A stretch of 64,000 nucleotides of DNA from an uncultured Gammaproteobacteria bacterium (GTDB lineage Bacteria; Patescibacteriota; Patescibacteriia; Magasanikbacterales; UBA922), in contig CAZTEU010000007.1 of assembly GCA_964612105.1 (NCBI GenBank), positions 21,008 to 85,007 on the forward strand. Reading direction: 5' to 3'. Positions 1 through 64,000 of this stretch are shown here, one piece after another. Below the pieces are notes generated by a model. The model made no database searches. It saw only the letters and a program-made list of their open reading frames with translations, and was not told the origin of the DNA. The first letter of the stretch is position 1, and every line of letters starts with the position of its first letter. A program made the position numbers and the translations under genes.

Positions 1-9
1 GGATATTAT

Positions 10-91
10 GCTGGTGTGGCGGAATTGGTAGACGCGCCAGGTTTAGGACCTGGTGCCTTCGGGCGTGTGGGTTCGAGTCCCACCACCAGTA
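10..91 (+). tRNA. tRNA-Leu, anticodon UAG, type II with long variable arm; CCA not encoded
   Basis: Acceptor stem GCTGGTG pairs with CACCAGT. D-stem GCG/CGC. Anticodon stem CCAGG/CCTGG with loop TTTAGGA (anticodon TAG, G37). Variable arm TGCCTTCGGGCGTG. T-arm GTGGG-TTCGAGT-CCCAC. Discriminator A. Confidence 0.85.
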
Positions 92-97
92 CAAATA

Positions 98-123
98 AAC
101 TGAGCCTAGTGCTCAGTTTTGTT
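98..123 (+). terminator. Rho-independent terminator after tRNA-Leu
   Basis: Hairpin AAACTGAGC-ctagt-GCTCAGTTT followed by a T-run. Confidence 0.55.
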
Positions 124-247
124 ATACGCTTTGGTATGTCTTGACACGACCTAGTATCTGTGTTAGGTTAAAGCGTCATCCAAAGCAGGAGACCTCAGCT
201 ACGAGAGTGTCGTGGCAGAGACAAAACTTCGGAAGATAGGAGGGTAT

Positions 248-706
248 ATGAGAGTGCGAATTGAAAGGTTTGTCCAGCATGTTCGTGATGGTTTGTTGTA
301 CAAGGGGCACATCACCATCGCCGAGACAACACTACACTACATGTTCGAGTTCCGTATCCCAATCCCTCAGCTCGCCACGTTGGCAGAGTCAGGGGTTGAC
401 CCGGAAGAAGTTCGTAGTAGAATCGTCTTTACGATGAAGCGAGGGGGTGAAAGCATAGAGCTCACAGAAGGAGAGTTGGATGTCTTTTTCAACCTACTTC
501 TTTCTTTCGTGCTGGACTTCTACTACAACCACATGACACGCGTAGCCAATGAAGGGTCTTTCGGTACGGCGCTTCATGGCGAAGGACCAATGGCACAGTT
601 TGGAGTAGAAGTGTCAGCTGGAGTCAGAGGTACGGCAACGTGCGAGTTCTCGGAAGTGGCTCGCGAGATGCTGAGCTCCCAGAAGTTCGGTTGCGCGCTC
701 GCCTAG
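248..706 (+). CDS. Hypothetical protein, 152 aa, first gene of a G+C-rich island
   Basis: ATG at 248 is preceded by AGGAGGG (238-244). The listed ORF 212..706 starts at an upstream GTG. No recognisable domain. G+C is visibly higher than the surroundings. TTGACA at 141-146 upstream. Confidence 0.5.
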   Translation: MRVRIERFVQHVRDGLLYKGHITIAETTLHYMFEFRIPIPQLATLAESGVDPEEVRSRIVFTMKRGGESIELTEGELDVFFNLLLSFVLDFYYNHMTRVANEGSFGTALHGEGPMAQFGVEVSAGVRGTATCEFSEVAREMLSSQKFGCALA

Positions 707-830
707 ACGAGCGTCCATCGACAGAAAAAAGAGCCCTTTGTGACTTTGTTCACCTGGGGCTCTCTTCTTTTATAGCGTTGCCACAAACAGATTTTGTGTG
801 TATATTAAATACAAATCAAGGAGGGACAGA

Positions 831-1064
831 ATGATTAGGATGCTGGAAGAGATATCAGAAGATGGAGTAAAGAGGAGGATTGTTCGCACAAGCTCCTCTA
901 CACTCAGAGCCTTGGATCATCCACAGCGGAGGATATCAAGGTCATTCAGGTGGGACTCAGATCAGGGAATTCCGCACAGCGCTGTGCAGATTGCTGGATC
1001 TCTCACCAGAGACGAAATACGCGAGCGAATCGACCAGCTCTCTGCAGAAGAGGGTTCTGAGTAA
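831..1064 (+). CDS. Hypothetical small protein, 77 aa, second gene of the G+C-rich island
   Basis: ATG at 831 is preceded by AAGGAGGG (818-825). The listed ORF 798..1064 starts at an upstream GTG. No recognisable domain. Confidence 0.45.
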   Translation: MIRMLEEISEDGVKRRIVRTSSSTLRALDHPQRRISRSFRWDSDQGIPHSAVQIAGSLTRDEIRERIDQLSAEEGSE

Positions 1065-1075
1065 AGGAGAAGGCG

Positions 1076-1106
1076 CAGGTCTGGCAGTATGACACTGCCA
1101 GACCGA
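1076..1106 (+). terminator. Perfect 11-bp-stem hairpin at the 3' edge of the G+C-rich island (no T-tract)
   Basis: GGTCTGGCAGT-atgac-ACTGCCAGACC lies directly after the stop of the 77-aa gene. Composition switches to AT-rich immediately afterwards. Confidence 0.45.
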
Positions 1107-1123
1107 ACCCATAAACGTTTAAT

Positions 1124-1393
1124 ATGATTTCTGACTTGGATTTTTTCTCTGCGTCTAATGACGAAGATATACAAACAATTGATTTACACAAAACTTCTTC
1201 TATCGTAGAAGCTTTGGAAGAATTAGAGATAGAAATATCTCGTTTTTTAGTGGATAAAAAGTATTGTAGAGTTATATACGGAATAGGGGAAGGGAAAATG
1301 TATTCTGCTGTAAAAAAATATTTAGACAATAGTAAATATATTAGTGATTGGAAAGAGGAAAAGTCAGGTGGAAGTTGCATCGTTTTTTTCTAA
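1124..1393 (+). CDS. Smr-domain protein
   Basis: IDLHK...VEALEELE...RVIYGIGEG matches the Smr (small MutS-related) domain pattern LDLHG...VIHGKG. Confidence 0.55.
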   Translation: MISDLDFFSASNDEDIQTIDLHKTSSIVEALEELEIEISRFLVDKKYCRVIYGIGEGKMYSAVKKYLDNSKYISDWKEEKSGGSCIVFF

Positions 1394-1400
1394 ACATTTT

Positions 1401-1409
1401 GGTATAATA
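1401..1409 (+). promoter_or_regulatory. Extended -10 promoter (TGgTATAAT) for the downstream membrane-protein gene
   Basis: tggtataat lies about 25 nt upstream of ATG 1434. No -35 box or SD. This is the typical native-gene pattern in this window. Confidence 0.4.
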
Positions 1410-1433
1410 CTCTTGTAAAATTAATTTTATTAT

Positions 1434-2588
1434 ATGCCAACACCATCACCTGGACCAGGACAAAGCTCTGGTTCTTATACAGAAAAAACAACAAGGAGTT
1501 ATGGTAATCGTATCGTGGGCTCTATAAAAGGAATATTGGTTGGAGCTATACTTTTTGTCGGAGCGTTTGGTTTGTTATTTTGGAATGAAGGACGCGTAGA
1601 TCTTTCTAAACTTGCAGAGCAAGCAGAGCGTATAAGTGCTGTTGAGGTGAATACTGGCTCTAACGGTAAATTTGTTGCTGCAAACGGATTGTTAAAAGCA
1701 ACTCAACCTATTGCAGGAGACGATTACTTTACTGGAGGAGATTATTTGTCTGTAAAGAAAAGTGTAGAGGTATATGCTTGGGTAGAAAACAGCTCCTCTA
1801 AAACAGAATCTAAGGTAGGTGGATCACAGGAAACAGAAACCACTTATTCATATGCTACAGATTGGGTAAGTGAGCCCGCAAACTCTTCTCAGTTTAAAGT
1901 ACCTGCGGGACATGAAAACGTAAACAAAACAGAACAAGATAGTACTACCCATTCAGCTGGAGCAACAGTTGGTGCATATGGATTAAACATAAGCAGTTTA
2001 TCTATACCAAGCTATGAACCTGTAAGCCTCACTGCAGATAATGTAACTCCATTTTATAAAAACAAGATAGTTGGAAAATATATATATCCTGGAGATAGGG
2101 GGAATAAAGCACCTCTAGTGGGGGATGTGAGGATTAGTTATTCTGCTGTCCCATCTAATATTTCTGCTACTGTATTTGGACTAGCACAGGGCAGTCAGAT
2201 AGTAAGATATACAGATGATAAAGGTGATTCATTATACCGTGCGTTTAAAGGAAGCGCAGGCTCTGCAATAAGCCAACTAAAAGGAGAACACAAATTTATG
2301 ACTTGGTTGTTAAGAGGAATTGGTTTTCTACTTATGTGGATTGGTTTAATAATGCTATTTGGACCACTTATTGTACTAGCAGATGTGTTACCTTTGCTTG
2401 GTAAAGTTACAGGTGGTGTTGTTAAGTTGGCTACTTTTGTGATGGCTTTGGTATTATCTGGTGTAACAATTCTAGTATCCATGCTTGTGCATAATATATA
2501 TGCTGTAATTGTTTCTGTATTGGTAGTACTAGTTATAATGATTGTTTGGTTGAAGAAAAAGAAAAAAGGCAAGAAGAAAAAGAAATAA
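1434..2588 (+). CDS. Membrane protein with TMEM43/DUF1625-like architecture (N-terminal TM, large extracytoplasmic region, three C-terminal TMs, Lys-rich tail)
   Basis: Hydrophobic segments at aa 30-50 and three between aa 290-370. WNEGR motif after the first TM. Family assignment is by architecture only. Confidence 0.4.
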   Translation: MPTPSPGPGQSSGSYTEKTTRSYGNRIVGSIKGILVGAILFVGAFGLLFWNEGRVDLSKLAEQAERISAVEVNTGSNGKFVAANGLLKATQPIAGDDYFTGGDYLSVKKSVEVYAWVENSSSKTESKVGGSQETETTYSYATDWVSEPANSSQFKVPAGHENVNKTEQDSTTHSAGATVGAYGLNISSLSIPSYEPVSLTADNVTPFYKNKIVGKYIYPGDRGNKAPLVGDVRISYSAVPSNISATVFGLAQGSQIVRYTDDKGDSLYRAFKGSAGSAISQLKGEHKFMTWLLRGIGFLLMWIGLIMLFGPLIVLADVLPLLGKVTGGVVKLATFVMALVLSGVTILVSMLVHNIYAVIVSVLVVLVIMIVWLKKKKKGKKKKK

Positions 2589-2613
2589 AAGACAGAATAA
2601 AATAAGAAAACAA

Positions 2614-2640
2614 AAAACTCGGTTTATCCGAGTTTTTTAA
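2614..2640. terminator. Bidirectional rho-independent terminator
   Basis: AAAACTCGG-tttat-CCGAGTTTT with T-runs on both strands. Sits between convergent genes. Confidence 0.6.
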
Positions 2641-2872
2641 TTAATTTAATTTTCTCTCCCTTACTTAATTGTTTTATCCTATACTCTTCTTTTAATGCGG
2701 AGGATTTATCCTTCATCTTTTTTGAGTAGACCAGCTTTACAGGTCTTCTTCCTTTTGTAAACTTAGCTCCTATCTTAGAAGAGTTATGTTCTTCTATCCG
2801 TCGCTTAACATCCGTAGTAATTCCAGTGTACAAAGTATTGTCAGCGCATTTTATTATGTAGATGTAGTACAC
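2624..2872 (-). CDS. GIY-YIG nuclease-superfamily protein (YhbQ/UPF0213-like)
   Basis: N-terminal YIYIIKCADNTLYTGIT...RRIEEHN is the GIY-YIG motif. Confidence 0.65.
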   Translation of the reverse strand: MYYIYIIKCADNTLYTGITTDVKRRIEEHNSSKIGAKFTKGRRPVKLVYSKKMKDKSSALKEEYRIKQLSKGEKIKLIKKLG

Positions 2873-2878
2873 AGAAAA

Positions 2879-3430
2879 TTATTGTTTTAATTCAGAAATA
2901 TCTTTATTGCTCATTCCAACAGTAGCTGCATATTGCAGATATTTTATTGAGTTTTCGTGTTGTTCTACATCGTATGAATCTACACAATCTAATGCAAGAA
3001 TTACATCGTAATCACGCTGGTAAGCGTCCAGTGCAGTTGTTCTCACACAAGTCATTGTGTTAATTCCAGCAACAATTAGAGTGTCTATATTTAGTTTGTT
3101 TAACAGCTCTTCTAAATTTGTCTTAAAAAATGAACTATATCTCTTTTTTATAATGCTGTAATCATTTTCATTATAATCTAGTTCAGGTAGAAGCTTGGAG
3201 CCGTCTGTATTTTCTATTGTTACAGACTTATTATTTTTTCTGTTGTACAGTGGTGCGTCTGATAGGTCTTTTTTATATTCTTGACGTACCCAGATTATTG
3301 GAACTTTTCTTTCTCTGGCGATTCCAATGAGCTCGTTTACGTTGTTTACCAACTTTTCTTTATGTTCCTTTAATAATCCTTCCTTAAAGAAATCCTGTTG
3401 TAGATCTATTATAATGAGAGCCTTGTTCAT
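2879..3430 (-). CDS. Isochorismatase-family cysteine hydrolase
   Basis: ALIIIDLQQDF at the N-terminus, a conserved K, and the catalytic-Cys region VAGINTMTCVRTTALDA. Confidence 0.75.
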   Translation of the reverse strand: MNKALIIIDLQQDFFKEGLLKEHKEKLVNNVNELIGIARERKVPIIWVRQEYKKDLSDAPLYNRKNNKSVTIENTDGSKLLPELDYNENDYSIIKKRYSSFFKTNLEELLNKLNIDTLIVAGINTMTCVRTTALDAYQRDYDVILALDCVDSYDVEQHENSIKYLQYAATVGMSNKDISELKQ

Positions 3431-3442
3431 ATTGGCTAGTTA

Positions 3443-3994
3443 TTACAATCCAAAGTCTTCTACACCCTCCATCCTCTCTTTTTCTTTTTCTACTGCATCT
3501 TCTTCTCTAACTCTCAAATTACGTATTCTGTACAGTCTTGCAACAATAGAAATGAATAAGTCTTCTTCCTCTGTATTATCATTTCTTTTATTATCACTAC
3601 CTCCCAAAGGTGTTAGTGGTGTGTGTAATTCTAGATATGAATCTAGTGTGCGCGGTGTTATGTCTTCTCCATCAAGATCTAGTTTGTTTAGGTCTATTTC
3701 TACAGAGTGTAGTTGGTTATCGCTTCCTTTGAACAGCACAAGAGCACTGTCTGAATTTGCACGCATTGTATATGAAGAGCCAACCTTAGTATCCTCCCAA
3801 TTTCTCAACTGTTCACTTCCAAAACTCTCAAAATCTGCAGGAGTAGTAATCTGCTCTTTGTTTTGTGAAAACATTTCCTTAAACTCAGCTCTTATTTTTT
3901 TATCCCTCTCCTTCATAGCATATACCTTTGGGTCTACACCCTCTGGTGGCCCGCCCATAATTCTACCATCTACCATTTTACGCATTCCTCTCAT
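3443..3994 (-). CDS. Hypothetical protein
   Basis: Long minus-strand ORF. The overlapping plus-strand ORF is S/L-rich, as expected for the antisense of AT-rich coding sequence. Confidence 0.45.
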   Translation of the reverse strand: MRGMRKMVDGRIMGGPPEGVDPKVYAMKERDKKIRAEFKEMFSQNKEQITTPADFESFGSEQLRNWEDTKVGSSYTMRANSDSALVLFKGSDNQLHSVEIDLNKLDLDGEDITPRTLDSYLELHTPLTPLGGSDNKRNDNTEEEDLFISIVARLYRIRNLRVREEDAVEKEKERMEGVEDFGL

Positions 3995-4059
3995 ATGTTA
4001 TAAATTATATTAATTATATTATTAATAATAACCGATTAACAAAGAAATATAAAGACCTG

Positions 4060-4386
4060 CTACTTAACATCTATCTTCATCCCACCAAACCACCTAGAAG
4101 TTAGATTGTACAAGAAAGCGCCAACAACACCTGTAACAAAACCAAAGGCAGCAAAATATAGTGGCATTACAGGTATAGCTATTAGCGCAAGTACACTTCC
4201 AAAGTTTAGTCCCACTGTTGTTATGTCTATTATTGCCCCAATTCCAGAATACAATAGCCCATAAACCAGCCCTGCAAATGCCATTACGACTGTTTGTACT
4301 TTTGCATATTGGAGCACCTTTATTTTTTTTGTTTTAGACATAGGTTTTGTTGGTTTTTTTATATCTCTGTTATTATTTATGTTCAT
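4060..4386 (-). CDS. Small integral membrane protein
   Basis: Three hydrophobic helices after a Lys-rich N-terminus. Confidence 0.45.
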   Translation of the reverse strand: MNINNNRDIKKPTKPMSKTKKIKVLQYAKVQTVVMAFAGLVYGLLYSGIGAIIDITTVGLNFGSVLALIAIPVMPLYFAAFGFVTGVVGAFLYNLTSRWFGGMKIDVK

Positions 4387-4762
4387 TAAAATAGCTTGTC
4401 ATATATGGTTCTATTGGTAACCGTAGTATTTCTTCTTTTGTTGCCCACCTATACTCCAAGTGTTCATGGCTCAATTTAACATCACCAGAAAGTATTTCTG
4501 TGGAGTAAACAATAAATCTATGTGAAACTTTTTCCCCATTATTATCGAGATCCATTTCATATGTGCCAACAACTTCTTTTGCTTTTATTTTTAACCCAAC
4601 CTCTTCTATAGCTTCACGCTCTATTCCAATAAAAGAGTCTTCGTTAGCTTCCAACTTACCACCTGGAAAATCCCAGTGTCCTGGAAAATATTTAGCATCT
4701 GGAGCTCTTAGTACAACAAGGAATTTATCTCCTTTTTTAATAATTGCTTTCTGTACGATCAT
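4373..4762 (-). CDS. NUDIX hydrolase
   Basis: Nudix box GHWDFPGGKLEANEDSFIGIEREAIEEVGL. Start chosen at MIVQKAI (4762) rather than the upstream extension to 4876. Confidence 0.75.
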   Translation of the reverse strand: MIVQKAIIKKGDKFLVVLRAPDAKYFPGHWDFPGGKLEANEDSFIGIEREAIEEVGLKIKAKEVVGTYEMDLDNNGEKVSHRFIVYSTEILSGDVKLSHEHLEYRWATKEEILRLPIEPYMTSYFNEHK

Positions 4763-4820
4763 AATATTATGTATTTCTAGTATACGTATTTTATAATAAT
4801 TTGTTAAAAACAGTTTATGA

Positions 4821-4931
4821 TTATGACCCTGCCCATGGAGTTCCAAATATTCCGACAGCAAGTTCTGCCCATGCAAGCAGTAATACTACTACGGAAATAA
4901 CTGTAATGCGGATAATGTTTTTCTTTTTCAT
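4821..4931 (-). CDS. Possible 36-aa single-TM small protein (not in ORF track)
   Basis: ATG at 4931 encodes MKKKNIIRITVISVVVLLLAWAELAVGIFGTPWAGS. CATAAT lies immediately upstream, so a leaderless transcript is possible. Confidence 0.25.
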   Translation of the reverse strand: MKKKNIIRITVISVVVLLLAWAELAVGIFGTPWAGS

Positions 4932-5110
4932 GATTATGAGAGTATATGTAAACTATTGTTATTTGAACTAATCATAAGATATCACATTTTAGTGCTATTT
5001 TCCAAATGTTGGTAGGTCCTCAAAAATCCAGAAATTACCCTCAAAATTCCCCTTAACTTAGGGGTATTCTGTTTACACACCTTATCCCCACCTTTTCCTA
5101 TATACAGCAC

Positions 5111-5139
5111 TTGACAAGATTATCACAATAATATATAAT
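5111..5139 (+). promoter_or_regulatory. Canonical sigma70 promoter of the 23S-5S operon
   Basis: TTGACA (5111-5116), exact 17-nt spacer, TATAAT (5134-5139). Lies about 350 nt upstream of the 23S 5' end. Confidence 0.7.
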
Positions 5140-7558
5140 GTCCGAGCATTAAAAACTCAGTAAATCGCTTTCTTCCGGAACAAAGGAAGCCACGTCCCCA
5201 GTACATTCCGACAACTGTCGGTGCCTAGCTTGGACCTCTGGAATATAAGTAGCAAAATCATGTTACACTCAATCACATATTCTAGATACTCAAGCAGGTA
5301 AGACTACCACATATTTGTCCTACCGCTTTACGCGGTTTTTTTCTTCCCTAATTACCAGTCGTTAGTCTCAGTAATAATTGATTACTAAGATTGTACGGAT
5401 GATAATGACTGATCATTACAATTCAATATCAACAAACAAATGTAAATGTTAAATCTTTAGAAAACACAATTCTGTGTTTTCGTAGTGCGCAATTCAAGAG
5501 CGTACGGTGGATGCCTAGACACGTTTTAACGATGAAGGACGTAGCAACCTGCGAAAAGCTTCGGTGAGGTGGTAAGCAACCTTTGACCCGGAGATCTCCG
5601 AATGGGGGAACCCATGTGGTGTAATGACCACATACCTTATGCCCAATACATAAGCATGAGGGGAAGACCTAGCGAAGTGAAACATCTCAGTAGCTAGAGG
5701 AATAGAAAACAACAAAAGCTTTTTATATTCCATTCTCTTGGTTATTGTCTCGAGCCTTCGGGCAAGAGATAGTGACCATTAGATTGGTAGAAAAGTGTGA
5801 TTCCGTAAGTAGTGGCGAGCGAACGCGGAACAGCCCAAACCTATGTTGTGTTGAGAATGGTACGGTTGTCTTCGGATGATTTAGGCCAAACTCTTAAAGG
5901 ACAGACCGTTGCAATATAGGGGTTGTAGGATACAGTATCGGATATCTGTTATGCCGGACATTATATATTTTGTATAGTCGAATATTACTGGAAAGTAAAA
6001 CCAAAGAAGGTGATAGTCCTGTAGACGAAATGCATTATATATAGTGTGTCTGTACTCCTGAGTAGGGCGGGACACGTGAAATCCCGTCTGAATCTGTCGC
6101 GACTATGCGATAAGGCTAAATATAAAACGTGATCGATAGTGAACCAGTACCATGAGGGAAAGGTGAAAAGCAGCCCGGAGAGGGCGGTGAAATAGTTCCT
6201 GAAACCGTACGTTTACAAAGAGCAGGAGTCCGTAAGGACGACTGTGTTCCTATTGAAGAATGAGCCTGCGAGTATGCTATATGTAGCGAGCTTAAGGACC
6301 TACCAGTCCGAAGGCATAGGGAAACCGAGTCTTAACCGGCGATTTAGTTGCATATACATGACCCGAAACCGAGTGAGCAATCCATGACCAGGTTGAACCC
6401 TAAGTAAGATTAGGGGGAGGACCGAACCCACGCACCGTGCAACATGCGGGGATGAGTTGTGGATAGCGGAGAAATTCTAATCGAACTCGGTAATAGCTGG
6501 TTCTCCTCGAAACAGTTTTAGGACTGGCTGTATGTGTTCCCTCTGGGGGTAGAGCACTGGATGTGGTCGGGGCGGTTCGCCGTACCCACTACAATCAAAC
6601 TCCGAATACCAGAGATTAATAGCATGCAAGTTAGACTGTGGGGGCTAAGCTTCACAGTCGAAAGGGAAACAGCCCAGACCACCAACTAAGGTCCCTAAAT
6701 TAATACTAAGTGTTAAAGGTGGTGTTGATTCTTATACAACCAGGAAGTTGGCTTAGAAGCAGCCATCTTTTAAAGATAGCGTAATAGCTCACTGGTCAAG
6801 AGTCTTCGCGCCGAAAATGTACCGGGGCTAAGTATTATACCGAAGTTGTGGCTTCATATATTATTTATAATGTATGAGGGGTAGAGGAGTATTCTCATCG
6901 CGCCGAAGCCGTATCCGTGAGGAACGGTGGAGCAATGAGAAGTAAGAATGCAGGCACGAGTAGCAAAAATGGGTGTGAAAGTCACCCACGCCGAAAACCC
7001 AAGGTTTCCAGGGCCACGAGAATCGTCCCTGGGTTAGTCGATCCTAAGGCCAGGCCGAAAGGCGTAACCGATGGAAGAGCAGGTTAATATTCCTGCACTT
7101 GGTTGTATGTTGTGAATAGGTGTGCATTTCAAAGATCTGAGCGTTGTATGGCTACACGTCACGCAAGTGGAAGACTGCGATTTCGGTCAAAGTCAATTCA
7201 GGTTGGAGAAGTGCCTAGAAAAGCTTATTCATGTCAAGTACAATCAATCCGTACCGCAAACCGACACAGGTGGGTAGGTCGAGAAGACCAAGGCGCACGA
7301 GAGAAACATTGTTAAGGAACTCGGCAAAACAGCGGCCGTAACTTCGGGATAAGGCCCGCCCCATTTCGGTGGGGCTCAACAAAAGATGTCACGCGACTGT
7401 TTACCAAAAACACAGCTCTCTGCTAAATCGTAAGATGACGTATAGGGGGCGATGCCTGGCCAGTGTCAGAACGTTAAAGGGCGGGGTTATTTCTTCGGAA
7501 AGAAGCTCTAAACTGAAGCGCTGATGAACGCCGGCGGTAACTATAACCGTCCTAAGGT

Positions 7559-8301
7559 CAACTTGTTCATTTCTTGGACAAGTTGAGGACTGGGACGGTT
7601 GTATCAAAGACGCTGCCTCAACTTATAGTAATATAAGATTGGTCCATAAATTGTAGTGATATGCAAGAAAATCCTCAAAAGATTGACGCTACTCATTCAG
7701 CAAAGAATTATTCTGATTGAAGCTGAGTAGTAAAAATGTGTCAGTACACGGGGGCAACTTGCAGGTGCACCATTGCACCTCAGAGACTTATAAACTACTA
7801 TCCTATGACATTAAATCCAAATTGGATAGCCGGATTTGTAGATGGTGAAGGTACCTTTTATATAGGTATCAATAAACAGCCTTCTATGACAGCCGGATAT
7901 CAAGTTTTACCGGAGTTCCGTATCGTTCAACACAAACGTGATATAAAATTGCTTCATCAACTCAGGAAATATTTTGAGTCAGGTGTGGTAAGAGTAAATC
8001 ATGATGATCGATACGAACTTAGAATTCGAAGTCTGGATGAACTACAAAAAGTAGTAATTCCATTCTTTGAAAAATATCCACTTCACACGCAAAAGAAGTT
8101 TGACTTCATTAAGTTCAAGAAAGTAGTTAAATTAATGGGACAAAGAGAACATCTTAGCGCGTCAGGAGTGGTAAAGATCATTGATATAGCGAGTAAAATG
8201 AACAGAGAAGATAAGAAAAAAGCACTTGCGATTAAAGAAATGATCAAAAAGACAGGATAAAGACAAAGTCCATGCTAGCTAGAAATAGTTAGAAGGTCCA
8301 G
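7559..8301 (+). mobile_element. Group I-type intron in 23S (after ...CCTAAGGT, E. coli region about 1917) carrying a homing-endonuclease ORF
   Basis: The exon sequence GGTAACTATAACCGTCCTAAGGT is followed at 7559 by 743 nt of non-rRNA sequence. The exon resumes with AGCGAAATTCCTTGTCGGGT at 8302. The 5' exon ends in T and the intron ends in G. Confidence 0.8.
7805..8260 (+). CDS. LAGLIDADG homing endonuclease (single-motif, I-CreI-like size)
   Basis: LNPNWIAGFVDGEGTFYIGI motif near the N-terminus. About 150 aa. Lies entirely within the 23S intron. Confidence 0.8.
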   Translation: MTLNPNWIAGFVDGEGTFYIGINKQPSMTAGYQVLPEFRIVQHKRDIKLLHQLRKYFESGVVRVNHDDRYELRIRSLDELQKVVIPFFEKYPLHTQKKFDFIKFKKVVKLMGQREHLSASGVVKIIDIASKMNREDKKKALAIKEMIKKTG

Positions 8302-8321
8302 AGCGAAATTCCTTGTCGGGT

Positions 8322-8636
8322 GAATGAAATACTATGCGGGTCACGCAAAAGTATCTCGCCCGAATATTCTGGCAACAGAATACAGCAAACCGACTCATAA
8401 CGGTGAAGCCCTAACTCATAATGGAGAGGGTAATACCGTGGGAAGTCGTTCTGATTTATATCAGAATTGACCCCGTAACGACTGACTCGAAAGAGGAGAC
8501 TCGATATGATAATATAATCGGGTAACACGTCGGCTCTTGCCTCAAAAAGACTTCTACGGAGAAAATTCTCCTACGGATAGTCGGCAAGATGAAGGTATAG
8601 TCTAATCATTATAGTAATATAATGCAATTGGAGTTC
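8322..8636 (+). mobile_element. Second, ORF-less intron in 23S, about 20 nt downstream of the first (boundaries approximate)
   Basis: The 20-nt exon AGCGAAATTCCTTGTCGGGT (8302-8321) is followed by about 315 nt with no rRNA similarity. The exon resumes at ...GAGTTCCGACCCGCACGAATGG (8637 onward). Confidence 0.65.
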
Positions 8637-9147
8637 CGACCCGCACGAATGGCACAACGGTGTGACAACTGTCTTAACAATGTACTCGGCGAAAATGCAA
8701 TTGTCGTGAAGATGCGACATTCACGCAGCAAGACGAAAAGACCCCATGAAGCTTTACTACAGTTTGATATTGATAATTTGCTCTACATGTTCAGCATAGG
8801 TGGGAGCCTTCGGGCACCAGTGAGATACCACCCTTGTATTGTGACTTATCTAACTCTGCACCCTGAATCGGGTATGGGGGACAGTATCTGATGGGTAGTT
8901 TGACTGGGGCGGTGGCCTCCTAAACAATAACGGAGGCGTTTACAAAGGTTAGCTTGGTCCGGATGGAAATCGGACTGGACGTGCAAACGCATAAGCTAGC
9001 TTTACTGCAAGGGCTACCACCCGAGCAGTTACGAAAGTAGAAGTTAGTGATCCGACCGTTCAATATAGGATGGCGGAAGCTCAACGGATAAAAGTTACTC
9101 TGGGGATAACAGGCTGATAGCGCCCAAGCGTCCATAGCGACGGCGCT

Positions 9148-9187
<40 letters not shown>

Positions 9188-9188
9188 A

Positions 9189-9270
<82 letters not shown>

Positions 9271-9610
9271 CTATCTGCTGTGTGCGTTGAATATTGAGGA
9301 AACTCGCCCCTAGTACGAGAGGACCGGGGTGGACGAATCTCTGGTGTACCAGTTGTCCTGCCAAGGGCATAGCTGGGTAGCTAAATTCGGCACGGATAAG
9401 CGCTGAAAGCATCTAAGTGCGAAGCCGTTTCCAAGATTAATATTCGTTTGAGAATCGTTCGAGACTAGGACGTTGATAGGCACCAGGTGTAAGATCTAAC
9501 GATCGTAGCCGAGGTGTACTAATATTTCGAGTGTACTACGGAAACACAGAGTTGTTTTTATTAGATACATTTATATTTTTTGTTGAATAACTCTTCATAC
9601 TGAGTATAGA

Positions 9611-9721
<111 letters not shown>

Positions 9722-9739
9722 TTGTACTCAGTATATAAT

Positions 9740-9767
9740 CCCTGAACCACCCGGTTGAGGGTTTTTT
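9740..9767 (+). terminator. rRNA operon terminator
   Basis: CCCTGAACC-accc-GGTTGAGGG followed by TTTTTT. Confidence 0.6.
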
Positions 9768-9818
9768 GATTATTAAAAATATTTATGATAAAATTCCCCT
9801 ATAATTAAAATAAAGAAT

Positions 9819-10010
9819 ATGGACAAAAGAAAACTGAGCGATGAGCGAGGAGGTAGACAGCCGGAAGAATATCCAATGAATATACCAACCCCACAAATAC
9901 AACCTGCAATTCCTGCAGAAAAACCTGAGCAAGAAATACCGGAAGGTGGGATTCCTGATTTTGAAGAAGTAGCAAAAAGGGATATATTACCACCAATCGC
10001 AGAAGCTTAA
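9819..10010 (+). CDS. Possible small Pro/Glu-rich protein (63 aa)
   Basis: ORF followed by a hairpin AAACTAGCAT-tag-ATGCTAGTTT (10028-10054). No SD and no recognisable domain. Confidence 0.25.
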   Translation: MDKRKLSDERGGRQPEEYPMNIPTPQIQPAIPAEKPEQEIPEGGIPDFEEVAKRDILPPIAEA

Positions 10011-10081
10011 TTTATCTTTTGTTGACAAAACTAGCATTAGATGCTAGTTTTTGTGTACAAACAAAACGCTGGAGGGTTGTT

Positions 10082-10708
10082 ATGAAGTACAAAAGAGAGA
10101 GTATAAGCCTGTCCTGGAGTTCATGGTTTATGGTCTGCGTGGCCACCACCTGCTTCACAGGCTTTCTTCCTTGGCTTGTTAGAAAGAGAGGTAAAGGAGG
10201 GGGGCTGATTGGTTCTGTTGTGGGAGTGGTGATTGTTGCACTGGTCTTCGCTAGCGAGGGATTCTCCGAACCTTCGTTTGTTGTCCTGTGTCTAACCTCC
10301 TTTCTCCTGTGCATCGGAGTCTTTGCTGTGCAGGACGCAGAGAAGGTCATGCTCCTGAAATGGGGTCGCAGACCTCGTCACACTGGCGAGTGTGCGTACC
10401 ACGACTTCAACGAGACGAACATCGACGAGTTTGTGGGGCAGATGATTGCTTTGCTACCGCTTTGCTTTGTGCATGAACACATGCACTTCATCACAGAACT
10501 GCACTTCTATACTCTACTTCTCACTGGCCTCGCTCTTTTTCGTGTGTTCGACACGACGAAGTGGCTTGGCATCTCACGAGTGGAAAAGTGGAGTACCCTA
10601 AACACCGCTCTGCCAATCATGTTTGACGACGTGCTTGCTGGCATTTATGCAGGGATTGTGCTTGTTGTAGCATTCATCTTGCCGACGTGGTATCACTACC
10701 TCACCTGA
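10082..10708 (+). CDS. pgpA: Phosphatidylglycerophosphatase A (PgpA family); G+C-rich
   Basis: IDEFVGQMIAL and the C-terminal DDVLAGIYAGIVL match PgpA motifs (WDEFIGMW, DDIVAGVISAGILY). Multiple TM segments. GGAGGG lies 6 nt upstream of ATG 10082. TTGACA at 10023-10028. Confidence 0.65.
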   Translation: MKYKRESISLSWSSWFMVCVATTCFTGFLPWLVRKRGKGGGLIGSVVGVVIVALVFASEGFSEPSFVVLCLTSFLLCIGVFAVQDAEKVMLLKWGRRPRHTGECAYHDFNETNIDEFVGQMIALLPLCFVHEHMHFITELHFYTLLLTGLALFRVFDTTKWLGISRVEKWSTLNTALPIMFDDVLAGIYAGIVLVVAFILPTWYHYLT

Positions 10709-10811
10709 CGACGAAAACAAACAAATAGGAGACGAAACGACCCCGCTACGAGTAATCAAAGCGGGGTCAGTTGTTTTTAATTACAATTCCTGTTGGGTAA
10801 TGATTAGAGCT
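10706..10811 (+). repeat. Direct repeat copy 1: duplicate of the xth 3' end (last 11 codons, diverged) plus terminator hairpin
   Basis: A 71-nt block (10727-10797) is identical to 11636-11706, with decaying similarity on both sides. Contains CCCCGCT-acgagtaatcaa-AGCGGGG followed by TCAGTTGTTTTT. Confidence 0.85.
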
Positions 10812-10818
10812 TGTTAAG

Positions 10819-10847
10819 TTGACAAAAGCTCCCTAATGTGATAAAAA
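10819..10847 (+). promoter_or_regulatory. Candidate sigma70 promoter for the methyltransferase gene
   Basis: TTGACA (10819-10824), 17-nt spacer, TAAAAA. Followed by a CTCGAG-aatcat-CTCGAG hairpin and AGGAGA 7 nt before ATG 10894. Confidence 0.4.
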
Positions 10848-10893
10848 ATGTGCAGAATTCTCGAGAATCATCTCGAGGTAAGGAGAACAAAAA

Positions 10894-11580
10894 ATGGAAG
10901 GACCAAGACCTCTCACCCAGTGGGAACGATCTGGGGTGGTTAGGGTAGGTTATTTGCGTCAATTTCAGTACATGACGCGGATGTTTGCCAGGGTCGTCAA
11001 ACTCAATGGTGATGTAGTGGAGTGTGGACTCGGAATGGGCGGGACTTTCAACATGCTTGCCTATCTTGTCGGAACTGAAAAACGCCCAAGCAGGACTCTT
11101 TGGGGCTATGACTCCTTCGAGGGTTGGCCCGAGCCGGATACCATAGATGACTCTCCGCGTAAGCCTCAGAAAGGAGAATGGAAAGTGAGCGAGGAGACCG
11201 TCTTGGATCACTTGTCTCAATCGGGTATCAGGACAGAGTTTCCAGACCTTAACTTCAAATTGGTTGGGGGCTACCTCTGCGATACTCTTCCTCAAGCTCC
11301 GGATCGTCCGATTGCCCTTCTGCACATCGATGTTGATCTGTATCAGGGCTATGCAGACGCGCTGCTCCATCTATTCCCGATGGTCGAAGTTGGTGGTATC
11401 GTCATGTTCGATGAATATCTGGAGTTTCCAGATCATCCGGACTACATAGATGATTGTCAACCGATTGAGAAGTGGCCTGGATGCACCAAGGCTGTTGACG
11501 AGTTCTTTGCAGACCGTCCTGAGACTCCCCAGCTATATGAAGAGACAGGAAAATACTACGTCGTGAAGCTTGCGCAGTAG
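10894..11580 (+). CDS. TylF/MycF-family (macrocin-type) SAM-dependent O-methyltransferase; G+C-rich
   Basis: GDVVECGLGMGG, LWGYDSFEGWPEP, GGYLCDTLP and PIALLHIDVDLYQGYADALLHLFPMVEVGGIVMFDEY follow the TylF-family (PF05711-like) motif order. Confidence 0.75.
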   Translation: MEGPRPLTQWERSGVVRVGYLRQFQYMTRMFARVVKLNGDVVECGLGMGGTFNMLAYLVGTEKRPSRTLWGYDSFEGWPEPDTIDDSPRKPQKGEWKVSEETVLDHLSQSGIRTEFPDLNFKLVGGYLCDTLPQAPDRPIALLHIDVDLYQGYADALLHLFPMVEVGGIVMFDEYLEFPDHPDYIDDCQPIEKWPGCTKAVDEFFADRPETPQLYEETGKYYVVKLAQ

Positions 11581-11615
11581 ACTTACCTGCTCACTCTCCG
11601 TTCGAGCATTCAATC

Positions 11616-11720
11616 ACGATGAAAATACAATCCAAAGGAGACGAAACGACCCCGCTACGAGTAATCAAAGCGGGGTCAGTTGTTTTTAATTACAATTCCT
11701 GTTGGGCAATGGTCAGACCC
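11616..11720 (+). repeat. Direct repeat copy 2: native xth 3' end plus terminator, 909 bp downstream of copy 1
   Basis: See copy 1. This copy is contiguous with the intact xth gene on the minus strand. Confidence 0.85.
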
Positions 11721-12488
11721 CATTACCTTAGGAAGAATAAAAGCGTCTTTTATGTGTTTTTTAAATTTGCCGGAGACGCAGAAATAATCGATTCTCCAAC
11801 CCACATTTCTTTCTCTTGCTTTTGCCCAGTGTGACCACCATGTGTACAACTCTGGCTTATCTCCCTCTATTAACCTAAGAGTATCCACAAAACCTGCCTT
11901 AACAAAGTTATCAAAACCCTCACGCTCTTCTTTTGTAAAACCCTTGTTTCCTTCATTCTGTTTTGGTCTCGCAAGATCTATAGGTTTGTGGGCAACATTT
12001 AGGTCTCCACAAAATATTACAGGCTTTTTCTTTTCTAATATCTTACAGTGTTTGAGAAACATCTTATCCCATTTTTTGTGACGAAAACCTAAACGAGATA
12101 AATCATCTTTTGCATTAGGCGTGTAAACAGTTACTAAAAAAAACTTATCATACTCAGCAGTAATAACTCTCCCTTCTTGTGCTACATCACGACCCTGCTT
12201 ATCCAAAAGTTTTTTTGTTTTTTGTACTCCAGAAATAAAATCGTTTGTAACATTAACAGGTTTTATTTTTGTAAAAATAGCAGTGCCTGAATAACCTTTC
12301 TTTTCTGCAGAGTTCCAAAACTCTTCGTACTCCGGCAAATCTATGACAACCTGCTCTCTATGTGCCTTTGTTTCTTGTAAACAAACAATATCTGGTTTAT
12401 ATTTTTTTATAAATTTCTGGAACTCTCCTTTTCTTATTACAGCTCTTAGTCCATTAACATTCCATGATAATATTTTGATATTTTTCAT
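11676..12488 (-). CDS. xth: Exodeoxyribonuclease III (Xth/ExoIII family AP endonuclease)
   Basis: N-terminal MKNIKILSWNVNGLRA, ...IVCLQETK..., and C-terminal SDHCP. Confidence 0.9.
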   Translation of the reverse strand: MKNIKILSWNVNGLRAVIRKGEFQKFIKKYKPDIVCLQETKAHREQVVIDLPEYEEFWNSAEKKGYSGTAIFTKIKPVNVTNDFISGVQKTKKLLDKQGRDVAQEGRVITAEYDKFFLVTVYTPNAKDDLSRLGFRHKKWDKMFLKHCKILEKKKPVIFCGDLNVAHKPIDLARPKQNEGNKGFTKEEREGFDNFVKAGFVDTLRLIEGDKPELYTWWSHWAKARERNVGWRIDYFCVSGKFKKHIKDAFILPKVMGSDHCPTGIVIKNN

Positions 12489-12608
12489 ATACATTAAGGG
12501 TATCACATACAATTTTTACAAACAAATCTTTTGTTATCCACAAGATTATTGCGATTTTTTTTCTTTGAGTGTATAGTCTAAATCATAATAAAAAACAGAC
12601 ATAAAAAT

Positions 12609-12932
12609 ATGAGTGGTAGCAACTTTGACCGAACAAAAAAAGCAGTACTTTCACACATGCTTGAGGTGTTCGAACAAATGGAGGAGGACATAGCACTTTC
12701 TCATCAGGAGAAATATGCTTTGCTAGAAGATCTTTTTGAACAAGCATCAGACTCCGGAGAATTGAGGGTAGCGTTCGATCAGTGGTATATTGATCATTCA
12801 GACGATTTGCAGTTTGAAAGCGATGCAGATGAGTTGTGGGATCATGCAACAAATCAGGAAGAAGATGAGGATTATGATGGTGAGCAAGATGTAGATGGTG
12901 ATATAGAAGACGAAGATGATGAAGAATGGTAA
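12609..12932 (+). CDS. Small highly acidic protein (107 aa, Asp/Glu-rich C-terminus)
   Basis: ORF with a clean terminator downstream. The C-terminus reads EEDEDYDGEQDVDGDIEDEDDEEW. Confidence 0.45.
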   Translation: MSGSNFDRTKKAVLSHMLEVFEQMEEDIALSHQEKYALLEDLFEQASDSGELRVAFDQWYIDHSDDLQFESDADELWDHATNQEEDEDYDGEQDVDGDIEDEDDEEW

Positions 12933-12944
12933 AAATAAGAGAAA

Positions 12945-12967
12945 AGACCTAAGATTAGGTCTTTTTT
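12945..12967 (+). terminator. Rho-independent terminator
   Basis: AGACCTAA-gat-TTAGGTCT followed by TTTTT. Confidence 0.65.
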
Positions 12968-13044
12968 AATCCACCAAAATGGCCTTGTAGCCGGCTATTA
13001 TTTCGTGTATTATACTCCTGCATTAATACAGATTAAATAATAAT

Positions 13045-15435
13045 ATGTATCCAGAACCTCTGTCTCAATATTTACTTAAGCACCTGTCAAATCACCCAGA
13101 ACAGCGAGAGCTTATAATGATAATAAGTGATCTTGCCCGTATTGGTAAAACAATTTCACATCACACAAACAAAGCAGGTCTAGTAGGTATCTTAGGGTCT
13201 GCTGGTAATACGAATATACAAAATGAAGAAGTTCAGAAATTAGATGTCTTTGCAAATAACTTATGCAAAGATATTTTAAAAAACAGTGAACACATTGCTG
13301 CCCTTGCTTCTGAAGAAGAAGATACCGTTGTAGACATGTCTCAACACGGAAGTAATGCAAAATACATTGTTGCTTTTGATCCACTAGATGGATCCACAAA
13401 TATAGATGTAAACGTTAGTATTGGTACAATTTTTTCTGTAATGAAAAAAAGAGAAGATGTAGAACGCACAGATGAAAGGCAATTCTTACAGACTGGAAGA
13501 GAGCAGGTGCTTGCAGGATATATATTGTATGGCTCCAGCACAGTTCTAGTGTTCACGTTTGGAGATGGTGTGCATGAGTTTACATTAGATCCAGACACAA
13601 AAGATTTTTATCTCTCAAACGAAAGAATTACAATTCCAGACAAATGTCCTTACTACAGTATAAATGAGAAAAACATGAGGTATATGACAGAAAAGGACAG
13701 AAATTTTGTAGAAAGCCTTAAGACAGAAAAAGGGTGTGGCGGAAGGTATATAGGCTCTCTTGTTGCAGATATTCACAGGACACTTATAAAAGGAGGTGTG
13801 TTTCTATACTCGGCAATAGATAAAAAAGGTGAAGGGGAATACAAGGGAAAGCTCAGATTAAATTATGAGCTAAAGCCTATGGCATTTTTGATAGAACAAG
13901 CAGGGGGGTTGGCAATTGACGGAGAAAGGAATATACTCGATATTACACCGACCAAACTACATGAAAGGACGCCTATTATAGCAGGAAACAAAAATATAAT
14001 TGAAGATTATTTAATAAATAATAATATGTCTGAGGAATCATACAAGGACCTAAACTCACAGCAAGAGGTTGAATCTCTTGTAAAGGAATCATGTGCAGTT
14101 GGTTTTGATGGAATCAACTCAATTAATGATCAGCAAAAATTACAAGACGATACGATCAAAAGCCTAGCATACAATGCAAGTGTAAGTGAAAATCCAGAAG
14201 TAAAGAAAGCGTCTATATTTTGGATTAATAAGATCGCAGACTTCCTAAAAATAGAATCAGCATCAAATTCAGAGTACTACCAGAAAAAAGCGAATGGAGA
14301 CGACCAATTCTTCACTGTGCCTGCTGTTAACAGTAGAATGGTCACATTTCACACAGTACGCTCAGCTGTACGCTCAGCAGATAAACTAAATATCCCTCAT
14401 CTAATACTAGAATTAGCACTTAGTGAGGTTGGGTACACAGGTCAACAAAAAGACGAGTATTCTGCATTGTGTAAGGCAGCATATATTTCCTTGGGACTAA
14501 AGAACCGTAAAGTATATGTACAAGCGGATCACTACCAGCTTGATCCCAAAAAATATGCAATAGACAAGGATGCTGAGATGCAGAGGATAAAAGACGCTAT
14601 TACAAAAGCAATAGAAAATGGAGTGTATAACATAGATTTAGACTCATCCAAGTTCGAAACAGCAGACCCTAATAAATCAGACAGAGAAAATCAGGGGGAG
14701 AATGCAAGGCTTACAGTTGAACTACTTCATTTTATCCGTAGCTACGAGAAAAGCAAGAATATCCCATCTGTTAGTGTTGGAGGAGAGGTTGGAGAAGTTG
14801 GTGGAGAAAATACAAAATACCCCCAAGTTAATGCTTACCTAGATATGGTTTCAGAACACATGACTAATCTTGGTGCAGGACATGAGAGGGGTCTAGACAA
14901 GATAAGTATCAATGTTGGTTCTGCACATGGGGGAGTGTTAGGCCCAGACGGACAGCCATTAGATGTTGTTCCTCTAGATTTCACAGCTCATCATGATTTG
15001 TTTATGTTTGGAAAAGATCCAATGAACCCAGGTAGGCATGTTTTGGCTGTACAGCACGGAGCTTCTACTCTTCCAAAAAGATACTTCTCACTATTTCCAG
15101 CAATGCATGTTGCAGAAGTTCACTTAGCTACAGGTTTCCAGAATGTTATTTGGGAAGTTTTAGAAAAACACGATAGTGTGTTGTACGAAAAAATGAAAAC
15201 AATGACGTTTGATAAGTTTGGAGATAAGATAGCTGGACACAAAACAGAAGCTATTGGGTTTATGAAAGAAAGAAAACGTGTTACAGAGTTTGTTAAAAAA
15301 GAATTGTTAATGTCTGGAGCCGTAGAAGAAATAGAAAAGGCATTAGATAATGAATTTACAGCAATCTTCCACTCATTATATAACCTATTACAACCAAAAG
15401 CAGGTATTGTTGTAGAAGGTGACAGGTCAGATTAA
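13045..15435 (+). CDS. Fusion protein: class I fructose-1,6-bisphosphatase (N-terminal, about 330 aa) joined to a class II fructose-bisphosphate aldolase-like domain (C-terminal, about 450 aa)
   Basis: FBPase: YIVAFDPLDGSTNIDVNVSIGTIFSV, GYILYGSSTVLVF, RYIGSLVADIHRTLIKGGVFLY, GKLRLNYELKPMAFLIEQAGG. Aldolase II: FTVPAVNS...IPHLILELALSE, VQADHY, NIDLDSS, VGGEVGEVGGEN, INVGSAHGG, VQHGAST, in canonical order. Confidence 0.7.
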   Translation: MYPEPLSQYLLKHLSNHPEQRELIMIISDLARIGKTISHHTNKAGLVGILGSAGNTNIQNEEVQKLDVFANNLCKDILKNSEHIAALASEEEDTVVDMSQHGSNAKYIVAFDPLDGSTNIDVNVSIGTIFSVMKKREDVERTDERQFLQTGREQVLAGYILYGSSTVLVFTFGDGVHEFTLDPDTKDFYLSNERITIPDKCPYYSINEKNMRYMTEKDRNFVESLKTEKGCGGRYIGSLVADIHRTLIKGGVFLYSAIDKKGEGEYKGKLRLNYELKPMAFLIEQAGGLAIDGERNILDITPTKLHERTPIIAGNKNIIEDYLINNNMSEESYKDLNSQQEVESLVKESCAVGFDGINSINDQQKLQDDTIKSLAYNASVSENPEVKKASIFWINKIADFLKIESASNSEYYQKKANGDDQFFTVPAVNSRMVTFHTVRSAVRSADKLNIPHLILELALSEVGYTGQQKDEYSALCKAAYISLGLKNRKVYVQADHYQLDPKKYAIDKDAEMQRIKDAITKAIENGVYNIDLDSSKFETADPNKSDRENQGENARLTVELLHFIRSYEKSKNIPSVSVGGEVGEVGGENTKYPQVNAYLDMVSEHMTNLGAGHERGLDKISINVGSAHGGVLGPDGQPLDVVPLDFTAHHDLFMFGKDPMNPGRHVLAVQHGASTLPKRYFSLFPAMHVAEVHLATGFQNVIWEVLEKHDSVLYEKMKTMTFDKFGDKIAGHKTEAIGFMKERKRVTEFVKKELLMSGAVEEIEKALDNEFTAIFHSLYNLLQPKAGIVVEGDRSD

Positions 15436-15467
15436 TTATATTAACGTAGTAATTTAATATTTTTTGT

Positions 15468-16484
15468 ATGAAACCGATTCGTATAGCTATTAATGGCTTT
15501 GGCCGTATTGGGCGTATACTAACACGTGTTATTTGGGACAATCCTGCGTTTGAGATTGTGGCAGTTAATAGCAGATCTAATGCAGATATATACGCACATT
15601 TGCTTAAGTTTGATTCAATATATGGAAGATGGGACAAAGCAGTGTCATATGACAATAACTCAGCATTAATAATTGATGGAAAAAGACTTCCATTCCATCA
15701 TGTAAATGGAATAGATAGCGCTCCTTGGAGAGAATATGATGTAGATCTTGTAATTGAGTCTACGGGTGTTTTTAAGGACAGAGCATCTTGTCAGAAACAT
15801 TTGGATGCAGGGGCAAAATATGTTCTTATCACTGCGCCAGCAAAAGAAGAGGACATCACAATGATTTATGGAATTAATCATAATGATTTTGATGCAGAGA
15901 AACATAAAGTTATATCTTCTGCATCATGTACAACTACATGTCTTGCACCTGTTGTAAAAACACTACACAAGAACTTTGGAATTAAGCATGGTACTGTTAT
16001 AACAACACACTCATATACAAATGATCAGCACTTAGTAGATCACCCACACAAGAAAGAAAGTTTTCGTCGTGCGCGTGCAGCAGGTATTTCTATTGTTCCT
16101 ACTGCAACTGGTGCTGCAAAAGCAATTGGAAAAGTTATTCCAGAGCTAAACGGAAAATTAGATGGGAATGCATTGCGTGTGCCTGTTCCTGTAACGTCTA
16201 TCATTAGTTTTGTGGCAGAAGTAGAAAAAACAACAAACCGTGACGAGGTTAATGATTTTTTCCGCAAAGCATCAACAGAAGAGTTTCCAGAGAATTTGAA
16301 CACATCAGATATTGGATTAGTTTCTACAGATTATATTGGTTCTCAATATGGGGCTACAGTAGACACCCTTTCTACATTGGTAACAAATGGAACACAAGTG
16401 TTTGTGCAGGCTTGGTACGATAACGAATGGGGCTATGTATCGCAGATGGCAAAACTACTTCGTCATATTGGAACAAAGATATAA
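15468..16484 (+). CDS. gap: Glyceraldehyde-3-phosphate dehydrogenase (copy 1)
   Basis: INGFGRIGR, and the SCTTNCLAP-type catalytic Cys motif (ASCTTTCLAP). Confidence 0.95.
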   Translation: MKPIRIAINGFGRIGRILTRVIWDNPAFEIVAVNSRSNADIYAHLLKFDSIYGRWDKAVSYDNNSALIIDGKRLPFHHVNGIDSAPWREYDVDLVIESTGVFKDRASCQKHLDAGAKYVLITAPAKEEDITMIYGINHNDFDAEKHKVISSASCTTTCLAPVVKTLHKNFGIKHGTVITTHSYTNDQHLVDHPHKKESFRRARAAGISIVPTATGAAKAIGKVIPELNGKLDGNALRVPVPVTSIISFVAEVEKTTNRDEVNDFFRKASTEEFPENLNTSDIGLVSTDYIGSQYGATVDTLSTLVTNGTQVFVQAWYDNEWGYVSQMAKLLRHIGTKI

Positions 16485-16503
16485 AAAACAATTACAAATG
16501 ATA

Positions 16504-16533
16504 AACCCCGGGTCTCCAACTCCGGGGTTTTTT
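16504..16533. terminator. Rho-independent terminator after gap; also serves the convergent minus-strand island genes
   Basis: AACCCCGG-gtctccaact-CCGGGGTT followed by TTTT. Confidence 0.7.
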
Positions 16534-16553
16534 GCGAGTCTGGTCGCGTTGGT

Positions 16554-17033
16554 CTACATGAAGCTCACGTGCTCGCAGGTCTTCTGCTCCAAGTCAATCA
16601 CGTAAGCCATGCAGTTGTCGAGAGGTCTTTCCGGAAAGCGCTGGACTTCCACTGGAGGCATGTGCAGAAGGTGTTCCGCGATGTACTTCGGCCAGGTCTC
16701 CGTGTACTCATAGTGAGTCACAGCCACCACCACATCGTACAAGGACCCATGCATTGCCATGAGTGTGGTTGCGCGTGGAAGATCTTCTCTTCTTGTTGCA
16801 TCGGACCACAGGACTTCGTGCGAGATGAAGTACTCAAGCAACTCTTCGGAGATGATTTCGGCAGTCTGTGTTGCACGAACTCTCGTGGAAGAGATTACAG
16901 AGCATTTCTGCCCCGCGAACCGCCTCATCAGCACCTTGCCGAGCATTTCTGCAGATTCTCTGCCCATCAGTGACAGAATGCCACCTTCTTCTGGTATGTA
17001 GTTTCCATGCCTCACAAGGACCAAGTATCTCAT
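16554..17033 (-). CDS. Histidine-phosphatase-superfamily protein (SixA/PGAM-like); G+C-rich
   Basis: LVLVRHG (RHG motif), SSTRVRATQTAEI, and a second catalytic His in VAVTHYE. Confidence 0.6.
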   Translation of the reverse strand: MRYLVLVRHGNYIPEEGGILSLMGRESAEMLGKVLMRRFAGQKCSVISSTRVRATQTAEIISEELLEYFISHEVLWSDATRREDLPRATTLMAMHGSLYDVVVAVTHYEYTETWPKYIAEHLLHMPPVEVQRFPERPLDNCMAYVIDLEQKTCEHVSFM

Positions 17034-17254
17034 CTTCTAACCTCCCAGGTTGTCCGGATGTCTCTGGTGTACTTTTTGCACCCAGGCATCATTGTGTATC
17101 GTCTGTGAGCGACCCTTCCGCTCCTGCTTTTCCACATCTCTTTGCAGATACAGAGAGCCTTGTCGCATACTACGACTGGACGCCTCTTCTGCTGAACGGC
17201 CACACAGCTTCCCAGGAGGAAAGCCAGTAGCAGTGTAAGTGCGAAATATCGCAT
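17030..17254 (-). CDS. Small Cys-rich basic putative lipoprotein (74 aa); G+C-rich; translationally coupled to the phosphatase
   Basis: Signal peptide with LLGSC lipobox-like motif. Its TGA stop overlaps the downstream ATG (ATGA at 17030-17033). GGAGGG lies 5 nt before the ATG. TTGACT (+strand AGTCAA 17304-17309) upstream. Confidence 0.45.
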   Translation of the reverse strand: MRYFALTLLLAFLLGSCVAVQQKRRPVVVCDKALCICKEMWKSRSGRVAHRRYTMMPGCKKYTRDIRTTWEVRR

Positions 17255-17392
17255 GATTCCCTCCGGGTGTGAATGAGCAAATAGTGCCTTATTTTAGCAA
17301 GAAAGTCAAGTGAATATGTAGGTTATCCACAGAACTGTCGAAAAAAAATTGACAGTATTTATATCTATGATATCCTTATCCTTAGCAAAGAT

Positions 17393-18127
17393 ATGGATAT
17401 ATCACTTCTAAAAAAACTAGGTTTTTCTGACAAAAGCGCCAAAATATACTTGGCGCTGTTATCGTTAGGCCCAAGCTCTGTACGTAAATTGGCAGAAAAC
17501 TGTGATCTTAACCGTGGAACTACATATGATGCACTCAAGTGGTTACAAGAGCAGAAAGTGGTATCTTTTTATGAAAAGGAGAAGAAGCAATTCTTTGTTG
17601 CAGAGCATCCGGATAAGTTAAAAAATATTATTAGAAGTAGAGAGGAAGATCTACAAAGAGCGGATAAGGGATTAGAAAAAATGATACCAGAGTTACTAGC
17701 TCTTCATAATAAAGGAGGAGAGCGCCCAGTTGCACGATACTTTGATCACAAAGAAATATCCCTGATTCTGGAAGATATATTGAATACTTGTGAAGAAAAT
17801 GAAGAAGAGATGTACAGAGTTTATTCTACAGAAGGATTACGCGAACATTTGTATGAAGGATTTGAAACTTTTTCAGATGTACGTGTTTCCAAAAATATTG
17901 GAGTAAAAGTAATTGCAATTGGAGAGGGAGGAAAACTTCGTGGGTTGGACGAAAGAAAGTGGATGAGTGGCAAGACAGACACATCAACATATATAATGAT
18001 ATATCCAGGAAAGACAGCATACATATCTCTTAACGCAAAAAATGAGCCTGTGGGGGTTGTAATAGAAAATGATGGGGTGTATGAAACACAGAAACAAATT
18101 TTTGATCAGCTGTGGAACAGTCTTTAA
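17393..18127 (+). CDS. TrmB-family transcriptional regulator
   Basis: N-terminal LGFSDKSAKIYLALLSLGPSSVRKLAENCDLNRGTTYDALKWLQEQKVV is a TrmB-type winged HTH. Confidence 0.6.
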   Translation: MDISLLKKLGFSDKSAKIYLALLSLGPSSVRKLAENCDLNRGTTYDALKWLQEQKVVSFYEKEKKQFFVAEHPDKLKNIIRSREEDLQRADKGLEKMIPELLALHNKGGERPVARYFDHKEISLILEDILNTCEENEEEMYRVYSTEGLREHLYEGFETFSDVRVSKNIGVKVIAIGEGGKLRGLDERKWMSGKTDTSTYIMIYPGKTAYISLNAKNEPVGVVIENDGVYETQKQIFDQLWNSL

Positions 18128-18136
18128 TATTTAATT

Positions 18137-18763
18137 ATGTTAATAGTTGACTTTGATTACACGCTAAACAGAACAGGATTGTTTAAAGAGGAAATAAGAA
18201 AAGTCTTTGCAAGTTTTGGTGTTGATGAGCAAACATTTGAATCTTCGTACCATAAATCAATACAATGGGATGGGGAAGGTTATGGATTTGATTACTCTTT
18301 TGAGATACACATAGAAGTCTTAAAAGAAATGGGAATAGATATTAATTCTGATGATATTCTTTCTAAATTAGACGAAACTATTAAAAAAAGTTATTTGTTC
18401 GATGACGCCATTCCTTTTCTAAATTATTTTCGCTCAAAAGGAGAAAAGATTGTTCTGCTTTCTTCTGGTAATGTTGAATTCCAAAAAAAGAAAGTAGATG
18501 CATCTGGAATTGCAGAACTTGTTGACGAGGTAAAACTATCACATGGGAATAAGGAAAAATACATAGAAAAGGTTATAGATCAAAAACCTTTGTATTTTAT
18601 AAACGATAATTTAAAGGAGAATAATATAATACATGAGCTTTTTCCGGATGTAATAATTCTTGGCATGAAGAATGGTTTTAAGCATGAGACAGAAGACAGA
18701 GGTGAAGATATTCTGTATTTTGATTCGTTAACGGAAATAATGGAGTATGTTAAAAAACTTTGA
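18137..18763 (+). CDS. HAD-superfamily hydrolase
   Basis: Motif I DFDYTLN at the N-terminus. Size is HAD-like. Confidence 0.55.
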   Translation: MLIVDFDYTLNRTGLFKEEIRKVFASFGVDEQTFESSYHKSIQWDGEGYGFDYSFEIHIEVLKEMGIDINSDDILSKLDETIKKSYLFDDAIPFLNYFRSKGEKIVLLSSGNVEFQKKKVDASGIAELVDEVKLSHGNKEKYIEKVIDQKPLYFINDNLKENNIIHELFPDVIILGMKNGFKHETEDRGEDILYFDSLTEIMEYVKKL

Positions 18764-19526
18764 AAACATAGGTGTTGTAATTTTAGCAGCAGGTAAAGGT
18801 ACTCGTTTGGGTTGTTCGGACAAGCCAAAAGTTATGTTGGAGATTGGTGGAAAGCCAATAGTAGAACACACAGTGGATATGTTGTATTCTGTTGGTTTTA
18901 CAAAGCCTCAAATATGTTTAGTAGTTGGTTTTATGGCAAGCTCTGTAAAAAAGCATTTTAAGAATCGTGCGTGTTATGCAACACAAACGGAACAAATTGG
19001 AACAGGACATGCTGCATTTGTTGGTATGAGAAGTTTCCCTAAAAATATTTCTAATGTTCTTGTTTTAGGCGGGGATGATAGTGCGTTTTATACTCCAGAA
19101 ACTATTAAAGATTTTGTATATAAACATATCTCAAGCAATCATGCTGTGTCTGTGTTGTCTGTAAAGAAAGATAATCCAGCAAACCTAGGGCGCATGATAC
19201 GTGATAAAGAAGGGTGCCTTGTTTCTATAAAAGAGAAGGAGCAGTTATTGGAAGAAGAAAATGATATTGATGAAATTAATACAGGCACGTATTGTTTTGA
19301 TAAAGAATGGTATCAGGATGCATTCCTTCGTATGCCAATAATAGAAAAACTAGGAGAGTACGGGCTTAACACAAGTATTCTTATGGCAAGAGAAGATGGA
19401 AAGGGAGTGCAGGCGGTGTGCATAGAAGATGGTGGTGAGTGGTTTGGAGTAAACACTCCTGAAGAATTAGAAGAAGCAAACAAAATAAAATTAGGAACAC
19501 AAACATCACAAACTGTCTCCTCTTAA
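18747..19526 (+). CDS. Sugar-phosphate nucleotidyltransferase (GlmU N-terminal-domain-like, no acetyltransferase domain)
   Basis: VVILAAGKGTRL...PKVMLEIGGKP signature of NTP_transferase-family pyrophosphorylases. Confidence 0.7.
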   Translation: MLKNFENIGVVILAAGKGTRLGCSDKPKVMLEIGGKPIVEHTVDMLYSVGFTKPQICLVVGFMASSVKKHFKNRACYATQTEQIGTGHAAFVGMRSFPKNISNVLVLGGDDSAFYTPETIKDFVYKHISSNHAVSVLSVKKDNPANLGRMIRDKEGCLVSIKEKEQLLEEENDIDEINTGTYCFDKEWYQDAFLRMPIIEKLGEYGLNTSILMAREDGKGVQAVCIEDGGEWFGVNTPEELEEANKIKLGTQTSQTVSS

Positions 19527-19547
19527 TATTATATAAATACATTAAAT

Positions 19548-21371
19548 ATGTGTGGAATTATTGGTTACATTGGTTCTAACAGAGCAACACCTGTCTTGTT
19601 AAATGGCTTACGTAAGTTGGAATATAGAGGCTATGACAGCGCAGGTCTTGCTGTAATTCATGATAAGAAAATTAATTCCATAAAATCAGTTGGTAAGATA
19701 GATAAACTTTCTGAGAAAGTGAGCATTTATCCTCACGAAGCAATTATGGGTATTGCACACACTCGTTGGGCAACACATGGGGGTGTAACAGAAGAGAATG
19801 CTCATCCTCATGTTGTTATGGATGGAAAGCTTGCGCTTGTTCATAATGGAATTATAGAAAATTACAGGGAGATTAAGAAAAAGTTAGGTGATAACATTAA
19901 CTACAAATCAGAAACAGACTCAGAAGTTCTTGCTCACCTAATTGCTTCTCACTACAATGGAGATTTGCGTCATGCAGTAGAGTCTGCGTTACAACATGTT
20001 AGAGGAACATATGGGATTGTAGTTATGCATGAAGACCATCCAGACTGCTTAATTGCCGCAAGGATGGGTAGTCCGCTAGTAATTGGTATGCACAAAGATG
20101 AATATTTTGTAGCAAGCGATCCAACACCAATTTTAGCTCACACAAAGCAAGTGGTTTTTTTGGATGATGGAGAGGTCGCAGAAGTATGCAGAGATGGTGT
20201 TAATACTTTTAATCTTAAAGACGAAAGAGTTGTTAAGTGTGTTGAGGAGATAGATTGGAATGAAAGTGACGCACAAAAACAAGGCTACGACAATTTCATG
20301 TTAAAGGAAATACACGACCAGCCAACAGTCTTCGAAGATGCTATACGTGGTCGTTTTGATATTAAAGAGGGTACAGCAAAACTTGGTGGAATTAATATGA
20401 CACCACAGCAAATGCAAGATATTAAGCGTGTGGTTTTAATTGCATGTGGAACAGCTAGTTATGCTGCGATGGTTGGTAAATATGCTTTCGAGCGTTTAGC
20501 AGGTATTCCAACAGAAATAGATGTTGCAAGTGAATTCCGTTACCGTGATCCAATAATAGATCAGCACACGCTTGTGTTTGGTATTTCTCAATCAGGAGAA
20601 ACTGCAGACACTCTTGCAGCACTTCGTGAGGCAAAAAGAAAAGGCGCTTACGTGCGTGGTATTGTTAATGTTGTTGGTTCTACAATCGCACGAGAGACAG
20701 ATGGTGGTACATACATTCATGCAGGACCAGAGCTTGCTGTTGCTTCTACTAAAGCATATACAAACATGATTGCTGTATTATTGCTGTACGCAATAGAACT
20801 TGGAAGGTTAAAAAGAATAAGTTTAGCAACAGGGCAGAGATTATTAAATGCTCTTCTGGAGGTTCCAACAAAAATGAATGAAATACTGAGTAATAAAGAG
20901 AAAATAAAAGAAATAGCCCTTAAATACAAGGACATGAATAATTGTTTCTTCCTTGGAAGAGGTAATAATTTTCCTGTAGCTTTAGAAGGCTCCCTTAAAT
21001 TAAAAGAAATATCATATATTCACTCAGAAGCATACCCGGGAGGAGAGATGAAACATGGGCCAATTGCATTGCTTAATGAAGATTTCCCAGTAATAGGAAT
21101 AATGACAAAAAATCAGCTATACGATAAAATGAGAAGCAATATAGAAGAGGCAAAGGCTCGTAAAGCAAAAATATTATTAATTGCTACAAATGGTGATGAG
21201 GAAGCAAAAGAATTAGCAGATGATGTAATATATGTCCCTTCTACAATGGAATTGTTACAGCCGTTATTAAACACAATACCATTGCAGTTGTTTGCTTACT
21301 ATATTGCAGTTGCGCTAGACCGTGATGTAGATCGTCCTCGCAATTTAGCTAAAAGTGTTACAGTAGAATAA
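19548..21371 (+). CDS. glmS: Glutamine--fructose-6-phosphate aminotransferase
   Basis: MCGIIGY N-terminal nucleophile, two SIS domains, C-terminal ...KSVTVE. Confidence 0.95.
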   Translation: MCGIIGYIGSNRATPVLLNGLRKLEYRGYDSAGLAVIHDKKINSIKSVGKIDKLSEKVSIYPHEAIMGIAHTRWATHGGVTEENAHPHVVMDGKLALVHNGIIENYREIKKKLGDNINYKSETDSEVLAHLIASHYNGDLRHAVESALQHVRGTYGIVVMHEDHPDCLIAARMGSPLVIGMHKDEYFVASDPTPILAHTKQVVFLDDGEVAEVCRDGVNTFNLKDERVVKCVEEIDWNESDAQKQGYDNFMLKEIHDQPTVFEDAIRGRFDIKEGTAKLGGINMTPQQMQDIKRVVLIACGTASYAAMVGKYAFERLAGIPTEIDVASEFRYRDPIIDQHTLVFGISQSGETADTLAALREAKRKGAYVRGIVNVVGSTIARETDGGTYIHAGPELAVASTKAYTNMIAVLLLYAIELGRLKRISLATGQRLLNALLEVPTKMNEILSNKEKIKEIALKYKDMNNCFFLGRGNNFPVALEGSLKLKEISYIHSEAYPGGEMKHGPIALLNEDFPVIGIMTKNQLYDKMRSNIEEAKARKAKILLIATNGDEEAKELADDVIYVPSTMELLQPLLNTIPLQLFAYYIAVALDRDVDRPRNLAKSVTVE

Positions 21372-21373
21372 AT

Positions 21374-22321
21374 ATGAATAAAAAGAAAAACATTGTAATA
21401 TTTGGTGGCGCGAACGGCACATCTCTTATTGTACGTTCACTAAAGCCATTTGTAGACGAATACAATATAAATGCTGTAGTTTCTATGAGTGATTCTGGAA
21501 GATCTAGCGCAAAGATGAGAGACGAGGTTGGTTATTTGCCAACAGCAGACTTAATTCGTGTAATATATTCTTTTTCTTCCTACGATTACAATCTGTTAAA
21601 AGAATTATTATACAAGAATAGATTTACCACACATGAAAAATTAAATAATTTTAATATAGGAGCTTTGTTTCTAGGTCTTGCTGGAAAATATACTGATGAT
21701 TTGGTTGCTACTATCAGAGCAATGGAAGAGGTTTTAAAATGTGTAGGGAAAGTATTTCCTGCAACACTAGATATGACAGATCTAAATGTAGAACTAGAGA
21801 GCGGGAGAACAATAAAGGGTGAGGGAGAAATAGATGATCCGGAAGGTTTGCGAGACTCAACCATAAAAAGAGCTTGGTTGGAGAGAGACGGAAAACTTTT
21901 TGATGGAGCAAAAGAAGTTATAGAAAATGCAGATATAATTGTTACTGGCCCAGGGGATCTGTACACCAGTAGTATTGCATCACTCCTAGCAAAAGGAACC
22001 AAAGAGGCCATAGAATTATCTGGTGCACCAATTATATATGTGGCAGGAAATAAATATACAGCAAATGGAGAATTCGCTCCAATAAAACTATCTGAACGTA
22101 TTAGTGCACTAGAAAATTATTTACCAAAGAAAGTAAATAATATAATATATAACAGTCATATTCCGGCTGGAGAAGAGAAAGGGTTATATAATAAGAAGCA
22201 TTGGGGAATATTAGAAAATGACATGGAAGAAGAACGAGTTAATGTTTCTGATTTTGAACGTAAGGGTGGTGGTATTTCTACAAAAAAACTTGGTAAAATA
22301 TTAAAGGATATTATTATCTAA
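21374..22321 (+). CDS. YvcK/CofD-family protein (UPF0052, gluconeogenesis-factor/GlmR-like)
   Basis: IVIFGGANGTSLIV...SMSDSGRSSAKMRDE and GPGDLYTSSIASLL motifs. Confidence 0.7.
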   Translation: MNKKKNIVIFGGANGTSLIVRSLKPFVDEYNINAVVSMSDSGRSSAKMRDEVGYLPTADLIRVIYSFSSYDYNLLKELLYKNRFTTHEKLNNFNIGALFLGLAGKYTDDLVATIRAMEEVLKCVGKVFPATLDMTDLNVELESGRTIKGEGEIDDPEGLRDSTIKRAWLERDGKLFDGAKEVIENADIIVTGPGDLYTSSIASLLAKGTKEAIELSGAPIIYVAGNKYTANGEFAPIKLSERISALENYLPKKVNNIIYNSHIPAGEEKGLYNKKHWGILENDMEEERVNVSDFERKGGGISTKKLGKILKDIII

Positions 22322-22322
22322 T

Positions 22323-22652
22323 ATGAATAAAACAGACCTACCAACAACAGCTGTAAAGTTTACAGTTGAGGAAGACGGAAAAATAGTGGGACATGCTTTC
22401 TTGTTTCTAATTTTCAACGAGCTTCATGATAAAAAGTATGGATTAATGGAGGATGTATATGTGGAAGAAGAATATCGAGGGAAAGGAATTGGAAAAAATC
22501 TTGTAGACAGTGTAATTAAAGAGGCAGAACTACGTGGTTGTTATAAGTTGCTTGCACAAAGTAGATACGGAAGAGAACATGTACATGAGCTATACAAGAA
22601 GTTTGGCTTTAATGATCACGGAAAGAACTTTCGAATGGATTTTAATAAATAA
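22323..22652 (+). CDS. GNAT-family N-acetyltransferase
   Basis: VEEEYRGKGIGKNLV acetyl-CoA-binding motif. Confidence 0.7.
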   Translation: MNKTDLPTTAVKFTVEEDGKIVGHAFLFLIFNELHDKKYGLMEDVYVEEEYRGKGIGKNLVDSVIKEAELRGCYKLLAQSRYGREHVHELYKKFGFNDHGKNFRMDFNK

Positions 22653-22654
22653 AT

Positions 22655-23809
22655 ATGAATCTATACGAATTTGAAGGAAAAAATATTTTTAGTAAATTCG
22701 ACATCTCTATTCCAAAGGGTTTTAACGTAAAAAGAGGAGAAGATGTTATTTTGGAATATAATAGTTTAGGAGTTACAGATGTTGTAGTAAAAGCACAGGT
22801 ATTGTCTGGAAAAAGAGGGAAGAATAATGCTATATTGTTTTGTTCATCAGCAGAAGAAACCTCTCAGGCAGTAAAAGACCTTTTCAATATGGATGTGCGC
22901 GGACAGTATGTTGCATCTGTAAGAGTAGAAGAAAAATTAAACATTATAGAAGAACACTATCTCTCCATCACTTATGATACAAATGGTAAACAGCTGATAC
23001 TTGTGTACTCTGCAGAAGGTGGGGTGGATATAGAAGATGTTCCGGATGAAAAAATACAGAAAATTCATTTAGACATAAGGAGTGAAAATCCAGACAATCT
23101 CCCAAACGAGTGTAAAGAAGTGGCACAGAAGCTTTGGAAGTGTTTTTTAGATAGCGACACACGTCTTGTGGAAATAAATCCACTTGTAAAAACAGAAAAG
23201 GGAGATTGGGTTGCAGCAGACGCAAAAATTGCGATAGATGATGATGCTTTCTTTAGGCATGATGAGTGGAAAGCTTTAGAGCCAAGAACAATGATGGGTC
23301 GCCCACCAACAGAACGAGAGGTTTCGGTAAAAGAAATAGATAAAGGAGAGGGGTATTATCGTGGTACAGCTGGAAAATATATAGAGATGGATGGTGATAT
23401 AGCTGTGCTTTTCTCTGGGGGTGGTGCAAGTATTGCAAACATGGACGAGCTACAAAAAAATGGTTTGTCTGCATCTAACTATACAGAATACTCTGGAAAC
23501 CCTCCTCAGGAAAAAGTATACGAATTAGCAAAGATAGTACTATCTAAACCCGGACTAAAAGGATTATGGATTGCAGGAGGAGTTTCTAACTTTACAGACG
23601 TAGGTGCAACCTTTGCTGGAATTATACAAGCACTAGATGAGATTAAACCAAAATATCCAATTGTTATTCGTCGTGCTGGTGTAAATGAAAAAGAAGGTAT
23701 GAGATTAATGAGAGAGTGTGGCGAAAGAAATAATCTCAACATAAAATACTTTGGTAAGGAAATTTCAATGGGCGAGACAGCAGGTGAGTTAGCAAAAATG
23801 ATAAATTAA
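22655..23809 (+). CDS. sucC: Succinyl-CoA synthetase beta-subunit-like (ATP-grasp) protein
   Basis: MNLYEFEGKNIFSKF N-terminus typical of SucC. Length 384 aa. Confidence 0.8.
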   Translation: MNLYEFEGKNIFSKFDISIPKGFNVKRGEDVILEYNSLGVTDVVVKAQVLSGKRGKNNAILFCSSAEETSQAVKDLFNMDVRGQYVASVRVEEKLNIIEEHYLSITYDTNGKQLILVYSAEGGVDIEDVPDEKIQKIHLDIRSENPDNLPNECKEVAQKLWKCFLDSDTRLVEINPLVKTEKGDWVAADAKIAIDDDAFFRHDEWKALEPRTMMGRPPTEREVSVKEIDKGEGYYRGTAGKYIEMDGDIAVLFSGGGASIANMDELQKNGLSASNYTEYSGNPPQEKVYELAKIVLSKPGLKGLWIAGGVSNFTDVGATFAGIIQALDEIKPKYPIVIRRAGVNEKEGMRLMRECGERNNLNIKYFGKEISMGETAGELAKMIN

Positions 23810-23810
23810 T

Positions 23811-24707
23811 ATGGGAATACTAATAGATAACAATACAAAAGTATTAATACAGGGAATTACAGGTAAAGAAGGGCAGAAGGCTGCAAAATCTATGTTAGAT
23901 TATGGTACAAATGTTGTTGGTGGAGTACGTCCAGGAAAAGGTGGTGAAGAGGTGCTTGGTAAACCTGTGTTTAACACAGTTGCAGAAGCAATGGAAGAGT
24001 TTCCAGACATAACAACATCAGCTATCTATGTACCCCCGTTTGCTGCAAAGGGTGCAATAATGGAGGCTATAGACTCTGGTATTTCATACATTAACACAAT
24101 TATTGAGCGTATACCTATAAAAGACACTGCATATTGCTTGGCAATGGCAAAAGAAAAAGGAACAAAAATAATTGGCCCCAGCTCACTTGGTTATATTACT
24201 CCAGGTGTTGGAAGATTGGGTGTTGTTGGTGGACCGAAAACTTCTGCAGATGAAGTTTTTACTCCGGGAAGCATAGGAATAATTTCACGTTCTGGTGGAA
24301 TGACGAATGAGGTATCATGGCAGGTGCGCAAGGCCGGCATGGGTCAGAGTACAGCTGTGCATGTAGGTGGAGATCTTTTAATGGGTACAACTTATGCAGA
24401 TCTCTTAAAACTTTTTGAAAAAGATGAACAAACAAAAGCTGTAATTATTTTTGGAGAGCACGGAGGTAGTTATGAATTTGAAATTGTTGATCTAATAAAT
24501 AATAAGGAATATACAAAACCTCTTGCTGTATATGTTGGGGGAAAGTTTGCAAACATATTCCCAGAGGGAATGGATATAGGGCATGCTGGTGCTATAGTTG
24601 CTCCGGGACAGGGGGCAGAGGAAAAAGAAAAAGCTCTTGGAGAAGTTGGGGTTATGATTGCAGAACATTACGAACAACTTGCAGAACTAATTAAACCATA
24701 TTCATAA
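23811..24707 (+). CDS. sucD: Succinyl-CoA synthetase alpha-subunit-like (CoA-binding) protein
   Basis: KVLIQGITGKEGQ, and a phosphohistidine-loop region in SRSGGMTNEVS...VGGD. Confidence 0.8.
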   Translation: MGILIDNNTKVLIQGITGKEGQKAAKSMLDYGTNVVGGVRPGKGGEEVLGKPVFNTVAEAMEEFPDITTSAIYVPPFAAKGAIMEAIDSGISYINTIIERIPIKDTAYCLAMAKEKGTKIIGPSSLGYITPGVGRLGVVGGPKTSADEVFTPGSIGIISRSGGMTNEVSWQVRKAGMGQSTAVHVGGDLLMGTTYADLLKLFEKDEQTKAVIIFGEHGGSYEFEIVDLINNKEYTKPLAVYVGGKFANIFPEGMDIGHAGAIVAPGQGAEEKEKALGEVGVMIAEHYEQLAELIKPYS

Positions 24708-24718
24708 TAATTATACGT

Positions 24719-25459
24719 ATGAAATACACCACAAAGATAACAGATATAAAAGATGGCAAGGAGGCAATAAGAGGATATGATTTATCAGAGTTAGCACAGA
24801 AAAAGAGTTTTGTAGAAACTATCTTTCTTCTCCTAAAAGGAGACCTTCCAGATGAAAACGAGACAAAAATGATGAATGTACTTTTTACCTCTGCTATAGA
24901 CCATAGCCCTGGTACAGCAAGTGCTAATACTGCGCGTATTGTTGCGTCTGCAAAGAATAGTTTGCACGTAGGTGTTTCTGCAGGTATTTTGGCTATGGGT
25001 GAGAGGCACGGTAGCGCAATAGAAGGTTCTGCAAAGTTTTTTCAAGAAAACAAAGACGAAAAAGATATTGCAGATTTAGTTATGAAACTAAAGGAACAGA
25101 AAGTGCGTGTACCAGGATATGGACACCCAACCTTGTCAAAAGATCACAGGAGTGATACAATTTTTTCCGTTGCAAAAGACACAGGTATATATGGAAAACA
25201 CTGTACATTTGCAGAAAGCTTTCACAAAGAGCTTAACAACGCCTCTTCTAAAGAATTACCTATTAATATAGATGGGGCAATGGCAGCAGTACTATCAGAT
25301 ATGGGGTTTGATTGGGGTATCATGAAAGGATTTTTCATAATAGCACGTGTTCCAGGATTAGTAGCACAGACGTATGAGGAGTTGACAAATGATAAAGGAA
25401 TACGTAGAGTTGCACAAGAAGAAATAGAATACACAGGAGAAACAGACAGAAAATTATAA
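24719..25459 (+). CDS. Citrate-synthase-family small protein (citryl-CoA-lyase-like C-terminal domain only)
   Basis: AIDHSPGTASANTARIVAS, GERHGSA, VPGYGHPTLSKDHR (the GFGHRVYK..DPR signature) and INIDGA...FFIIARVPGLVAQTYEE align with the catalytic half of citrate synthase. Confidence 0.6.
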   Translation: MKYTTKITDIKDGKEAIRGYDLSELAQKKSFVETIFLLLKGDLPDENETKMMNVLFTSAIDHSPGTASANTARIVASAKNSLHVGVSAGILAMGERHGSAIEGSAKFFQENKDEKDIADLVMKLKEQKVRVPGYGHPTLSKDHRSDTIFSVAKDTGIYGKHCTFAESFHKELNNASSKELPINIDGAMAAVLSDMGFDWGIMKGFFIIARVPGLVAQTYEELTNDKGIRRVAQEEIEYTGETDRKL

Positions 25460-25478
25460 TAAGCTAACTAATTATATT

Positions 25479-26156
25479 ATGACAAACAAAATATTCATGG
25501 GAGTGGTAACATGTCTTTTACTTGTTGGTGCAGGATGTGCACAGGCAACAAAACCAGAAAGTGATGGAATGAAGAAAGTACTAGATCCAGTAAAGATAGA
25601 AGTTGGTTTAATTGGAGATTTTACATCAAAGTACTCAAATGAAAGTGACAACATGAGAAGGGGAATTAGTCTTGCTACAGATTTCTTAAAGATAGAGAGA
25701 GTGACTACTGTAAAGAAAGAAGCTGCGTGTAATTTAGAAGAAATTACAGGCGCTGTTGATTTTCTTACAAAAGAAGGTGTAAATGCAGTAATAATAAATA
25801 TTTGTGATGAGTTAGCTCCAAACACAGCAAAAATGTTGCAAGACAAAAAAATTACGTCAGTGTTTATTGGATCTTCTAACATGGAAGTAGAAAAAGCAGG
25901 GGATTATATATTTAGTATGATTTCTGAGTCCGCATCAACAGATAAAAAGTTTGTAAATGAACACTTTGAAAAATTTGGAAATAAGCCAGGAATATTCTCT
26001 ACAGAAGGATACAATGCCATTAAACTTTTGTCACTTCTTGCAGATAAGGGAGTAGGGACATCTAAAATGATGAAGGATGAAATTATTTCTACTGAGTTTG
26101 ATGGAGTGGGCGGAACAATTTACTTTAATGTAGACGGTCTTGCTCAAACAAAATAA
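25479..26156 (+). CDS. Putative lipoprotein (periplasmic-binding-protein-like?)
   Basis: Signal peptide ending in LLLVGAGC (lipobox). Soluble alpha/beta-like remainder. Confidence 0.4.
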   Translation: MTNKIFMGVVTCLLLVGAGCAQATKPESDGMKKVLDPVKIEVGLIGDFTSKYSNESDNMRRGISLATDFLKIERVTTVKKEAACNLEEITGAVDFLTKEGVNAVIINICDELAPNTAKMLQDKKITSVFIGSSNMEVEKAGDYIFSMISESASTDKKFVNEHFEKFGNKPGIFSTEGYNAIKLLSLLADKGVGTSKMMKDEIISTEFDGVGGTIYFNVDGLAQTK

Positions 26157-26171
26157 CATCTATAAAAAACA

Positions 26172-26199
26172 AAAACCCCGCATTGAGCGGGGTTTTTTA
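26172..26199. terminator. Bidirectional rho-independent terminator
   Basis: AAAACCCCGC-attgag-GCGGGGTTTT with A/T runs on both sides. Confidence 0.75.
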
Positions 26200-26208
26200 A
26201 TAAAGACT

Positions 26209-26442
26209 TTATCTTTTTTTACGACGAGTTGTTTTACGACGCGTAGTCTTTCTCTTTGTTGTCTTACGTTTTGCTGGTTTGCGTTTCTTTGTAGCTTTAC
26301 GCTTCGCAGGTTTACGCTTTTTAGCAGTTTTACGTTTTTTTGGAGCAGCTTTTTTCTTACGTTTTGCTGGTTTGCGTTTCTTTGTAGCTTTACGCTTCGC
26401 AGGTTTACGCTTTTTAGCAGTTTTACGTTTTTTTGCAGGCAT
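26209..26442 (-). CDS. Highly basic Lys/Arg/Ala/Pro-repeat protein (histone H1/Hc1-like, 78 aa) containing a 93-bp tandem duplication
   Basis: MPAKKRKTAKKRKPAKRKATKKRKPAKRK repeated twice (DNA repeat unit at about 26268 and 26361). GAGGAG upstream of the ATG. The longer listed ORF is a 5' extension. Confidence 0.5.
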   Translation of the reverse strand: MPAKKRKTAKKRKPAKRKATKKRKPAKRKKKAAPKKRKTAKKRKPAKRKATKKRKPAKRKTTKRKTTRRKTTRRKKR

Positions 26443-26660
26443 ATTTTTATTTCTCCTCTCTATGGATTGAATACGTGTAACTTTGATATGACCATGGTAC
26501 ATGCCAAATGGCATTACACATACAACACGTTAACACGACAAGCATCGATGTGAACATGCTTCGACCTTTTACAATATTATAATCTTTTTTTTTGCTTTTT
26601 TATATACTTAACATTCAAAAACTGTGCATAACTTTTACAAAAATATTTTTTTAAAAAAAT

Positions 26661-26690
26661 AAAAGTAACTTTTGTTACTTTCTTTCTTAG
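26661..26690 (-). terminator. Rho-independent terminator for the minus-strand membrane-protein gene
   Basis: On the minus strand: AAAGTAAC-aaaa-GTTACTTT followed by a T-run. Confidence 0.5.
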
Positions 26691-26694
26691 TTTT

Positions 26695-27339
26695 TTATTT
26701 TTCAATGTCTCTTCCAAAACCGAGAAGCAAAAACATTAGTATGCTTCCAAAACAAATTCCAGCGAGATTGAAAAGAAATAATAGAAAACTGTCGTACGCA
26801 AGTGAGTTTTGGTTTAGTGCAAAACTTAGTCCACTTACTGCAAGTGGGGGAACAACAGCAACAGCAATTGCTATTCCTGTTAATGATTCTAAAACTTTTG
26901 GTTTTGCATAACTGAAAGCTCCTGCGAAACCACTAAATAGGGCTACAAGGAAGTAGAATAGATTTGGTTCTGTGCGAAGGAACATTTCATTTGTTATATG
27001 CACCCCTACTCCCTCTATTAGAAAAGCAAGTTTTCCTAGTAAATAAGCAACGAAGATAGTAACAGCAGTTCCCAATATTATAGCAAGTGCAGACTTAACA
27101 AGTCTTTTGAGATCTAGTGCTATTATTGCAAGAGAGAATCCAATCAGAGGAATTATTAGAGGAGATAATACCATTGCTCCAATTATTATTGCAATGTTAT
27201 CTAGGAGTAATCCCAAAGATGCAACTGCACCAGCTAAGGATGTGAGCGTGTAAAAGTTTAACAACTTATTTGTGTGCTGCTCTAGTTGTTTTTGTGTCTT
27301 GTTTCTTAGGCGAGAAATACGAGACGTTCTTATTGCCAT
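26695..27339 (-). CDS. Polytopic membrane protein (DUF389-like?)
   Basis: At least five hydrophobic helices. No catalytic motif recognised. Confidence 0.4.
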   Translation of the reverse strand: MAIRTSRISRLRNKTQKQLEQHTNKLLNFYTLTSLAGAVASLGLLLDNIAIIIGAMVLSPLIIPLIGFSLAIIALDLKRLVKSALAIILGTAVTIFVAYLLGKLAFLIEGVGVHITNEMFLRTEPNLFYFLVALFSGFAGAFSYAKPKVLESLTGIAIAVAVVPPLAVSGLSFALNQNSLAYDSFLLFLFNLAGICFGSILMFLLLGFGRDIEK

Positions 27340-27344
27340 AACAT

Positions 27345-28058
27345 TTATATTATTGTAGAAAACTGAATGAGTTTTAGTTCGCCGATAGCAATATTTTTAT
27401 CTAGTTTGTGTTTGGGAATAAAATTAAGATGCCATTCATATACTTCTGTTTGTTTAATCCATTCGAGGAAGTTTCTTAAAATTTGTATAAATAATTCTTT
27501 TGCAGACTGAGTTCTAAACTCAAATTGATTTGTTACAAAGATCCACCTAATCATTATCCTGTACGCAATGCGATATTTAATGGATGATTCTGCTAGATTG
27601 CAAATCACTTTGCTTCGTTCTACGTTTAGTAAATCAAGAGCATCTGCATCTTTTAATATGTCTAGCAGTATTCTATTTTTCTTTCTTAGTAAAATTTTTG
27701 TCAAAACTGTTCCTGTTCCCATACTCTTACAAAAAATAATTCGTGTGGCCATTCCTACGACAGAACCAAACAAACCGAAACGTATTGTCCAGTACCAAAG
27801 CATTAAAGCAGACAACGTGTCATCCACAAAAGGCATCAGTACAAAAGATGCTTTTTTGTTGAGTGTTCTTCCTGCATCATGCCACCAAGCAGATAGTATA
27901 AGAGCTTGATATTGTTCGTTGCTCAAACTACTCTCTTTAGAGATGCTTCTGCAGTGCGAGACAACCCGCTTTACATGCGAGAGATCGTGGACTGGGTCCT
28001 TGCTCTGCCTCATGAAATTTTCCGCTAAAATAAGCAGTTTTTTTACTCTTTCATCCAT
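27345..28058 (-). CDS. HD-domain phosphohydrolase
   Basis: HDLSHVKRV...WWHDAGR forms an H...HD metal-binding motif. Confidence 0.5.
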   Translation of the reverse strand: MDERVKKLLILAENFMRQSKDPVHDLSHVKRVVSHCRSISKESSLSNEQYQALILSAWWHDAGRTLNKKASFVLMPFVDDTLSALMLWYWTIRFGLFGSVVGMATRIIFCKSMGTGTVLTKILLRKKNRILLDILKDADALDLLNVERSKVICNLAESSIKYRIAYRIMIRWIFVTNQFEFRTQSAKELFIQILRNFLEWIKQTEVYEWHLNFIPKHKLDKNIAIGELKLIQFSTII

Positions 28059-28180
28059 ATACTGGCAATTATATCAAAACTTGGATAAAGTAACAATGCT
28101 GATATAGCATAAATATGCTATCTTTAACTTGACAGAAGTGGAAAATTTTGCTAAGTTAAGCGACTACGTTCTTTACAAAA

Positions 28181-28255
28181 GAGGAGGGAAAAATATGGTT
28201 TTTTAGAGTGGGTTGATAGTGTCTTCTTTAATTTGAGGATAGCATCAACCCACTC
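28181..28255 (+). promoter_or_regulatory. Leader element: strong SD plus a 3-codon mini-ORF (ATG GTT TTT TAG) plus a 12-bp perfect stem-loop, upstream of the Cys-repeat gene
   Basis: GAGGAGGG (28181-28188), ATG 28195, TAG 28204-28206, then GAGTGGGTTGAT (28206-28217) pairing with ATCAACCCACTC (28244-28255) around a 26-nt loop. TTGACA at 28129-28134 upstream. Confidence 0.35.
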
Positions 28256-28308
28256 TGTTACGGGAAACAGGGTACAGATGCGCTTTAGCGCGAGGAGACA
28301 GTGACATC

Positions 28309-30972
28309 ATGAGGAACGTCACATTTGAGAGGAAGGCTGCTGCGCTCTTCGCGTTGGTAGTTGTTTTCAACATGGGGGGGTGTATCGACACCTTCTCCGA
28401 AGCAGAACAGGACCACTTGGTTTGTCTGCAGAGCACAAAAGGGTGTGATGCAGAATCCGAGGACGGCAGTATCGACGGAAGTTCTGTCGATGCCGATGAT
28501 GCATACGAGGATTCTAATGACACGCACCTGGACGCAACACCTGACAGCTCTGTGCTGGATGGTGGAGAAGATGGGTTCGTGGATGTGGAAGACTCGCAGG
28601 ATGATGCTGGAAGTGATTCCGGTGACACGCACCAAGATGCCGATGATGTGACCGATGACGCAGTGGACTCCCCAGATACGTTCACCACCGTGGTGGACAA
28701 CTGCAAGGGAGTAAACTGTGACGATGGGAACGTCTGCACAAACGACTCATGCAATTCTGTGGACGGATCATGCACCAACACGCACAACTCCGCCGACTGC
28801 GACGATGAAAATGTCTGCACATTGAATGACTTCTGCGAGGGGGGCTTTTGCATCTCCGGAATAGACAAAAAGTGTCCGGACGAAGGCAATCCCTGCACTG
28901 ACGAATCCTGCGACCAGAAGAAGGGCTGTGTTTCACTGCCCAACTCTGCGACTTGCACGGATGGGAATGCCTGCACTACCGCCGACACCTGCACGAACGG
29001 AAAATGCACCCCTCAGGGGGCGAAAGACTGCAATGATGGTGACAAGTGCACAAGTGACTCGTGCGACATCTTCAGTGGTTGTGAGCATGTCAGCAAGTCT
29101 GGAGAGTGCGACTGTGAGTTCGATGTCGACTGCATCGACAAGAATCCGTGTACTACGGACTCGTGCAAGGACAAAAAGTGCCAGTATGGATTCGCGGACA
29201 ACGAAGACTGCACAGATGACGGGCCGTGCACTGAGCCGAAGGGCAAGTGCAAGTCTGGCAAGTGTGTTGTTAAACTGAAGTCCTGCGACGACGACAACCC
29301 CTGCACTAACGACTCCTGCGACCAGAAGAAGGGCTGTGTTTCATTGCCCAACTCTGTGACTTGCACGGATGGGAACGCCTGCACGAAGGGTGACATCTGC
29401 AAGGATGGATCCTGTCAGAAAGGTTCTCCAGTTGCTTGCGACGACGATAACCCCTGCACCAGCGACAGCTGTGACACCAGCACCGGTAAGTGCTTGTTCA
29501 AGAAGGAGAAAGAGTGCTTAGGGCACAACAAGTGCACAAAACACAGCGATTGCCTTGCGAAAGGCAGTAAGTTCGTTGGTTGCTGGGATGTAAGCACTAT
29601 CCAGAACTCGCAGAGCCTTGGCTATTGCCAGAAGAAATACGGTGATGTGGGGAGCAAGTGCCTCTTCGAACTCATCGGTGAGAAGAAGCCCTGTAGTGAC
29701 GGCTTAGCCTGCACTCTTGATCTATGTAATACAGGCAAGGGGTGTGTCGTTGAACTCTTGCAGCACGATAAGTGCGATGACGGCAATGTCTGCACCAACG
29801 ACTCCTGCGACCAGAAGAAGGGCTGTGTTTCACTGCCCAACTCTGCGCCCTGCGATGACGGTGACAAGTGTACGGAGAATGACAAGTGCGCAGACAAGAA
29901 GTGTGTTGCGGGTACCCCAGTTACTGGCTGCATTGCATGCAAGGAAGATAAGGACTGCGAGGACGATGATATCTGCACTGCTGACTTCTGTTTCGGGGAC
30001 AGCGGATGCAAATACAAGCCCTCTCCACCCCTGACATCTTGTGACGACAGCAACCTTTGTACGGTTGGTGACACCTGTAAGGACAGCAAATGTACGAGTG
30101 GTAAGAAGAAGGTCTGCAATGACTCCAACCCCTGCACCAACGACTCCTGCAACAAGGACAAGGGGTGTGTCTATCTACCCAATTCTGCTACTTGCACAGA
30201 TGGAAGTGTCTGCACTCTGTCTGACCAATGCAAGGACAGCAAATGCTCTCCAGGTACCACGAAAGACTGCAACGACTCCAACCCCTGCACCAATGATTCA
30301 TGTGACAAAGTAAAAGGCTGTCTGCACAGCTCCAACACTGCGTCCTGCGATGACGGTGACAAGTGCACGGAGAACGACAAGTGTGCAGACAAGAAGTGTG
30401 TTGCGGGTAAAGCGACGCAGTGCGACGACAAAGATCCATGCACAGCTGATTCTTGTGACAGCAAGACAGGTAAGTGCAAGTTCCAGATGACTTGCAAGAT
30501 GATGAAGGCTTCAATCGAGCTCAAGACCACCAACGCCTGGTGGGAAGAGTTTGGTAAGGCCGGCGTCATGGCGCGGATTTCCGGTACTTGTAGCATTACG
30601 CTTTCTAGTGGCAAAAAACAGTCGCTTTGGAGTCTTGGTGTAGATTTCGCGCAAGCGAAGGCACCTCTACGCTGTCAGAATGGGGTTGTGTGTGGTGGAC
30701 AGGTTTCGCCTACTATCGTATTGGAAGCAGATGTTCTCGAGAAGTCGCATTCCCTGAAGTGTGACAAGGTCCAGGGATATCAGTACACAACCCTCAGTCC
30801 TTCTAGCTTCTTCAGCTCCATGAGCGGTCAGGCTGTTATGAAGGCTGGCACCTTCGGGACCAAGTTCACTGCCAAGGTCGGTAACTGCGAGGAGAAAGTC
30901 AAGTCATACACCAAGGTGTCAGACGGAAACGGCAATCTAGCCATCGCTTTCACTGCGTGTAAAAAACCATAA
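28309..30972 (+). CDS. Secreted/lipoprotein-like giant Cys-rich repeat protein: acidic N-terminal region, then about 30 or more tandem Dictyostelium-type (Dicty_CTDC-like) CxxC...C repeats, then a distinct C-terminal domain of about 150 aa; G+C-rich
   Basis: Signal peptide MRNVTFERKAAALFALVVVFNMGGC. Repeats such as CDDGNVCTNDSCNSVDGSCTNTHNSADCDDENVCTLNDFC and CTDGNACTTADTCTNGKC with a period of about 24 aa. GAGGAGA upstream of the ATG. Confidence 0.6.
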   Translation: MRNVTFERKAAALFALVVVFNMGGCIDTFSEAEQDHLVCLQSTKGCDAESEDGSIDGSSVDADDAYEDSNDTHLDATPDSSVLDGGEDGFVDVEDSQDDAGSDSGDTHQDADDVTDDAVDSPDTFTTVVDNCKGVNCDDGNVCTNDSCNSVDGSCTNTHNSADCDDENVCTLNDFCEGGFCISGIDKKCPDEGNPCTDESCDQKKGCVSLPNSATCTDGNACTTADTCTNGKCTPQGAKDCNDGDKCTSDSCDIFSGCEHVSKSGECDCEFDVDCIDKNPCTTDSCKDKKCQYGFADNEDCTDDGPCTEPKGKCKSGKCVVKLKSCDDDNPCTNDSCDQKKGCVSLPNSVTCTDGNACTKGDICKDGSCQKGSPVACDDDNPCTSDSCDTSTGKCLFKKEKECLGHNKCTKHSDCLAKGSKFVGCWDVSTIQNSQSLGYCQKKYGDVGSKCLFELIGEKKPCSDGLACTLDLCNTGKGCVVELLQHDKCDDGNVCTNDSCDQKKGCVSLPNSAPCDDGDKCTENDKCADKKCVAGTPVTGCIACKEDKDCEDDDICTADFCFGDSGCKYKPSPPLTSCDDSNLCTVGDTCKDSKCTSGKKKVCNDSNPCTNDSCNKDKGCVYLPNSATCTDGSVCTLSDQCKDSKCSPGTTKDCNDSNPCTNDSCDKVKGCLHSSNTASCDDGDKCTENDKCADKKCVAGKATQCDDKDPCTADSCDSKTGKCKFQMTCKMMKASIELKTTNAWWEEFGKAGVMARISGTCSITLSSGKKQSLWSLGVDFAQAKAPLRCQNGVVCGGQVSPTIVLEADVLEKSHSLKCDKVQGYQYTTLSPSSFFSSMSGQAVMKAGTFGTKFTAKVGNCEEKVKSYTKVSDGNGNLAIAFTACKKP

Positions 30973-31082
30973 ATCTCCGATCTACGGATCGGCAAGGAGA
31001 ACGCGCCAACAGCCTGCGGATTTACATCCAAAGGCTCGAGGCGCGCTCACAGTGTTTCTTTTCTCAAGGAGATAGTGTGGGG

Positions 31083-31104
31083 ATGGTGAGTATATACTCA
31101 CCAT
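31083..31104. terminator. 22-bp perfect palindrome ATGGTGAGTATATACTCACCAT (probable terminator of the island gene; overlaps the tRNA promoter -35)
   Basis: Perfect dyad with a TATATA centre. Same architecture as the eno terminator at 52650-52675. Confidence 0.4.
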
Positions 31105-31132
31105 TGAAATATTTAAGACTTTTTGTTATAGT
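31104..31132 (+). promoter_or_regulatory. Promoter of tRNA-Ile
   Basis: TTGAAA (31104-31109), 17-nt spacer, TATAGT (31127-31132), about 20 nt upstream of the tRNA. Confidence 0.5.
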
Positions 31133-31151
31133 ATTAGCGTTTTCTAGGTAT

Positions 31152-31227
31152 GGGCCTGTAGCTCAGTGGTTAGAGCACAACGCTTATAACGTTGGGGTCG
31201 GCGGTTCAATTCCACCCAGGCCTACCA
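31152..31227 (+). tRNA. tRNA-Ile with anticodon UAU (AUA-decoding); CCA encoded
   Basis: GGGCCTG-TA-GCTC-AGTGGTTA-GAGC-A-CAACG-CTTATAA-CGTTG-GGGTC-GGCGG-TTCAATT-CCACC-CAGGCCT-A-CCA. Anticodon loop positions 34-36 are TAT, with A37. The body closely resembles the E. coli tRNA-Ile1 scaffold. Confidence 0.8.
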
Positions 31228-31229
31228 TT

Positions 31230-32201
31230 ATGTCTGAACAAACATACAAAGTAGAAGAAAACAGTGCAGGTTCCCGCCTGGATGTTTTTTTGGCTGACAA
31301 AACTAGTTTTAGTAGGGCGAAAACTCAGAAGCTAATTAAAACTGAAAAGGTTTTAATTAATGGTAAAAGCATAAAAAAGGCAAGTCATGCTGTTCATGAG
31401 AATGATACAGTCTCTTTTGATTTGCAAAATGATGATATTGTGCAAGAAGAGGAGAAAGAAGCAACACTACACCCTTCTACAAAGCCACTGAAGATGATAA
31501 AAGAAGAGGAGGATTATCTGATAGTAGAAAAACCAGCTGGACTGCTTGTACACCCAACACAGGCAAACGAAGAAGATACTCTTGCAGGTAGAATAATTAA
31601 TGCATATCCGGAAATAAAAGGAGTGGGAGAGGGCTCTGTACGTCCAGGTATTGTGCACAGGATAGACAGAGATGCTTCTGGACTTCTTGTTATTGCAAAA
31701 AACCAAGAGATGTTTGATCATATAAAAGCTCAGTTTAAGACTAGGACAGTTAAAAAAGAATATGATGTGCTTGTGTACGGACACATGGAGAGACCAGAAG
31801 GTACAATTGATTTTGATATAGACCGTGGAAAAGATGGGCGAATGGTTTCTCGTCCCAAAATAGAATTAAATCTAAAAAATGTAGGAAAGGTGCAAGATGG
31901 GAAGCAGGCAATTACAGATTATAAGGTAGAAAAAGAGTTTGCACGATATTCCATGATAAAAGCAAAAATACACACTGGGCGCATGCATCAGATACGTGTA
32001 CACATGTTTGCTTTTAATCACCCTGTTGTAGGTGACACACTATACGAAAACAAGAAGCTCATAAAAAAAGGAGATAAAAAACTAAAAAGACTATTCCTTC
32101 ACGCATCAAAGCTATGTTTTGAGGATTTAAGTGGAAAAGAAGTCTGTTTTGAGTCCAAACTACCAAATAATCTAGAAAGTTATTTAGAAAATATTAAATA
32201 A
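31230..32201 (+). CDS. rluD: RluA/RluD-family 23S rRNA pseudouridine synthase with N-terminal S4 domain
   Basis: HRIDRDASGLLVIAK catalytic-Asp motif. S4-like N-terminus begins MSEQTYKV. The listed ORF from 31077 is an artefactual extension across the tRNA. Confidence 0.85.
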   Translation: MSEQTYKVEENSAGSRLDVFLADKTSFSRAKTQKLIKTEKVLINGKSIKKASHAVHENDTVSFDLQNDDIVQEEEKEATLHPSTKPLKMIKEEEDYLIVEKPAGLLVHPTQANEEDTLAGRIINAYPEIKGVGEGSVRPGIVHRIDRDASGLLVIAKNQEMFDHIKAQFKTRTVKKEYDVLVYGHMERPEGTIDFDIDRGKDGRMVSRPKIELNLKNVGKVQDGKQAITDYKVEKEFARYSMIKAKIHTGRMHQIRVHMFAFNHPVVGDTLYENKKLIKKGDKKLKRLFLHASKLCFEDLSGKEVCFESKLPNNLESYLENIK

Positions 32202-32202
32202 T

Positions 32203-32787
32203 ATGGAAGGAAAAGGAAAAATTATAGTTATTTCTGGTCCATCAGGTGCAGGGGAAGACAGCATAATAAATGGATTAGAAAAACAAATTCCAATAGAACG
32301 TGTAGTTACAACCACATCTCGTGATATGCGTGCAGGAGAATCAGAAAAAAATCCTTACTATTTTATTTCTCAAGAAGAGTTCGAAAAGGGAATAGAGGAT
32401 GGGATATATTTTGAACATGCTAAGCATTATAACGACAAGTATTATGGAGTGACCTTTGACGAAATAGAGCGTGTAAAAAGTAGTGATAAAATTGGAATAT
32501 GGAAAATTGACTACAAAGGTGTGATACAAGCAAAGAAATTAATGCCAGATTTGGTAACAATTTTCATTAATGCCCCATTAGACATACTAGAAAAAAGGAT
32601 TCGTCAGCGTGAGGGTGTTTCTGAGGAATATATTAAGGAAAGAATGGAATATACAAGAGAATGGCTAGAATATACAGATATCTATGACCATACTGTAATA
32701 AATGAGCAGAATAAGCTAGATAAGGCAATTTCTGAGGTTGTAGGCATTATAGAGAAAACAGAGCTATTGACAAATAATGCTAAATAA
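32203..32787 (+). CDS. gmk: Guanylate kinase
   Basis: ISGPSGAGEDSI P-loop variant, TTTSRDMRAGE, YYFISQEEF. Confidence 0.75.
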   Translation: MEGKGKIIVISGPSGAGEDSIINGLEKQIPIERVVTTTSRDMRAGESEKNPYYFISQEEFEKGIEDGIYFEHAKHYNDKYYGVTFDEIERVKSSDKIGIWKIDYKGVIQAKKLMPDLVTIFINAPLDILEKRIRQREGVSEEYIKERMEYTREWLEYTDIYDHTVINEQNKLDKAISEVVGIIEKTELLTNNAK

Positions 32788-32856
32788 TATACACTGATTC
32801 TACTTTAGAAAAATTCCGATGTTGGGACCGCTCAACCTCTCGCTAACACATATAAT

Positions 32857-33264
32857 ATGAGTGAAGACATTCGCAATAATCTTAAACCGGGCATGATAGT
32901 GCGTGTCCACCAGAAGATTAAAGAAAAGAACGTAAAAGGAGAGGAAAAGGAGAGAATCCAGGTTTTCGAAGGATTAATAATAGCAACAAAGCATGGTAAA
33001 GGACCATCTGCAACACTAACAGTACGTAAGGTATCTAATGGTGTAGGAGTAGAAAAAATATACCCTATTCATTCACCTGTTGTGGCCAAGATAGAGCTGG
33101 TTCGTGAAATGAAAGTTCGTCAGTCTCGTGCATACTACTTGCGTAGTCATAAGAAAAAACTTAAAGAAGTAAGAAAGCCTAAACAAAAGAAAGTCTCTAA
33201 AAAGAAAGAAGTGAAAGAGGAGAAGGTGGTTGAGAAGAAGGAAGAAACTAAAAAAGAAGCATAA
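32857..33264 (+). CDS. rplS: 50S ribosomal protein L19 with Lys/Glu-rich C-terminal extension
   Basis: [15 protein letters not shown]...[11 protein letters not shown]...[11 protein letters not shown]. Confidence 0.85.
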
Positions 33265-33265
33265 T

Positions 33266-33290
33266 AAAACACCCGAAAGGGTGTTTTTTT
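33266..33290. terminator. Bidirectional rho-independent terminator
   Basis: AAACACCC-gaaa-GGGTGTTT followed by TTTTT. Confidence 0.7.
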
Positions 33291-33305
33291 GTCTTTGTTT
33301 CTTTT

Positions 33306-36161
33306 TTACTTCATCTCCTCTTTAAGATACTTTCCTGTCCAACTTTCTTTTATCTTAATCACGTCTTTTGGTGTACCTTCCGCCACAACTTCTCCACCTT
33401 TTTTACCACCTTCTGGTCCAAGATCAATAATCCAATCAGCAGACTTTATTACATCTATGCTGTGCTCTATAATTAGTACTGTATTTCCTTTGTCTACTAG
33501 CTTGTTTAATACAAGTAAGAGTCTTTTAATATCCTCAAAATGAAGACCTGCTGTAGGTTCGTCTAAGATATAAAGAGTTTTACCTGTTGCTTTTCTAGAT
33601 AATTCTGTTGCTAGTTTTACACGCTGTGCTTCACCACCAGAAAGGGTAGTTGCTGGTTGTCCAAGTTGTACATAACCTAATCCAACATCTCTTAATACTT
33701 GTAACTTGTCTGCAATATTTTTCTTGTCTGCAAAAAACCTATACGCCTCTTCTACTGTCATGTTTAGTACATCTGAAACATTTTTCCCTCTATAATGAAT
33801 TTCTAATGTATCACGGTTATATCTTGTTCCTTCACATTCATTACATTCTACAAAAACATCTGTAAGGAATTGCATTGGAATACGGACATATCCCTCACCA
33901 GTACAGGCCTCACATCTACCACCACCTTTTACATTAAAACTAAATGTACCAGCATCGTAATTTCTTAGTTGTGCTTCTGATTGATTTGCATACAGTTCAC
34001 GTATTGCAGTAAATACACCTGTGTATGTTGCAGGATTACTGCGAGGAGTACGTCCAATTGGCATTTGATCTATTGAGATAACTTTATTTACAGAGCTTAA
34101 TCCCTTAATCTTGCTATGTTCTCCAGCCTCTGTTTTTGCTCTGTGGAAGTGTTTAGACAGTGCACGCCCAAGAATCTTATGTATTAGGGTTGTTTTTCCA
34201 GAACCAGACACTCCTGTAACACAGACAAGTTTTGCAAGAGGTATAGAGACATCAATATTTCTTAGGTTAAATGCCTTGGCCCCCTCGACAGTGATTGTTT
34301 TTCCAGAACCCTTGCGATATTTTTTTGGCATTGAAATATTTTCTTTTCTGCTGAGGTATCTTCCTGTAAGAGATTTTGAACTCTTCTTGATCTGCTGTAA
34401 AGATCCTTTTGCCATTATTTCTCCACCATAATTACCAGCACCAGGACCTACATCTATAACATAATCAGCAGATTCTATTATTGCTTTATCATGTTCTACA
34501 ACAATAACGGTATTACCAATATCCCTTAGGTGTCTCAATGTATCTATTAGTTTTTCTGTATCCTTAGAATGTAGCCCCATGGAAGGCTCATCTAATATAT
34601 AGATAATACCTGTAAGACCAGCAGATAACTGTGTAGAAAGTCTAATTCTCTGAGCCTCACCACCAGAAAGAGTAGATAATGAACGATCTAGAGAAACATA
34701 TCCAAGTCCTACACGGATAAGATGGTCTAGTCTAGCTGTAATTTCGTTTACTACCGGCTTAGAAATATCTTTTTTATCTCCAAGTAATCCTTGTATAAAT
34801 GGGTTTTCGTGGCTCTTTAAATTTTTACTCAATGCTTGTCTGGAAAGTGCGAATAACTCTTGAGCTTCCTCTATGTTCATTTCAGAAACATCAGAAATAG
34901 AGAAGTCTCCTATTTTTACATGCAAAGATTCTGGTTTTAGTCTTTTTCCATCACATACAGGACAGACACGCTCTCGCATGTATTGTTCTATCTCTTTTCT
35001 TATATATTCTGAGTTTGTTTCTGCGTGGCGTTGTGTAAGATTTGGAATTATACCTTCAAAATGTACTTTCTTATTATCTATAAGATACTCCTGCCCGTCT
35101 GTTCCATAGTACAGAAGATCCATTACATTTTGAGGTAGTTTTTGTACAGATACATTTACACTAAAGCCGTGTGCCGAAGAAACAGCACTAAGTAGCTTCT
35201 GATAATACTGCTGATTACCAACTATTCTAGTCCAAGGTTGCACAGCTCCTTCTGCGAGGGTTAGTCTTGGGTTTGGAATAACAAGCTCTGGATCTACGTC
35301 TAATATTCTTCCTAGACCACCACAGCGTCCACAAGCCCCGTATGGGCTGTTAAAACTAAAGGAACGAGGTTCTATTGGGTCAAATGTCTTTCCTGTTTCT
35401 AAACACACAGGTACTATAGCAAAAGTATATTCTTCATCCTCGTTTGCATCCCACAACAATACGAAACCATTTGAAAGATCTACAGCCTTTTCAATCATTC
35501 CATGCATTAGTTTTGTGGTCTTTTTTGTTATGTACCCAATTAGTACATCTATATCGTATGTTCTTGTGGCTTCGAACTTAAACTTACTCAACTGACCGAT
35601 AGTCATTTCCACTCCGTTAACACGAAACTTATCATAACCACTTTGCTCTAGTTTTTTTAACAGTAGCTTTGGTTTGATTTTCTGTTGCTTAATTACTGGA
35701 GATAATATGTATAGACCGCTCCCATTCTTAATTAACTTTCTTACTGATTCTGTAATTTCTCCAACACTGTGACTCATAACCTTTGTATTTGTTTCCGGAC
35801 AATACTGTATACCAACTCTTGCAAAAAGAAGGCGCAAATAATCTGCTATTTCTGTTGCTGTACCAACTGTAGAACGAGGGTTCTGTGTGTAATTTTTTTG
35901 GTCAATAGCAATTGTAGGGGACAGTCCTTGTATTTCATCAACATCCGGCTTATCTTGCATGTCCATAAACTGACGTGCATATGCATTAAGACTTTCTGCA
36001 TAGCGTCTTTGTCCTTCAGCATATATTGTGTCGAAAGCAAGTGAAGACTTACCGGACCCTGAGAGTCCGGTGATAACTACTAATTTATTTTTTGGAATAT
36101 CAACTGATACATCCTTTAAGTTGTGCACGCGTGCGTGCTTTATAGAAATATTATTTGGCAT
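33306..36161 (-). CDS. uvrA: Excinuclease ABC subunit A
   Basis: Two ABC ATPase modules ([20 protein letters not shown]), zinc-finger Cys pairs, 951 aa. Confidence 0.95.
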
Positions 36162-36163
36162 AT

Positions 36164-37564
36164 TTATTCGTATCCTAGAGCTCCGTAAAAAGCTTTTCTA
36201 TCTTTCTCATTATCATCTATATCATGAATATGAGAAGCATTAATATCTAGTCTTATTCCTTTTTTAAAATCTTCTACTTTGATAAACAGAGACTTAGATG
36301 CAGTCTTGGCTGTTTTATCAAAAGCCCCATCAAATGCAGTACCTGTATCTCCTAGGTCTATAGCATTCTTTCCACTCATACCAATAAAGTGAAATTCATC
36401 TGTTGCGTCTCCTGCTTCGTCAAAGAAGAAGCCAATAACAAGACCTTTTACTCCACCTTTGTCATCACACTCTTTAAGCTTTTCGTCTATTTTTGAGTTT
36501 GTAACCCAGTAGTAGACCATTTTTCTTTGCGTATCTTCTTCTTTACCAACTGAATCATGTCCAGTAGCTATATACTTTCCATTACTACATACAAGATATA
36601 GTGAAGGTGTTCCTACCCACGCAAAGCTCCAGTCTTCTGTAAACACATCTCCAGCGAAAGTATCCGCTAACATACTACTATTAAACACAGTACCTACAAT
36701 ATTTCCTTCGTAACAGTCAGTTTGCTTGTTTCCAACCTTCTTATAACAAACCTGACTCTTATTTCCTTTCTTGGGACATAACGTACCTGCACACGTCTGC
36801 CCATTAGTTCCTTTTACAAAGTATTCATTTCCACAAACAGCTTTGTCGGGTTTAATGTTGTATGTTGCTGATTTAAGACTGGTTTCTTTCAGTGATTTTA
36901 ATGTTGATTCTGCATTATTTTTTATCTGGTCAGCAGTGTAGAGAATAGCTAAGTCCTTTTTTGTTTCGCTACAATATGTTGGTGCTAATTCTTCCGGATT
37001 AATCAACCACGCCTGAGGGAGTCGCAAATTTATTAAGTAAGGGTTAATAATAATTAGGATCATGTAGGATATTGCTGCAAGAAATAGACCCATTAAAGCT
37101 CCAGCAATACGCTTCTTTGCTCCTGTTATAGCTTCTGGGGAGCCAGCAGAAAAAATCCACTTGAGTCCTGCTGTCATAATCATAAACAGTGCTACTATGC
37201 TTGCTAATATTACTCCGTATCTATATATAAGTTGTATAAATTCACCTATGTTGGAAAATACAGTTTGGCTTCCAAAGCTAGTTTTTGTTTCTATACGTGT
37301 TGTTGGATAACAGAAGCCCACAAGCTCTTCTTTTTCCACATCACCCTCTTTTACTTTTGCAGTTTTACCTCCACAAGCATCCTGCGCATCTAGCCCTTGG
37401 TATAGTGGGTCTTTCTTAGCGTCTTTTTCACTTAGTCCAAATGTATTTTGTCTAATTTCTACACACTTACTTAGTGTAAAACACCTTGAGTCATCTGACT
37501 GAGAAAAGGCGATAGAGGGTAGGGCAAATATTATTATGGATATGAGGACTAATAAATTACGCAT
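36164..37564 (-). CDS. Secreted/membrane Cys-rich protein: signal peptide, two adjacent TM helices (pilin/VirB2-like hairpin?), large Cys-rich C-terminal ectodomain
   Basis: Signal [21 protein letters not shown]. TMs in [22 protein letters not shown] and [22 protein letters not shown]. More than 14 Cys. Confidence 0.4.
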
Positions 37565-37565
37565 A

Positions 37566-38354
37566 TTAGTTTAATTGATCAACGAGTAATGTGCGCCACT
37601 GATCTGACGTTACCACACCCTCAATTTTTGTATTGTTTATAATGTATGTTGGGGTTCCTTTTACTCCAAAAATTAGCCCATCTTGTAAATCTTGATGAGT
37701 GTATCCAAGGTTTTTTTGACTCTTTACACATTCGTTAAATTTGACCATATTTAATCCTATTTTCTGAGCTGATTTTGTAAGAGCGTCATCCTTTAGCTTA
37801 TTTGTTTCGAATAAGTCATCACGATATTCCCAAAACTTTTTTTGTTCGAAAGCACATGATGACGCAATACCAGCTGGAATTGCTCGTTCATGTATGCTGG
37901 ATAGTGGAAAGTGTTTGAACACAACTCTTACGGCTGGACCAAACTCTTCCACAGCTTTTTTAAATATCGGGTATGATTTTTGACAGAAAGGACATTCAAA
38001 ATCTTCAAAGACAAGTATTGTAATTGGAGCAGAACTCTTTCCTTTTGTTGGGTTATAAGGATGTATTGCTTTCTTGACATCACTTATTGAGAACTCTTTA
38101 TCTAAGGTCTGAAGTGATGAGTCTGAGGAAAATTCTCCCGCAAATCTCTGTGCAATTTCATCAGCAGTTCCAGTTTTTATCCTGATAAAGTAATAGCCAG
38201 TGGTAATAATGAATCCAAGGATAAGCAGTAGAACTGTTCCTCCAATCACTAAAACAGAAATCCCAAGAGGGGTTTTAATAAAGGGTTTCTTGGGCTCTGG
38301 ATTTTGAACTGTGAATCCTGTATCCATATATTTTATGACAAGCTTTTTGAACAT
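37566..38354 (-). CDS. Membrane-anchored DsbA-family thiol:disulfide oxidoreductase
   Basis: N-terminal TM, then a thioredoxin fold with the CPFC active site. Confidence 0.7.
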   Translation of the reverse strand: MFKKLVIKYMDTGFTVQNPEPKKPFIKTPLGISVLVIGGTVLLLILGFIITTGYYFIRIKTGTADEIAQRFAGEFSSDSSLQTLDKEFSISDVKKAIHPYNPTKGKSSAPITILVFEDFECPFCQKSYPIFKKAVEEFGPAVRVVFKHFPLSSIHERAIPAGIASSCAFEQKKFWEYRDDLFETNKLKDDALTKSAQKIGLNMVKFNECVKSQKNLGYTHQDLQDGLIFGVKGTPTYIINNTKIEGVVTSDQWRTLLVDQLN

Positions 38355-38497
38355 GAATAGTATAGCATGTTTTACAAAATGTCAATAGATGCGAAATGAT
38401 ACAAAAAAACACACCAATTTTTGACGTGTTTTTTATGGGCCCCGTCTCTGCTGTTGCAGTGACGGGTGCCCTCTCATCTTGATTACCTTCTGCTAGG

Positions 38498-39301
38498 TCA
38501 GCTACGGTTTTTGCCGAAAGTGACGTAAACGAGTGTCCCTTCGCTACTGCTGATTACCCTTCGCCCGGCATGCTTAATCTCGGGCGATGTTTTGACGCGA
38601 CGCTGGCGCTTGGTTTTGGAAGACTTTTTCTCCGGGAAGTGACCTTTGAGGTCCTTCGGTCTTTTCGCGGGGAGTGTGCGATCCCACAGTCGTCTCGCAA
38701 CATCTCGGAGACTTTCTGGGGTTGTGTCTTCCTTTTTCAGGCGGATATGCCGAGCTTCTTCTTCAGCGTCAAGCAGTGTGCGCATGAGCCATTCAGCATC
38801 CAGCCCAAGCTCTCTTGGGTTGTATCTGATAACTCTAGACAGCGCAAATGCACAGATTCTTCCCAAATGGCTGACAGCCAAATGGCGAGTGACTCTGGTG
38901 GAGTCTTCTCTGTTGTGCACATGCATGAGCAGTCTTACGCATCTGGAAAGGCTGTCTTTCCGGAGCCTATGGTCAAGCGCATCGCTTCCTCGGAAGAGGC
39001 ATCGGTATGCGTACCAGTTAAGCTCCGCAAGGAACATGATGAGAGGAACAGGGAGGTCGCCAGGGGGCGTCCTCAGGATCTTTGACTCGATATTACCAAT
39101 CAGGCCACAGGCCAGCATGGTAACTCCGGTCTTGATCTGGTTGTGTTCCGGTATCGGACCAATCAAGATTCTCAACTTGTTGATCATCGATTCCGGATCG
39201 TTTCTCCTTCCCCGTATGCGCCTTATTGCGCATGCATTTGGGGTGGTGTGCACATCTTCCAGGTAGGCAACCACGCCCACCCGAGAGTGTTCGTGGTTCA
39301 T
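38498..39301 (-). CDS. Hypothetical protein (267 aa), G+C-rich, basic C-terminal tail; possible Rx4-6H (HEPN-like) motif, unverified
   Basis: GGAGG lies 5 nt before ATG 39301. TTGACA-N17-TTAAAT on the minus strand (+strand TGTCAA 39350-39355). The overlapping plus-strand ORFs are judged spurious (G+C-rich sequence). Confidence 0.45.
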   Translation of the reverse strand: MNHEHSRVGVVAYLEDVHTTPNACAIRRIRGRRNDPESMINKLRILIGPIPEHNQIKTGVTMLACGLIGNIESKILRTPPGDLPVPLIMFLAELNWYAYRCLFRGSDALDHRLRKDSLSRCVRLLMHVHNREDSTRVTRHLAVSHLGRICAFALSRVIRYNPRELGLDAEWLMRTLLDAEEEARHIRLKKEDTTPESLRDVARRLWDRTLPAKRPKDLKGHFPEKKSSKTKRQRRVKTSPEIKHAGRRVISSSEGTLVYVTFGKNRS

Positions 39302-39412
39302 GATTGCCTCCAGTGATGAACGGTATATTTAAGCACACTTCACAAGCCTTGTCAAGCCCATATGTGTAGGCTATACTATTATCATCAATAAGTACATAAT
39401 TAAACAACATAT

Positions 39413-41911
39413 ATGGCAAAAAACAGCTTAGGGGCACGTGAATCCATGCCACAGCCCGAACCTACAGGCTTGGAGCCTCAAATAGAGCCACAAGAGGTGG
39501 AAATAGAGGCTCAGGAGGGGGTAGAGTCTGCAACAACACCACCACAGACATATACTGAGTTGGACGCTAAAATAGCAGATTTAGCTCAGACTGTAGGTCT
39601 AGAAAAAGCAGATCTTAGTAAACCAGCCAGTGGAATAGAGATACCAGAAGATCATTTGGGGTCAGTAAACGAAGATCTAGTAAAAAATGCAAAAGATTTG
39701 AGGGATTCGACAAACAATAGTATCGCAATACTAATGCTTGGTAAGAAGTCTTTTGCAAAATCAGAAAAAGGAAAAGAGCTCAGTAAAGAAGAGCAAGAGG
39801 CTCTGGCTTTTTATCAGAATAAAGAGGCTGGAGATAGCCAGTTAAAGAATGTTCGTGTAGCAAGAAAAGAAGCACAAAAACTCTTGGATGTTATAGATGC
39901 TTCTCAATATCGCCAAAAAGCAGAAACACCTGTAGTAGAAGATGTACCCACAAAGGAACCTGTGGCTAAAGCACCTGCTACAGAAGTTGAGCCTACTGTT
40001 ATACAAGAAGAGTCAGTCGAGGAAGCCGACGAGGAAACAGCTGATGAAGAATCAGAACCTATACAGGACATTTCCAGAGAAGATGCAAGAGGTGTAGCTT
40101 TGGGACTGTTAGACGAGATTCAAGGATTGCAGACAGAATTAGAAGGAACCAGTAGATTTAGGGTGTTTAAAAGAAGGGCTTTAAATAAAGAAATAGAGAA
40201 TAAATTTGGGGACTTGTCAAAAGTACTTGGTACAGTAGAAGGTGCAGTATTATTAGATAAAAAGAAAACAGAAGGCGACACAAGTCCAGAAGCTGTTGCA
40301 AAAAGTAAACAGGCGGAAGGAATTGTGACATATTTGGCGGATGTGGTAAGTCATATTCAGTCGGATAAAAGTAGAAAAGCAGAAGAATTGCGTGGAGAAC
40401 TAGAGCAGGCATTATCAGATGCGGATGCGTTAGCAATAGAAACTAAAAAAGAAGATTCTGGACAGCAATACTCAGAAGGTGGTGTTGCGGCAGGTAGTAA
40501 AAAGACCCTTAGAACTAAAGGGGATCAGGTGGTAGAGGGTACAACAGACGAGTTCTTCGATAAAGATGTACAAAAAGTACTTAAAAAACAAAGAGGTGAA
40601 GAGGTGGAAGAGGAAGAGGTGACTACTCATACAGACACGAGTGCACAAGAAAAAGCTTATGATGAGTTTGTAGAAAGAGGTAAACCAAAGAAAAAGGCAA
40701 AAAAAGGAAGTAAGAAAAAAACACTTGCCACCGCTGCAGGTGTAGCAGCCGCTAGTTTTGCTGTTGGTGCCGGGGTTGCTAATATGGAAAATGAGGCAGG
40801 TAAAGATGATGCGAAGCCAAAAGCAGAACTTGTGAAAGCCAGCGAAGAAGCTAGTGTTGGTGGAATGAGCATGGAAGTTAAGCCAGGCCAGTCAATAAGA
40901 AGTTCTCGTTTTGATGATTTATTGGGTGGAATGAGTGTAAACATGGACTTTGGTGAAGGTATGACTGTCGCTGACCTTGAGAAATTACCAGAAGAAGATA
41001 AACAGCGTGTTGAGAGTTTTGTTGAAGAGGAAATAAAACATATAGGAGAAGATACAGGTTCAGCTGAACAAGCTCCAGAAGAAGGGCAAGATGGATTGAC
41101 AGGAGAATATAATGAAAAGAGGGCTCAATTAATTGTGCTCATGTCCATTCTTCACGGATATGAATCAGAAAAAGTAGGAGACAAGATTGATTATAAAGTT
41201 GAGGAGAAGAAGCAGAATCTTCAAGATAGGATAGAAAAGTTAGAAGAAGAGCTTGCTTTGTTGGATTCTCAGATGTCCAGATTTAGTCCAGAGATGGTTT
41301 CAGTTGAGGAGCAGGAGGCAGAAAAAGAAAGAGTTCTAAAAGTAGCTCTAGCAGAATATGATGAAGCTGGAACAGAAGCACTAGATGTTGCAGATGAGGC
41401 TACTGAGCGTATGGATGCACAAGACGCAGAAAACCTAAAAATACATGGCCAAAAAATGTTAGAACTTAGAGTGAAACACGATGCAGATGTTAGAAGAATT
41501 GCTAAAGGAATAATGGCAAAACCAGAGTTTAAGAAGAGATATGAAGATCAGAGAGTAAAAGCTATGAAATTGGGCGAGCAAGCTAGACAAGCTGACAAGG
41601 CTTTTGATGAAGAAGGATTGTCAGATGAAGAAAAAGCAAAGAGGAAAGAAAAGAAAATGAAACTATACGCAGAGTTTTTCATAGCTTCCAAGCTGTTGGA
41701 TGGAATGGAAGAAGATGCTCGTGCAAAAGCAGAGAGTGAATTAGCTAGCGACTATGCTGCACAGCAAGGAGATATAGATAGAGTATACGGAGGCGCTTTA
41801 CCTATTCCAGGAACAGATCTACATGCTGTTGTAGACAAAAGCCCGAAAGATCGTAAGAAAGCCACAAAATACGTTGCTAAGAAAGGTGGTGGTGTTGAAA
41901 AGGTTCAGTAG
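39413..41911 (+). CDS. Large acidic Glu/Lys/Ala-rich coiled-coil protein with one central hydrophobic segment
   Basis: 832 aa. Low complexity. TLATAAGVAAASFAVGAGVA segment near aa 440. Confidence 0.4.
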   Translation: MAKNSLGARESMPQPEPTGLEPQIEPQEVEIEAQEGVESATTPPQTYTELDAKIADLAQTVGLEKADLSKPASGIEIPEDHLGSVNEDLVKNAKDLRDSTNNSIAILMLGKKSFAKSEKGKELSKEEQEALAFYQNKEAGDSQLKNVRVARKEAQKLLDVIDASQYRQKAETPVVEDVPTKEPVAKAPATEVEPTVIQEESVEEADEETADEESEPIQDISREDARGVALGLLDEIQGLQTELEGTSRFRVFKRRALNKEIENKFGDLSKVLGTVEGAVLLDKKKTEGDTSPEAVAKSKQAEGIVTYLADVVSHIQSDKSRKAEELRGELEQALSDADALAIETKKEDSGQQYSEGGVAAGSKKTLRTKGDQVVEGTTDEFFDKDVQKVLKKQRGEEVEEEEVTTHTDTSAQEKAYDEFVERGKPKKKAKKGSKKKTLATAAGVAAASFAVGAGVANMENEAGKDDAKPKAELVKASEEASVGGMSMEVKPGQSIRSSRFDDLLGGMSVNMDFGEGMTVADLEKLPEEDKQRVESFVEEEIKHIGEDTGSAEQAPEEGQDGLTGEYNEKRAQLIVLMSILHGYESEKVGDKIDYKVEEKKQNLQDRIEKLEEELALLDSQMSRFSPEMVSVEEQEAEKERVLKVALAEYDEAGTEALDVADEATERMDAQDAENLKIHGQKMLELRVKHDADVRRIAKGIMAKPEFKKRYEDQRVKAMKLGEQARQADKAFDEEGLSDEEKAKRKEKKMKLYAEFFIASKLLDGMEEDARAKAESELASDYAAQQGDIDRVYGGALPIPGTDLHAVVDKSPKDRKKATKYVAKKGGGVEKVQ

Positions 41912-41924
41912 ATATAATTGCCTC

Positions 41925-41953
41925 TTGACAGATGTCCACAATCCATGTAGAAT
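41925..41953 (+). promoter_or_regulatory. Promoter of the rpsB-tsf operon
   Basis: TTGACA (41925-41930), 17-nt spacer, TAGAAT (41948-41953). A structured leader of about 90 nt follows. Confidence 0.5.
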
Positions 41954-42043
41954 GTGGGCATCTTTATTTATCCCTCATTTTCGCCATTTTTTCCTCTTCG
42001 TGACCACTCACGAGGCTAGCGGAAAGAGGTTAAAGGAAAAACT

Positions 42044-42787
42044 ATGAATATTCCAAGTATAGAAGAGATGCTCAAGGCCGGAGTGCATTTTGGGCATTCA
42101 ACTTCTCGTTGGCATCCAAAAATGGAGCCATATATTTTTACAGAACGCCAAGGTGTTCATGTTATAGACCTGGAGAAAGCCAGGGTAGTGATGCAAAAGA
42201 CTCTTGATATCGTCAAGAAGAAAGCGTCAGAAGGTAAGGTTATTGTGTTTGTGACTACAAAACCACAAGCAAGAGAAGTTGTTAAATCAGCCGCAATAGA
42301 ATGTGGTATGCCATATCTTACAGATCGTTGGATTGGTGGTTTCTTAACTAACTTTACAGAGATTAAGAAGCTTATTGACTCTTACGTAGACATGAAAGAA
42401 AAGCAAGCGTCTGGAGAGTTAGAGAAATACACAAAGAAAGAGCAATTGGAAATTAAAAAAGATTTAGAAAAGAAAGATGCATCATTAGGTGGTCTTGCAA
42501 GTATCACAGAGATGCCGGACATGCTGTTCCTACCAGCTTTGCAAAACGAAAAAACAGCAGTAACAGAAGCAAATAGGACAGGTGTTGAGATCATTGGAGT
42601 AGCTGATACAAATGCAAATCCAGACAAAGCAAACTATATTATTCCTGCAAATGATGATGCAGTGAAATCTATTAAAATGATTGTAGAACTCGTTGCGGAA
42701 GCTGTAAAAGAAGGACGCAAAGAGTTTGAAAAAAATAAAGCTGTTGCAGAATCAAAGGAACAAAAAGCTCCTATAGCAACAGCATAA
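42044..42787 (+). CDS. rpsB: 30S ribosomal protein S2
   Basis: MLKAGVHFGHSTSRWHPKM signature. Confidence 0.95.
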   Translation: MNIPSIEEMLKAGVHFGHSTSRWHPKMEPYIFTERQGVHVIDLEKARVVMQKTLDIVKKKASEGKVIVFVTTKPQAREVVKSAAIECGMPYLTDRWIGGFLTNFTEIKKLIDSYVDMKEKQASGELEKYTKKEQLEIKKDLEKKDASLGGLASITEMPDMLFLPALQNEKTAVTEANRTGVEIIGVADTNANPDKANYIIPANDDAVKSIKMIVELVAEAVKEGRKEFEKNKAVAESKEQKAPIATA

Positions 42788-42837
42788 TTACATTTATACC
42801 ATTCTTTGGTATACTGTAAGACAAATAAAATAAAAAT

Positions 42838-43482
42838 ATGGGAATTAATACTTCAGATATAGCAAAACTGCGTGAAACAACAGGCGCAGGCATGCTTGAT
42901 TGTAAAAAAGCCTTAGACGAAGCTAATGGAGACTTCGACAAAGCAATAGAAATCTTACGTAAAAAGGGAATCGCAAAAGCCGCTAAACGTGCAGGTAAAG
43001 TTGCTGCGGAAGGTATAGTAGTAAGCTATCTTCATGGTAAAAAAATTGGAGTTCTTGTTGAGGTAAACTCAGAGACAGATTTCGTTGCAAAGAACGAACA
43101 TTTTGTAAGTCTGGCAAACGATATTGCAATGCACATTGCAGCGTCTGCACCAGCTTATGTTTCTCGTGATGAGGTGCCAGAAGAAGAAATAGCAAAAGAA
43201 AAAGATGTTCACAGTGAACAGCTGAAAAATGAAGGAAAGCCAGTAGAAATGATTGAGAAAATTGTGGAAGGAAAAATGAATAAATTCTATAGTGAAGTTT
43301 GTTTGTTAGAACAGTCTTATGTAAAAGATGAAGATAAAACAATCGAACAGCTACTTACAGAAAAAACAGCAGAAATAGGTGAAAAAATCACTATCCGCAG
43401 GTTTGCAAGATTTGTTGTGGGAGAAGGAATAGAGAAAGAAAATAAGAATTTTGCGGAAGAAGTAGCAGAACAGATCTCATAA
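42838..43482 (+). CDS. tsf: Elongation factor Ts (short form)
   Basis: LRETTGAGMLDCKKAL UBA-like N-terminus, and the AAEGIVVSY...VEVNSETDFVAKNE core. Confidence 0.9.
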   Translation: MGINTSDIAKLRETTGAGMLDCKKALDEANGDFDKAIEILRKKGIAKAAKRAGKVAAEGIVVSYLHGKKIGVLVEVNSETDFVAKNEHFVSLANDIAMHIAASAPAYVSRDEVPEEEIAKEKDVHSEQLKNEGKPVEMIEKIVEGKMNKFYSEVCLLEQSYVKDEDKTIEQLLTEKTAEIGEKITIRRFARFVVGEGIEKENKNFAEEVAEQIS

Positions 43483-43498
43483 GAAAAAAATGTGTATA

Positions 43499-43526
43499 AA
43501 AAGCCCGACTTTGTCGGGTTTTTTTG
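43499..43526 (+). terminator. Rho-independent terminator
   Basis: CCCGAC-ttt-GTCGGG followed by TTTTTTT. Confidence 0.7.
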
Positions 43527-43549
43527 ATATAATATAAAGTACAACACGT

Positions 43550-46500
43550 ATGAAGCGAATCATAAACTATAGTAAATGGTTGGCCTTTTTTTCCATCCTA
43601 CTTTTTATTAGCGTATGGTATTTTAGTGTTGGATTTGGAGAATTTTTTGCAGGGGAAAGTCAGGCAGCTGCGAACAATTGGGTTGGTGGTGCAACAGGAG
43701 ATTGGAACGATGCAGATAATTGGAGTGGGGGTATTCCAGACACATCCGACCAGGTTGCTGTGACTGCAACTTCAACCAGCATATTGATAACAGTGCAGTC
43801 GGGTCAGACTGCCAGTTTTGATACTTTCACAATGACAGGGGTATCTGCAAGTGATTATTTTGTTACCACAACTCTTATTGGAAATATAGGCACAGGTGCT
43901 TCTATAACAGTTGGAGATGCGGCATACCTAAACCAAGAAAACACAGCTACTCAGACACTGACAGGCACCCTCACAGTGAACAGTGGTGGTACTGTTACAC
44001 ACACAGACAATACAACATCACAGGCATATGAGGTGGATATGGCTGCTGCCACAATTACAATTAATTCTGGTGGTTTTGTTACTGCTAGCTCGACTGGTTT
44101 TACTGGTGGTGCATCTGGTTTTGATGGTAATGGTACTGGACCTGGTCTGTTAGACAGTAATGGTGGGCAGTCTTCTGGTTCTGGTGGTGGACACGGAGGT
44201 CGTGGTGGAGACGGTGATCACCAAATTCCAATAACAGACGCAAATGATCTTCTTGGTGGTTCTGCTTATTGTACAGCAGCAAATCCAAGCACTATGGGTT
44301 CTGGTGGTGGAGGTGGTACGAATGCCAATGAGTCTGGTGGAGATGGAGGAGGGTATATAAAACTAGACGCATCTGGGTCTCTTACAATTGCAGGTAGTGT
44401 AACTGCAGATGGTGGATATGGTGCATCCGGAGCAAGTGACCGTGATGCTGGTGGGGGAGCTGGTGGAGGTATTTACTTGGAAGGAACAACTGTTACAATT
44501 GATAGTTCCACAATTAGGGCAGATGGTGGGCATGGTGGTGGAGGAGTTACTGGAGGTGGTGGAGCCGGTGGTGGTGGTTGTATTTTTATTTCTTACAGCA
44601 CCATTTCTGACACTGGTGCGGTAACAAGTACAGATGCTGGAATAGGGCAAACTGTAGCAGGAACACCAGCAGGGGCGGGAACATGGACTCTTTCATCACA
44701 AAATACTGCTTCTACGCTAATTGCTCCTTATGCTCCTATACAGATAAAAGATGGAAGTGGGTATGTGACTGTTACAACAACAATCACAGATACAAATGGT
44801 GATACAGTTACTCTTTATGTTGATTTTACAGATGATGGAGGTGCGACATGGAGTTCCTCCACAATAGCAACAATTACCCAAGATGATGGTTCCGCAACAA
44901 CCTCTACAGGTCAGATTGGAACAATTACTAGTACATCAGATGGAAATGCGCTTAGTTTTACAATAGATTTAGAAACAGCTTGGGTTACAAGTACACAAGC
45001 ATCTGTAAGACTTATTGCAAATGATGGAACAGTAGATAGTACAAACGTAACTTCTACAGGTTTTATTGTCGATACTATTGAACCTAGCAAGCCTGCCAAC
45101 CTTTTCCTAAACACAACTTCTACGTTATCCGTAATATTTAATTTTGGGGCAACATCGACAGATGATAACTTCAAAGAATACAAGATTTTCTATAAGGCAG
45201 GCTCTTCTGGTGTTACAGAATCAGATTCTGCACACACAAGTAGTACAGACTCTAACTTTGGTGATGATACTTTTAATGCTGTTACAACATCGTCTCTTTC
45301 TGGTCTTACTGCTAATACACAGTATGTAGCAAATTTGTATGCTTATGATGAGTATGGTTTTAGTACAACCTCTGCAAGTGAGTTCGCTTTCTATACGATG
45401 GCGAATACACCAACAGCAACAAGTACTGGTGCATACCATGAAATGACAGTTAATTGGTCTGGAGATGGAACAAATTATTATATTACTCTTGGAGATGCGA
45501 CTTCTGGAGTTACCACTGCTAGGACATATCAGTTTACAGGTTTGGAGTGTAATACAAGCTATACAGCCAATGTTGTTGCAAGAAACGGAGACACAGTTTC
45601 TACAACAGCTGCGACAACTAATGTTACAACTCAGAGTTGTGCAGGTGGGGGAGGGGGACAGTCTGCAGCAAAGAAAACGTTGTTAGACCCAGATGCAGAC
45701 AGTGTGGACAGTGCAGATGATAACTGTCCAGATGTGTCTAACACAAACCAGAATGATGCAGACAACGATGGTGTGGGTGATGCTTGTGAAGTAGATACAG
45801 ACGGTGATGGAATTATAGACGATAACGATAATTGTAAGAACACAAAGAATCCAGATCAGAAAGATGAAAATAATAATGATATTGGGGATGCTTGCGAAAT
45901 GGATACAGACAGTGATGGAGTATTTGATTATGAGGACAACTGTAAGGAGGTAAAAAATACAGATCAGAAAGATGCAGATAAGGATAAGATAGGAGACTTA
46001 TGTGAGATGGACACAGATGGTGACGGAATAATCGACGATAACGATAATTGTAAAAACAAAAGTAATGCAGACCAGAAAGACACAGATAATGACGGTCTTG
46101 GGGATGCATGTGATGAGGTAGTAATAGAAGACAAAGAGGATATAATTCCCGAGGAAAAACCAGAAGAAAAGCCGGAGGAAAAACCAGAAGAGAAACCCAA
46201 GGTTGAGGAGAAAAAAGAAGAAAAAAAACCTGTAAAAGAAAAGGTAATAAATAAAACAGAACCAAAAACTGAAAAAGTAGAAGAAGATGCAAGTATTCTC
46301 ATTAAGAAAGAAGGCTCTCCTGTTTCTATTACAAATAGTCCGCTTGTAGATATTGCACTGGATACAAAATATTCACGCGTAACACTCCAGGACAATTTTG
46401 GAAATGTTGTGGAGAATATTCCGGTAACTGCAGAGATGCCTTGGGAGTTTGACAGTGAAGAAGGTAAGAAGTGTATTACAGCAACCTTCTTTGATAACAG

Positions 46501-48283
46501 AGGGAGAGTTGCAAAACAAAAAGTAAGCTGTTTCATTTTGGATACAACACCACCTCCTGCACCTGAGGTAAAGGTTAAGACTAAAGTGGTGGTAGAAGAA
46601 GTAGAAACCGGACAACAAATTACAGTTAGAGGAAAAACAGAGCCTAATGCTGTAATAATTGTGAGTGCTATAAGGACAGGTGATATACCCCTAGAGGAAA
46701 TTACAGCTTCAATGAATTTGTTTAAAGCATTCGTTGTAAATGCTGCCGATGGCACCTATACAACCAAGGCAGACGAAAAGGGTAATTGGTCGTTTACATT
46801 CCCTAAAATCTTTGATCTTGGAAGATATGTTATTACAGCACAGGCCCAGGATGAGGCAGGCAATATTTCAGAACCTGCAAATGTTAATATAACTGTGGGT
46901 ACAGGCAATATATTCCAAAAATCATTTGCAGTATTAGGTGAATTTATTAATAATCCAGAAGTGGAAAGGGTGAACCAGGTATATGTTGCTCCAGCAGTTG
47001 TTATAGTTGGTGGAGTTAATATAGTTGCTACAGGTTTTCAGCTTCCGCAAATATTTGTTTTCTTGAAGTTCCTGTTCTTACAACCAATCCTTTTCTTTAG
47101 AAGGAGAAAACATAAAACTTGGGGAACAGTATACAATGGTTTTACTAAAGAACCTTTAGACCTTGCAAGTGTCCGTTTTATAGATGCAGGTTCTGGTGCT
47201 GTAAGGCGTTCGCAGGTTACAGATGCACAAGGCAGATATTTCCTAATGGGAAAGCCTGGTAAGTATCGTATTGAGGTAGATAAAGTTGGTTTTGGTAAAA
47301 TTAGCGAACACCTAAAGGGAATAGAAGTGGATGGTCAATATACGAGAATATATCATGGTGATGATTTAGATATAACACATGACAACACAGAGATTAATTA
47401 CTCTGTTCCAGTAGATCCAGAAGGAAAAGAAGAGCCTGCTGTGCAACTAATAAGAGAAAGTTTTATTCGTGCAGGACAGCACATAATAAGTCTTATCGGA
47501 CTAGGAGCCACGGGTATTTCATTTATAGTTTCTCCAACTCCAATGATTGGGGGCTTCCTTGTCCTACATGTTGGTTTTTATGCTATTTCTCATAAGTTTT
47601 CAAAAACAAAAATATCAGATACGTTTGGGGTTGTTACAGACAACAAGAGCGGAGATGCTATAAAAAATATTGTTGTTCGTGTGTTCGACAATGCATACCA
47701 CAAGCTCATAGAAACAAAGCTAACAGATGCAAAAGGACGATACGCAATGTTAGTTGGTCCAAGTGAATATTATGTTACCTACGAAAAACCTGGGTATAAG
47801 AAAAAACAGAGTAAAGTAATGGACTTTGTAAAAGATGGGGGAGGTATGATTGCTCGTGATGAAACAATGGTAGAAGGAGGGTATCTTTCAGAAAAAGAAA
47901 AACTTCAATTTGAAAAAGAAAAAGCAGAAGCCAGTGCTGTTGCCTCAGAACAAACCAGTAAACGCAAGGAAGAAGGAGAGGCGGGAGAAGCTATGGGAGA
48001 ACATGTAGATCCAGAGCAGGTTATTTCACAGTGGAAAAAAGACCATGGACTAGATAGTGACAATGGGGTACAATCCACACAGAGGAAGAAGGTTACAACA
48101 AAAAAGAAGGTAAAACCAGCAAAAAAAGTAGTTAAAAAAGCCAGTAAAGTAGAGAAAAAGGAGATTGTGGAGCCAAAAGAAGAAACAAAGCCAGTTATGG
48201 ATGAGCCTAAGGAAGAGAAAAAGGGAGTTACAGATGAAGATTTAGATAATTTTATTAATAGTATTAAAGACATTGTATTATGA
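43550..48283 (+). CDS. Giant cell-surface protein (1577 aa): signal/TM, Gly-rich beta-helix-like repeats, FN3-like region, thrombospondin type-3-like Ca-binding repeats, PEEKP repeats, Ig-like and carboxypeptidase-regulatory-like domains, internal TM, Lys-rich tail
   Basis: DNDGVGDACEVDTDGDGIIDDNDNC repeated four times. GGGHGGRGGDGD region. GRYFLMGKPGKYRIEV and GRYAMLVGPSEYYVTYEKPGY motifs. Confidence 0.6.
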   Translation: MKRIINYSKWLAFFSILLFISVWYFSVGFGEFFAGESQAAANNWVGGATGDWNDADNWSGGIPDTSDQVAVTATSTSILITVQSGQTASFDTFTMTGVSASDYFVTTTLIGNIGTGASITVGDAAYLNQENTATQTLTGTLTVNSGGTVTHTDNTTSQAYEVDMAAATITINSGGFVTASSTGFTGGASGFDGNGTGPGLLDSNGGQSSGSGGGHGGRGGDGDHQIPITDANDLLGGSAYCTAANPSTMGSGGGGGTNANESGGDGGGYIKLDASGSLTIAGSVTADGGYGASGASDRDAGGGAGGGIYLEGTTVTIDSSTIRADGGHGGGGVTGGGGAGGGGCIFISYSTISDTGAVTSTDAGIGQTVAGTPAGAGTWTLSSQNTASTLIAPYAPIQIKDGSGYVTVTTTITDTNGDTVTLYVDFTDDGGATWSSSTIATITQDDGSATTSTGQIGTITSTSDGNALSFTIDLETAWVTSTQASVRLIANDGTVDSTNVTSTGFIVDTIEPSKPANLFLNTTSTLSVIFNFGATSTDDNFKEYKIFYKAGSSGVTESDSAHTSSTDSNFGDDTFNAVTTSSLSGLTANTQYVANLYAYDEYGFSTTSASEFAFYTMANTPTATSTGAYHEMTVNWSGDGTNYYITLGDATSGVTTARTYQFTGLECNTSYTANVVARNGDTVSTTAATTNVTTQSCAGGGGGQSAAKKTLLDPDADSVDSADDNCPDVSNTNQNDADNDGVGDACEVDTDGDGIIDDNDNCKNTKNPDQKDENNNDIGDACEMDTDSDGVFDYEDNCKEVKNTDQKDADKDKIGDLCEMDTDGDGIIDDNDNCKNKSNADQKDTDNDGLGDACDEVVIEDKEDIIPEEKPEEKPEEKPEEKPKVEEKKEEKKPVKEKVINKTEPKTEKVEEDASILIKKEGSPVSITNSPLVDIALDTKYSRVTLQDNFGNVVENIPVTAEMPWEFDSEEGKKCITATFFDNRGRVAKQKVSCFILDTTPPPAPEVKVKTKVVVEEVETGQQITVRGKTEPNAVIIVSAIRTGDIPLEEITASMNLFKAFVVNAADGTYTTKADEKGNWSFTFPKIFDLGRYVITAQAQDEAGNISEPANVNITVGTGNIFQKSFAVLGEFINNPEVERVNQVYVAPAVVIVGGVNIVATGFQLPQIFVFLKFLFLQPILFFRRRKHKTWGTVYNGFTKEPLDLASVRFIDAGSGAVRRSQVTDAQGRYFLMGKPGKYRIEVDKVGFGKISEHLKGIEVDGQYTRIYHGDDLDITHDNTEINYSVPVDPEGKEEPAVQLIRESFIRAGQHIISLIGLGATGISFIVSPTPMIGGFLVLHVGFYAISHKFSKTKISDTFGVVTDNKSGDAIKNIVVRVFDNAYHKLIETKLTDAKGRYAMLVGPSEYYVTYEKPGYKKKQSKVMDFVKDGGGMIARDETMVEGGYLSEKEKLQFEKEKAEASAVASEQTSKRKEEGEAGEAMGEHVDPEQVISQWKKDHGLDSDNGVQSTQRKKVTTKKKVKPAKKVVKKASKVEKKEIVEPKEETKPVMDEPKEEKKGVTDEDLDNFINSIKDIVL

Positions 48284-49284
48284 GTACCATACGAGTAGCT
48301 ATAAATGGCTTTGGGAGGATTGGACGCCATGCTTTTAAAGTGGCGCAGGACAACAAAGATATAGAAGTTGTTGCAATAAATGATCTAACAGATAATAAGA
48401 CTTTGTCACATTTGTTGAAATATGACACAGCGTATCCAGATTTTGCAAAGTCTGTAAGTCATGATGAGAAAAATATTATTGTAGACGGAAAGAAAATTCC
48501 CGCATTTGCAGAAAAAGATCCTTCTAAACTACCTTGGAAAAACCTAAAAGTAGACATTGTGTTGGAGTGCACAGGTGTTTTTCGTACAAAAGAAAAAGCA
48601 GGTTCTCATATAACTGCTGGGGCTAAGAAGGTTATACTATCTGCTCCTGGGAAGGGAGAAGGGGTGCAATCATACGTAAGAGGTGTGAATTGTGAATCAT
48701 ATGATGGTGCAGATATTATAGACAACGCCTCTTGTACAACAAACTGCACAGCTCCGGTTATGGATGTTATGGTAAAAGAGTTTGGTGTAGAAAAAGGAAT
48801 ATTAACAACAATCCATGCGTATACGTCAGACCAGAGGTTGCAGGATTCACCACACAAGGATTTGAGACGTGCAAGAGCTGCAGCGCAAAATATGGTTCCA
48901 ACAACAACAGGCGCTGCAATAGCTACAACAAAAACAATTCCTGAGCTAGATGGTAAGTTTGATGGAATAGCTATTCGTGTACCGACCATTACAGTTTCTC
49001 TTGTTGATTTCTCTATTCTCCTTTCTAAAGACACAACCCCAGAAGAGGTAAATAAGGCATTAACAAAAGCTTCTAAGTCCAACCTAAAAGGAATACTACA
49101 TGTTTCAGATGAACCTCTGGTGTCTAGTGATTATATTGGAAATCCATATTCCTCAGTTGTAGACGCAGAATTTACAAAAGTTGTAGGAGGTAACCTTGTA
49201 AAAATACTTTCTTGGTACGATAACGAGTGGGCGTATGCAACACGGTTAGTAGAAATGGTAGGTATTGTTGGAAAGACTTTATAA
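48280..49284 (+). CDS. gap: Glyceraldehyde-3-phosphate dehydrogenase (copy 2)
   Basis: INGFGRIGR, ASCTTNCTAP. Confidence 0.95.
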   Translation: MSTIRVAINGFGRIGRHAFKVAQDNKDIEVVAINDLTDNKTLSHLLKYDTAYPDFAKSVSHDEKNIIVDGKKIPAFAEKDPSKLPWKNLKVDIVLECTGVFRTKEKAGSHITAGAKKVILSAPGKGEGVQSYVRGVNCESYDGADIIDNASCTTNCTAPVMDVMVKEFGVEKGILTTIHAYTSDQRLQDSPHKDLRRARAAAQNMVPTTTGAAIATTKTIPELDGKFDGIAIRVPTITVSLVDFSILLSKDTTPEEVNKALTKASKSNLKGILHVSDEPLVSSDYIGNPYSSVVDAEFTKVVGGNLVKILSWYDNEWAYATRLVEMVGIVGKTL

Positions 49285-49285
49285 T

Positions 49286-50461
49286 ATGAAATCAGTTAAG
49301 CAGGCAGGAGACATATATAATAAACATGTAATGATGCGTGTAGATTTTAATGTGCCTGTTGTTAATGGAGAAGTACAAGACGATACAAGAATTAGGACTG
49401 CTTTACCAACTCTTGTGTATCTAATAGAAAGTGGTGCTAAAACTATTCTTACAACACATCTTGGTAGACCAGGAGGAAAGGTTGTGGATGAGCTAAAGCT
49501 AGACCCTGTTGCAAAAAGAGCATCAGAAATCCTTGAGAAAGAAATAAAAAAAGTGGATGGTTTGGTAGGAGAAGAAGTAGAATCTGTAGTAAATGAAATG
49601 AAACCTGGTGATGTAATTATGCTAGAAAATACACGCTTCTCTAGGGATGAAAAAAATAATCAAGGCACACTTGCAAATGACCTATCTAAACTCGCAGATA
49701 TTTTTGTGCAGGAAAGTTTTGCTGTAGCACACCGTGCGAGTGCATCAAACGTTGGGGTTCCACAATACCTACCTTCTTTTGCTGGTTTGCTTTTGGAAAA
49801 AGAAATGAAAGAACTTACGGAGGTGTTAGAAAAGCCGGCACATCCTTTTGTTGTGCTACTTGGTGGGGCAAAAATAGAGACAAAAATTCCTGTACTGCAG
49901 AACCTAATAAAGCACGCAGACAAAGTGCTTGTAGGTGGGGCGCTAGTTAATACATTTTTACAAGCAAAAGGTTTTGAAATATGTGACTCACTTGTAGATC
50001 CAGATTATGGAGAACAAGCTCTGGAATATATGGAGCAAGAAAATGTTATTACTCCTGTTGATTGGATTGTTGGGGTAAAAGATGGGAGCACAAGTCGGGT
50101 GGCTACTATTAATGATCCACTAAAAGAAATATGTAAGCCCAGTGAAGCAATATATGATATTGGTCCAGAGACAATAAAAAAATACAAAGATGAAATTGGA
50201 AATGCCAAGTTAATTGTTTGGAATGGTGCTATGGGACTTTTCGAACAAGCTCCCTATGAGAAAGGAACAAATGAGATTGCTGATGCTATTTCTAAAGCAT
50301 CTAAAGATGGAGCTCATACAGTAATTGGTGGAGGGGAGACAATATTATCTGTTGGTAATTTAGGGCTTTTAGACAGTATAAGTCATGTTTCTACAGGTGG
50401 AGGAGCTATGTTGGAAGTTTTGGCAGGAAACGAGCTTCCAGGAGTAAAAGTACTTGGATAG
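49286..50461 (+). CDS. pgk: Phosphoglycerate kinase
   Basis: VMMRVDFNVPV N-terminal motif. The listed ORF start at 49265 overlaps the gap stop, so ATG 49286 is preferred. Confidence 0.9.
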   Translation: MKSVKQAGDIYNKHVMMRVDFNVPVVNGEVQDDTRIRTALPTLVYLIESGAKTILTTHLGRPGGKVVDELKLDPVAKRASEILEKEIKKVDGLVGEEVESVVNEMKPGDVIMLENTRFSRDEKNNQGTLANDLSKLADIFVQESFAVAHRASASNVGVPQYLPSFAGLLLEKEMKELTEVLEKPAHPFVVLLGGAKIETKIPVLQNLIKHADKVLVGGALVNTFLQAKGFEICDSLVDPDYGEQALEYMEQENVITPVDWIVGVKDGSTSRVATINDPLKEICKPSEAIYDIGPETIKKYKDEIGNAKLIVWNGAMGLFEQAPYEKGTNEIADAISKASKDGAHTVIGGGETILSVGNLGLLDSISHVSTGGGAMLEVLAGNELPGVKVLG

Positions 50462-50513
50462 TTTATATGCTATAATTATAAAACAATAATTAATGTAAAA
50501 ATAAAATAATAAT

Positions 50514-51371
50514 ATGCCTGTCAAAAAAAGAAAGAAGAAAAAAACACTCCTGGATTCAATAATCCCAGATTCTACAAGACCTCAGTCTTGCGGACCTTTA
50601 TTTCACATGGGGGAGCATGGACGCAGACTTTTTGTAACGCTCTTTGGTATTTTACTGGCATATGTAATTATCTGGTTTGCAACCCTTATACGCAATAATC
50701 TGCAGGAATATTACTATATTGGACAAGCAGATCGTCCGGAGAGGACAATTACCATTTCTGCAGAGGATACTGTTACAGCAAGTCCAGATGTGGTTAAGAC
50801 AACTATTGGGATGAACAGTCATGGAGATACCGTAAGTCAGGCGCAAGAAATGAACACCAAAGTAATGAATCATCTAATAAGTGAATTAAAAGAACTAGGA
50901 ATTGAGGATGAAAACATACAGACAAAGAACTATAATGTATATCCAAGATATCGTTATACAGAAAAAGATGGACAAGTTGAAGATGGTTTTGATGTAAGTC
51001 AACATGTATTAGTAAAAAGCTATGATGTAGATTTGGCTAATAAAGTTATTGCACTTGCAGGGAATGTTGGAGCAAACAGTGTAAGTGGCTTGCAATTTAC
51101 CATGGATGATCCAGAAGTTTACAAAAAAAGAGCGCGCTCCAATGCAATAAATAAAGCACGTGTGAAAGCAGATGAACTAGCTAAGGAGCTTGGTGTGAGT
51201 GTGGTTAGGGTGGTCGCTTATAGTGAATTTTCAGATGGAGGAGGAGTATATCCATTTTTCCGTACAGCAACACTAGAGTCGTCTGTCGGTGGCTCATTAC
51301 CAGAACCAAATATAGAATCTGGAAGCCTAGATGTAACAGCAGAAGTTAATATTACATACGAAATTCGTTAA
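50514..51371 (+). CDS. SIMPL/DUF541-family periplasmic protein with N-terminal TM anchor
   Basis: YNVYPRY...FTMDDPE...EVNITYEI follows the SIMPL-domain pattern. TGcTATAAT lies upstream at 50468-50476. Confidence 0.55.
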   Translation: MPVKKRKKKKTLLDSIIPDSTRPQSCGPLFHMGEHGRRLFVTLFGILLAYVIIWFATLIRNNLQEYYYIGQADRPERTITISAEDTVTASPDVVKTTIGMNSHGDTVSQAQEMNTKVMNHLISELKELGIEDENIQTKNYNVYPRYRYTEKDGQVEDGFDVSQHVLVKSYDVDLANKVIALAGNVGANSVSGLQFTMDDPEVYKKRARSNAINKARVKADELAKELGVSVVRVVAYSEFSDGGGVYPFFRTATLESSVGGSLPEPNIESGSLDVTAEVNITYEIR

Positions 51372-51377
51372 TAAATT

Positions 51378-52637
51378 ATGAAAAAAACTGCAATAAAAAA
51401 GGTAAATGCTAGGGAGATCTTAGACTCACGTGGTAATCCTACAGTGGAAGCTACTGTAATTCTTGCAGATGGTTCAGAAGGTATTGCAAAAGTACCAAGT
51501 GGAGCATCTACAGGTATTCACGAAGCTTTAGAGCTTCGTGACGGGTCTCAAAAGAGATATGGTGGAAACGGTGTATTAAAAGCAGTAAAGAATGTAAACA
51601 CAACAATAGCGAAGGTGTTAAAAGGAAAAGACGCATCAAAACAACGATATATAGATGGAATAATGTTAGCGGCAGATGGTACAGCAAATAAAAAGAAACT
51701 TGGTGCAAACGCAATATTAGCTGTATCTCTTGCTACCGCAAGAGCTGCCGCAAGGTCTTCTCGTAGGCCACTATACAGACACTTAAGAACTACTTATAGA
51801 TTAAAAGAGAAGGGCTGGAGAATGCCTGTTGCTACCATGAATGTTCTTAATGGAGGACGTCATGCAGACAATGGCTTGTCAATACAAGAATTTATGATTG
51901 TTCCTATGCATCGTAGGTTTGCAGATAGGGTGCGGATGGGTTCTCAGATTTTTCACTCACTAAAACATCTATTAAACAAAAAGAGACTTGCAACTGGAGT
52001 TGGGGACGAAGGTGGTTTTGCTCCAGAGTTAACAAATAATGAACAAGCACTCAAGCTTTTAGTACAAGCCATAAAATCTGCAGGATTTGTTCCAGGAAAA
52101 AATGTTTTTTTAGCAATGGATATGGCAGCTAGCGAATTTTATCGCAAAGGAAAGTATTACCTAAACAGTCCTACACAGGTATCATCTCCAGACAAGTTAA
52201 TGCGTGTAGTGGATGGTTGGTTAAAGAAGTATCCAATTATTTCTATAGAAGACCCTTTGGCAGAAGATGATTGGGAAAACTGGGCTCTGTTTACGAAAAA
52301 GTTTGGTAAAAAAATTCCTGTCATTGGAGATGATTTGTTTGTAACAAATACAGAACGTATACAAAAAGGCATTGATATGAAGGTTGGAAACGCAGTGCTT
52401 ATTAAGCTTAACCAGATTGGTTCACTTACAGAAACCATAGATGCTATATATCTTGCGAAGAAAAATGGATATAAGACTTCTATCTCTCACAGATCTGGTG
52501 AAACTTCAGACACTTTCATTGCAGATCTTGCTGTGGCTGTTAATTCTGAGTTTATTAAAACAGGCTCACTGTCTCGTTCTGAGAGAGTAGAAAAATATAA
52601 TAGACTGATGAAGATAGAAATGGAGATTAGTAAATAA
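51378..52637 (+). CDS. eno: Enolase
   Basis: ILDSRGNPTVE, SGETSDTFIADLAVA, KTGSLSRSER. Confidence 0.95.
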   Translation: MKKTAIKKVNAREILDSRGNPTVEATVILADGSEGIAKVPSGASTGIHEALELRDGSQKRYGGNGVLKAVKNVNTTIAKVLKGKDASKQRYIDGIMLAADGTANKKKLGANAILAVSLATARAAARSSRRPLYRHLRTTYRLKEKGWRMPVATMNVLNGGRHADNGLSIQEFMIVPMHRRFADRVRMGSQIFHSLKHLLNKKRLATGVGDEGGFAPELTNNEQALKLLVQAIKSAGFVPGKNVFLAMDMAASEFYRKGKYYLNSPTQVSSPDKLMRVVDGWLKKYPIISIEDPLAEDDWENWALFTKKFGKKIPVIGDDLFVTNTERIQKGIDMKVGNAVLIKLNQIGSLTETIDAIYLAKKNGYKTSISHRSGETSDTFIADLAVAVNSEFIKTGSLSRSERVEKYNRLMKIEMEISK

Positions 52638-52649
52638 TGAGTAATATAA

Positions 52650-52676
52650 AAAATCCTCGTATATACGAGGATTTTG
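52650..52676 (+). terminator. Rho-independent terminator after eno (26-nt perfect palindrome)
   Basis: AAAATCCTCGTATA/TATACGAGGATTTT. Confidence 0.7.
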
Positions 52677-52691
52677 AGTTATAATAATTCC

Positions 52692-54251
52692 ATGACTAAG
52701 GAAAATCAAAATAACCCACCTGTAGTTCTTATGATTTTGGATGGTTTTGGTATTTGTAAAGAAAAAAAAGGAAATGCTGTGACATCTACCAGTGCGCCAT
52801 ATCTGTTTAAGTACATGGATGAATATGCTAGTAGTTTATTAAAGGCACATGGTAGACATGTTGGTCTTTTTGAAGGTCAATCAGGTAATTCTGAGGCTGG
52901 GCATTTTAATATTGGAGCAGGTAGGGTTGTGAAGCAAGATCTTGTGATGATAAGTGATGCTATAGAAAACGGGACTTTTTTTAAGAACCCTGCGTTTGCT
53001 AATGCCCTAGAGCACGCTGAAGAAGAGAGTTCAAAGATACATGTAATGGTATTACTTACAGATGGACAGAGTGCGCATGCACACCCCAGTCATTTTTATG
53101 CTGTTTTGAAATATCTTAGGCAGAAAAAGATAAAGAATGTATATCTGCATATTTTCACAGACGGAAGAGATTCGACACCACACTCTGCTATTGGATTCCT
53201 TAATGATTTAAGGAAGAATATGAAAAATGGTGAACATATTGCAACTGTTGGAGGTAGGTTTTATGGAATGGATAGGAATAAGTTGTGGAAAAGAACAAAA
53301 AAAGCGTACGATGCTATGGTTCTAGGAAAAGGATATGTTGCCACAAGTGCCGAAGAGGCAATAGAAGCAGGATACAATAGAAATGAGACAGATGAATATC
53401 TGCAACCAACAGTGATAACAAAGAAAGGGAAACCAATCGCTAAAATTGATGACGACGATGTAATTTTATTTTTTAACGCGCGCAGTGATAGAGCGAGGCA
53501 GTTAACAAAAGCATTTGTACAGAAAGATTTTAATAAAAGAAACCCTGGGTCTTTTAAGAGGAAAAAAATGCCCCACAAACTACATTTCGTTGCTATGACA
53601 GATTTTGGTCCGGACTTGCCAGGAATATACACAGCATTCCCAAGTCCAGACATTCCTAACGCTCTTGCTGGTGCAGTAGGAGAAAGAAGGAAACAATTAT
53701 ATATTTCTGAGACAGAAAAATACGCTCATGTTACTTATTTTATAAATGGTGGTTTTCCAGAACCAATTAATGGGGAGGACAGGGAACTAGTTGCATCTAC
53801 AGGACATGCAAACTATGCAGAACATCCACAGATGTCCTGCCGTAAAGTGACAAATAAGATACTTTCATATATAAAGAATAATAAGTACGACTTTATTACT
53901 GTTAACTTTCCAAACGCAGATATGGTAGGTCATACAGGAGATTTCCAAGCCACAAAAAAAGCTGTAAGGTATATGGACATGCAAATAAAAAGAATTGTTG
54001 AGGATGTGCTCCGTAGAAAAGGAACGGTTATTATTACTGCAGACCACGGTAATGCCGAGTGTATGTTGGATGTAAAAACTGGACAAGCTATGACAGAACA
54101 CACCTCTAATCCGGTTCCGTGTATAGTTATTTCTAAGGATACAAAAGGAAAGAGTCTTAAACCAGGCAAACTTGCTGATGTGGCACCCACAGTCCTAAAA
54201 ATCATGGGTATAAACAAGTCTAAAAATATGACTGGACGCTCACTATTATAA
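52692..54251 (+). CDS. gpmI: 2,3-bisphosphoglycerate-independent phosphoglycerate mutase (copy 1)
   Basis: VLMILDGFG, GNSEAGHFNIGAGR (catalytic Ser), ADHGN. The listed start 52674 is a TTG; ATG 52692 is preferred. Confidence 0.9.
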   Translation: MTKENQNNPPVVLMILDGFGICKEKKGNAVTSTSAPYLFKYMDEYASSLLKAHGRHVGLFEGQSGNSEAGHFNIGAGRVVKQDLVMISDAIENGTFFKNPAFANALEHAEEESSKIHVMVLLTDGQSAHAHPSHFYAVLKYLRQKKIKNVYLHIFTDGRDSTPHSAIGFLNDLRKNMKNGEHIATVGGRFYGMDRNKLWKRTKKAYDAMVLGKGYVATSAEEAIEAGYNRNETDEYLQPTVITKKGKPIAKIDDDDVILFFNARSDRARQLTKAFVQKDFNKRNPGSFKRKKMPHKLHFVAMTDFGPDLPGIYTAFPSPDIPNALAGAVGERRKQLYISETEKYAHVTYFINGGFPEPINGEDRELVASTGHANYAEHPQMSCRKVTNKILSYIKNNKYDFITVNFPNADMVGHTGDFQATKKAVRYMDMQIKRIVEDVLRRKGTVIITADHGNAECMLDVKTGQAMTEHTSNPVPCIVISKDTKGKSLKPGKLADVAPTVLKIMGINKSKNMTGRSLL

Positions 54252-54271
54252 TATGATATTCTAACGAAACT

Positions 54272-55867
54272 ATGGCAAAAAATAAATCAACAGAAAGACC
54301 AAAACCTCTAGTTTTAGCAATATTAGACGGGTTTGGTGTAGCTCCACCAAGTGATGGAAATGCAATTTCCATGGCAAATACCCCAAATATAGACAAGTTT
54401 GTAAAAGAGTTTCCAGTAATGACTCTCTACGCAGCCGGCAAAGAAGTTGGGCTTATGTATGGAGAAATGGGTAATTCTGAGGTGGGACATCTGAATATAG
54501 GAGCTGGACGAATATATTATCAGACTCTTCCAAGAATCTTTAAATCAATAGAAGATAAATCTTTCTTTGAAAACGAACAGTTTACTAAAGCCGTAGAACA
54601 TACAAAAAAGAACAAATCAAAACTACATATAATGGGGCTTGTAAGTCCTGGAAATATACATGCTTCTCAAGATCATTTGGATGCTTTATTAGATTTTTGT
54701 AAAGAAGAGAAAGTAAAAGAAGTATATATTCATGCTTTTATAGATGGGCGTGATACAGGTGAGAAAACAGCCAAGGATTTTATTAAGAAGTTGCAAGAGA
54801 AAATTAAAGAGGTAAAGAGGGGTAAAATTGCTACTGTTTCTGGAAGATATTATGCAATGGATAGAGATAATAGGTGGGATCGTACAGAACTCGCATACAA
54901 TGCAATGGTAAAGGGTGAGTCTACTGATTATTTTACAGACCCACTAAAAGCAATAGATGCGTCATATAAGAAGAAGGTATATGATGAACAATTTGTTCCT
55001 GTAGTAATAGGTGTGGAAGGTAAACCAACAACAAAAATAGAATCTGGTGATGCTTGTATTTTCTTTAATTTCCGTCCAGATCGTGCACGTCAGATAACAG
55101 AGGCTTTTATAGGTTCGGAATTTAAGGAGTTTGCTCGTGAACAAGTAAAAGATTTGTTCTTTGTAACTATGACAGAGTTTGAGAAAGATTTGTCTGCTAA
55201 TGTAGCATACCCTCCAGTTGTTATTTCAAACTGTTTTGCTGAAGTTCTTAGCAATGCCGGGCTAAAACAATACCACGTTGCTGAGACTGAGAAATATGCA
55301 CATGTCACTTTTTTCCTAAATGGAACAATAGAAGATCCATTTAATGGAGAAGACAGAAAAATTATCCCATCTCCTAAGGTAGCTTCGTATGATAAAGCAC
55401 CAGAGATGTCTGCTCCTGAGATTACCAAAAATGTAATTAAGGCAGTTGAGTCGGATAAATATGATGTAATTATTCTAAACTATGCAAACACAGATATGGT
55501 TTGTCACACAGGAATTTTAGAAGCTGGTATTAAAGGTGTCGAAGCTGTAGATAAAGGCTTGGGAGAAATTGCAGATCATGTTTTAGCAAAAGACGGTGTT
55601 TTATTAGTAACCGCAGACCATGGGAACGGAGAAGAGATGATTAATTTGCAGACAAACGAAAGTGTTAAAGAGCATAGTACCAATCCTGTACCATTTTTCA
55701 TAATAAGCAATAGCCTGAAAGGCCAGGCAGGTCCAGCAGGAGATCCACCAAATGGAGATCTGGGCCTACTCAATCCTGTTGGGATGTTGGCAGATGTTGC
55801 TCCTACGGCTCTTAAACTTCTTGGAGTAGAACAACCAAAAGATATGGGAGGAAGAGCTTTGATGTAA
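54272..55867 (+). CDS. gpmI: 2,3-bisphosphoglycerate-independent phosphoglycerate mutase (copy 2)
   Basis: LAILDGFG, MGNSEVGHLNIGAGR, TADHGN. Confidence 0.9.
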   Translation: MAKNKSTERPKPLVLAILDGFGVAPPSDGNAISMANTPNIDKFVKEFPVMTLYAAGKEVGLMYGEMGNSEVGHLNIGAGRIYYQTLPRIFKSIEDKSFFENEQFTKAVEHTKKNKSKLHIMGLVSPGNIHASQDHLDALLDFCKEEKVKEVYIHAFIDGRDTGEKTAKDFIKKLQEKIKEVKRGKIATVSGRYYAMDRDNRWDRTELAYNAMVKGESTDYFTDPLKAIDASYKKKVYDEQFVPVVIGVEGKPTTKIESGDACIFFNFRPDRARQITEAFIGSEFKEFAREQVKDLFFVTMTEFEKDLSANVAYPPVVISNCFAEVLSNAGLKQYHVAETEKYAHVTFFLNGTIEDPFNGEDRKIIPSPKVASYDKAPEMSAPEITKNVIKAVESDKYDVIILNYANTDMVCHTGILEAGIKGVEAVDKGLGEIADHVLAKDGVLLVTADHGNGEEMINLQTNESVKEHSTNPVPFFIISNSLKGQAGPAGDPPNGDLGLLNPVGMLADVAPTALKLLGVEQPKDMGGRALM

Positions 55868-55871
55868 TAAC

Positions 55872-56684
55872 ATGATTACACCAACAGAAATTAAAGGGTT
55901 GTGTGACAAGTATGGGCTTAGACCAAGTAAGCGCTATGGTCAGAATTATCTTATTAATCCTGGGATAATAAAAAAGATAGTAGAAACTGCAGATATTGGC
56001 TCATCTGACACAATAATTGAAATAGGACCTGGTTTTGGGGTGCTCACGTTTGCACTAGCCGATAAAGCAAAAAGGGTAGTCTCTATTGAGATAGAGAAGA
56101 AATTAGAGGAATATTGGTCTGATAAAACAAAGGAATACAAGAATATTGATATTCATTGGGGAAATGTACTTCACATGTTTCCAAAATTAGAGAGAGACAT
56201 ATCTTCTAAGTATAAACTTGTTGCAAATCTTCCATATCAGATAACTTCCCATGCATTGCGCCTCTTTCTAGACTCAGACAAAAAACCAGAGAAGATTGTC
56301 GTAATGGTTCAGAAAGAGGTTGCAGAAAGAATTGTAGCAAAGCCAGGAAATATGAGTACTTTGTCTGTAGCTGTACAGTATTATGGAACACCAAAAATAA
56401 TATCAAAGGTATCAAAAGGGAGCTTTTGGCCCTCTCCAAAAGTGGATTCAGCAATTCTTTCTATTACAAATATACAGAACAAGAAGAATTCCAAACATTT
56501 TTTTGATGTTGTACGGGCTGGTTTTTCTAACAAACGAAAGCAACTTTGGCGTAATCTTCATGAGGGGCTAAAGGCAGAAAAAGAGGAAATAAAAAACATG
56601 TTAAAATCCATTAAAGATTCGGAAAAAGTGCGTGCTCAAGAGCTTTCTGTAGAAGAGTGGATTAAGCTTTCAGACATGTTGTAA
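55872..56684 (+). CDS. rsmA: 16S rRNA (adenine1518/1519-N6)-dimethyltransferase
   Basis: YGQNYLINPGI...IIEIGPGFGVLT. Confidence 0.85.
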   Translation: MITPTEIKGLCDKYGLRPSKRYGQNYLINPGIIKKIVETADIGSSDTIIEIGPGFGVLTFALADKAKRVVSIEIEKKLEEYWSDKTKEYKNIDIHWGNVLHMFPKLERDISSKYKLVANLPYQITSHALRLFLDSDKKPEKIVVMVQKEVAERIVAKPGNMSTLSVAVQYYGTPKIISKVSKGSFWPSPKVDSAILSITNIQNKKNSKHFFDVVRAGFSNKRKQLWRNLHEGLKAEKEEIKNMLKSIKDSEKVRAQELSVEEWIKLSDML

Positions 56685-56707
56685 TGCACAATAAATCTTA
56701 TCAACAT

Positions 56708-56742
56708 AAATCCGTGTTATAGCGGATTTTATGTGTTATAAT
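56708..56742 (+). promoter_or_regulatory. Terminator hairpin followed directly by an extended -10 (TGtTATAAT), giving an essentially leaderless transcript
   Basis: AAATCCG-tgttatag-CGGATTT (56708-56729). TGTTATAAT at 56734-56742. ATG at 56752 is only about 10 nt after the -10. Confidence 0.4.
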
Positions 56743-56751
56743 GTATACAAA

Positions 56752-57423
56752 ATGGGTATGCAAAATAGCTCCCCTCAACATGAATTTACGTCGGAACAAA
56801 AGACTGGCTTTGTCTTATTGTTAGTTTTTGGTGTATTAACTGTTGTCCTAGGTTTTTTGCAGTTAAGAAACACTATTTATAAGCCATTTGTTATTAAAGC
56901 AAAGGCAGATGGTTCTGAAAAACTGAATGCTTTGCTGGATGACACAACACGTCTCCAAAGTATAGATACAGATCAGGATGGTTTGAGTGACTACGAAGAA
57001 TTAAATTTTATACAAACAAGCCCGTATATTCCGGATACAGACTCAGACGGTATTACTGATAAACAAGAGATAGACAACGGCACAGATCCATTGTGTCCAG
57101 AGGGAGATTCTTGTGAAGCAAGAGATTTGCCTGTTGAAGAAGATGTGGAACAAGTAGGAGCATCGGAGCTATTGGACAAGGCACCAAGCTTTGCAGATAT
57201 AGCTGGTACTCCAGAAGTTAACATTGCAGAGATAGATGGAGCACCTATTCCCGGTGGAGGAGATTTGGGAGATGTGCAGGAATTAATAGATAATCCAGCT
57301 AAATTAAGAGAGATAATTTTGGAAACAGGACAAATAGAAGAAGCAGATTTAGCTCAATTTTCTGACGATCAACTAAAAGAAGCTTTCTCTGGAATGCTTA
57401 AGCAATCAGACACCACGCAATAA
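56752..57423 (+). CDS. Membrane-anchored acidic protein with thrombospondin-type-3-like DxDxDG Ca-binding motifs
   Basis: TM GFVLLLVFGVLTVVLGFL. DTDQDGLSDYEE and DTDSDGITDKQEID motifs. Start moved to MGMQ (56752) because the -10 box lies inside the listed ORF's 5' end. Confidence 0.45.
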   Translation: MGMQNSSPQHEFTSEQKTGFVLLLVFGVLTVVLGFLQLRNTIYKPFVIKAKADGSEKLNALLDDTTRLQSIDTDQDGLSDYEELNFIQTSPYIPDTDSDGITDKQEIDNGTDPLCPEGDSCEARDLPVEEDVEQVGASELLDKAPSFADIAGTPEVNIAEIDGAPIPGGGDLGDVQELIDNPAKLREIILETGQIEEADLAQFSDDQLKEAFSGMLKQSDTTQ

Positions 57424-57425
57424 TT

Positions 57426-60400
57426 ATGCTATTTAGCAATAAGCACAAAAAGAAAAAAACAATCGGTATCAGTGTTGCTATTGTGGTATTTCTGTTCTCT
57501 CAATTCTTTAGTTTCACATTATATGCACGTCCAGCAAGTGCAGCTGGACTTCCGGTTGTGGATGCATTAGCAGCAGGACAAAGATCAGGTGAGTCAGTTC
57601 TTGATTATATTGGAAAAACCTTGTACGCAGTAGGTATTGGTGGTCTTATTAATGGTGTTTCATATATGACTAGAAAGGTTGCATATGATACAGCAAAATA
57701 CTTGGGTTCTGGAGGAAAGGGGCAGAAACCTTTGATTTTTACAGATAATTATAAAGATTATTTACGCGATGCGGCGTTAGATTCTGTTGCGTCTACAATT
57801 ACAGATTTTGGTAAACCTTTTGGTCTTAATCTGTGTAAGCCTTCAAATATTAGGGTGCAGGCTCAATTACAGATAGGTCTTAGGAAAATGTATGATGCCA
57901 GAGCTGGAGCAGGACTAGGAGGTCCTAAACCGTCCTGTTCTTGGCAGAACCTTCAAGTAGCTGATCATTTTAGTTCTGCAGTAGATGCAGGATCTAGTTT
58001 ATTTAGTTTAAACACATTAAACAATGCTATTGATGTACGCCAGACAGATTTTGGTATAGCATTTGCTGCAATGACAAAGGTGGACAGATTGCAAGCGCAG
58101 AATGTGCAGTCTAAATTATTACAACGTGCAGGTGCAGATGGGTTTAAACCAATAAAAGGTCTAATATCCAACAAGATAAAAACTCCAGAATCTATAATTA
58201 AAGAAGAGGCAAAATCTCTTACATCTAGTAAACAAAGTGAGATCACATATGGACAGATTGCTGGTATATATGGCTCTGGTGCAAAAGAAATACTACCACT
58301 TGCAGGTACAGTTTTCCTAAATACTTTTATTTCTCAACTGTTAGAAAGTCAGTTAACGAAAGGTCTTATTCCTGATAAGCCAAGTGATGGTTCTGGATCT
58401 CTTGTTTCTGATTTCTATGCTGGGAATATTATTGGACATAAGAAGACTGTAGAGCAAGCATTTAACTACCTGTTTACTGCTGTTCCTACCAAACAAATTG
58501 GAAACTACAACGCTATAGACAAGCTTGTGGCCTGTCCAATAGGAGCTCTAGAAATACATAATTGTGTAATAGATGAGAGAATGCGTGATGCTATTGAAAG
58601 GGCTAGGTTTGGAGATTCTGTAACAATTAGAGAAGCACTAGACCAAAAGATAATTAAAGATCTTCCGCTATACTCTCCATTCCGTGTAGCAGACAATACA
58701 GATCCAAATTGCCGTAACAAAGCATACTGTTACTCTAATGTACAAAAACTACGTAAGTTGCGTGTACTTCCTCTTGGTTTTGAGTTGGCTACGTATAGGT
58801 CAGATCCGGATAATCCTTGGACATTAAGAGAGGTAATGGAAGGTTTTGAAGATTGTGCCAAGGATCCTCAAGATTCAACAAAAGTTATTTATGATCCAGT
58901 TGGGCATCCATACTGTCATCTTATAGACCCAAACTGGATTATTCGTATTCCAGAGACAAGATGTGAATCACAGGCTGTTGGACCGCAATTAATCAGCCCA
59001 AATTCACCTGATCGTCGAGACGAATGTGCGGATATATCTACTTGTATAAATGAAGGCCCTAATGGTGCGTGTTTGGACTCAGAATATTATGGATATTGTA
59101 CAAAGGAAAAAAATACTTGGCACATAGGGAATGATGTTTGCCCAGCTCAGTATAATACCTGTAAGACATATACAGATGAGGAAGGTCAGTCTCAATCATA
59201 CCTATCTAGAACAATAGACTTTGGGCAGTGTAACTCACAAAGTGCAGGGTGTCGTGCATATAGTTTAGAGAAAAAGAATGTTGGAGAGGATACAGAGACA
59301 TGGGTTAATTCAGGTGAGAAAAAGGTGTCATTACAAAAAATGGGGCGCCATCAGACAATGTTCCTAAACTCTCAAGTAGAGAATCAGATATGTTCTGTAA
59401 GTGCAGAAGGTTGTACAGCATTTTATGAGCAGAGTTTTGCTGGAGGGGTAGCCAAAAAAGCAGAAGGTGCACCAACTGTATACCTAAAGAAAGCACCAGA
59501 CTATCTCGGTTGTTATGACGTAAATCCTAATACACCGCAGATAGACTACCCAACAAACCTAAAAGAATTAAAAAGCATAGACGCACCTGCTCAGTGTGAA
59601 TCTTTTGCACAAATTTGTATTCCAGAGGAAACTGCTTGTCAGCTATACACTCCATTAAATGGAGTATCAGATGTTCCTGGAATAATTGGAACAAAATTCA
59701 TGTGTGCAAGTACATGTTCTGGTTATGATGCATTTAAACAGGAAGAATCATTCTTCGAAGAATCAGCTTATCCAAAATACTTCATTCCAGCAGATGCACA
59801 GTCATGTTCTTCGGACGATGCTGGTTGTGAAGAGTTTACCAATTTGGAAGGTTCTGAGGATTTGGAGTATTACAGTGAAATTAAATATTGTGAAAAACCA
59901 GACGGATTTAATCAAAAGACATTTTACTCATGGGAAGGGGATGCTACTAGCGGTTTTGTATTAAGAGTCCACAAACTACTACAAATAGATGATGAAGAGC
60001 ATAAATATATTACACAAACAGCTAAACCAAATCTTGGAAAGACATCAGTATCTACGTTCTTCTCAGTAGGTTCTCCTGCATATGCAGAAGATGCTAAGGT
60101 AAAACTGGAAGGATATTATAATGACTGTAATGAAACCTCTTACTCAAACCTACTAAATAACTCAGATATTGGAGTAAAAGCAAATGAAGACTGTCGCGCA
60201 CTTTATGATGATGAAGGAACTGTGTACTACAGGACACTAAAAGATACTGTAACAGTTTCCTCACAGTGTCGTGACCTTAGAAGAACAAACCCAACCTTTG
60301 AAATAGACAAAGATATTAGTACTGCAGAAGCATGTCAAAATAAGTCAGGTTTTTGGAGTAATAATGAGTGTCGAAGGTGTAAGGGTGGTGGAAGATACCA

Positions 60401-63400
60401 AAATGGAACATGTGTATACGCAGCAATTACAAATTCTGGAGAGTCAAAATCTTGTTCTGCTGTTGCCTCTGGTTGCCGTAAATATACCGGAACAGCAGGA
60501 CACAATGTTGCAGAGATTTTTGTAGATAAGTTTGAGTCAGACGAAGAGAGCGCACCTGTACAAGGCTATCTTGCAGAAGGTGGAGCAAAGACAGCTGTAA
60601 TATCTTCAGAAGCAATACAGGTTGGTTCCCACTCATTAATGGTGGACGCAAAGACATTGACCAGGGTACTGGAAGGAGACACAAAAGATGCAATAGATCC
60701 TAAGGATGAAGATGAGTTTTATGAAATCTCTTTCTGGGCGAGAGGTGCCACTCTTAATCTTGTAGTATCGTTGGATGGAGATACATTAAACTCACCGCTA
60801 ATATTTACACACAATGTTGCAACAGGCCAAAACACACCAGCATCCATAAGTAATGATTGGAAACAATATCGTTTTGGTCCTGTGCAAGTGACAAACAAAG
60901 TGGTAAATCCAAAGATTGTGTTTAACATAACATCTTTTGGTGCAAACAATACGTTATTCTTGGACAACGTAAAACTCTCACGTGTATCAGATACGTATTA
61001 TGTTGTAAAAGATTCATGGAAAACCACAACAGCAGACGGAAAAGAACTAGAAGTACCTCTTGTTTGTGACGACAAGCCAGATGATCCATTCCCAGGACAG
61101 GCCTTAGGCTGTCGTGGTTACTCATTCTTTGATCAGAAAGGAAATCAGAGTACAGCATATGCAACAGGCTTTGAGAAGCTGTGTCGTGAAGAAGCAATTG
61201 GGTGTCAGCCATTATATGATTCTAACAACACAGCAGACATAGAAGAAAGTGAGAAAGCTCATATATATAAATTAGGATGTAGTGTTGGTAATGAATTGGT
61301 AAAGGGGACAGAGCTTTGTACTGTAGAGCTAAACGGCCAGGAAATCCAAAATGGAATATGTGAAATCCCTGCAGGAGAAAAGAGCTGTTTAATAGATCAT
61401 ATAGCACTTAATACCGTTGCTGATTTGGACATACTAAAGAACGCAGCGGTTGTAGATTCTTCTATTATTATTCCAGAAGATTCAGAAACTCCAATTTATC
61501 TAACCAACAGAAATGAATTTAGTTGTGACTCACGTGATCAGGGGTGTGAAAGAGTTGCGTTAGAGGAATCAAAAGTACAGCAGGATAATTCATTAGATTA
61601 TTCGTACAACACAGAAGTGTTTGTTAGAAACAATCCAGACGCCTACGAAGTAGACAATGCTTCTATACTTTGTGATGAAGAAGGTGTTGGATGTAGTACA
61701 TATGGCGTAGGAAACGCTACAACATACTTCAAAGACCCACAAAAGACATCAAACAAACTTTGTGAATATCGTCCGCGTGTAGAAAAAGATGGAAACATAA
61801 TTGCTGGTTGGTATCGTGTGGATTTGGAAGGCGACATCCCTTGTTATGAGAAATATATAAACAAAAAGGGTGAATACGGTATATGGTCAAACAAATCAGT
61901 TGGTCAGTACGATGGTTTTGTTGGGCAATGTCCTTCAAATTACGACCAATGTACAGAGCTTGTAGATCCTGCAGACACCTCAGAAGGGGCAGAAGGTAAG
62001 CCATACTATGTTATCTTTAACGATAGTGTGCAAAAATCTGGCACAAGTGAATGTGGGGGGCAGGTGAGCCTTAAAGAAGGTTGTATATTGTTCGATAGGA
62101 CAGAAGAGCCAAAGAAGAGCTACGACAGTAAATCTACGTACAAGAAGAGTGAGGTTAGTGGTTTTGGACCGGTAGATATTCAGAAATCAGTAGACGGGAA
62201 TAATGATACAAACCTACTCCTAAAGGTAAAAAGAGATCGCATGTGTAGCGAATGGTTATCTTGTAAAACATCTATTACAAAAATTAATAGCGAAGGGAAA
62301 GCGCAAAACTTCTGCTATGAGTTTAAGGCGTGCGATGAGTCAGAAAATGGAGTTTGTACAAATTGGGTAGATCCGGAAGAAAATCGTGAACTATTATCAG
62401 AAAAATTATATGTAGAAAGAGATTCATCATGGTATGGAGAGGATTACACTGGTTACTCATTACTAAATAAATATCCAGTAACACATTACGATCACATTAG
62501 CATAGAAGACAAATCATACTTAGTGTATAAACAAGATAGAGATTCGTTTACAAAAGAGGAAGCCCAAAAAATTGGATGTGACAAAGGAGATGCTGGTAGT
62601 AAACCAAACTGGACATCCTGTGGTTTAAAACAAGAAGGGCGTTGTTACGAAGGTGAGTGTATACACTTAATAGGAGGTAGTTTCTCTAGCAATGTAACAC
62701 CAGATCCTGCAGGTGTGGGGGTTAAGAAAGTAGGGCAGGAAAATGCTGTAAAAATACTGGAACAAAGAAACATGTGTAAGGCGTTTCCAGAAAGAAGTTC
62801 TCCATTCCCACAAAGCGTACTTAAGAGCACTCCTTCAAAAAAACACACTGCCAAAGGACTAACAAGAGAATCGTTCATTTCTAAAGAATCCAGTTTTAGT
62901 TTAGCAAACGTGTGTCAAGGAGAGACTGATTGTTCTTGCGCTTACATAAAAGCGGAATATAGCGGTGTGCAGACGGTAGATTATTGGCCATTCAACACTA
63001 AAGTGATACCTAGCGGGGTATGTACAGGTCCAGGTAATTTGGAAGGAGATCCGTGTGTTAATGATAATGATTGTGCGGTTACAGTAAAAGACAGCAAGGG
63101 AGAAATAGTACAGCAGAGCGGTACTTGTGGTAAGAAACTTGTGGAAGAGAGCCATCTTGGATTAACAGGATATTGTTTGGAATATGATTTAAGCAGGCCA
63201 ATAAATGGTTACAATGAGAAGAACAAAGAGCAGGATTACGCATGTCTTACTTGGTTACCAATAGATGTGAGCCCTTCTGGAATAGATAATGATAATTTCC
63301 ACCCAGAAGCAGGCTACACACCAAGTGTGGATGCTGAAGTTTTAGACAATAAAGCTACACCAGGTGTTGCGTATTGTAGGAGGTCAACAAATGTTGGTGA

Positions 63401-64000
63401 TGGGCAGTATGAGAAGAAAGCGCTGGGGAAGAACGAAAAACCAACTCATCAAAACTATTTTTCTCTTGAAGGTAATCCACTTTGTAACGGCAACCAGTCG
63501 TTTAATAAGCAACAAGAATGTGGTGTGGCGGGACAGTATAATTGTAATACAGACACAAAGGGAAAGAATATCAAAACCATAGGCTTTGCTTCAGCTTCAT
63601 GTGGTCATAAAGATACTACTCTGTATGGTGCAATGTTAGTATGGTCACAAGAGGATCTTTTTGAAGGAAAACGAGGATTAAACAAAAAAAATACTGTGAT
63701 ACTACGTACAGAAATGGAAGATATTACTAGTCTGCCATACGTATCAAACTCCGGCGGGTCTGTTGTTGTTCCTAATTCACTATTACCCATTGATAGGTGG
63801 AGTGGAATGTCATTTAAAACAAAAGATAATTGTATATCAAACACAGATTATCAAGCAGGAGGAACAGAAGGTAAATTAATAATGAGACACCCTCCAAGAT
63901 TGTGGAATCTAGAAGAGGGAAAAGAAAATGTAGGAGCAGCTTACTTTACAAACAGTCAGTCAATGGAAGTATATCATCGAGATGAAAATTATTATGAGCT
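57426..64000 (+). CDS. Giant Cys-rich secreted/surface protein, 3'-partial (at least 2190 aa in window; absent from the ORF track because no stop occurs before the window end)
   Basis: ATG at 57426 directly follows the previous stop. N-terminal TM (IGISVAIVVFLFSQFF). Read by eye, the frame stays open to position 64000, with hundreds of Cys in CxxC/C-x-C contexts. No complete plus-strand ORFs are listed in this frame downstream. Confidence 0.6.
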   Translation, partial: MLFSNKHKKKKTIGISVAIVVFLFSQFFSFTLYARPASAAGLPVVDALAAGQRSGESVLDYIGKTLYAVGIGGLINGVSYMTRKVAYDTAKYLGSGGKGQKPLIFTDNYKDYLRDAALDSVASTITDFGKPFGLNLCKPSNIRVQAQLQIGLRKMYDARAGAGLGGPKPSCSWQNLQVADHFSSAVDAGSSLFSLNTLNNAIDVRQTDFGIAFAAMTKVDRLQAQNVQSKLLQRAGADGFKPIKGLISNKIKTPESIIKEEAKSLTSSKQSEITYGQIAGIYGSGAKEILPLAGTVFLNTFISQLLESQLTKGLIPDKPSDGSGSLVSDFYAGNIIGHKKTVEQAFNYLFTAVPTKQIGNYNAIDKLVACPIGALEIHNCVIDERMRDAIERARFGDSVTIREALDQKIIKDLPLYSPFRVADNTDPNCRNKAYCYSNVQKLRKLRVLPLGFELATYRSDPDNPWTLREVMEGFEDCAKDPQDSTKVIYDPVGHPYCHLIDPNWIIRIPETRCESQAVGPQLISPNSPDRRDECADISTCINEGPNGACLDSEYYGYCTKEKNTWHIGNDVCPAQYNTCKTYTDEEGQSQSYLSRTIDFGQCNSQSAGCRAYSLEKKNVGEDTETWVNSGEKKVSLQKMGRHQTMFLNSQVENQICSVSAEGCTAFYEQSFAGGVAKKAEGAPTVYLKKAPDYLGCYDVNPNTPQIDYPTNLKELKSIDAPAQCESFAQICIPEETACQLYTPLNGVSDVPGIIGTKFMCASTCSGYDAFKQEESFFEESAYPKYFIPADAQSCSSDDAGCEEFTNLEGSEDLEYYSEIKYCEKPDGFNQKTFYSWEGDATSGFVLRVHKLLQIDDEEHKYITQTAKPNLGKTSVSTFFSVGSPAYAEDAKVKLEGYYNDCNETSYSNLLNNSDIGVKANEDCRALYDDEGTVYYRTLKDTVTVSSQCRDLRRTNPTFEIDKDISTAEACQNKSGFWSNNECRRCKGGGRYQNGTCVYAAITNSGESKSCSAVASGCRKYTGTAGHNVAEIFVDKFESDEESAPVQGYLAEGGAKTAVISSEAIQVGSHSLMVDAKTLTRVLEGDTKDAIDPKDEDEFYEISFWARGATLNLVVSLDGDTLNSPLIFTHNVATGQNTPASISNDWKQYRFGPVQVTNKVVNPKIVFNITSFGANNTLFLDNVKLSRVSDTYYVVKDSWKTTTADGKELEVPLVCDDKPDDPFPGQALGCRGYSFFDQKGNQSTAYATGFEKLCREEAIGCQPLYDSNNTADIEESEKAHIYKLGCSVGNELVKGTELCTVELNGQEIQNGICEIPAGEKSCLIDHIALNTVADLDILKNAAVVDSSIIIPEDSETPIYLTNRNEFSCDSRDQGCERVALEESKVQQDNSLDYSYNTEVFVRNNPDAYEVDNASILCDEEGVGCSTYGVGNATTYFKDPQKTSNKLCEYRPRVEKDGNIIAGWYRVDLEGDIPCYEKYINKKGEYGIWSNKSVGQYDGFVGQCPSNYDQCTELVDPADTSEGAEGKPYYVIFNDSVQKSGTSECGGQVSLKEGCILFDRTEEPKKSYDSKSTYKKSEVSGFGPVDIQKSVDGNNDTNLLLKVKRDRMCSEWLSCKTSITKINSEGKAQNFCYEFKACDESENGVCTNWVDPEENRELLSEKLYVERDSSWYGEDYTGYSLLNKYPVTHYDHISIEDKSYLVYKQDRDSFTKEEAQKIGCDKGDAGSKPNWTSCGLKQEGRCYEGECIHLIGGSFSSNVTPDPAGVGVKKVGQENAVKILEQRNMCKAFPERSSPFPQSVLKSTPSKKHTAKGLTRESFISKESSFSLANVCQGETDCSCAYIKAEYSGVQTVDYWPFNTKVIPSGVCTGPGNLEGDPCVNDNDCAVTVKDSKGEIVQQSGTCGKKLVEESHLGLTGYCLEYDLSRPINGYNEKNKEQDYACLTWLPIDVSPSGIDNDNFHPEAGYTPSVDAEVLDNKATPGVAYCRRSTNVGDGQYEKKALGKNEKPTHQNYFSLEGNPLCNGNQSFNKQQECGVAGQYNCNTDTKGKNIKTIGFASASCGHKDTTLYGAMLVWSQEDLFEGKRGLNKKNTVILRTEMEDITSLPYVSNSGGSVVVPNSLLPIDRWSGMSFKTKDNCISNTDYQAGGTEGKLIMRHPPRLWNLEEGKENVGAAYFTNSQSMEVYHRDENYYE

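Follow-up and report, generated by a model that had tools for sequence, protein, structure and literature searches.

A one-gene methyltransferase islet between duplicated xth tails is present in some and absent from other members of a near-clonal Patescibacteria population

Introduction

How does a single gene of foreign composition come to have the 3' end of a native DNA-repair gene on either side of it, and is its presence there a settled state? Patescibacteria (CPR) have tiny genomes, in which the gain of genes has mostly been inferred from composition and phylogeny; at the locus described here, a near-clonal population sampled in the wild shows the states before and after the gain or loss of one gene, with junctions that are exact to the base. 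It lies in a stretch of 64 kb that was analysed as a whole (hereafter the window), where an O-methyltransferase gene stands between pgpA and xth and is bracketed by direct repeats carrying the tail of xth. The original prediction, drawn from the letters of this DNA, held the arrangement to be the product of a single crossover (Campbell-type integration) between the chromosome and a circular element with a short homology to the xth tail, or else of a very long target duplication. As set out below, the anatomy of the repeats and the existence of an uninserted allele lead us to favour the former and to reject the latter.

Results

The 3' end of xth is duplicated around the methyltransferase gene

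A repeat search of the window recovered two copies of a block of 71 identical nucleotides with a period of 909 (the core of the repeats in Table 1), reproducing what had been reported, and placed this block within an 82-nt direct repeat of 96% identity at the same spacing (10727-10808 and 11636-11717). BLAST stretched the pair to 10708-10808 versus 11616-11717 (103 columns, 91%), and the full repeat can be described as about 102 nt, comprising the 71-nt core and weaker similarity outside it. This outer similarity, which the original prediction had also noted, is above chance on both sides: the copies match at 8 of 11 positions in the right flank (p about 0.002), and the left flank of ~20 nt yields p about 0.005-0.045. 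Core and flanks differ sharply in their divergence, with mismatches at 0 of 71 positions in the former versus 10 of 31 in the latter (Fisher p = 2e-6). Such a contrast fits hybrid sites of the attL/attR type, or repeats homogenised by recombination, and not a duplication produced by fill-in.

The pair is the sole long dispersed direct repeat of the window, all other long repeats being tandem and intragenic. Two sub-patterns of the core, scanned with up to 3 mismatches, each occur exactly twice in the 64 kb and not at all in shuffled sequence, and the core is absent from the xth loci of 80 relatives and from viral, plasmid and phage collections. A common dispersed repeat of the MITE or REP kind, the finding that had been named in advance as speaking against an insertion at xth, is rejected on these counts.

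Read on the minus strand, copy 2 ends in ...LPKVMGSDHCPTGIVIKNN, the true C-terminal end of xth, and copy 1 reads ...FVNLTSSNHYPTGIVIKNN, a stranded xth pseudo-tail (...SNHYPTGIVIKNN*); both translations are as claimed, and so is the hairpin accompanying the tail. The xth gene is full length, the core spanning its final 10 codons and stop codon, and the pattern of its tail, DHCP[TV]G..., agrees with the tails of relatives. At the DNA level the tails of these relatives resemble neither flank type; species-level relatives are absent from the databases, the next xth being 76% identical in a set of 5.8 billion proteins and 72% in genome_contigs. One xth with another C-terminus (P0121) was considered as an alternative tail and rejected, since it results from a CCCC to CCC frameshift in a low-quality contig with a second broken gene and is probably an assembly error.

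In copy 1 the shared hairpin has a 9-bp G+C stem and a 12-nt loop and is followed by AGTTGTTTTTAATT on the plus strand. The hairpin and its T-run suggest that, in the filled allele (the one carrying the cassette), pgpA probably has its intrinsic terminator here; a loop longer than 8 nt kept the hairpin off the list given by a consensus scan for terminators.

Table 1. Positions of the features of the pgpA-xth locus, counted from the first nucleotide of the window.
Feature	Position	Strand	Description
pgpA (phosphatidylglycerophosphatase A family)	10082..10708	+	PF04608, E = 4e-19
Repeat copy 1, attL-like	10707..10808		chromosomal left flank 10707-10726, core 10727-10797, element-type right flank 10798-10808
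Shared hairpin GACCCCGCT-N12-AGCGGGGTC	10739-10768 (copy 1), 11648-11677 (copy 2)		overlaps xth stop codon; T-run next on + strand
Segment missing from empty-site genomes	10798..11706	+	909 bp; 10727-11635 equivalent (any register within the core)
Putative promoter-like site in cassette	10819..10847	+	TTGACA, 17 nt ending TGa, TAAAAA; read from sequence
Palindromic pair TCTCGAGA-ATCA-TCTCGAGG	10859..10878	+	8-bp hairpin in 5' leader, just upstream of RBS
RBS	10881-10885		AGGAG; directly after leader hairpin
TylF-like methyltransferase	10894..11580	+	intact, 228 aa; PF05711, E = 1e-26
Repeat copy 2, attR-like	11615..11717		element-type left flank 11615-11635, core 11636-11706, chromosomal right flank 11707-11717
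xth (exodeoxyribonuclease III)	11676..12488	-	TIGR00633, 290 bits; native, GC3 0.28

The cassette holds one gene, of foreign composition

The methyltransferase is the only ORF of the cassette, whose unique DNA amounts to ~800 nt and shows no remnants of other genes. With a promoter-like site, a leader hairpin and an RBS ahead of this intact gene, the cassette is self-contained. The compositional anomaly mentioned with the prediction is real: the methyltransferase has a GC content of 0.51 and a GC3 of 0.53, and pgpA values of 0.50 and 0.59, versus a GC3 of 0.22-0.33 in native genes. The composition of the cassette is foreign, and so is that of pgpA.

The protein scores 93.9 bits against PF05711 (cut-off 23), and its matches in the PDB are NovP (2wk1, E = 7e-17), MycF and CalS11. 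The acidic metal-site stretches D-x-D-L-Y and D-[DE]-Y align with those of NovP (HIDVDLYQG / RMDGDLYES and FDEY / VDDY), and by these features the cargo is classed as a sugar O-methyltransferase of the TylF/MycF/NovP type. Unlike the family members of antibiotic pathways, it is short, lacking their N-terminal part, and its gene is solitary, standing outside any biosynthetic cluster. Its homologues share at most 62% identity with it, all come from Patescibacteria and lie within surface-glycan gene clusters, neighbourhoods which suggest that the cargo probably methylates a surface glycan; a protein closer than 62% was absent from the 5.8 billion proteins searched.

Upstream of the gene, folding of the leader hairpin gave -11.3 kcal/mol (z = -3.45), and this element may act as an operator or as a stem-loop of the leader. 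The promoter-like site was not listed by a promoter scan because its second hexamer ends in A and not in T.

Nearly identical genomes carry an exact empty site

According to the original prediction, related genomes should be checked for an empty site with pgpA lying directly next to one xth tail. Such a site was found in contigs L008/L111, L097 and L116, in which pgpA is joined to xth via one repeat. The junction consists exactly of the left flank of copy 1, the 71-nt core and the right flank of copy 2: compared with the window, it shows 0 mismatches in 50 nt of either outer flank, as opposed to 29-35 of 50 against the inner flanks. The segment that is duplicated around the insert is single-copy in the uninserted chromosome.

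Filled alleles were present in 13 assemblies versus 3 with the empty site. The two kinds of contig are 99.98% identical, the only difference in about 13 kb beyond the site being 1 SNP, and represent one near-clonal population. The filled arrangement is the same base for base in 13 independent assemblies (JGI, ENA, Logan), so that an assembly artefact is rejected. The change is recent and may have been either a gain or a loss, given that a deletion across the repeats would yield an empty site indistinguishable from the ancestral one. Among the contigs examined, the junction of element-type left flank, core and element-type right flank that would mark a circle or a tandem was not found.

As pgpA is kept in the empty-site contigs and is thus common to both alleles, it must have been gained earlier than, and separately from, the methyltransferase. 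The suggestion of two successive acquisitions at this site is borne out in this respect; moreover, neither gene lies near xth in any relative examined, and the closest pgpA homologue found is 43% identical. The proposal that the 3' end of xth is an insertion hotspot fared less well: the interval between xth and 5S rRNA does differ in content in two relatives, but without duplication of the xth tail, and in relatives L013 and L017 the xth loci yielded no long repeats. Flanking direct repeats were likewise not found around the other foreign genes of the window (o164, an 887-aa Cys-repeat protein, o267), nor around the methyltransferase homologues of other Patescibacteria.

The proposed insertion-duplication and its alternatives

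The reading that we prefer, with a probability of roughly 0.55, is that of a Campbell-type insertion-duplication islet which is gained or lost by host recombination. A one-gene islet of 909 bp would have been inserted at the convergent pgpA/xth junction when a circular DNA, bearing a look-alike of the tail and terminator of xth, underwent one reciprocal crossover with the chromosome. About 102 nt of target would thereby have been duplicated, running from the final codons of xth across the shared hairpin terminator to about 30 nt past it. Such a crossover would leave two hybrid sites, each with one chromosomal and one element flank around the 71-nt core. The empty site and the hybrid flanks described above support this account, and from them we infer the mechanism and the circle.

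Searches of the cassette and of every ORF of at least 120 aa in the 64-kb window found neither integrases, transposases nor members of other recombinase families, and on this ground the machinery of host homologous recombination, acting on the 71-nt identity, is the most likely catalyst. The donor DNA would probably have entered by natural transformation, and the filled allele may have spread as an ordinary allele via its long flanking homology, while loss through the direct repeats, by recombination or by slippage, would restore the empty site exactly. The duplication leaves xth intact and would provide pgpA and the methyltransferase with one terminator copy each, and the outcome is an on/off polymorphism, in a natural population, for a probable methylation of surface glycan.

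Several points count against insertion-duplication, beginning with the missing junction of a circle or tandem: a perfect 71-nt block beside flanks that are ~30% diverged requires an extra homogenising step, and the xth tail is species-specific, the tails of relatives being unlike it in DNA, which leaves the source of the look-alike unexplained. A candidate donor was not found in the viral, plasmid, phage and JGI contig collections searched with the cassette or the hairpin. In particular, an exact scan with the 30-nt hairpin gave 0 matches in viral_contigs and 0 in metagenome_contigs, a set that evidently does not include the samples of the core-bearing JGI contigs; the methyltransferase protein had no match in viral_contigs, and distant blastn with the whole cassette had none in plasmids or phages.

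The cassette could instead have been moved by site-specific recombination, through an unlinked integrase encoded elsewhere, the islet being a decayed or minimal integrative element (CIME-like, or a user of the host's Xer-type system) with an attachment site that mimics the xth 3' end. We consider this unlikely. Integrase-borne islands classically have direct repeats that cover the 3' terminus of a housekeeping gene and restore that gene, as here, the hybrid flanks and the exact empty site fit as well, and a sharply bounded block of identity with decaying flanks recalls the common cores of attP and attB. CIMEs are defined by the loss of integration genes and the retention of attL and attR (PMC5704250), and the islet, too, lacks integration genes. 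Yet CIMEs are decayed ICEs or IMEs that rely on the integrase of a related element reaching the same site, and neither such an element nor an integrase was found in the 64-kb window; the cargo of the islet is one gene, and its short unique segment holds no remnants of mobility genes. Furthermore, a related element elsewhere was not found in viral, plasmid, phage and contig collections, and the inverted repeat within the core has a 12-nt spacer and resembles a terminator, unlike paired core-type binding sites around a 6-8-bp overlap.

Comparably improbable is an ancient insertion followed by concerted evolution, in which the flanks would have drifted, gene conversion would hold the 71 nt identical and the empty alleles would be recent deletions. 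Strongly diverged flanks beside a perfect core are what is expected of conversion tracts between old repeats, and the near identity of filled and empty genomes means that the last event was very recent, deletion between 71-nt repeats being frequent; the predominance of filled alleles and a donor that escapes detection agree with this account as well. The GC3 of the cargo, however, is still 0.53 as opposed to 0.22-0.33 in the host, which argues against a very long residence, and the cassette occurs in no relative, although this is a weak test with the nearest xth only 76% identical. An old insertion would in any case alter timing and direction only, having itself begun with an insertion-duplication.

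The direct repeats bracketing the insert would also be expected had the target site been duplicated at insertion, either through fill-in of a staggered cut (transposon-like or illegitimate) or through slippage, but this reading, and with it the very long target duplication envisaged by the original prediction, is rejected as very improbable: fill-in implies repeats of uniform age, contrary to the unequal divergence of core and flanks (p = 2e-6), terminal inverted repeats of the cassette were not found, and its only ORF encodes a methyltransferase and not a transposase. To our knowledge, a duplication of ~100 nt far exceeds the target duplications of transposases.

Least credible, and likewise rejected, is an integron-like array without integrase (CALIN), with pgpA and the methyltransferase as cassettes that each have an attC-like hairpin repeat: the layout of gene, repeat, gene, repeat, the foreign composition and common orientation of both genes, the extended imperfect hairpin into which the repeat folds and a GTTGGGY heptamer (fitting GTTRRRY) at the right edge of the core are all reminiscent of such an array, but the right third of the repeat is native xth coding tail with the pattern seen in relatives, the inverse core RYYYAAC that would pair with the heptamer is absent from copy 1, neither a third repeat upstream of pgpA nor intI in the 64-kb window was found, the methyltransferase has a promoter-like site of its own (TTGACA-N17-TAAAAA), and one GTTRRRY per ~200 nt arises by chance about one time in five.

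Discussion

In naturally competent bacteria, insertion-duplication is routinely obtained in the laboratory by transformation and is used for mutagenesis. The islet resembles its products in that the homology segment is directly duplicated on its two sides, with copies that are hybrids of chromosome and insert, in needing no recombinase of its own, and in that the original site would be regained exactly if the repeats recombined. It differs from them as a natural event in uncultured Patescibacteria, with a homology of ~102 nt of which 71 are identical, and with a circular donor that is postulated.

A natural parallel is the H47 genomic island of Escherichia coli (Azpiroz and Lavina), which has no recombinase gene, lies between extensive but imperfect direct repeats, and relies on host functions only to leave the chromosome as a circle and to integrate again (PMC5426353). 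Like H47, the islet is small, lacks a recombinase and is flanked by imperfect direct repeats. Unlike H47, which measures 13 kb, has several blocks of homology in its repeats and excises independently of RecA as judged by PCR (PMC5426353), the islet measures 0.9 kb and has a single 71-nt block, and its mobility is deduced from a polymorphism in the population.

In light of these comparisons, we note that the islet does not represent a new kind of system, since repeat-flanked islets at gene 3' ends and products of insertion-duplication are well known; it is a well-documented but rather ordinary instance of a gene gained or lost through recombination at a short repeat. Its value lies in making recombinase-free gene flux, at a site formed by a terminator and a gene tail, concrete and open to test. 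A bolder view, and a distinctly doubtful one, is that the cassette, together with its xth-tail and terminator look-alike of roughly 103 nt, is a minimal mobile gene without recombinase that has entered and left the chromosome of an ultra-small bacterium repeatedly via host recombination alone, in which case the 71-nt block would be the footprint of these cycles and the cassette would act as a population on/off switch for surface-glycan methylation, varying, for example, recognition by phages or host cells.

If the cargo does methylate a surface glycan, the polymorphism could mark strain-level variation of the cell surface, which might affect host attachment and phage adsorption. In the JGI gene tables, pgpA and the methyltransferase are called at 192/199 aa or are absent; as the underlying DNA is 100% identical, these differences reflect the gene caller and not decay of the genes.

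A duplicated xth tail brackets the methyltransferase gene

In the genome of this uncultured Patescibacteria (CPR) bacterium, which is low in G+C (about 37%), a single methyltransferase gene lies between pgpA (phosphatidylglycerophosphatase A family) and the 3' end of xth (exodeoxyribonuclease III), downstream of 23S and 5S rRNA genes and with no 16S gene within the 64-kb window. At about 4.06 kb, the 23S rRNA gene exceeds its 2.9-kb model and is thus interrupted by intervening sequence, one insert encoding a LAGLIDADG homing endonuclease. The nearest homologues of xth and of the methyltransferase gene are in metagenome-assembled Patescibacteria, Saccharibacteria and Paceibacteria genomes. These homologues, the interrupted 23S rRNA gene and the gene order at the locus all indicate a Patescibacteria source.

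Features of the locus and genes of foreign composition (window coordinates)
Feature	Position	Strand	Remarks
164-aa ORF	212-706		adjoins tRNA-Leu (10-92); foreign GC3
23S rRNA gene	5481-9542		interrupted
LAGLIDADG ORF	7736-8260		in 23S insert
5S rRNA gene	9613-9719		after 23S
63-aa ORF	9819-10010		between 5S and pgpA
pgpA	10082-10708	+	
Promoter-like TTGACA-N17(TGa)-TAAAAA	10819-10847		upstream of methyltransferase; read from sequence
Leader hairpin	10859-10878		upstream of methyltransferase; 8 bp, two TCTCGAG palindromes; z = -3.45
RBS AGGAG			upstream of methyltransferase; read from sequence
TylF-like methyltransferase gene	10894-11580	+	
xth	11676-12488	-	
107-aa ORF			beyond xth
Fused FBPase-aldolase gene	13045-15435		follows 107-aa ORF
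887-aa Cys-rich protein	28309-30972		nine Dicty_CTDC repeats; adjoins tRNA-Ile (31152-31227); foreign GC3
267-aa ORF	38498-39301		no family match; foreign GC3

Repeat search, BLAST and MAFFT agreed with the original prediction of a direct repeat with decaying flanks: 10727-10808 matches 11636-11717 over 82 nt (96% identity, spacing 909 nt), the leading 71 nt (10727-10797 and 11636-11706, the core) are identical, and similarity reaches about 10707-10808 (copy 1) and 11615-11717 (copy 2), at 91% over 103 columns. Minus-strand translations likewise bore out that copy 2 carries the genuine xth end (...LPKVMGSDHCPTGIVIKNN) and copy 1 a stranded look-alike of that tail (...SSNHYPTGIVIKNN). The core hairpin has a 9-bp G+C stem overlapping the xth stop codon, followed by a T-run on the + strand, so that it is predicted to be able to terminate transcription from either direction; copy 2 would supply the methyltransferase terminator and copy 1 would leave pgpA its own. 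With three mismatches allowed, the 64 kb holds precisely two copies of the core (shuffled sequence holds none), and the core is the sole long repeat with separated copies there, so a common dispersed element is rejected.

The 909-bp segment is present or absent in a nearly clonal population

Many contigs of the same population were retrieved from public assemblies by exact look-up of the xth, pgpA and 63-aa proteins. The filled arrangement was found in 13 assemblies, all 100% identical to the window across 9600-12600, while three others carry the empty site that the insertion interpretation had predicted and that now supports it, with pgpA joined to xth through a single repeat: L008/L111 (JGI 3300007759, a 35.6-kb contig), L097 (ENA ERZ23499038, found in two samples) and L116 (JGI 3300009375). 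The empty-site repeat consists exactly of the copy 1 left flank, the 71-nt core and the copy 2 right flank, and the outer flanks show 0 mismatches in 50 nt on each side; L008 differs from the window by 1 SNP in about 13 kb outside the site. These exact junctions in near-identical backgrounds establish a presence/absence polymorphism, and the 13 identical filled and three exact empty assemblies rule out an assembly artefact.

Several short contigs from different assemblies break off within the core or at its edge (L100 at 10780, L094 at 10781, L099 at 10744, L098 at 10756, L012 at 11636, L010 at 11677), as a branch point of the assembly graph would lead one to expect; this is compatible with, and no proof of, both alleles coexisting in the samples. 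Contig L098 (Logan SRR8062342_887574) carries 13 substitutions, all within the initial 65 nt of its 5S rRNA gene (9612-9676), and is otherwise identical; the contig may be a chimeric join, or the substitutions may mark a second 5S allele. In L101 (ENA ERZ23498901 scaffold_20963), CCCC has become CCC at the equivalent of 11718, just outside the repeat, so that the xth tail changes from ...GSDHCPTGIVIKNN to ...GLTIAQQEL and the catalytic His is lost; as an 11-nt deletion also splits the FBPase-aldolase gene of this contig, the change is probably an assembly error. That gene is otherwise a single 796-aa ORF in which fructose-1,6-bisphosphatase (N- and C-terminal domains) is joined with a class II fructose-bisphosphate aldolase domain, a fusion kept in every contig of the population.

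Origin of the repeats

Copy 1 combines the chromosomal left flank with the element's right flank, and copy 2 the reverse. Exactly such hybrid repeats would result if a circle bearing a homologous segment underwent a single reciprocal crossover with the chromosome. Since neither the cassette nor any ORF of at least 120 aa in the 64-kb window encodes an integrase, transposase or other recombinase, we favour host homologous recombination acting on the 71-nt identity as the route of integration; the segment would be lost when the repeats recombine or slip on one another, and the filled allele would spread like any other, by replacement via the long flanking sequences. The H47 island of E. coli offers a precedent: like this cassette it is recombinase-less and flanked by direct repeats (extensive, imperfect ones at its ends), and it excises and integrates by host functions alone (PMC5426353). 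On this reading, the islet is a natural, well-documented example of a known event, repeat-flanked insertion-duplication at a gene 3' end, in an unusual setting: a recombinase-free single-gene cassette, polymorphic within a near-clonal CPR population.

A less likely rival, an unlinked site-specific recombinase in a CIME-like or Xer-type scheme (PMC5704250), would also fit a layout that restores the gene 3' end, although no recombinase family was seen in those same ORFs. The timing is subject to a second rival, in which the insertion is old, the repeats have evolved in concert and only the deletions are recent; the founding mechanism would stay the same, and an empty site left by deletion across the repeats would be identical in sequence to the ancestral one. 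A perfect 71-nt block beside flanks of about 30% divergence needs a homogenising process; candidates are repeated rounds of insertion and excision, or gene conversion of one copy by the other. No species-level relatives were found in the databases by xth searches, and the xth tail that the element mimics is species-specific, the tails at 80 relatives' loci showing no resemblance in DNA sequence. An integron-like array is unlikely, as native xth coding tail makes up the right third of the repeat, R''/R' pairing is not evident, pgpA lacks an upstream repeat and the window holds no intI. The very long target duplication that had also been proposed (transposon-like fill-in) is excluded, because the core shows 0/71 and the adjoining flanks 10/31 mismatches (Fisher p = 2e-6) while the flanks remain significantly similar (right, 8/11 matching, p about 0.002; left, p about 0.005-0.045).

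The cargo is probably a glycan sugar methyltransferase

The unique part of the insert (about 10809-11614) holds one ORF, a 228-aa TylF/MycF/NovP-type O-methyltransferase (PF05711, 93.9 bits). Among sugar O-methyltransferases of solved structure, the protein matches NovP, MycF and CalS11, and its acidic D-x-D-L-Y and D-[DE]-Y stretches align with theirs. Its composition is foreign (GC3 0.53 versus 0.22-0.33 in 20 native genes). The nearest homologues among 5.8 billion proteins (56-62% identity) are from Patescibacteria, and all four neighbourhoods looked at are surface-glycan clusters (NeuB, DegT aminotransferase, sugar epimerases, glycosyltransferases, Wzy, flippase), none with flanking direct repeats. 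From homology and neighbourhoods, the cargo is probably a methyltransferase of glycan sugars, acquired from a different Patescibacteria lineage of higher G+C. Searches of the protein against viral contigs, of the cassette against plasmids and phages and of the 30-nt core hairpin against viral contigs found no donor; the hairpin also had 0 matches in a metagenome contig collection that evidently lacks these samples. The promoter-like site, absent from a consensus promoter scan, is only a lead.

An earlier arrival and a variable interval

The suspicion of two successive acquisitions was supported: pgpA, as foreign as the methyltransferase gene (GC3 0.59; closest homologue found, 43% identity), is kept in all empty-site contigs and is a separate, earlier arrival. 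The core search of the window found no repeat copy upstream of it, and neither gene lies within 6 kb of xth in any of 80 relatives. In two relatives, L013 and L017 (CAZMHV010000002.1), the broader gene order (107-aa ORF, xth, variable stretch, 5S, 23S) is conserved with different fillings, so the xth-5S interval is variable: L013 has lgt, thiamine pyrophosphokinase and a solute symporter, and L017 two blocks of 65-72% G+C (6900-7400 and 7700-8400) in a genome of ~37%, whose ORFs lack Pfam matches and which have no Rfam match. An insertion hotspot at the xth 3' end therefore finds only partial support: the interval varies, but neither relative has an xth-tail duplication.

Other observations in the window

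The three further genes of foreign composition (GC3 0.57-0.63) have no long direct repeats flanking them. An ORF of more than 2190 aa without a family match runs from 57426 past the window end. A 93-nt tandem duplication in perfect register (92% identity) occupies 26259-26444, and 108-nt tandem repeats (45716-46113) lie within a surface-type protein of 1577 aa that has TSP3, fn3 and Ig-like domains. Two tandem cofactor-independent phosphoglycerate mutase paralogues (52674-55867; 525 and 531 aa) sit in a glycolysis gene run with GAPDH, PGK and enolase. Side by side at 22655-25459 lie three genes similar to the components of ATP-citrate lyase or of citryl-CoA synthetase and lyase (in order, ATP-grasp_2 and Citrate_bind; CoA_binding and Ligase_CoA; citrate synthase C-terminal domain), an unusual set in a Patescibacteria genome of reduced metabolism.

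Follow-up and report, generated by a model that had tools for sequence, protein, structure and literature searches.

A class I FBPase gene joined to a long class II aldolase-like gene in a marine Patescibacterium: a young fusion and a likely bifunctional gluconeogenic enzyme

Can FBPase and FBP aldolase, which catalyze consecutive steps of gluconeogenesis, be joined end to end in one bacterial polypeptide, and if so, how did the joining come about and what does it accomplish? The question is raised by an open reading frame in a 64,000-nucleotide stretch of DNA (the window) from a contig placed in the Magasanikbacterales of the Patescibacteriota (CPR). A sequence-only reading of the window had proposed a fusion of class I FBPase to a class II FBP aldolase-like domain, located directly upstream of gap and channeling triose phosphates irreversibly to fructose-6-phosphate (F6P). 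The architecture is borne out: a single 796-aa ORF has Pfam matches in both halves, and gap follows after 32 nt. Taken as a whole, the locus is likely to represent a young, one-lineage fusion of adjacent genes that yields a bifunctional gluconeogenic enzyme. Its main features, in window coordinates, are the following.

12942-12965, no strand assigned: terminator-like hairpin (10-bp stem, then a T-run) after the upstream gene, setting the 5' limit of the fbp::fba-gap transcription unit
13045-15435, plus strand: fused fbp::fba ORF, ATG start, 796 aa and a stop codon
13045-14013, plus strand: class I FBPase domain, residues 1-323, from Pfam, NCBIfam and alignment to E. coli Fbp (2GQ1)
14014-14025, plus strand: junction codons I324-N325-N326-N327 (ata aat aat aat), in place of the former fbp stop and spacer, from comparison with L002, L010 and L012
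14026-15435, plus strand: long-form domain resembling class II FBP aldolase, M328-D796; in relatives a standalone 470-aa gene corresponds to it
15468-16484, plus strand: gap, type I GAPDH (TIGR01534, 393 bits), third gene of the conserved operon

The fusion is genuine and present in many samples. An exact-sequence look-up found the identical 796-aa protein on at least 23 contigs of independent JGI, ENA, NCBI and Logan assemblies from several sample series (among them JGI 3300008627 and 3300007508, and ENA ERZ23499038, ERZ23499059 and ERZ23498677), which disposes of the concern that a frameshift or assembly error had merged two genes. The compared contigs are 99.97-100% identical to the window in DNA sequence, and almost every assembly yields the fused allele. 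Source samples include SAMN10231899, SAMN10231901, SAMN10231912, SAMN10231921 and SAMN11854489. The GC content of the FBPase half (0.36) and of the aldolase half (0.38; gap, 0.38) matches the composition of the host genome.

The amino-terminal half matches class I FBPase over its full length. Pfam FBPase (PF00316) covers residues 7-192 with 196.7 bits (cutoff 34.8) and FBPase_C (PF18913) residues 197-321 with 134.1 bits (cutoff 27); the NCBIfam class 1 FBPase equivalog NF006778 clears its cutoff of 368 with 380 bits, and alignment with E. coli Fbp (2GQ1) is full length at 272.7 bits with the motifs aligned. The diagnostic motifs earlier assigned to the first 330 or so residues are all intact within residues 1-323: SEEED (89-93), DPLDGS (112-117), YSINE (204-208), RYIGSLVADIHR (234-245), KLRLNYELKPMAF (269-281) and EQAGG (284-288). 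Metal- and substrate-binding motifs of the family (the acidic EE(E/D) loop, DPLDGS, Y-x-GS-x-VAD-x-HR and KLRL-x-YE-x-x-PMA) are all found and align with both 2GQ1 and rabbit FBPase 1BK4. The fused protein differs from E. coli Fbp in lacking a stop after about residue 323, where its carboxyl terminus runs into the aldolase.

In the carboxyl-terminal half, Pfam F_bP_aldolase (PF01116) matches residues 422-751 weakly, at 40.1 bits versus a gathering score of 25.5; no other Pfam family, TIM-barrel families included, matches this half better or passes its threshold. GatZ_KbaZ-like (PF08013) falls short at 23.2 versus 26.7 bits and TIGR02810 at 17.1 versus 568.8 bits, and the NCBIfam class II FBA equivalogs are far under cutoff (TIGR01859, 14.5 versus 343 bits; NF005284, 12.8 versus 406). 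Judged by such scores, this half is a separate, uncurated subfamily of class II aldolases. The aldolase motif region had been placed from about residue 400 onward; the class II residues do lie in the carboxyl-terminal half, but the unit begins at M328, and in the predicted model residues 328-420 are a structured extension that the long aldolase family has at its N-terminus. The unusual length that had been remarked upon is real and is accounted for by the family itself, whose standalone homologues are 447-480 aa. These standalone long-form proteins (e.g., P0002 of GCA_965231005.1, and P0013 and P0037, named 'Candidatus Magasanikbacteria' class II FBA) have the same invariant motifs as residues 328-796, but all of them are encoded by separate genes. 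The aldolase half is 56-76% identical to long-family members of the CPR and 33-40% identical to those of Nitrospinota, Chloroflexota, Gemmatimonadota, Acidobacteriota, Omnitrophota and other phyla. Residues of interest for catalysis are as follows.

14527-14532, plus strand: D495-H496, invariant in the family and the counterpart of D109-H110 in E. coli FbaA, where the Asp is catalytic and the His is the first of the metal-binding ones
14785-14787, plus strand: E581 in GGEVGEVGG, matched in the family alignment to the conserved Glu of the E-x-G motif of AgaY and SqiA
14926-14928, plus strand: H628 (GSAHGG), equivalent by alignment to FbaA H226
15055-15057, plus strand: H671 (VQHGAST), equivalent by alignment to FbaA H264
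15121-15123, plus strand: H693 (HLATGFQ), aligned with FbaA N286

All three metal-binding His residues of FbaA are therefore conserved in the alignment, as the proposed class II assignment demanded, and metal ligands are present in both halves of the protein. D495/H496, H628 and H671 are invariant in 32 of the 32 family members compared, and E581 may be the equivalent of FbaA E174. Asn286 of FbaA binds DHAP; an equivalent Asn is absent from the window protein, where His693 occupies the aligned place, and the His is invariant through the long family. In the mobile loop, alignment of the FbaA E182 region is ambiguous; placing GGEN over GGEE by motif gives E588/N589, of which N589 is invariant in the long family and position 588 is Lys in most members. 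With His at the N286 position and Asn at the motif-aligned Glu182 position, catalysis may differ in detail.

In a confident AF2 model (pLDDT 91.6), the aldolase half is predicted to adopt the class II aldolase TIM-barrel fold. The 25 best Foldseek matches in the PDB comprise 24 catalytic aldolases and GatZ (2fiq), every one of them from the class II aldolase family, with E-values of 6e-12 to 1e-9 and probability 1.0; the top matches include SqiA, AgaY and the FBAs of B. anthracis, H. pylori and E. coli. With the canonical enzymes (FbaA 1B57/5VJE, AgaY 1GVF, SqiA 8Q57 and B. anthracis FBA 3Q94) the domain shares the barrel, the Asp-His pair, the three metal-binding His and the PAVN and GG motifs. 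It is approximately 110-190 residues longer than these; in the model, alpha/beta structure adds ~95 aa at its N-terminus and helices add ~85 aa at its C-terminus. N286 is exchanged for His, and sequence similarity to the canonical enzymes is marginal (14-19% identity; hhalign probability 32%). A PDB sequence search with the carboxyl-terminal half gave no significant match and a search by family profile gave marginal matches only; no characterized member or solved structure of the long family was found (best PDB TMq 0.57). The locus also points to a large, widespread family of long class II aldolases in which His stands for the canonical Asn286, with members in Nitrospinota, Chloroflexota, Gemmatimonadota, anammox bacteria, CPR and others.

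The origin of the fusion is apparent from comparison with its closest relatives, which are CPR/Magasanikbacteria-like, have genomes of 1.1-1.2 Mb and carry orthologues 63-81% identical to those of the window (76-81% in L002, ~63% in L010). A survey of split versus fused versions, as had been suggested, shows the genes split in these relatives and the synteny unchanged: L002, L010/L011 and L012 share the operon order fbp-fba-gap, with fbp and fba separate and 2-9 nt apart. L002 reads 'aat ata TAA at ATG' (a 2-nt spacer, with fbp and fba in different frames), and in L010/L011 and L012 the fbp TAA is followed by a 9-nt spacer before fba. Because the relatives keep two genes so closely spaced, the fusion appears to have arisen by loss of the fbp stop codon in the AT-rich spacer. 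In an ancestral fbp-fba-gap operon with such a spacer of 2-9 nt, small changes would have removed the stop and brought both genes into one frame, such that ribosomes would read from FBPase (1-323) through INNN and the former start M328 into the long-form class II aldolase (328-796). The peptide spanning the junction is …IEDYLINNNMSEESYK…. The case shows the ease of gene fusion in compact CPR genomes with intergenic spacers of 2-9 nt. The former aldolase start is marked by the following feature.

14017-14028, plus strand: AATAATAATATG, the internal Met328 codon, whose 12-nt context is on sequence comparison identical to that of the fbp start (13036-13047) and of an ORF start at 50514

As M328 keeps this native start context, free aldolase may also be made from it. 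No Shine-Dalgarno sequence was found at the native genes of this genome, which makes internal initiation at M328 plausible.

The fusion is rare. It is absent from 2 close relatives and 78 distant homologues in species-representative genomes, no second protein matching both halves occurs among 1.84 billion representative proteins, and no other fusion of FBPase with class II aldolase was found in 5.8 billion 90%-identity clusters; the window fusion is a single such cluster, and thousands of genomes carry both genes. That no other was found points to a recent, lineage-specific event, and the window fusion is evolutionarily recent and confined to one marine CPR (Patescibacteria, Magasanikbacteria-like) lineage. 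The window and L002 proteins have diverged by 20-25% in amino acid sequence, with dS saturated, and most of this divergence is older than the fusion. Among the long matches from the representative proteins, none proved to be a fusion of FBPase with aldolase: P0122 is a tandem FBPase, P0255 joins FBPase to RNase H, and P0148, P0208, P0220, P0265 and P0184 have unrelated extensions. P0279, a partial DeoC-type aldolase with FBPase on a contig of 2.35x coverage in a Planctomycete-like context, is a probable frameshift artefact, as is P0423 (GlpX with class I aldolase), in which the GlpX carboxyl terminus reads like out-of-frame sequence; neither counts as independent evidence. A full-text literature search returned no earlier description of an FBPase-aldolase fusion, and we know of none for class I FBPase with class II aldolase. 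The protein is a new domain architecture assembled from known parts, and as such is of moderate interest; being young and found in one lineage only, the fusion has limited significance overall.

Since catalytic and metal-binding residues are kept in both domains, the 796-aa product is most likely a bifunctional enzyme of two consecutive gluconeogenic steps. The aldolase domain would join DHAP and GAP into FBP, which the FBPase domain would then convert to F6P and Pi; the direction would be gluconeogenic, and the enzyme would be co-expressed with GAPDH. Fusion guarantees a 1:1 stoichiometry and the proximity of the two domains, and may be selectively near-neutral. On their own, FBPases usually form tetramers, and class II FBAs form dimers or tetramers. 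If both domains are active, the protein constitutes a natural, ready-made tether between the enzymes of the two committed steps in upper gluconeogenesis.

Other enzymes that follow one another in glycolysis are fused in nature as well, as in the Thermotoga PGK-TPI and stramenopile TPI-GAPDH proteins, which likewise place neighboring pathway enzymes in one chain but combine different pairs. An analogy had also been drawn to the archaeal-type bifunctional FBP aldolase/phosphatase (class V FBPase), reportedly described by Say and Fuchs in 2010, and it holds at the level of overall chemistry, in that one polypeptide would take triose phosphates to F6P in the gluconeogenic direction, but not beyond. 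The archaeal-type enzyme is a single domain of unrelated sequence and fold, with one active site that remodels between aldolase and phosphatase states, whereas the window protein is two separate conventional enzymes tethered head to tail. No match to the archaeal-type family was found in the window protein with Pfam/NCBIfam at E <= 0.1. The archaeal-type enzyme has been discussed for the CPR Gottesmanbacteria (bioRxiv 10.1101/386292), beyond which the literature searched on gluconeogenesis in CPR/Magasanikbacteria held nothing relevant.

Whether the tether channels FBP is a separate matter, and a doubtful one. If FBP passed directly from the aldolase to the FBPase domain, triose phosphates would flow to F6P in effectively one direction and the intermediates would be protected, a convergence on the archaeal enzyme. 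The two reactions are indeed consecutive, the fused allele predominates among assemblies, and fbp and long aldolase genes are neighbors in several phyla. Also in its favor is an independent fusion of FBPase with class I (Schiff-base) aldolase in the same CPR clade (P0269; Logan SRR22388163, L003). P0269 has the same domain order, an FBPase 67% identical to that of the window, and, by the same mechanism as in the window fusion, a short linker (YLPLTSH) that is read through into the Met of the aldolase itself; a Pribosyltran gene lies downstream. Its aldolase belongs to PF00274 (454 bits), distinct in mechanism and evolution from the class II domain. However, P0269 is a singleton on one 2.6-kb contig, and the window fusion amounts to just one 90%-identity cluster despite the thousands of genomes with both genes. 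The junction, moreover, is four residues derived from stop loss and not an evolved linker; loss of a stop codon is a trivial event for genes already adjacent and tightly spaced in relatives; the internal aldolase start retains its native initiation context; and disrupted alleles are in circulation. We accordingly think it unlikely that this is a selected, channeling aldolase-phosphatase and a second independent solution to unidirectional gluconeogenesis, with fusions recurring in the clade because PFK-poor, host-dependent bacteria need an efficient route from triose phosphates through F6P to amino sugars. If both domains are active, the window fusion and the unfused L002 orthologues (76-79% identical) would offer a clean experiment on whether plain end-to-end fusion of FBA and FBPase brings a channeling benefit. 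The answer would matter for metabolic engineering of flux through the Calvin cycle and gluconeogenesis, and for understanding why a dedicated bifunctional enzyme evolved in archaea.

The disrupted alleles were encountered in two of the assemblies, one in each half of the gene. L001 has an 11-nt deletion (13450-13460) in the FBPase half, and L092 a C->A nonsense change at Y528 in the aldolase half; the split ORF of L092 is not due to a scaffold gap, as there are no Ns. These alleles are compatible with relaxed selection, and they could be low-coverage consensus errors. They raise the prospect that the fusion is a neutral or mildly deleterious accident on the way to gene decay, with FBPase and/or the fused product dispensable in a host-dependent bacterium and the working aldolase initiated at M328, for which the start context shared with bona fide start codons and the genome's want of Shine-Dalgarno sequences leave room. 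Weighed against the intact sequence, which recurs unchanged on 23 or more contigs of several sample series, and the full set of catalytic motifs in both halves, this seems improbable.

It is similarly improbable that the carboxyl-terminal half is another member of the class II superfamily, such as a sugar-phosphate 4-epimerase of the GatZ/UxaE type or a different ketose-phosphate aldolase, which would couple FBPase to some other reaction of F6P. Structural coverage by Foldseek is highest for GatZ (2fiq, TMq 0.57), UxaE and tagatose 4-epimerase (TMq 0.5-0.56); the GatZ_KbaZ-like score of 23 bits is near threshold, and His replaces FbaA N286. Class II aldolases have been reported to catalyze sugar-phosphate 4-epimerization (PMC5434028). 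Opposed to this are the above-threshold PF01116 match, the conserved Asp-His pair and three metal-binding His, the best Foldseek E-values, which go to catalytic aldolases, and the genetic context. In the CPR clade the gene lies between fbp and gap, and in L003 a bona fide class I FBA follows fbp in the same position. Elsewhere, fbp adjoins the long aldolase gene in Brocadia, a Syntrophales MAG and an unclassified bacterial MAG, and is ~1.2 kb from it in Persephonella. A scan of 113 flanking ORFs of long aldolase genes (a subset of 143) revealed at least 5 PGI and at least 4 PFK, counts that are lower bounds, since ORFs were chosen crudely by taking the longest one of each flank. Neighbors of this kind (FBPase, PFK, PGI and GAPDH) argue for genuine FBP aldolase function in the long family, and together with the class I replacement in L003 they support the prediction that the aldolase half acts as an FBP aldolase.

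A sequencing or assembly artefact, for which a single 1-nt indel error in the AT-rich spacer would suffice given that fbp and fba of relatives lie in different frames only 2 nt apart, is effectively refuted by the recurrence of the same junction and protein in independent samples and assemblers, by the near-identity of the DNA, and by the absence of any indel at 14000-14030 in seven independent contigs (L001, L005-L009 and L092).

Under the preferred reading of a likely bifunctional gluconeogenic enzyme, the genes beyond gap suggest a destination for its product.

17393-18127, plus strand: sugar-responsive transcription regulator of the TrmB family, located near the operon in relatives too
18747-19526, plus strand: sugar-1-phosphate nucleotidyltransferase resembling the GlmU N-terminal domain, from a profile search
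19548-21371, plus strand: glmS, glutamine--fructose-6-phosphate transaminase, a consumer of F6P (NF001484, 803 bits versus a cutoff of 381)
21374-22321, plus strand: CofD/YvcK-related protein (TIGR01826, 164.6 bits, under the cutoff of 196)

The presence of glmS 4 kb downstream suggests a path from triose phosphates through F6P to amino sugars, and F6P from the fused enzyme probably feeds GlmS for amino-sugar and cell-envelope synthesis. The YvcK family, to which the product of the last of these genes is related, binds UDP-GlcNAc.

The fbp::fba gene is a single open reading frame at 13045-15435 (+), with 796 codons, an ATG start and no interruption. Pfam places FBPase (PF00316) at residues 7-192 of the fusion (196.7 bits), FBPase_C at residues 197-321 (134.1 bits) and F_bP_aldolase (PF01116) at residues 422-751 (40.1 bits; gathering score 25.5), while a GatZ_KbaZ-like match to the C-terminal part falls slightly under its threshold (23.2 versus 26.7 bits). 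In NCBIfam the fusion passes the class 1 FBPase equivalog NF006778 (380 bits versus 368) and lies far under the cutoff of every curated class II aldolase equivalog. Composition is uniform, with GC of 0.36, 0.38 and 0.38 for the FBPase half, the aldolase half and gap. By every sequence test the N-terminal half is a class I FBPase. Among solved structures E. coli Fbp (2GQ1, 272.7 bits) is the nearest to it, and the alignment keeps the acidic metal loop (ASEEED), DPLDGSxNID, YSINE, RYIGSLVADxHR and KLRLxYExxPMAFxxEQAGG; no inactivating change was seen on it.

The aldolase half is homologous to a family of standalone proteins of 447-480 aa, for which more than 5,000 matches were scored; its apparently unusual length is thus a property of its family. 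Identity to it is 56-76% for members from CPR bacteria and 33-40% for those of Nitrospinota, Chloroflexota, Gemmatimonadota, Acidobacteriota, Aquificales, Leptospirillum, Omnitrophota, Brocadia and others. An AlphaFold model of this half is confident (pLDDT 91.6, pTM 0.91) and has, ahead of the barrel, an alpha/beta extension formed by about 95 N-terminal residues, as well as a C-terminal helical extension. The lowest Foldseek E-values were to the catalytic class II aldolases SqiA (8Q57), AgaY (1GVF) and those of B. anthracis (3Q94), H. pylori and E. coli (1B57/5VJE), at E 6e-12 to 1e-9 and probability 1.0; the widest length coverage was to GatZ (TMq 0.57) and the UxaE/tagatose-4-epimerase group (TMq 0.5-0.56). 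The active site was mapped by HMMER profile alignments to KbaY/AgaY and by hhalign to E. coli FbaA (fbaA from NC_000913.3), with FbaA residues in literature numbering. Taken together, they give the following correspondences:

D495/H496: FbaA D109/H110
H628: FbaA H226
H671: FbaA H264
H693: FbaA N286

In addition, E581, within a GGEVGEVGG motif, pairs with the Glu that AgaY and SqiA conserve in their E-x-G motif and by that motif probably corresponds to FbaA E174. Around the mobile-loop Glu182 of FbaA the alignment is ambiguous; a motif match of GGEN to GGEE would put E588/N589 there, N589 being invariant in the long family and position 588 Lys in most members. The Asp-His pair and three His are invariant in all 32 diverse long-family members compared, as is the His that replaces Asn286, which is therefore a family trait and not a defect of fbp::fba. 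PF01116, fold and metal ligands place the C-terminal half in the class II aldolase superfamily, within a long, uncurated subfamily that has His where FbaA has Asn286. The sequence-only reading had described one polypeptide directly upstream of gap, joining an FBPase with all class I motifs to an unusually long class II aldolase-like half; all of this stands, including the Pfam assignment of each half and the metal-binding His on which it was to be checked.

How the two genes came to be joined can be read from unfused CPR relatives. The nearest complete genome (L002; GCA_965231005.1, 1.23 Mb) has fbp (324 aa), an aldolase gene (470 aa) and gap in that order, with 2 nt between the fbp stop and the aldolase ATG and the two genes in different frames. 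Gene order is the same, also unfused, in L010/L011 (GCA_040960375.1) and in L012 (Candidatus Magasanikbacteria RIFCSPHIGHO2_02_FULL_47_14), each with a 9-nt spacer. The junction reads '...tat tta aat ata TAA at ATG gca...' in L002 and '...tat tta ata aat aat aat ATG tct...' in the window. The stop has been lost and the frames now coincide, so that the original Met of the aldolase is retained as M328, after the junction residues INNN.

When the full-length protein was run by phmmer against 1.84 billion cluster representatives, nothing aligned with both of its halves; the longer hits turned out to be a tandem FBPase, an FBPase-RNase H protein and proteins bearing unrelated extensions. In a 5.8-billion-sequence, 90%-clustered database, PF00316 and PF01116 occur together only in the window's own cluster, and the fusion was present in none of the 80 loci kept from a scan of species-representative genomes (two close relatives, L012 and L013, and 78 distant homologues). 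Identity between the window and the orthologues of unfused L002 is 79% for fbp, 76% for the aldolase, 81% for gap and 78% for trmB, and the fusion is therefore younger than the split from L002. The event is recent and specific to a single CPR lineage.

The fusion places both domains on one chain and makes their synthesis obligatorily 1:1. That it was also selected for channelling, through an interface, tunnel or kinetic advantage, is unlikely. The intact allele does predominate among the assemblies read, and an independent FBPase-aldolase fusion (P0269) occurs in the same clade, on one 2.6-kb contig only. Against channelling stand the extremely narrow phyletic spread and an unevolved linker, consisting of INNN and the roughly 12 residues, modeled with low confidence, that open the aldolase part. 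The 12-mer AATAATAATATG, found also ahead of the fbp start and of the ORF start at 50514, is kept at M328, and independent initiation of the aldolase is therefore plausible. Two assemblies, both near-identical population variants, moreover carry loss-of-function alleles. In L001 a deletion of 11 nt (13450-13460), with AGA(A) microhomology on its flanks, frameshifts the FBPase at residue 136 (a 1-nt deletion at 11718 also lies within the exonuclease gene), and in L092 a C-to-A change at about 14628 (TAC to TAA) converts Y528 of the near-invariant YNIDxD motif of the aldolase half to a stop.

Gene neighborhoods bear on the reaction that the aldolase half would catalyze. The long-family gene sits between fbp and gap in the CPR clade, directly beside fbp in Brocadia (L089), a Syntrophales MAG (L063) and an unclassified bacterial MAG (L067), and about 1.2 kb from fbp in Persephonella (L047). 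Across 113 ORFs that flank distant loci, PGI (5), PFK (4) and FBPase (2) are the metabolic families that recur, and each acts on F6P or FBP. In L003, the Logan SRR22388163 locus that carries P0269, the slot after fbp holds a genuine class I aldolase (PF00274, 454 bits), joined to FBPase by a 7-residue read-through linker; its FBPase is 64-67% and its Pribosyltran protein 72-73% identical to those of L002 and L010, which places it in the same CPR clade. This in-place replacement by an unrelated FBA is good evidence, at the level of gene content, that the slot encodes FBA function. Some other activity of the class II aldolase superfamily is improbable in view of the recurrent fbp, gap, PGI and PFK neighbors and the class I FBA in the same slot of L003.

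Independent copies were sought, since one indel error could yield such a fusion. The exact 796-aa sequence was found on at least 23 contigs, spread over 24 data blocks (two JGI metagenomes, several ENA assemblies, made from different BioSamples, NCBI and Logan), and at five of these loci the DNA matches the window at 99.97-100% identity, with the junction unchanged; an artefactual merger, the frameshift error against which the sequence-only reading had cautioned, is therefore rejected. The fused architecture is real, reproducible and new, made from known parts by simple stop-codon loss in a compact operon.

The product is predicted to parallel the archaeal-type FBP aldolase/phosphatase in function, but that enzyme uses one remodelling active site, whereas fbp::fba has two conventional catalytic domains. 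No homology between them was found in Pfam or NCBIfam, in keeping with the earlier proposal of a purely functional likeness. The archaeal-type enzyme has been noted in CPR Gottesmanbacteria (bioRxiv 10.1101/386292). A full-text search of a limited literature collection returned no description of a natural fusion of class I FBPase with a class II (or class I) aldolase. The gene gives no evidence for a new mechanism of catalysis; it is of moderate interest as a naturally occurring test of enzyme tethering, and it directs attention to an unstudied long aldolase family.

Metagenomes hold other fused enzymes of gluconeogenesis or the Calvin cycle. P0269 is a clean FBPase and class I aldolase fusion from the window's CPR clade; P0423 (L093) joins GlpX to a class I aldolase, probably by frameshift; and P0279 (L004) joins a partial DeoC-type aldolase to FBPase on a contig with 2.35x coverage. 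P0281 joins a PEP synthase/PPDK-like protein to FBPase (1,132 aa), and P0318 joins FBPase to PRK and transketolase (1,043 aa).

The surroundings of fbp::fba are as follows:

12942-12965: terminator-like hairpin, preceding the start of the fbp::fba and gap unit
32 nt 3' of fbp::fba: gap, type I GAPDH (profile match)
17393-18127, same strand, downstream of the operon: TrmB-family regulator (L002, 9089-9823; L010, 7880-8623)
Downstream of fbp::fba-gap, same strand: HAD hydrolase
Downstream, same strand: nucleotidyltransferase like the GlmU N-terminal domain
Downstream, same strand: GlmS (803 bits)
Downstream, same strand: YvcK-like protein

Archaeal TrmB-family regulators control glycolytic and gluconeogenic genes, and in this CPR clade the position of the regulator just 3' of fbp-fba-gap is kept (66-78% identity). 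The most economical reading of fbp::fba, gap and GlmS is gluconeogenic, with a direction and a GlmS link that we infer: GAPDH would provide GAP, the aldolase domain would join DHAP and GAP to form FBP, the FBPase domain would convert FBP to F6P, and GlmS would pull F6P into amino-sugar synthesis.

The 23S rRNA gene (5481-9542) spans 4,062 bp, against 2,925 nt in the Rfam model, and thus holds about 1.1 kb of insertions; an ORF within it (7736-8260, 174 aa) encodes a LAGLIDADG homing endonuclease (98.7 bits). 5S rRNA lies at 9613-9719, and the 5.4 kb 5' of the 23S gene contain no 16S rRNA, only tRNA-Leu (10-92). In CPR bacteria rRNA genes are typically intron-bearing and unlinked. Native genes of the window start behind AT-rich leaders that lack a Shine-Dalgarno sequence, often as aaataaatATG or aataatATG (e.g., 13036-13047, 14017-14028 and 50505-50516). 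The closest named homologues are from Candidatus Magasanikbacteria, and relatives have genomes of 1.1-1.2 Mb; together with the enlarged 23S gene and the native starts, these features would fit a CPR/Patescibacteria bacterium.

ORFs 10894, 16554, 28309, 31077 and 38498 begin after GGAGG-type motifs, the first two being GC-rich island genes, and the contrast in start type may be useful for spotting foreign genes here. ORF 10894-11580 encodes a TylF-type O-methyltransferase, has a Shine-Dalgarno sequence and lies in a GC-rich island (48-51%, versus about 35-39% for the genome) bracketed by direct repeats (10708-10802 and 11616-11711; about 95 nt, 93% identical), the second of which runs into the 3' end of an exonuclease III-like gene. 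The island looks like a horizontally acquired cassette. Directly after gap, 16554-17033 (-) encodes a 159-aa member of the histidine phosphatase superfamily (His_Phos_1, 27 bits; GC 51-53%) behind a GGGAGG Shine-Dalgarno sequence; L002 and L010 have a Pribosyltran gene at this place, and the phosphatase gene is probably a horizontal replacement.

Three consecutive genes at 22655-25459 (+) resemble a split ATP-citrate lyase or citryl-CoA synthetase/lyase, which is unexpected, as CPR organisms usually lack TCA-cycle enzymes:

First gene (+): ATP-grasp_2 and Citrate_bind, 384 aa
Second gene (+): CoA_binding and Ligase_CoA, 298 aa
Third gene (+): citrate synthase C-terminal domain, 246 aa

An 887-aa ORF at 28309-30972 (+), with a Shine-Dalgarno-type start, contains nine Dicty_CTDC (Dictyostelium Cys-rich) repeats (164 bits), which is odd for a bacterium. 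ORF 31077-32201, listed with a GTG start, encodes an RluD-like pseudouridine synthase; tRNA-Ile with anticodon TAT (UAU), rare in bacteria, occupies 31152-31227 in its 5' part, so that the real start of the gene is probably 3' of the tRNA. Finally, 1434-2588 (+) encodes a 384-aa protein with a match to TMEM43 (PF07787, 190 bits), a family known chiefly from eukaryotic nuclear-envelope proteins.

Follow-up and report, generated by a model that had tools for sequence, protein, structure and literature searches.

A G+C-rich cysteine-repeat lipoprotein gene in front of tRNA-Ile in Magasanikbacteria is probably an old, vertically inherited insertion

We analysed a 64,000-nucleotide stretch of DNA (the window, meaning the whole stretch) whose host is a Candidatus Magasanikbacteria (CPR) bacterium, and in particular a G+C-rich gene lying in front of tRNA-Ile. 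As judged from the window and related loci, this gene is an old insertion at a locus common to several diverged Magasanikbacteria lineages. The best overall explanation, to which we give a probability of about 0.6, is that the gene encodes a surface stalk-and-head lipoprotein, was inserted once in the distant past, has descended vertically and has had its G+C content maintained.

Results

Protein architecture

The ORF (28309..30972, plus strand) starts with ATG and encodes a product of 887 aa. The original prediction had described a signal peptide with a lipobox and an acidic linker, then a Dicty_CTDC array that ends in a separate C-terminal domain, and this anatomy was upheld with a putative lipobox (Table 1). 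Proteins count as members of Pfam family PF00526 (Dicty_CTDC) when their HMM score exceeds the curated gathering threshold, here 27 bits. The 887-aa protein scored 164.1 bits (E 5.3e-49, 12 stretches), and two orthologues scored 178 and 108 bits.

Table 1. Features of the lipoprotein gene and its flanking regulatory DNA (window coordinates).
Feature	Position	Strand	Basis
Lipoprotein-gene promoter: TTGACA 28129-28134, 17-nt spacer, extended -10 TGC-TAAGTT 28152-28157	28129..28157	+	read from sequence
Shine-Dalgarno-like AGAGGAGGG and 3-codon mini-ORF ATG GTT TTT TAG (28195-28206)	28180..28206	+	read from sequence
5' leader hairpin, beginning in the mini-ORF stop codon	28205..28256	+	RNA fold
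Signal peptide with lipobox-like end (aa 1-25, ...VVFNMGG then C25)	28309..28383	+	translation
Short motif with Cys residues (CIDTF...VC...GC) and, after it, a linker (aa 47-131) that is acidic and probably disordered	28384..28701	+	composition count
Dicty_CTDC array (aa 132-729), about 22-23 four-Cys modules of two alternating types, two irregular inserts	28702..30495	+	Pfam, Cys spacing
Head domain (aa 730-887; 158 aa, 6 Cys, non-repetitive) plus stop codon	30496..30972	+	no Pfam match
Four stable hairpins in the 3' untranslated region: 30977-30992, 31002-31045, 31046-31081 and palindrome 31083-31104	30977..31104	+	RNA fold

Bacterial lipoproteins that are substrates of signal peptidase II are expected to have a charged n-region and a hydrophobic h-region, with the lipobox [LVI][ASTVI][GAS]C no further in than residue ~15-35. 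The N-terminus of the window protein, MRNVTFERKAAALFALVVVFNMGG followed by Cys, has a charged n-region (R2, R8, K9), a hydrophobic core (AAALFALVVVF) and then N-M-G-G-C25. Positions -1 to -3 of this lipobox-like end fit the pattern and position -4 is a non-canonical Asn, which the PROSITE-type lipobox rule does not accept; at the equivalent place the orthologues from two related loci have canonical lipoboxes (LLLAG-C in L008 and CAAVG-C in L011). The short Cys motif and an acidic linker are present in both of these orthologues as well. In the window protein the linker contains 26 Asp, 5 Glu and no Lys or Arg, giving a net charge of about -31.

The repeat region contains 92 Cys residues with a regular four-Cys spacing of 5/4-5/3-6/7-9, in units of about 24 aa with the pattern CxDxxxCTxDxC; 18 units satisfied the strict module pattern. 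The Cys columns were invariant across a 40-sequence alignment, and AlphaFold2 modelling of aa 578-726 with a 40-sequence alignment gave short beta-hairpins throughout (pLDDT 96.8). Foldseek with this model returned no significant match and no PDB equivalent, and a PDB sequence search with the whole protein as query also gave no match. The best of the non-significant Foldseek matches were the Entamoeba Gal/GalNAc lectin heavy chain, the ADAM disintegrin/Cys-rich region and follistatin modules, all elongated, disulfide-rich and extracellular, and with E 0.1 or worse and TM-scores of at most 0.24 these do not demonstrate structural equivalence. Dicty_CTDC is among the repeat families without known structure in a published survey (PMC8078820). 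Tandem Repeats Finder detected no tandem array at the DNA level. The repeats have diverged in DNA, with the exception of a few internal copies, such as 29837-29914 and 30332-30409, which share 86-94% identity.

Conservation of the locus

The locus was identical in at least four independent assemblies or samples (JGI and ENA), with both junctions 99.95-100% identical. Strain SNPs were not enriched in the gene, with one of six SNPs in L001 lying inside it. Three relatives have the slot order HD-like gene, Dicty gene, tRNA-Ile(UAU) and RluD, each with an orthologous Dicty-repeat gene in the same position (L008, 724 aa; L011, 977 aa; L013, partial), and the carriers include one complete 1.23-Mb genome with the same arrangement. 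These three relatives are diverged, their flanking proteins being just 55-70% identical. The window and L011 proteins were colinear over ~860 aa, including the N-terminal motif, and were reciprocal best or second-best matches. The L008 repeat array was no closer to the window array than to Myxococcota proteins, so that L008 is recognized as an orthologue by its position, its N-terminal motif and its conserved regulatory DNA.

Insertion in front of tRNA-Ile, as originally proposed, was borne out by empty sites at three Magasanikbacteria outgroup loci (L016, L026 and L024), which carry about 113 bp instead of the gene and in which no Dicty remnants were found. The gene was absent only at more distant or rearranged loci. 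Scanning metagenomes with the HD-like neighbour recovered three loci only, all of them empty sites, while an RluD scan of GTDB representative genomes found no close relative (the best, from Berkelbacteria, was 41% identical). A neighbour-joining tree built from three genes did not recover the four carriers as a clean clade: the gene-less L018, which is also without the HD and DUF389 neighbours, grouped with L011 and L013, and the split between carriers and the rest had a bootstrap of 1 in 200. Since L018 falls among the carriers in this tree, a single gain requires one loss.

A gene for a DsbA-like oxidoreductase (37566-38354) is located 6.6 kb from the lipoprotein gene, and is found in the same position in L008 and L013. 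Additional G+C-rich ORFs that are missing from the window lie near the gene in L008.

Base composition

The gene has a G+C content of 0.524 and a GC3 of 0.628, in a genome of 37% G+C in which the neighbouring genes have a GC3 of 0.24-0.32. The G+C-rich stretch extends from about 28240 to about 31080 with sharp compositional boundaries, and the shift in codon usage is seen at every amino acid and in each of the three protein segments. By contrast, GC3 is a host-like 0.25 in the gene for a second long secreted repeat protein of the window (43550-48283). The window holds further G+C-rich ORFs; a candidate for a second syntenic G+C-rich gene (window 38498-39301 against L013 9153-9797) showed marginal similarity (24% identity, E 4e-4), too little to support a claim. 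Antisense ORFs of 254 aa in the window and of 716 aa in L011, the latter called as a gene, were rejected as shadows of G/C-ending sense codons, and are not conserved.

The original prediction had taken the high-G+C character of such repeats as fitting a horizontal origin, and had named homologues of like composition at the same locus in sister genomes as its refutation. Such homologues are present: the same-slot orthologues in L008, L011 and L013 have an equal or stronger G+C excess, and the composition therefore cannot be read as a sign of recent transfer. From host to gene, GC3 rose from 0.257 to 0.628, 0.220 to 0.617, 0.416 to 0.895 and 0.163 to 0.504 in the four lineages, corresponding to logit offsets of 1.59, 1.74, 2.48 and 1.65, respectively. 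In three lineages the offset followed host GC3 closely; the highest gene value, 0.895 in L011, equals donor-type composition. Synonymous sites were saturated between orthologues, with the fraction of identical codons at identical amino acids equal to the saturation expectation for both the Dicty gene and its flanks, and this was so even between L011 and L013, which have a head type in common. Every copy nevertheless has a GC3 of 0.50-0.90. The G+C richness is therefore probably maintained, and is not a relic of recent transfer.

Regulatory sequences and the tRNA-Ile boundary

The lipobox, promoter and 5' hairpin are kept in L008 and L011, the two relatives in which the gene start is on the contig. 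A consensus promoter scanner missed the promoter, whose -10 matches just 3/6 bases. The TTGACA-N17-TGC-TA..xT arrangement also occurs in both of these diverged relatives, which supports the proposal that the gene has a TTGACA promoter of its own. Conservation of the mini-ORF is partial, with ATG GAA TTT TAG at the same place in L011 and no in-frame equivalent in L008. The leader folds with -52 kcal/mol (z = -4.2), and the tabulated stem is retained in the centroid. Hairpins at the same place in L008 and L011 differ in their inner stems and share a conserved base, (A/G)GT(G/A)G...C(C/T)ACTCT; this conservation was read by eye, an automatic alignment of the three leaders having misplaced L008.

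Downstream of the gene, the hairpin array folds with -64.8 kcal/mol (z = -7.8) and includes a terminator-like site (31038-31058) plus T-tract. G+C-rich hairpins followed by CACAGTGTTTCTTTT are also found in L011 and L013. The array ends in a perfect 22-bp palindrome, single in the window and with 0 matches in shuffles, whose last base (31104) is the first base of the -35 of the tRNA-Ile promoter (TTGAAA-17-TATAGT, 31104-31132); the tRNA-Ile itself, with anticodon TAT, lies at 31152-31227. The palindrome and its overlap with the -35 had been predicted, and both are real, the overlap being a single base. Conservation did not follow: the palindrome is missing in L008, L011 and L013, and this comparison of sequences makes it less likely that it has a conserved function in controlling tRNA-Ile.

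The C-terminal head domain

An exhaustive search of 1.84 billion representative proteins identified two relatives only of the window head. One is a 132-aa protein that stands alone (E 1e-6); the other is a cohesin-array protein, and each of its four cohesin domains matched (phmmer E 3.5e-4 over the whole library). A word-indexed homologue search with the head returned nothing, and missed even the query protein itself. The window head was absent from the orthologues and from the top 120 family matches. L011 and L013 have one head type in common, and the head types of different lineages did not match one another. A resemblance of the L011/L013 heads to MAM domains was considered and was unsupported, with no Pfam match.

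Single-sequence AlphaFold modelling of the window head gave a pLDDT of 35 and no recognisable fold. No head matched Pfam Cohesin (PF00963) at E up to 1-10. The best PDB match of the L011/L013 head profile was a cohesin domain (10uq_A, E 0.008), and hhalign assigned cohesin a probability of 9.8% with the window head and of 0.2% with that of L011/L013.

Discussion

The closest known counterparts of the window protein are bacterial cysteine-rich repeat lipoproteins of Myxococcota, 'Deltaproteobacteria' and Binatia MAGs, which belong to the same Dicty_CTDC family, have alternating four-Cys modules and have arrays 40-44% identical to that described here. Most have a lipobox-like N-terminus (76 of 119 top family matches), and they vary at the C-terminus, where fibrinogen_C, Lectin_C, NHL, Laminin_G_3 and other domains occur; the window head domain was found in none of them. 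They differ in genomic setting: the family is overwhelmingly found in high-G+C genomes whose composition the gene matches (GC3 0.85 against 0.81-0.89 in a typical carrier), whereas the window gene is mismatched to its 37% G+C CPR genome. The Dictyostelium proteins on which PF00526 is defined likewise have ~24-residue repeats with four conserved Cys, but are eukaryotic and without a lipid anchor; they are secreted extracellular-matrix and prespore proteins of slime moulds. We found nothing in the literature on Dicty_CTDC proteins in CPR bacteria.

Since the family occurs mostly in high-G+C bacteria, the foreign origin put forward in the original prediction is plausible, with a high-G+C, Myxococcota-like lineage, in which the family is abundant, as the likely source; a recent date for the transfer did not stand. 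We propose a single insertion that brought in a full cassette, comprising promoter, structured leader, gene and terminator hairpins, and placed it after the HD-like gene and before the tRNA-Ile promoter. This would have happened in the ancestor of several Magasanikbacteria lineages, probably from such a donor, and the cassette would have been vertically inherited ever since. Its G+C-rich codon usage would be actively maintained, perhaps by selection on mRNA or translation, or by biased gene conversion.

In an alternative history, the site before tRNA-Ile acts as a hot spot at which the gene has been repeatedly overwritten by high-G+C alleles, possibly from the hosts of these episymbionts, leaving each lineage at a different stage of drift towards host composition. 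The spread of GC3 from 0.50 to a donor-like 0.895 would fit this, as would the different heads, the L008 array that is no nearer to the window than to Myxococcota proteins, the extra G+C-rich ORFs near the L008 gene, and copies of the tRNA-Ile 5' half upstream of the tRNA in L013 and L008, which suggest past recombination at the tRNA. However, these half-copies lie between cassette and tRNA and do not bracket the cassette, and no close donor was found among 5.8 billion clusters, the best non-self match being 40-44% identical. The colinearity of the window and L011 proteins, N-terminal motif included, the head type common to L011 and L013 despite synonymous saturation, a GC3 offset that follows host GC3 closely in three lineages and the regulatory DNA conserved on both sides also count against repeated replacement, which we regard as unlikely as a general account. 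A later replacement in the L011 lineage is possible, given its donor-type GC3.

As for function, the predicted layout most likely represents a surface stalk-and-head binding protein, with surface exposure and binding by the head deduced from sequence features. The lipobox Cys at the end of the signal peptide would tether the protein to the membrane, followed by an acidic flexible spacer of ~85 aa. Some 22-23 small beta-hairpin modules, each stapled by disulfides, would make up a stalk of ~600 aa that keeps the Cys-containing head (~158 aa) at a distance from the cell, where it may bind a partner carried by a different cell or surface. The head varies by lineage, in contrast to the conserved anchor, stalk, promoter and leader. 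The nearby DsbA-like oxidoreductase could make the disulfide bonds.

Instead of an adhesin, the protein could be a docking platform, its head being a beta-sandwich of cohesin-like type to which a dockerin-type module of another secreted protein attaches. Anchoring scaffoldins with cohesin domains likewise combine a surface anchor and a spacer with a beta-sandwich docking module, and the sequence hints, though weak, come from two independent directions: the four-cohesin protein among the few distant relatives of the window head, and the PDB cohesin as best match of the L011/L013 head profile. Against this, Pfam Cohesin was matched by no head, profile-profile probabilities were low, the head types do not match each other and no dockerin partner was identified. 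We consider this role quite improbable.

Two further explanations fit the data poorly. A recently acquired island, not yet drifted to host composition, is what the high GC3 (0.63 against about 0.26 in the host), the adjoining tRNA gene, the high-G+C character of the family and the further G+C-rich ORFs in the window would suggest at first sight. This is very unlikely given same-slot orthologues in three lineages with 55-70% identical flanking proteins and saturated synonymous sites, and a conserved AT-rich promoter and leader; moreover, there was no integrase or transposase ORF between 27345 and 32201, no flanking direct repeats were found and IMG/VR contained no viral relative. A polymorphic toxin would explain a conserved stalk, for delivery, joined to C-terminal domains that differ by lineage, but is scarcely credible, as what comes after the stop codon is a set of terminator hairpins and then the tRNA-Ile promoter, not an immunity-type ORF, and the heads bear Cys residues and match no toxin family. 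The chance that the sharp compositional boundaries reflect a chimeric contig of CPR and high-G+C DNA is negligible, with the same junctions (99.95-100% identity) in at least four independently assembled JGI and ENA samples and the arrangement shared by diverged relatives, including the complete genome.

CPR bacteria are believed to spend their lives attached to other cells, and to our knowledge few of their attachment proteins have been described. With one conserved locus, a stalk-and-head layout and lineage-specific heads, the Cys-repeat lipoprotein is a concrete and testable candidate for host contact in Magasanikbacteria. The strong G+C and codon anomaly beside a tRNA resembles a textbook recent island, yet the gene is old and stably inherited, so composition-based calls of horizontal transfer in CPR genomes can misdate such genes.

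A GC3 offset that stays constant over saturating divergence is unusual. We suggest, tentatively and with considerable doubt, that a gene-specific force holds synonymous sites far from the mutational equilibrium of the genome, by about +1.6 to +2.5 logit in four mutually saturated lineages. This force could be selection for a G+C-rich, highly structured, long-lived mRNA, or for slow decoding by host-rare codons, so that ~46 consecutive disulfide bonds form in the correct order; it could also lie in alleles of surface proteins being captured again and again from the high-G+C bacteria on which these episymbionts live. If the offset reflects selection on mRNA or decoding speed, nature would here offer a clear example of codons designed for one gene within a reduced genome. 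If it reflects repeated capture, the composition of the gene and its head domain would indicate the host partner.

Identification of a putative Cys-repeat lipoprotein gene in a CPR bacterium

The G+C-rich DNA upstream of tRNA-Ile encodes an 887-aa protein, and checks of the ORF, Pfam matches, composition, palindrome and promoter confirmed every element described in the original prediction. The proposed Dicty-type repeats were recognised by PF00526 (Dicty_CTDC; E 5.3e-49; 164 bits, cut-off 27; 12 stretches), and an NCBIfam search of the protein gave no match. The N-terminus (MRNVTFERKAAALFALVVVFNMGGC) is followed by an 85-aa linker with 26 Asp, 5 Glu and zero Lys or Arg, a stalk (residues 132-729) with 92 Cys at regular four-Cys module spacing, and a head, the last 158 aa, with 6 Cys and without repeats. 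Among the candidates scored, the family gave 4237 matches at E <= 1e-5; the named matches were all from Myxococcales, 'Deltaproteobacteria', Binatia or similar MAGs. Most of these matches have a lipobox-like N-terminus, and their C-terminal domains are assorted.

The 23S rRNA gene carries an insertion of ~1.1 kb relative to the model, with a LAGLIDADG homing-endonuclease ORF, which is probably an intron; 23S rRNA introns are common in CPR bacteria. In addition, the adjacent RluD protein has its nearest named relatives in Candidatus Magasanikbacteria, and the source organism is therefore a CPR bacterium. The Dicty gene adds a CPR representative to a bacterial family of predicted Cys-repeat lipoproteins that is known but functionally uncharacterised.

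The Dicty protein was found on at least 12 contigs with at most two amino-acid differences. Four contigs, independently assembled from different samples with different assemblers, were 99.95-100% identical to the window over both junctions, which excludes an assembly chimera. Over 16 kb, four of the six differences from a near-identical strain (L001) fell within 60 nt of uvrA (34330-34389), in what looks like a short recombination tract.

Locations of features in the window and in related loci
Feature	Locus	Position	Strand	Remark
Dicty gene ORF	window	28309..30972	+	one long ORF, 887 aa
G+C-rich stretch	window	~28240-31080		fine profile
Leader mini-ORF	window	28195-28206		three codons
Third 3' hairpin	window	31046-31082		
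Third 3' hairpin	L011	~7964-8003		
Palindrome	window	31083-31104		22 bp, perfect
tRNA-Ile promoter-like site	window	31104-31132		TTGAAA-17-TATAGT, good match, upstream of tRNA-Ile
tRNA-Ile	window	about 31152-31227/31230		anticodon TAT (rare UAU)
tRNA-Ile	L008	7952-8025		
tRNA-Ile	L011	8085-8158		
tRNA-Ile	L013	1111-1184		
tRNA-Ile	L016	6924-7001		
tRNA-Ile partial copy	L013	1038-1076		39 nt
tRNA-Ile partial copy	L008	~7895-7920		
Antisense shadow ORF	L011	5492-7642	-	716 aa
Second palindrome	window	52650-52675		26 bp, perfect
23S rRNA gene	window	5481-9542		
LAGLIDADG ORF	window	7736-8260		
Citrate gene trio	window	22655-25459		adjoining genes
Bisphosphatase-aldolase ORF	window	13045-15435		796 aa, single ORF
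TSP_3/fn3/Big_13 protein	window	43550-48283		1577 aa
Basic-repeat ORF	window	26209-26514	-	101 aa
Five further G+C-rich ORFs	window	212-706, 10019-10708, 10894-11580, 16554-17033, 38498-39301		

The same locus in related genomes

Neighbouring DNA of related genomes was retrieved via relatives of RluD. Three diverged Magasanikbacteria loci carry an orthologous gene in the same slot. In the complete 1.23-Mb genome OZ246405.1 (L008), the stretch between the HD-like gene and tRNA-Ile/RluD encodes 724 aa: a canonical lipobox (LLLAG|C), acidic linker and Dicty_CTDC array, then a head unlike that of the window. In L011 the + strand encodes a similarly built protein of 977 aa, and at the L013 contig edge only the last repeats and a head of the L011 type are present. 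Flanking proteins of these loci were 58-73% identical to those of the window, and three concatenated genes gave identities of 0.55-0.70. The window and L011 Dicty proteins aligned colinearly over ~860 aa, including the N-terminal C[IL]D[TF]F motif, and were reciprocal best or second-best matches when compared with the 119 best database matches. The public gene call at the L011 locus is an antisense shadow ORF (first-position G+C 0.92); such miscalls may hide family members in databases.

In three other Magasanikbacteria (L016, L026, L024) the HD-like gene adjoins tRNA-Ile with only ~113 bp between them. The remaining loci compared were rearranged and lacked the Dicty gene, and no locus without the gene held remnants of it. 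Same-slot orthologues in diverged relatives, together with empty sites elsewhere, indicate that the cassette (promoter, leader, gene and terminator hairpins) is an insertion, but an old one, and support an ancient acquisition. The empty sites thus uphold the insertion proposed in the original prediction, but a recent horizontal origin is not supported: homologues of the same composition occupy this locus in L008, L011 and L013, with diverged flanks and the G+C excess kept, an outcome that the original prediction had named as refuting it. A three-gene neighbour-joining tree paired the carriers as (window, L008) and (L011, L013) and placed L018, which lacks the gene, next to the latter pair. On this weak tree, the simplest history would be one gain and one loss.

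In all Magasanikbacteria loci examined, tRNA-Ile has the rare UAU anticodon and the RluD start codon lies 2-3 nt past the tRNA end, so that gene callers extend RluD across the tRNA, to 366-376 aa rather than ~323. ATA accounted for 45% of Ile codons in host genes versus 1/16 in the Dicty gene. Partial copies of tRNA-Ile occur in L013 (a near-perfect 5' half, to the anticodon loop, ~35 nt ahead of the complete tRNA gene) and, shorter, in L008. They suggest that recombination or integration once took place at the tRNA, but do not flank the cassette on both sides.

Regulatory DNA of the cassette

The promoter (TTGACA-N17-TGC-TA..xT) is conserved between the window, L008 and L011. The leader hairpin has the same position in L008 and L011; its base is conserved, whereas the inner stems differ. 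The mini-ORF has an L011 counterpart (M-E-F-stop) and none in L008; the conserved leader element is the hairpin, which starts in the mini-ORF stop codon. Relatives also have G+C-rich terminator hairpins, after which the window, L011 and L013 share CACAGTGTTTCTTTT or a near-identical motif. The window and L011, though distant, have both arms of the third 3' hairpin (CACAGTGT(T/C)TCTTTT and AAGGAGATAGTGTG) in common, which argues for a non-coding element under constraint. The predicted palindrome upstream of tRNA-Ile was confirmed and is unique in the window. Within the 3' array it forms hairpin number four, and the tRNA-Ile -35 starts on its final base. It is absent from all three relatives, and on these comparisons the best reading is a hairpin that acts as a strain-specific terminator or insulator rather than a conserved tRNA-Ile regulator. 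A second perfect palindrome (AAAATCCTCGTAT/ATACGAGGATTTT) occupies the gap that separates two + strand ORFs; a pair of perfect palindromes of at least 22 bp in 64 kb is far above chance.

Structure and possible function

A survey places Dicty_CTDC among families without known structure (PMC8078820), and a PDB sequence search found no match to the Dicty protein. AlphaFold2 modelled residues 578-726 (40-sequence alignment) as exclusively short beta-hairpins, with pLDDT 96.8. Foldseek of this model against the PDB returned nothing significant; the top matches (E ~0.1, non-significant) were to the Cys-rich region of the Entamoeba Gal/GalNAc lectin. The window head had no Pfam match, and a search of 1.84 billion representatives gave just two relatives: a stand-alone 132-aa protein, adjoining Wzy and glycosyltransferase genes, and a protein with four cohesin domains. 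Cohesin was also the top PDB match of the L011/L013 head profile (E 0.008). Profile-profile comparisons backed the cohesin link for neither head and confirmed no link between head types. The Dicty protein is most likely a membrane-tethered stalk-and-head protein, with a binding role suggested by its architecture, its lineage-variable head and the lack of an immunity-type ORF, which a toxin would need.

Three adjacent genes of the window, with ATP-grasp_2/Citrate_bind, CoA_binding/Ligase_CoA and Citrate_synt domains, form by domain content an ATP-citrate-lyase-like or citryl-CoA set, which L020 has too; in a reduced CPR genome such a set is unusual. One ORF fuses fructose-1,6-bisphosphatase (N- and C-terminal domains) to a class II fructose-bisphosphate aldolase domain. 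A protein with thrombospondin type 3 repeats, fn3 and Big_13 is a putative second large surface protein, and an ORF made up almost wholly of basic repeats of the KKRK(T/P)AKRKA type, which is also annotated as a gene on related contigs, may encode a histone-like or nucleic-acid-binding protein.

Persistence of the G+C excess

The Dicty gene has a G+C content of 0.524 and a GC3 of 0.628, versus GC3 0.24-0.32 in adjacent genes. Codons shift to G- or C-ending forms in every amino acid, for third-base pyrimidines and purines alike, and equally in the N-terminal part (GC3 0.57), repeats (0.65) and head (0.60). Five further window ORFs have GC3 0.53-0.64 (host ~0.26); their products are two unknowns, PgpA, a TylF-like methyltransferase and a His_Phos protein. 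Between L19 and uvrA, L008 has a further pair of G+C-rich ORFs, absent from the window.

GC3 of host and Dicty genes in four lineages
Locus	Host GC3	Gene GC3	Logit offset
Window	0.257	0.628	1.59
L008	0.220	0.617	1.74
L011	0.416	0.895	2.48
L013	0.163	0.504	1.65

Synonymous sites were saturated between orthologues, the identical-codon fraction at identical amino acids equalling the codon-usage expectation; the Dicty gene and its neighbours alike showed this, as did the more closely related L011 and L013. Had the excess been a decaying remnant of transfer, the gene should have reached host composition. Instead, gene GC3 stays high in all four lineages and tracks host GC3 with a nearly constant offset, and fourfold-degenerate sites agree. 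This pattern is expected from a constant bias (selection or biased conversion) atop host mutation bias. Two controls support constant bias: in L027, a typical high-G+C carrier, the Dicty-family gene is at host composition, and the secreted TSP_3/fn3/Big_13 repeat protein has a host-like GC3 of 0.25. Selection for a stable, structured mRNA would fit, with strong transcript hairpins at both ends (leader z = -4.2; 3' array z = -7.8). Other possible causes are slow decoding via codons that are rare in the host, biased gene conversion, and replacement now and then from high-G+C donors. This persistent G+C excess across diverged lineages is the most interesting result of our analysis.
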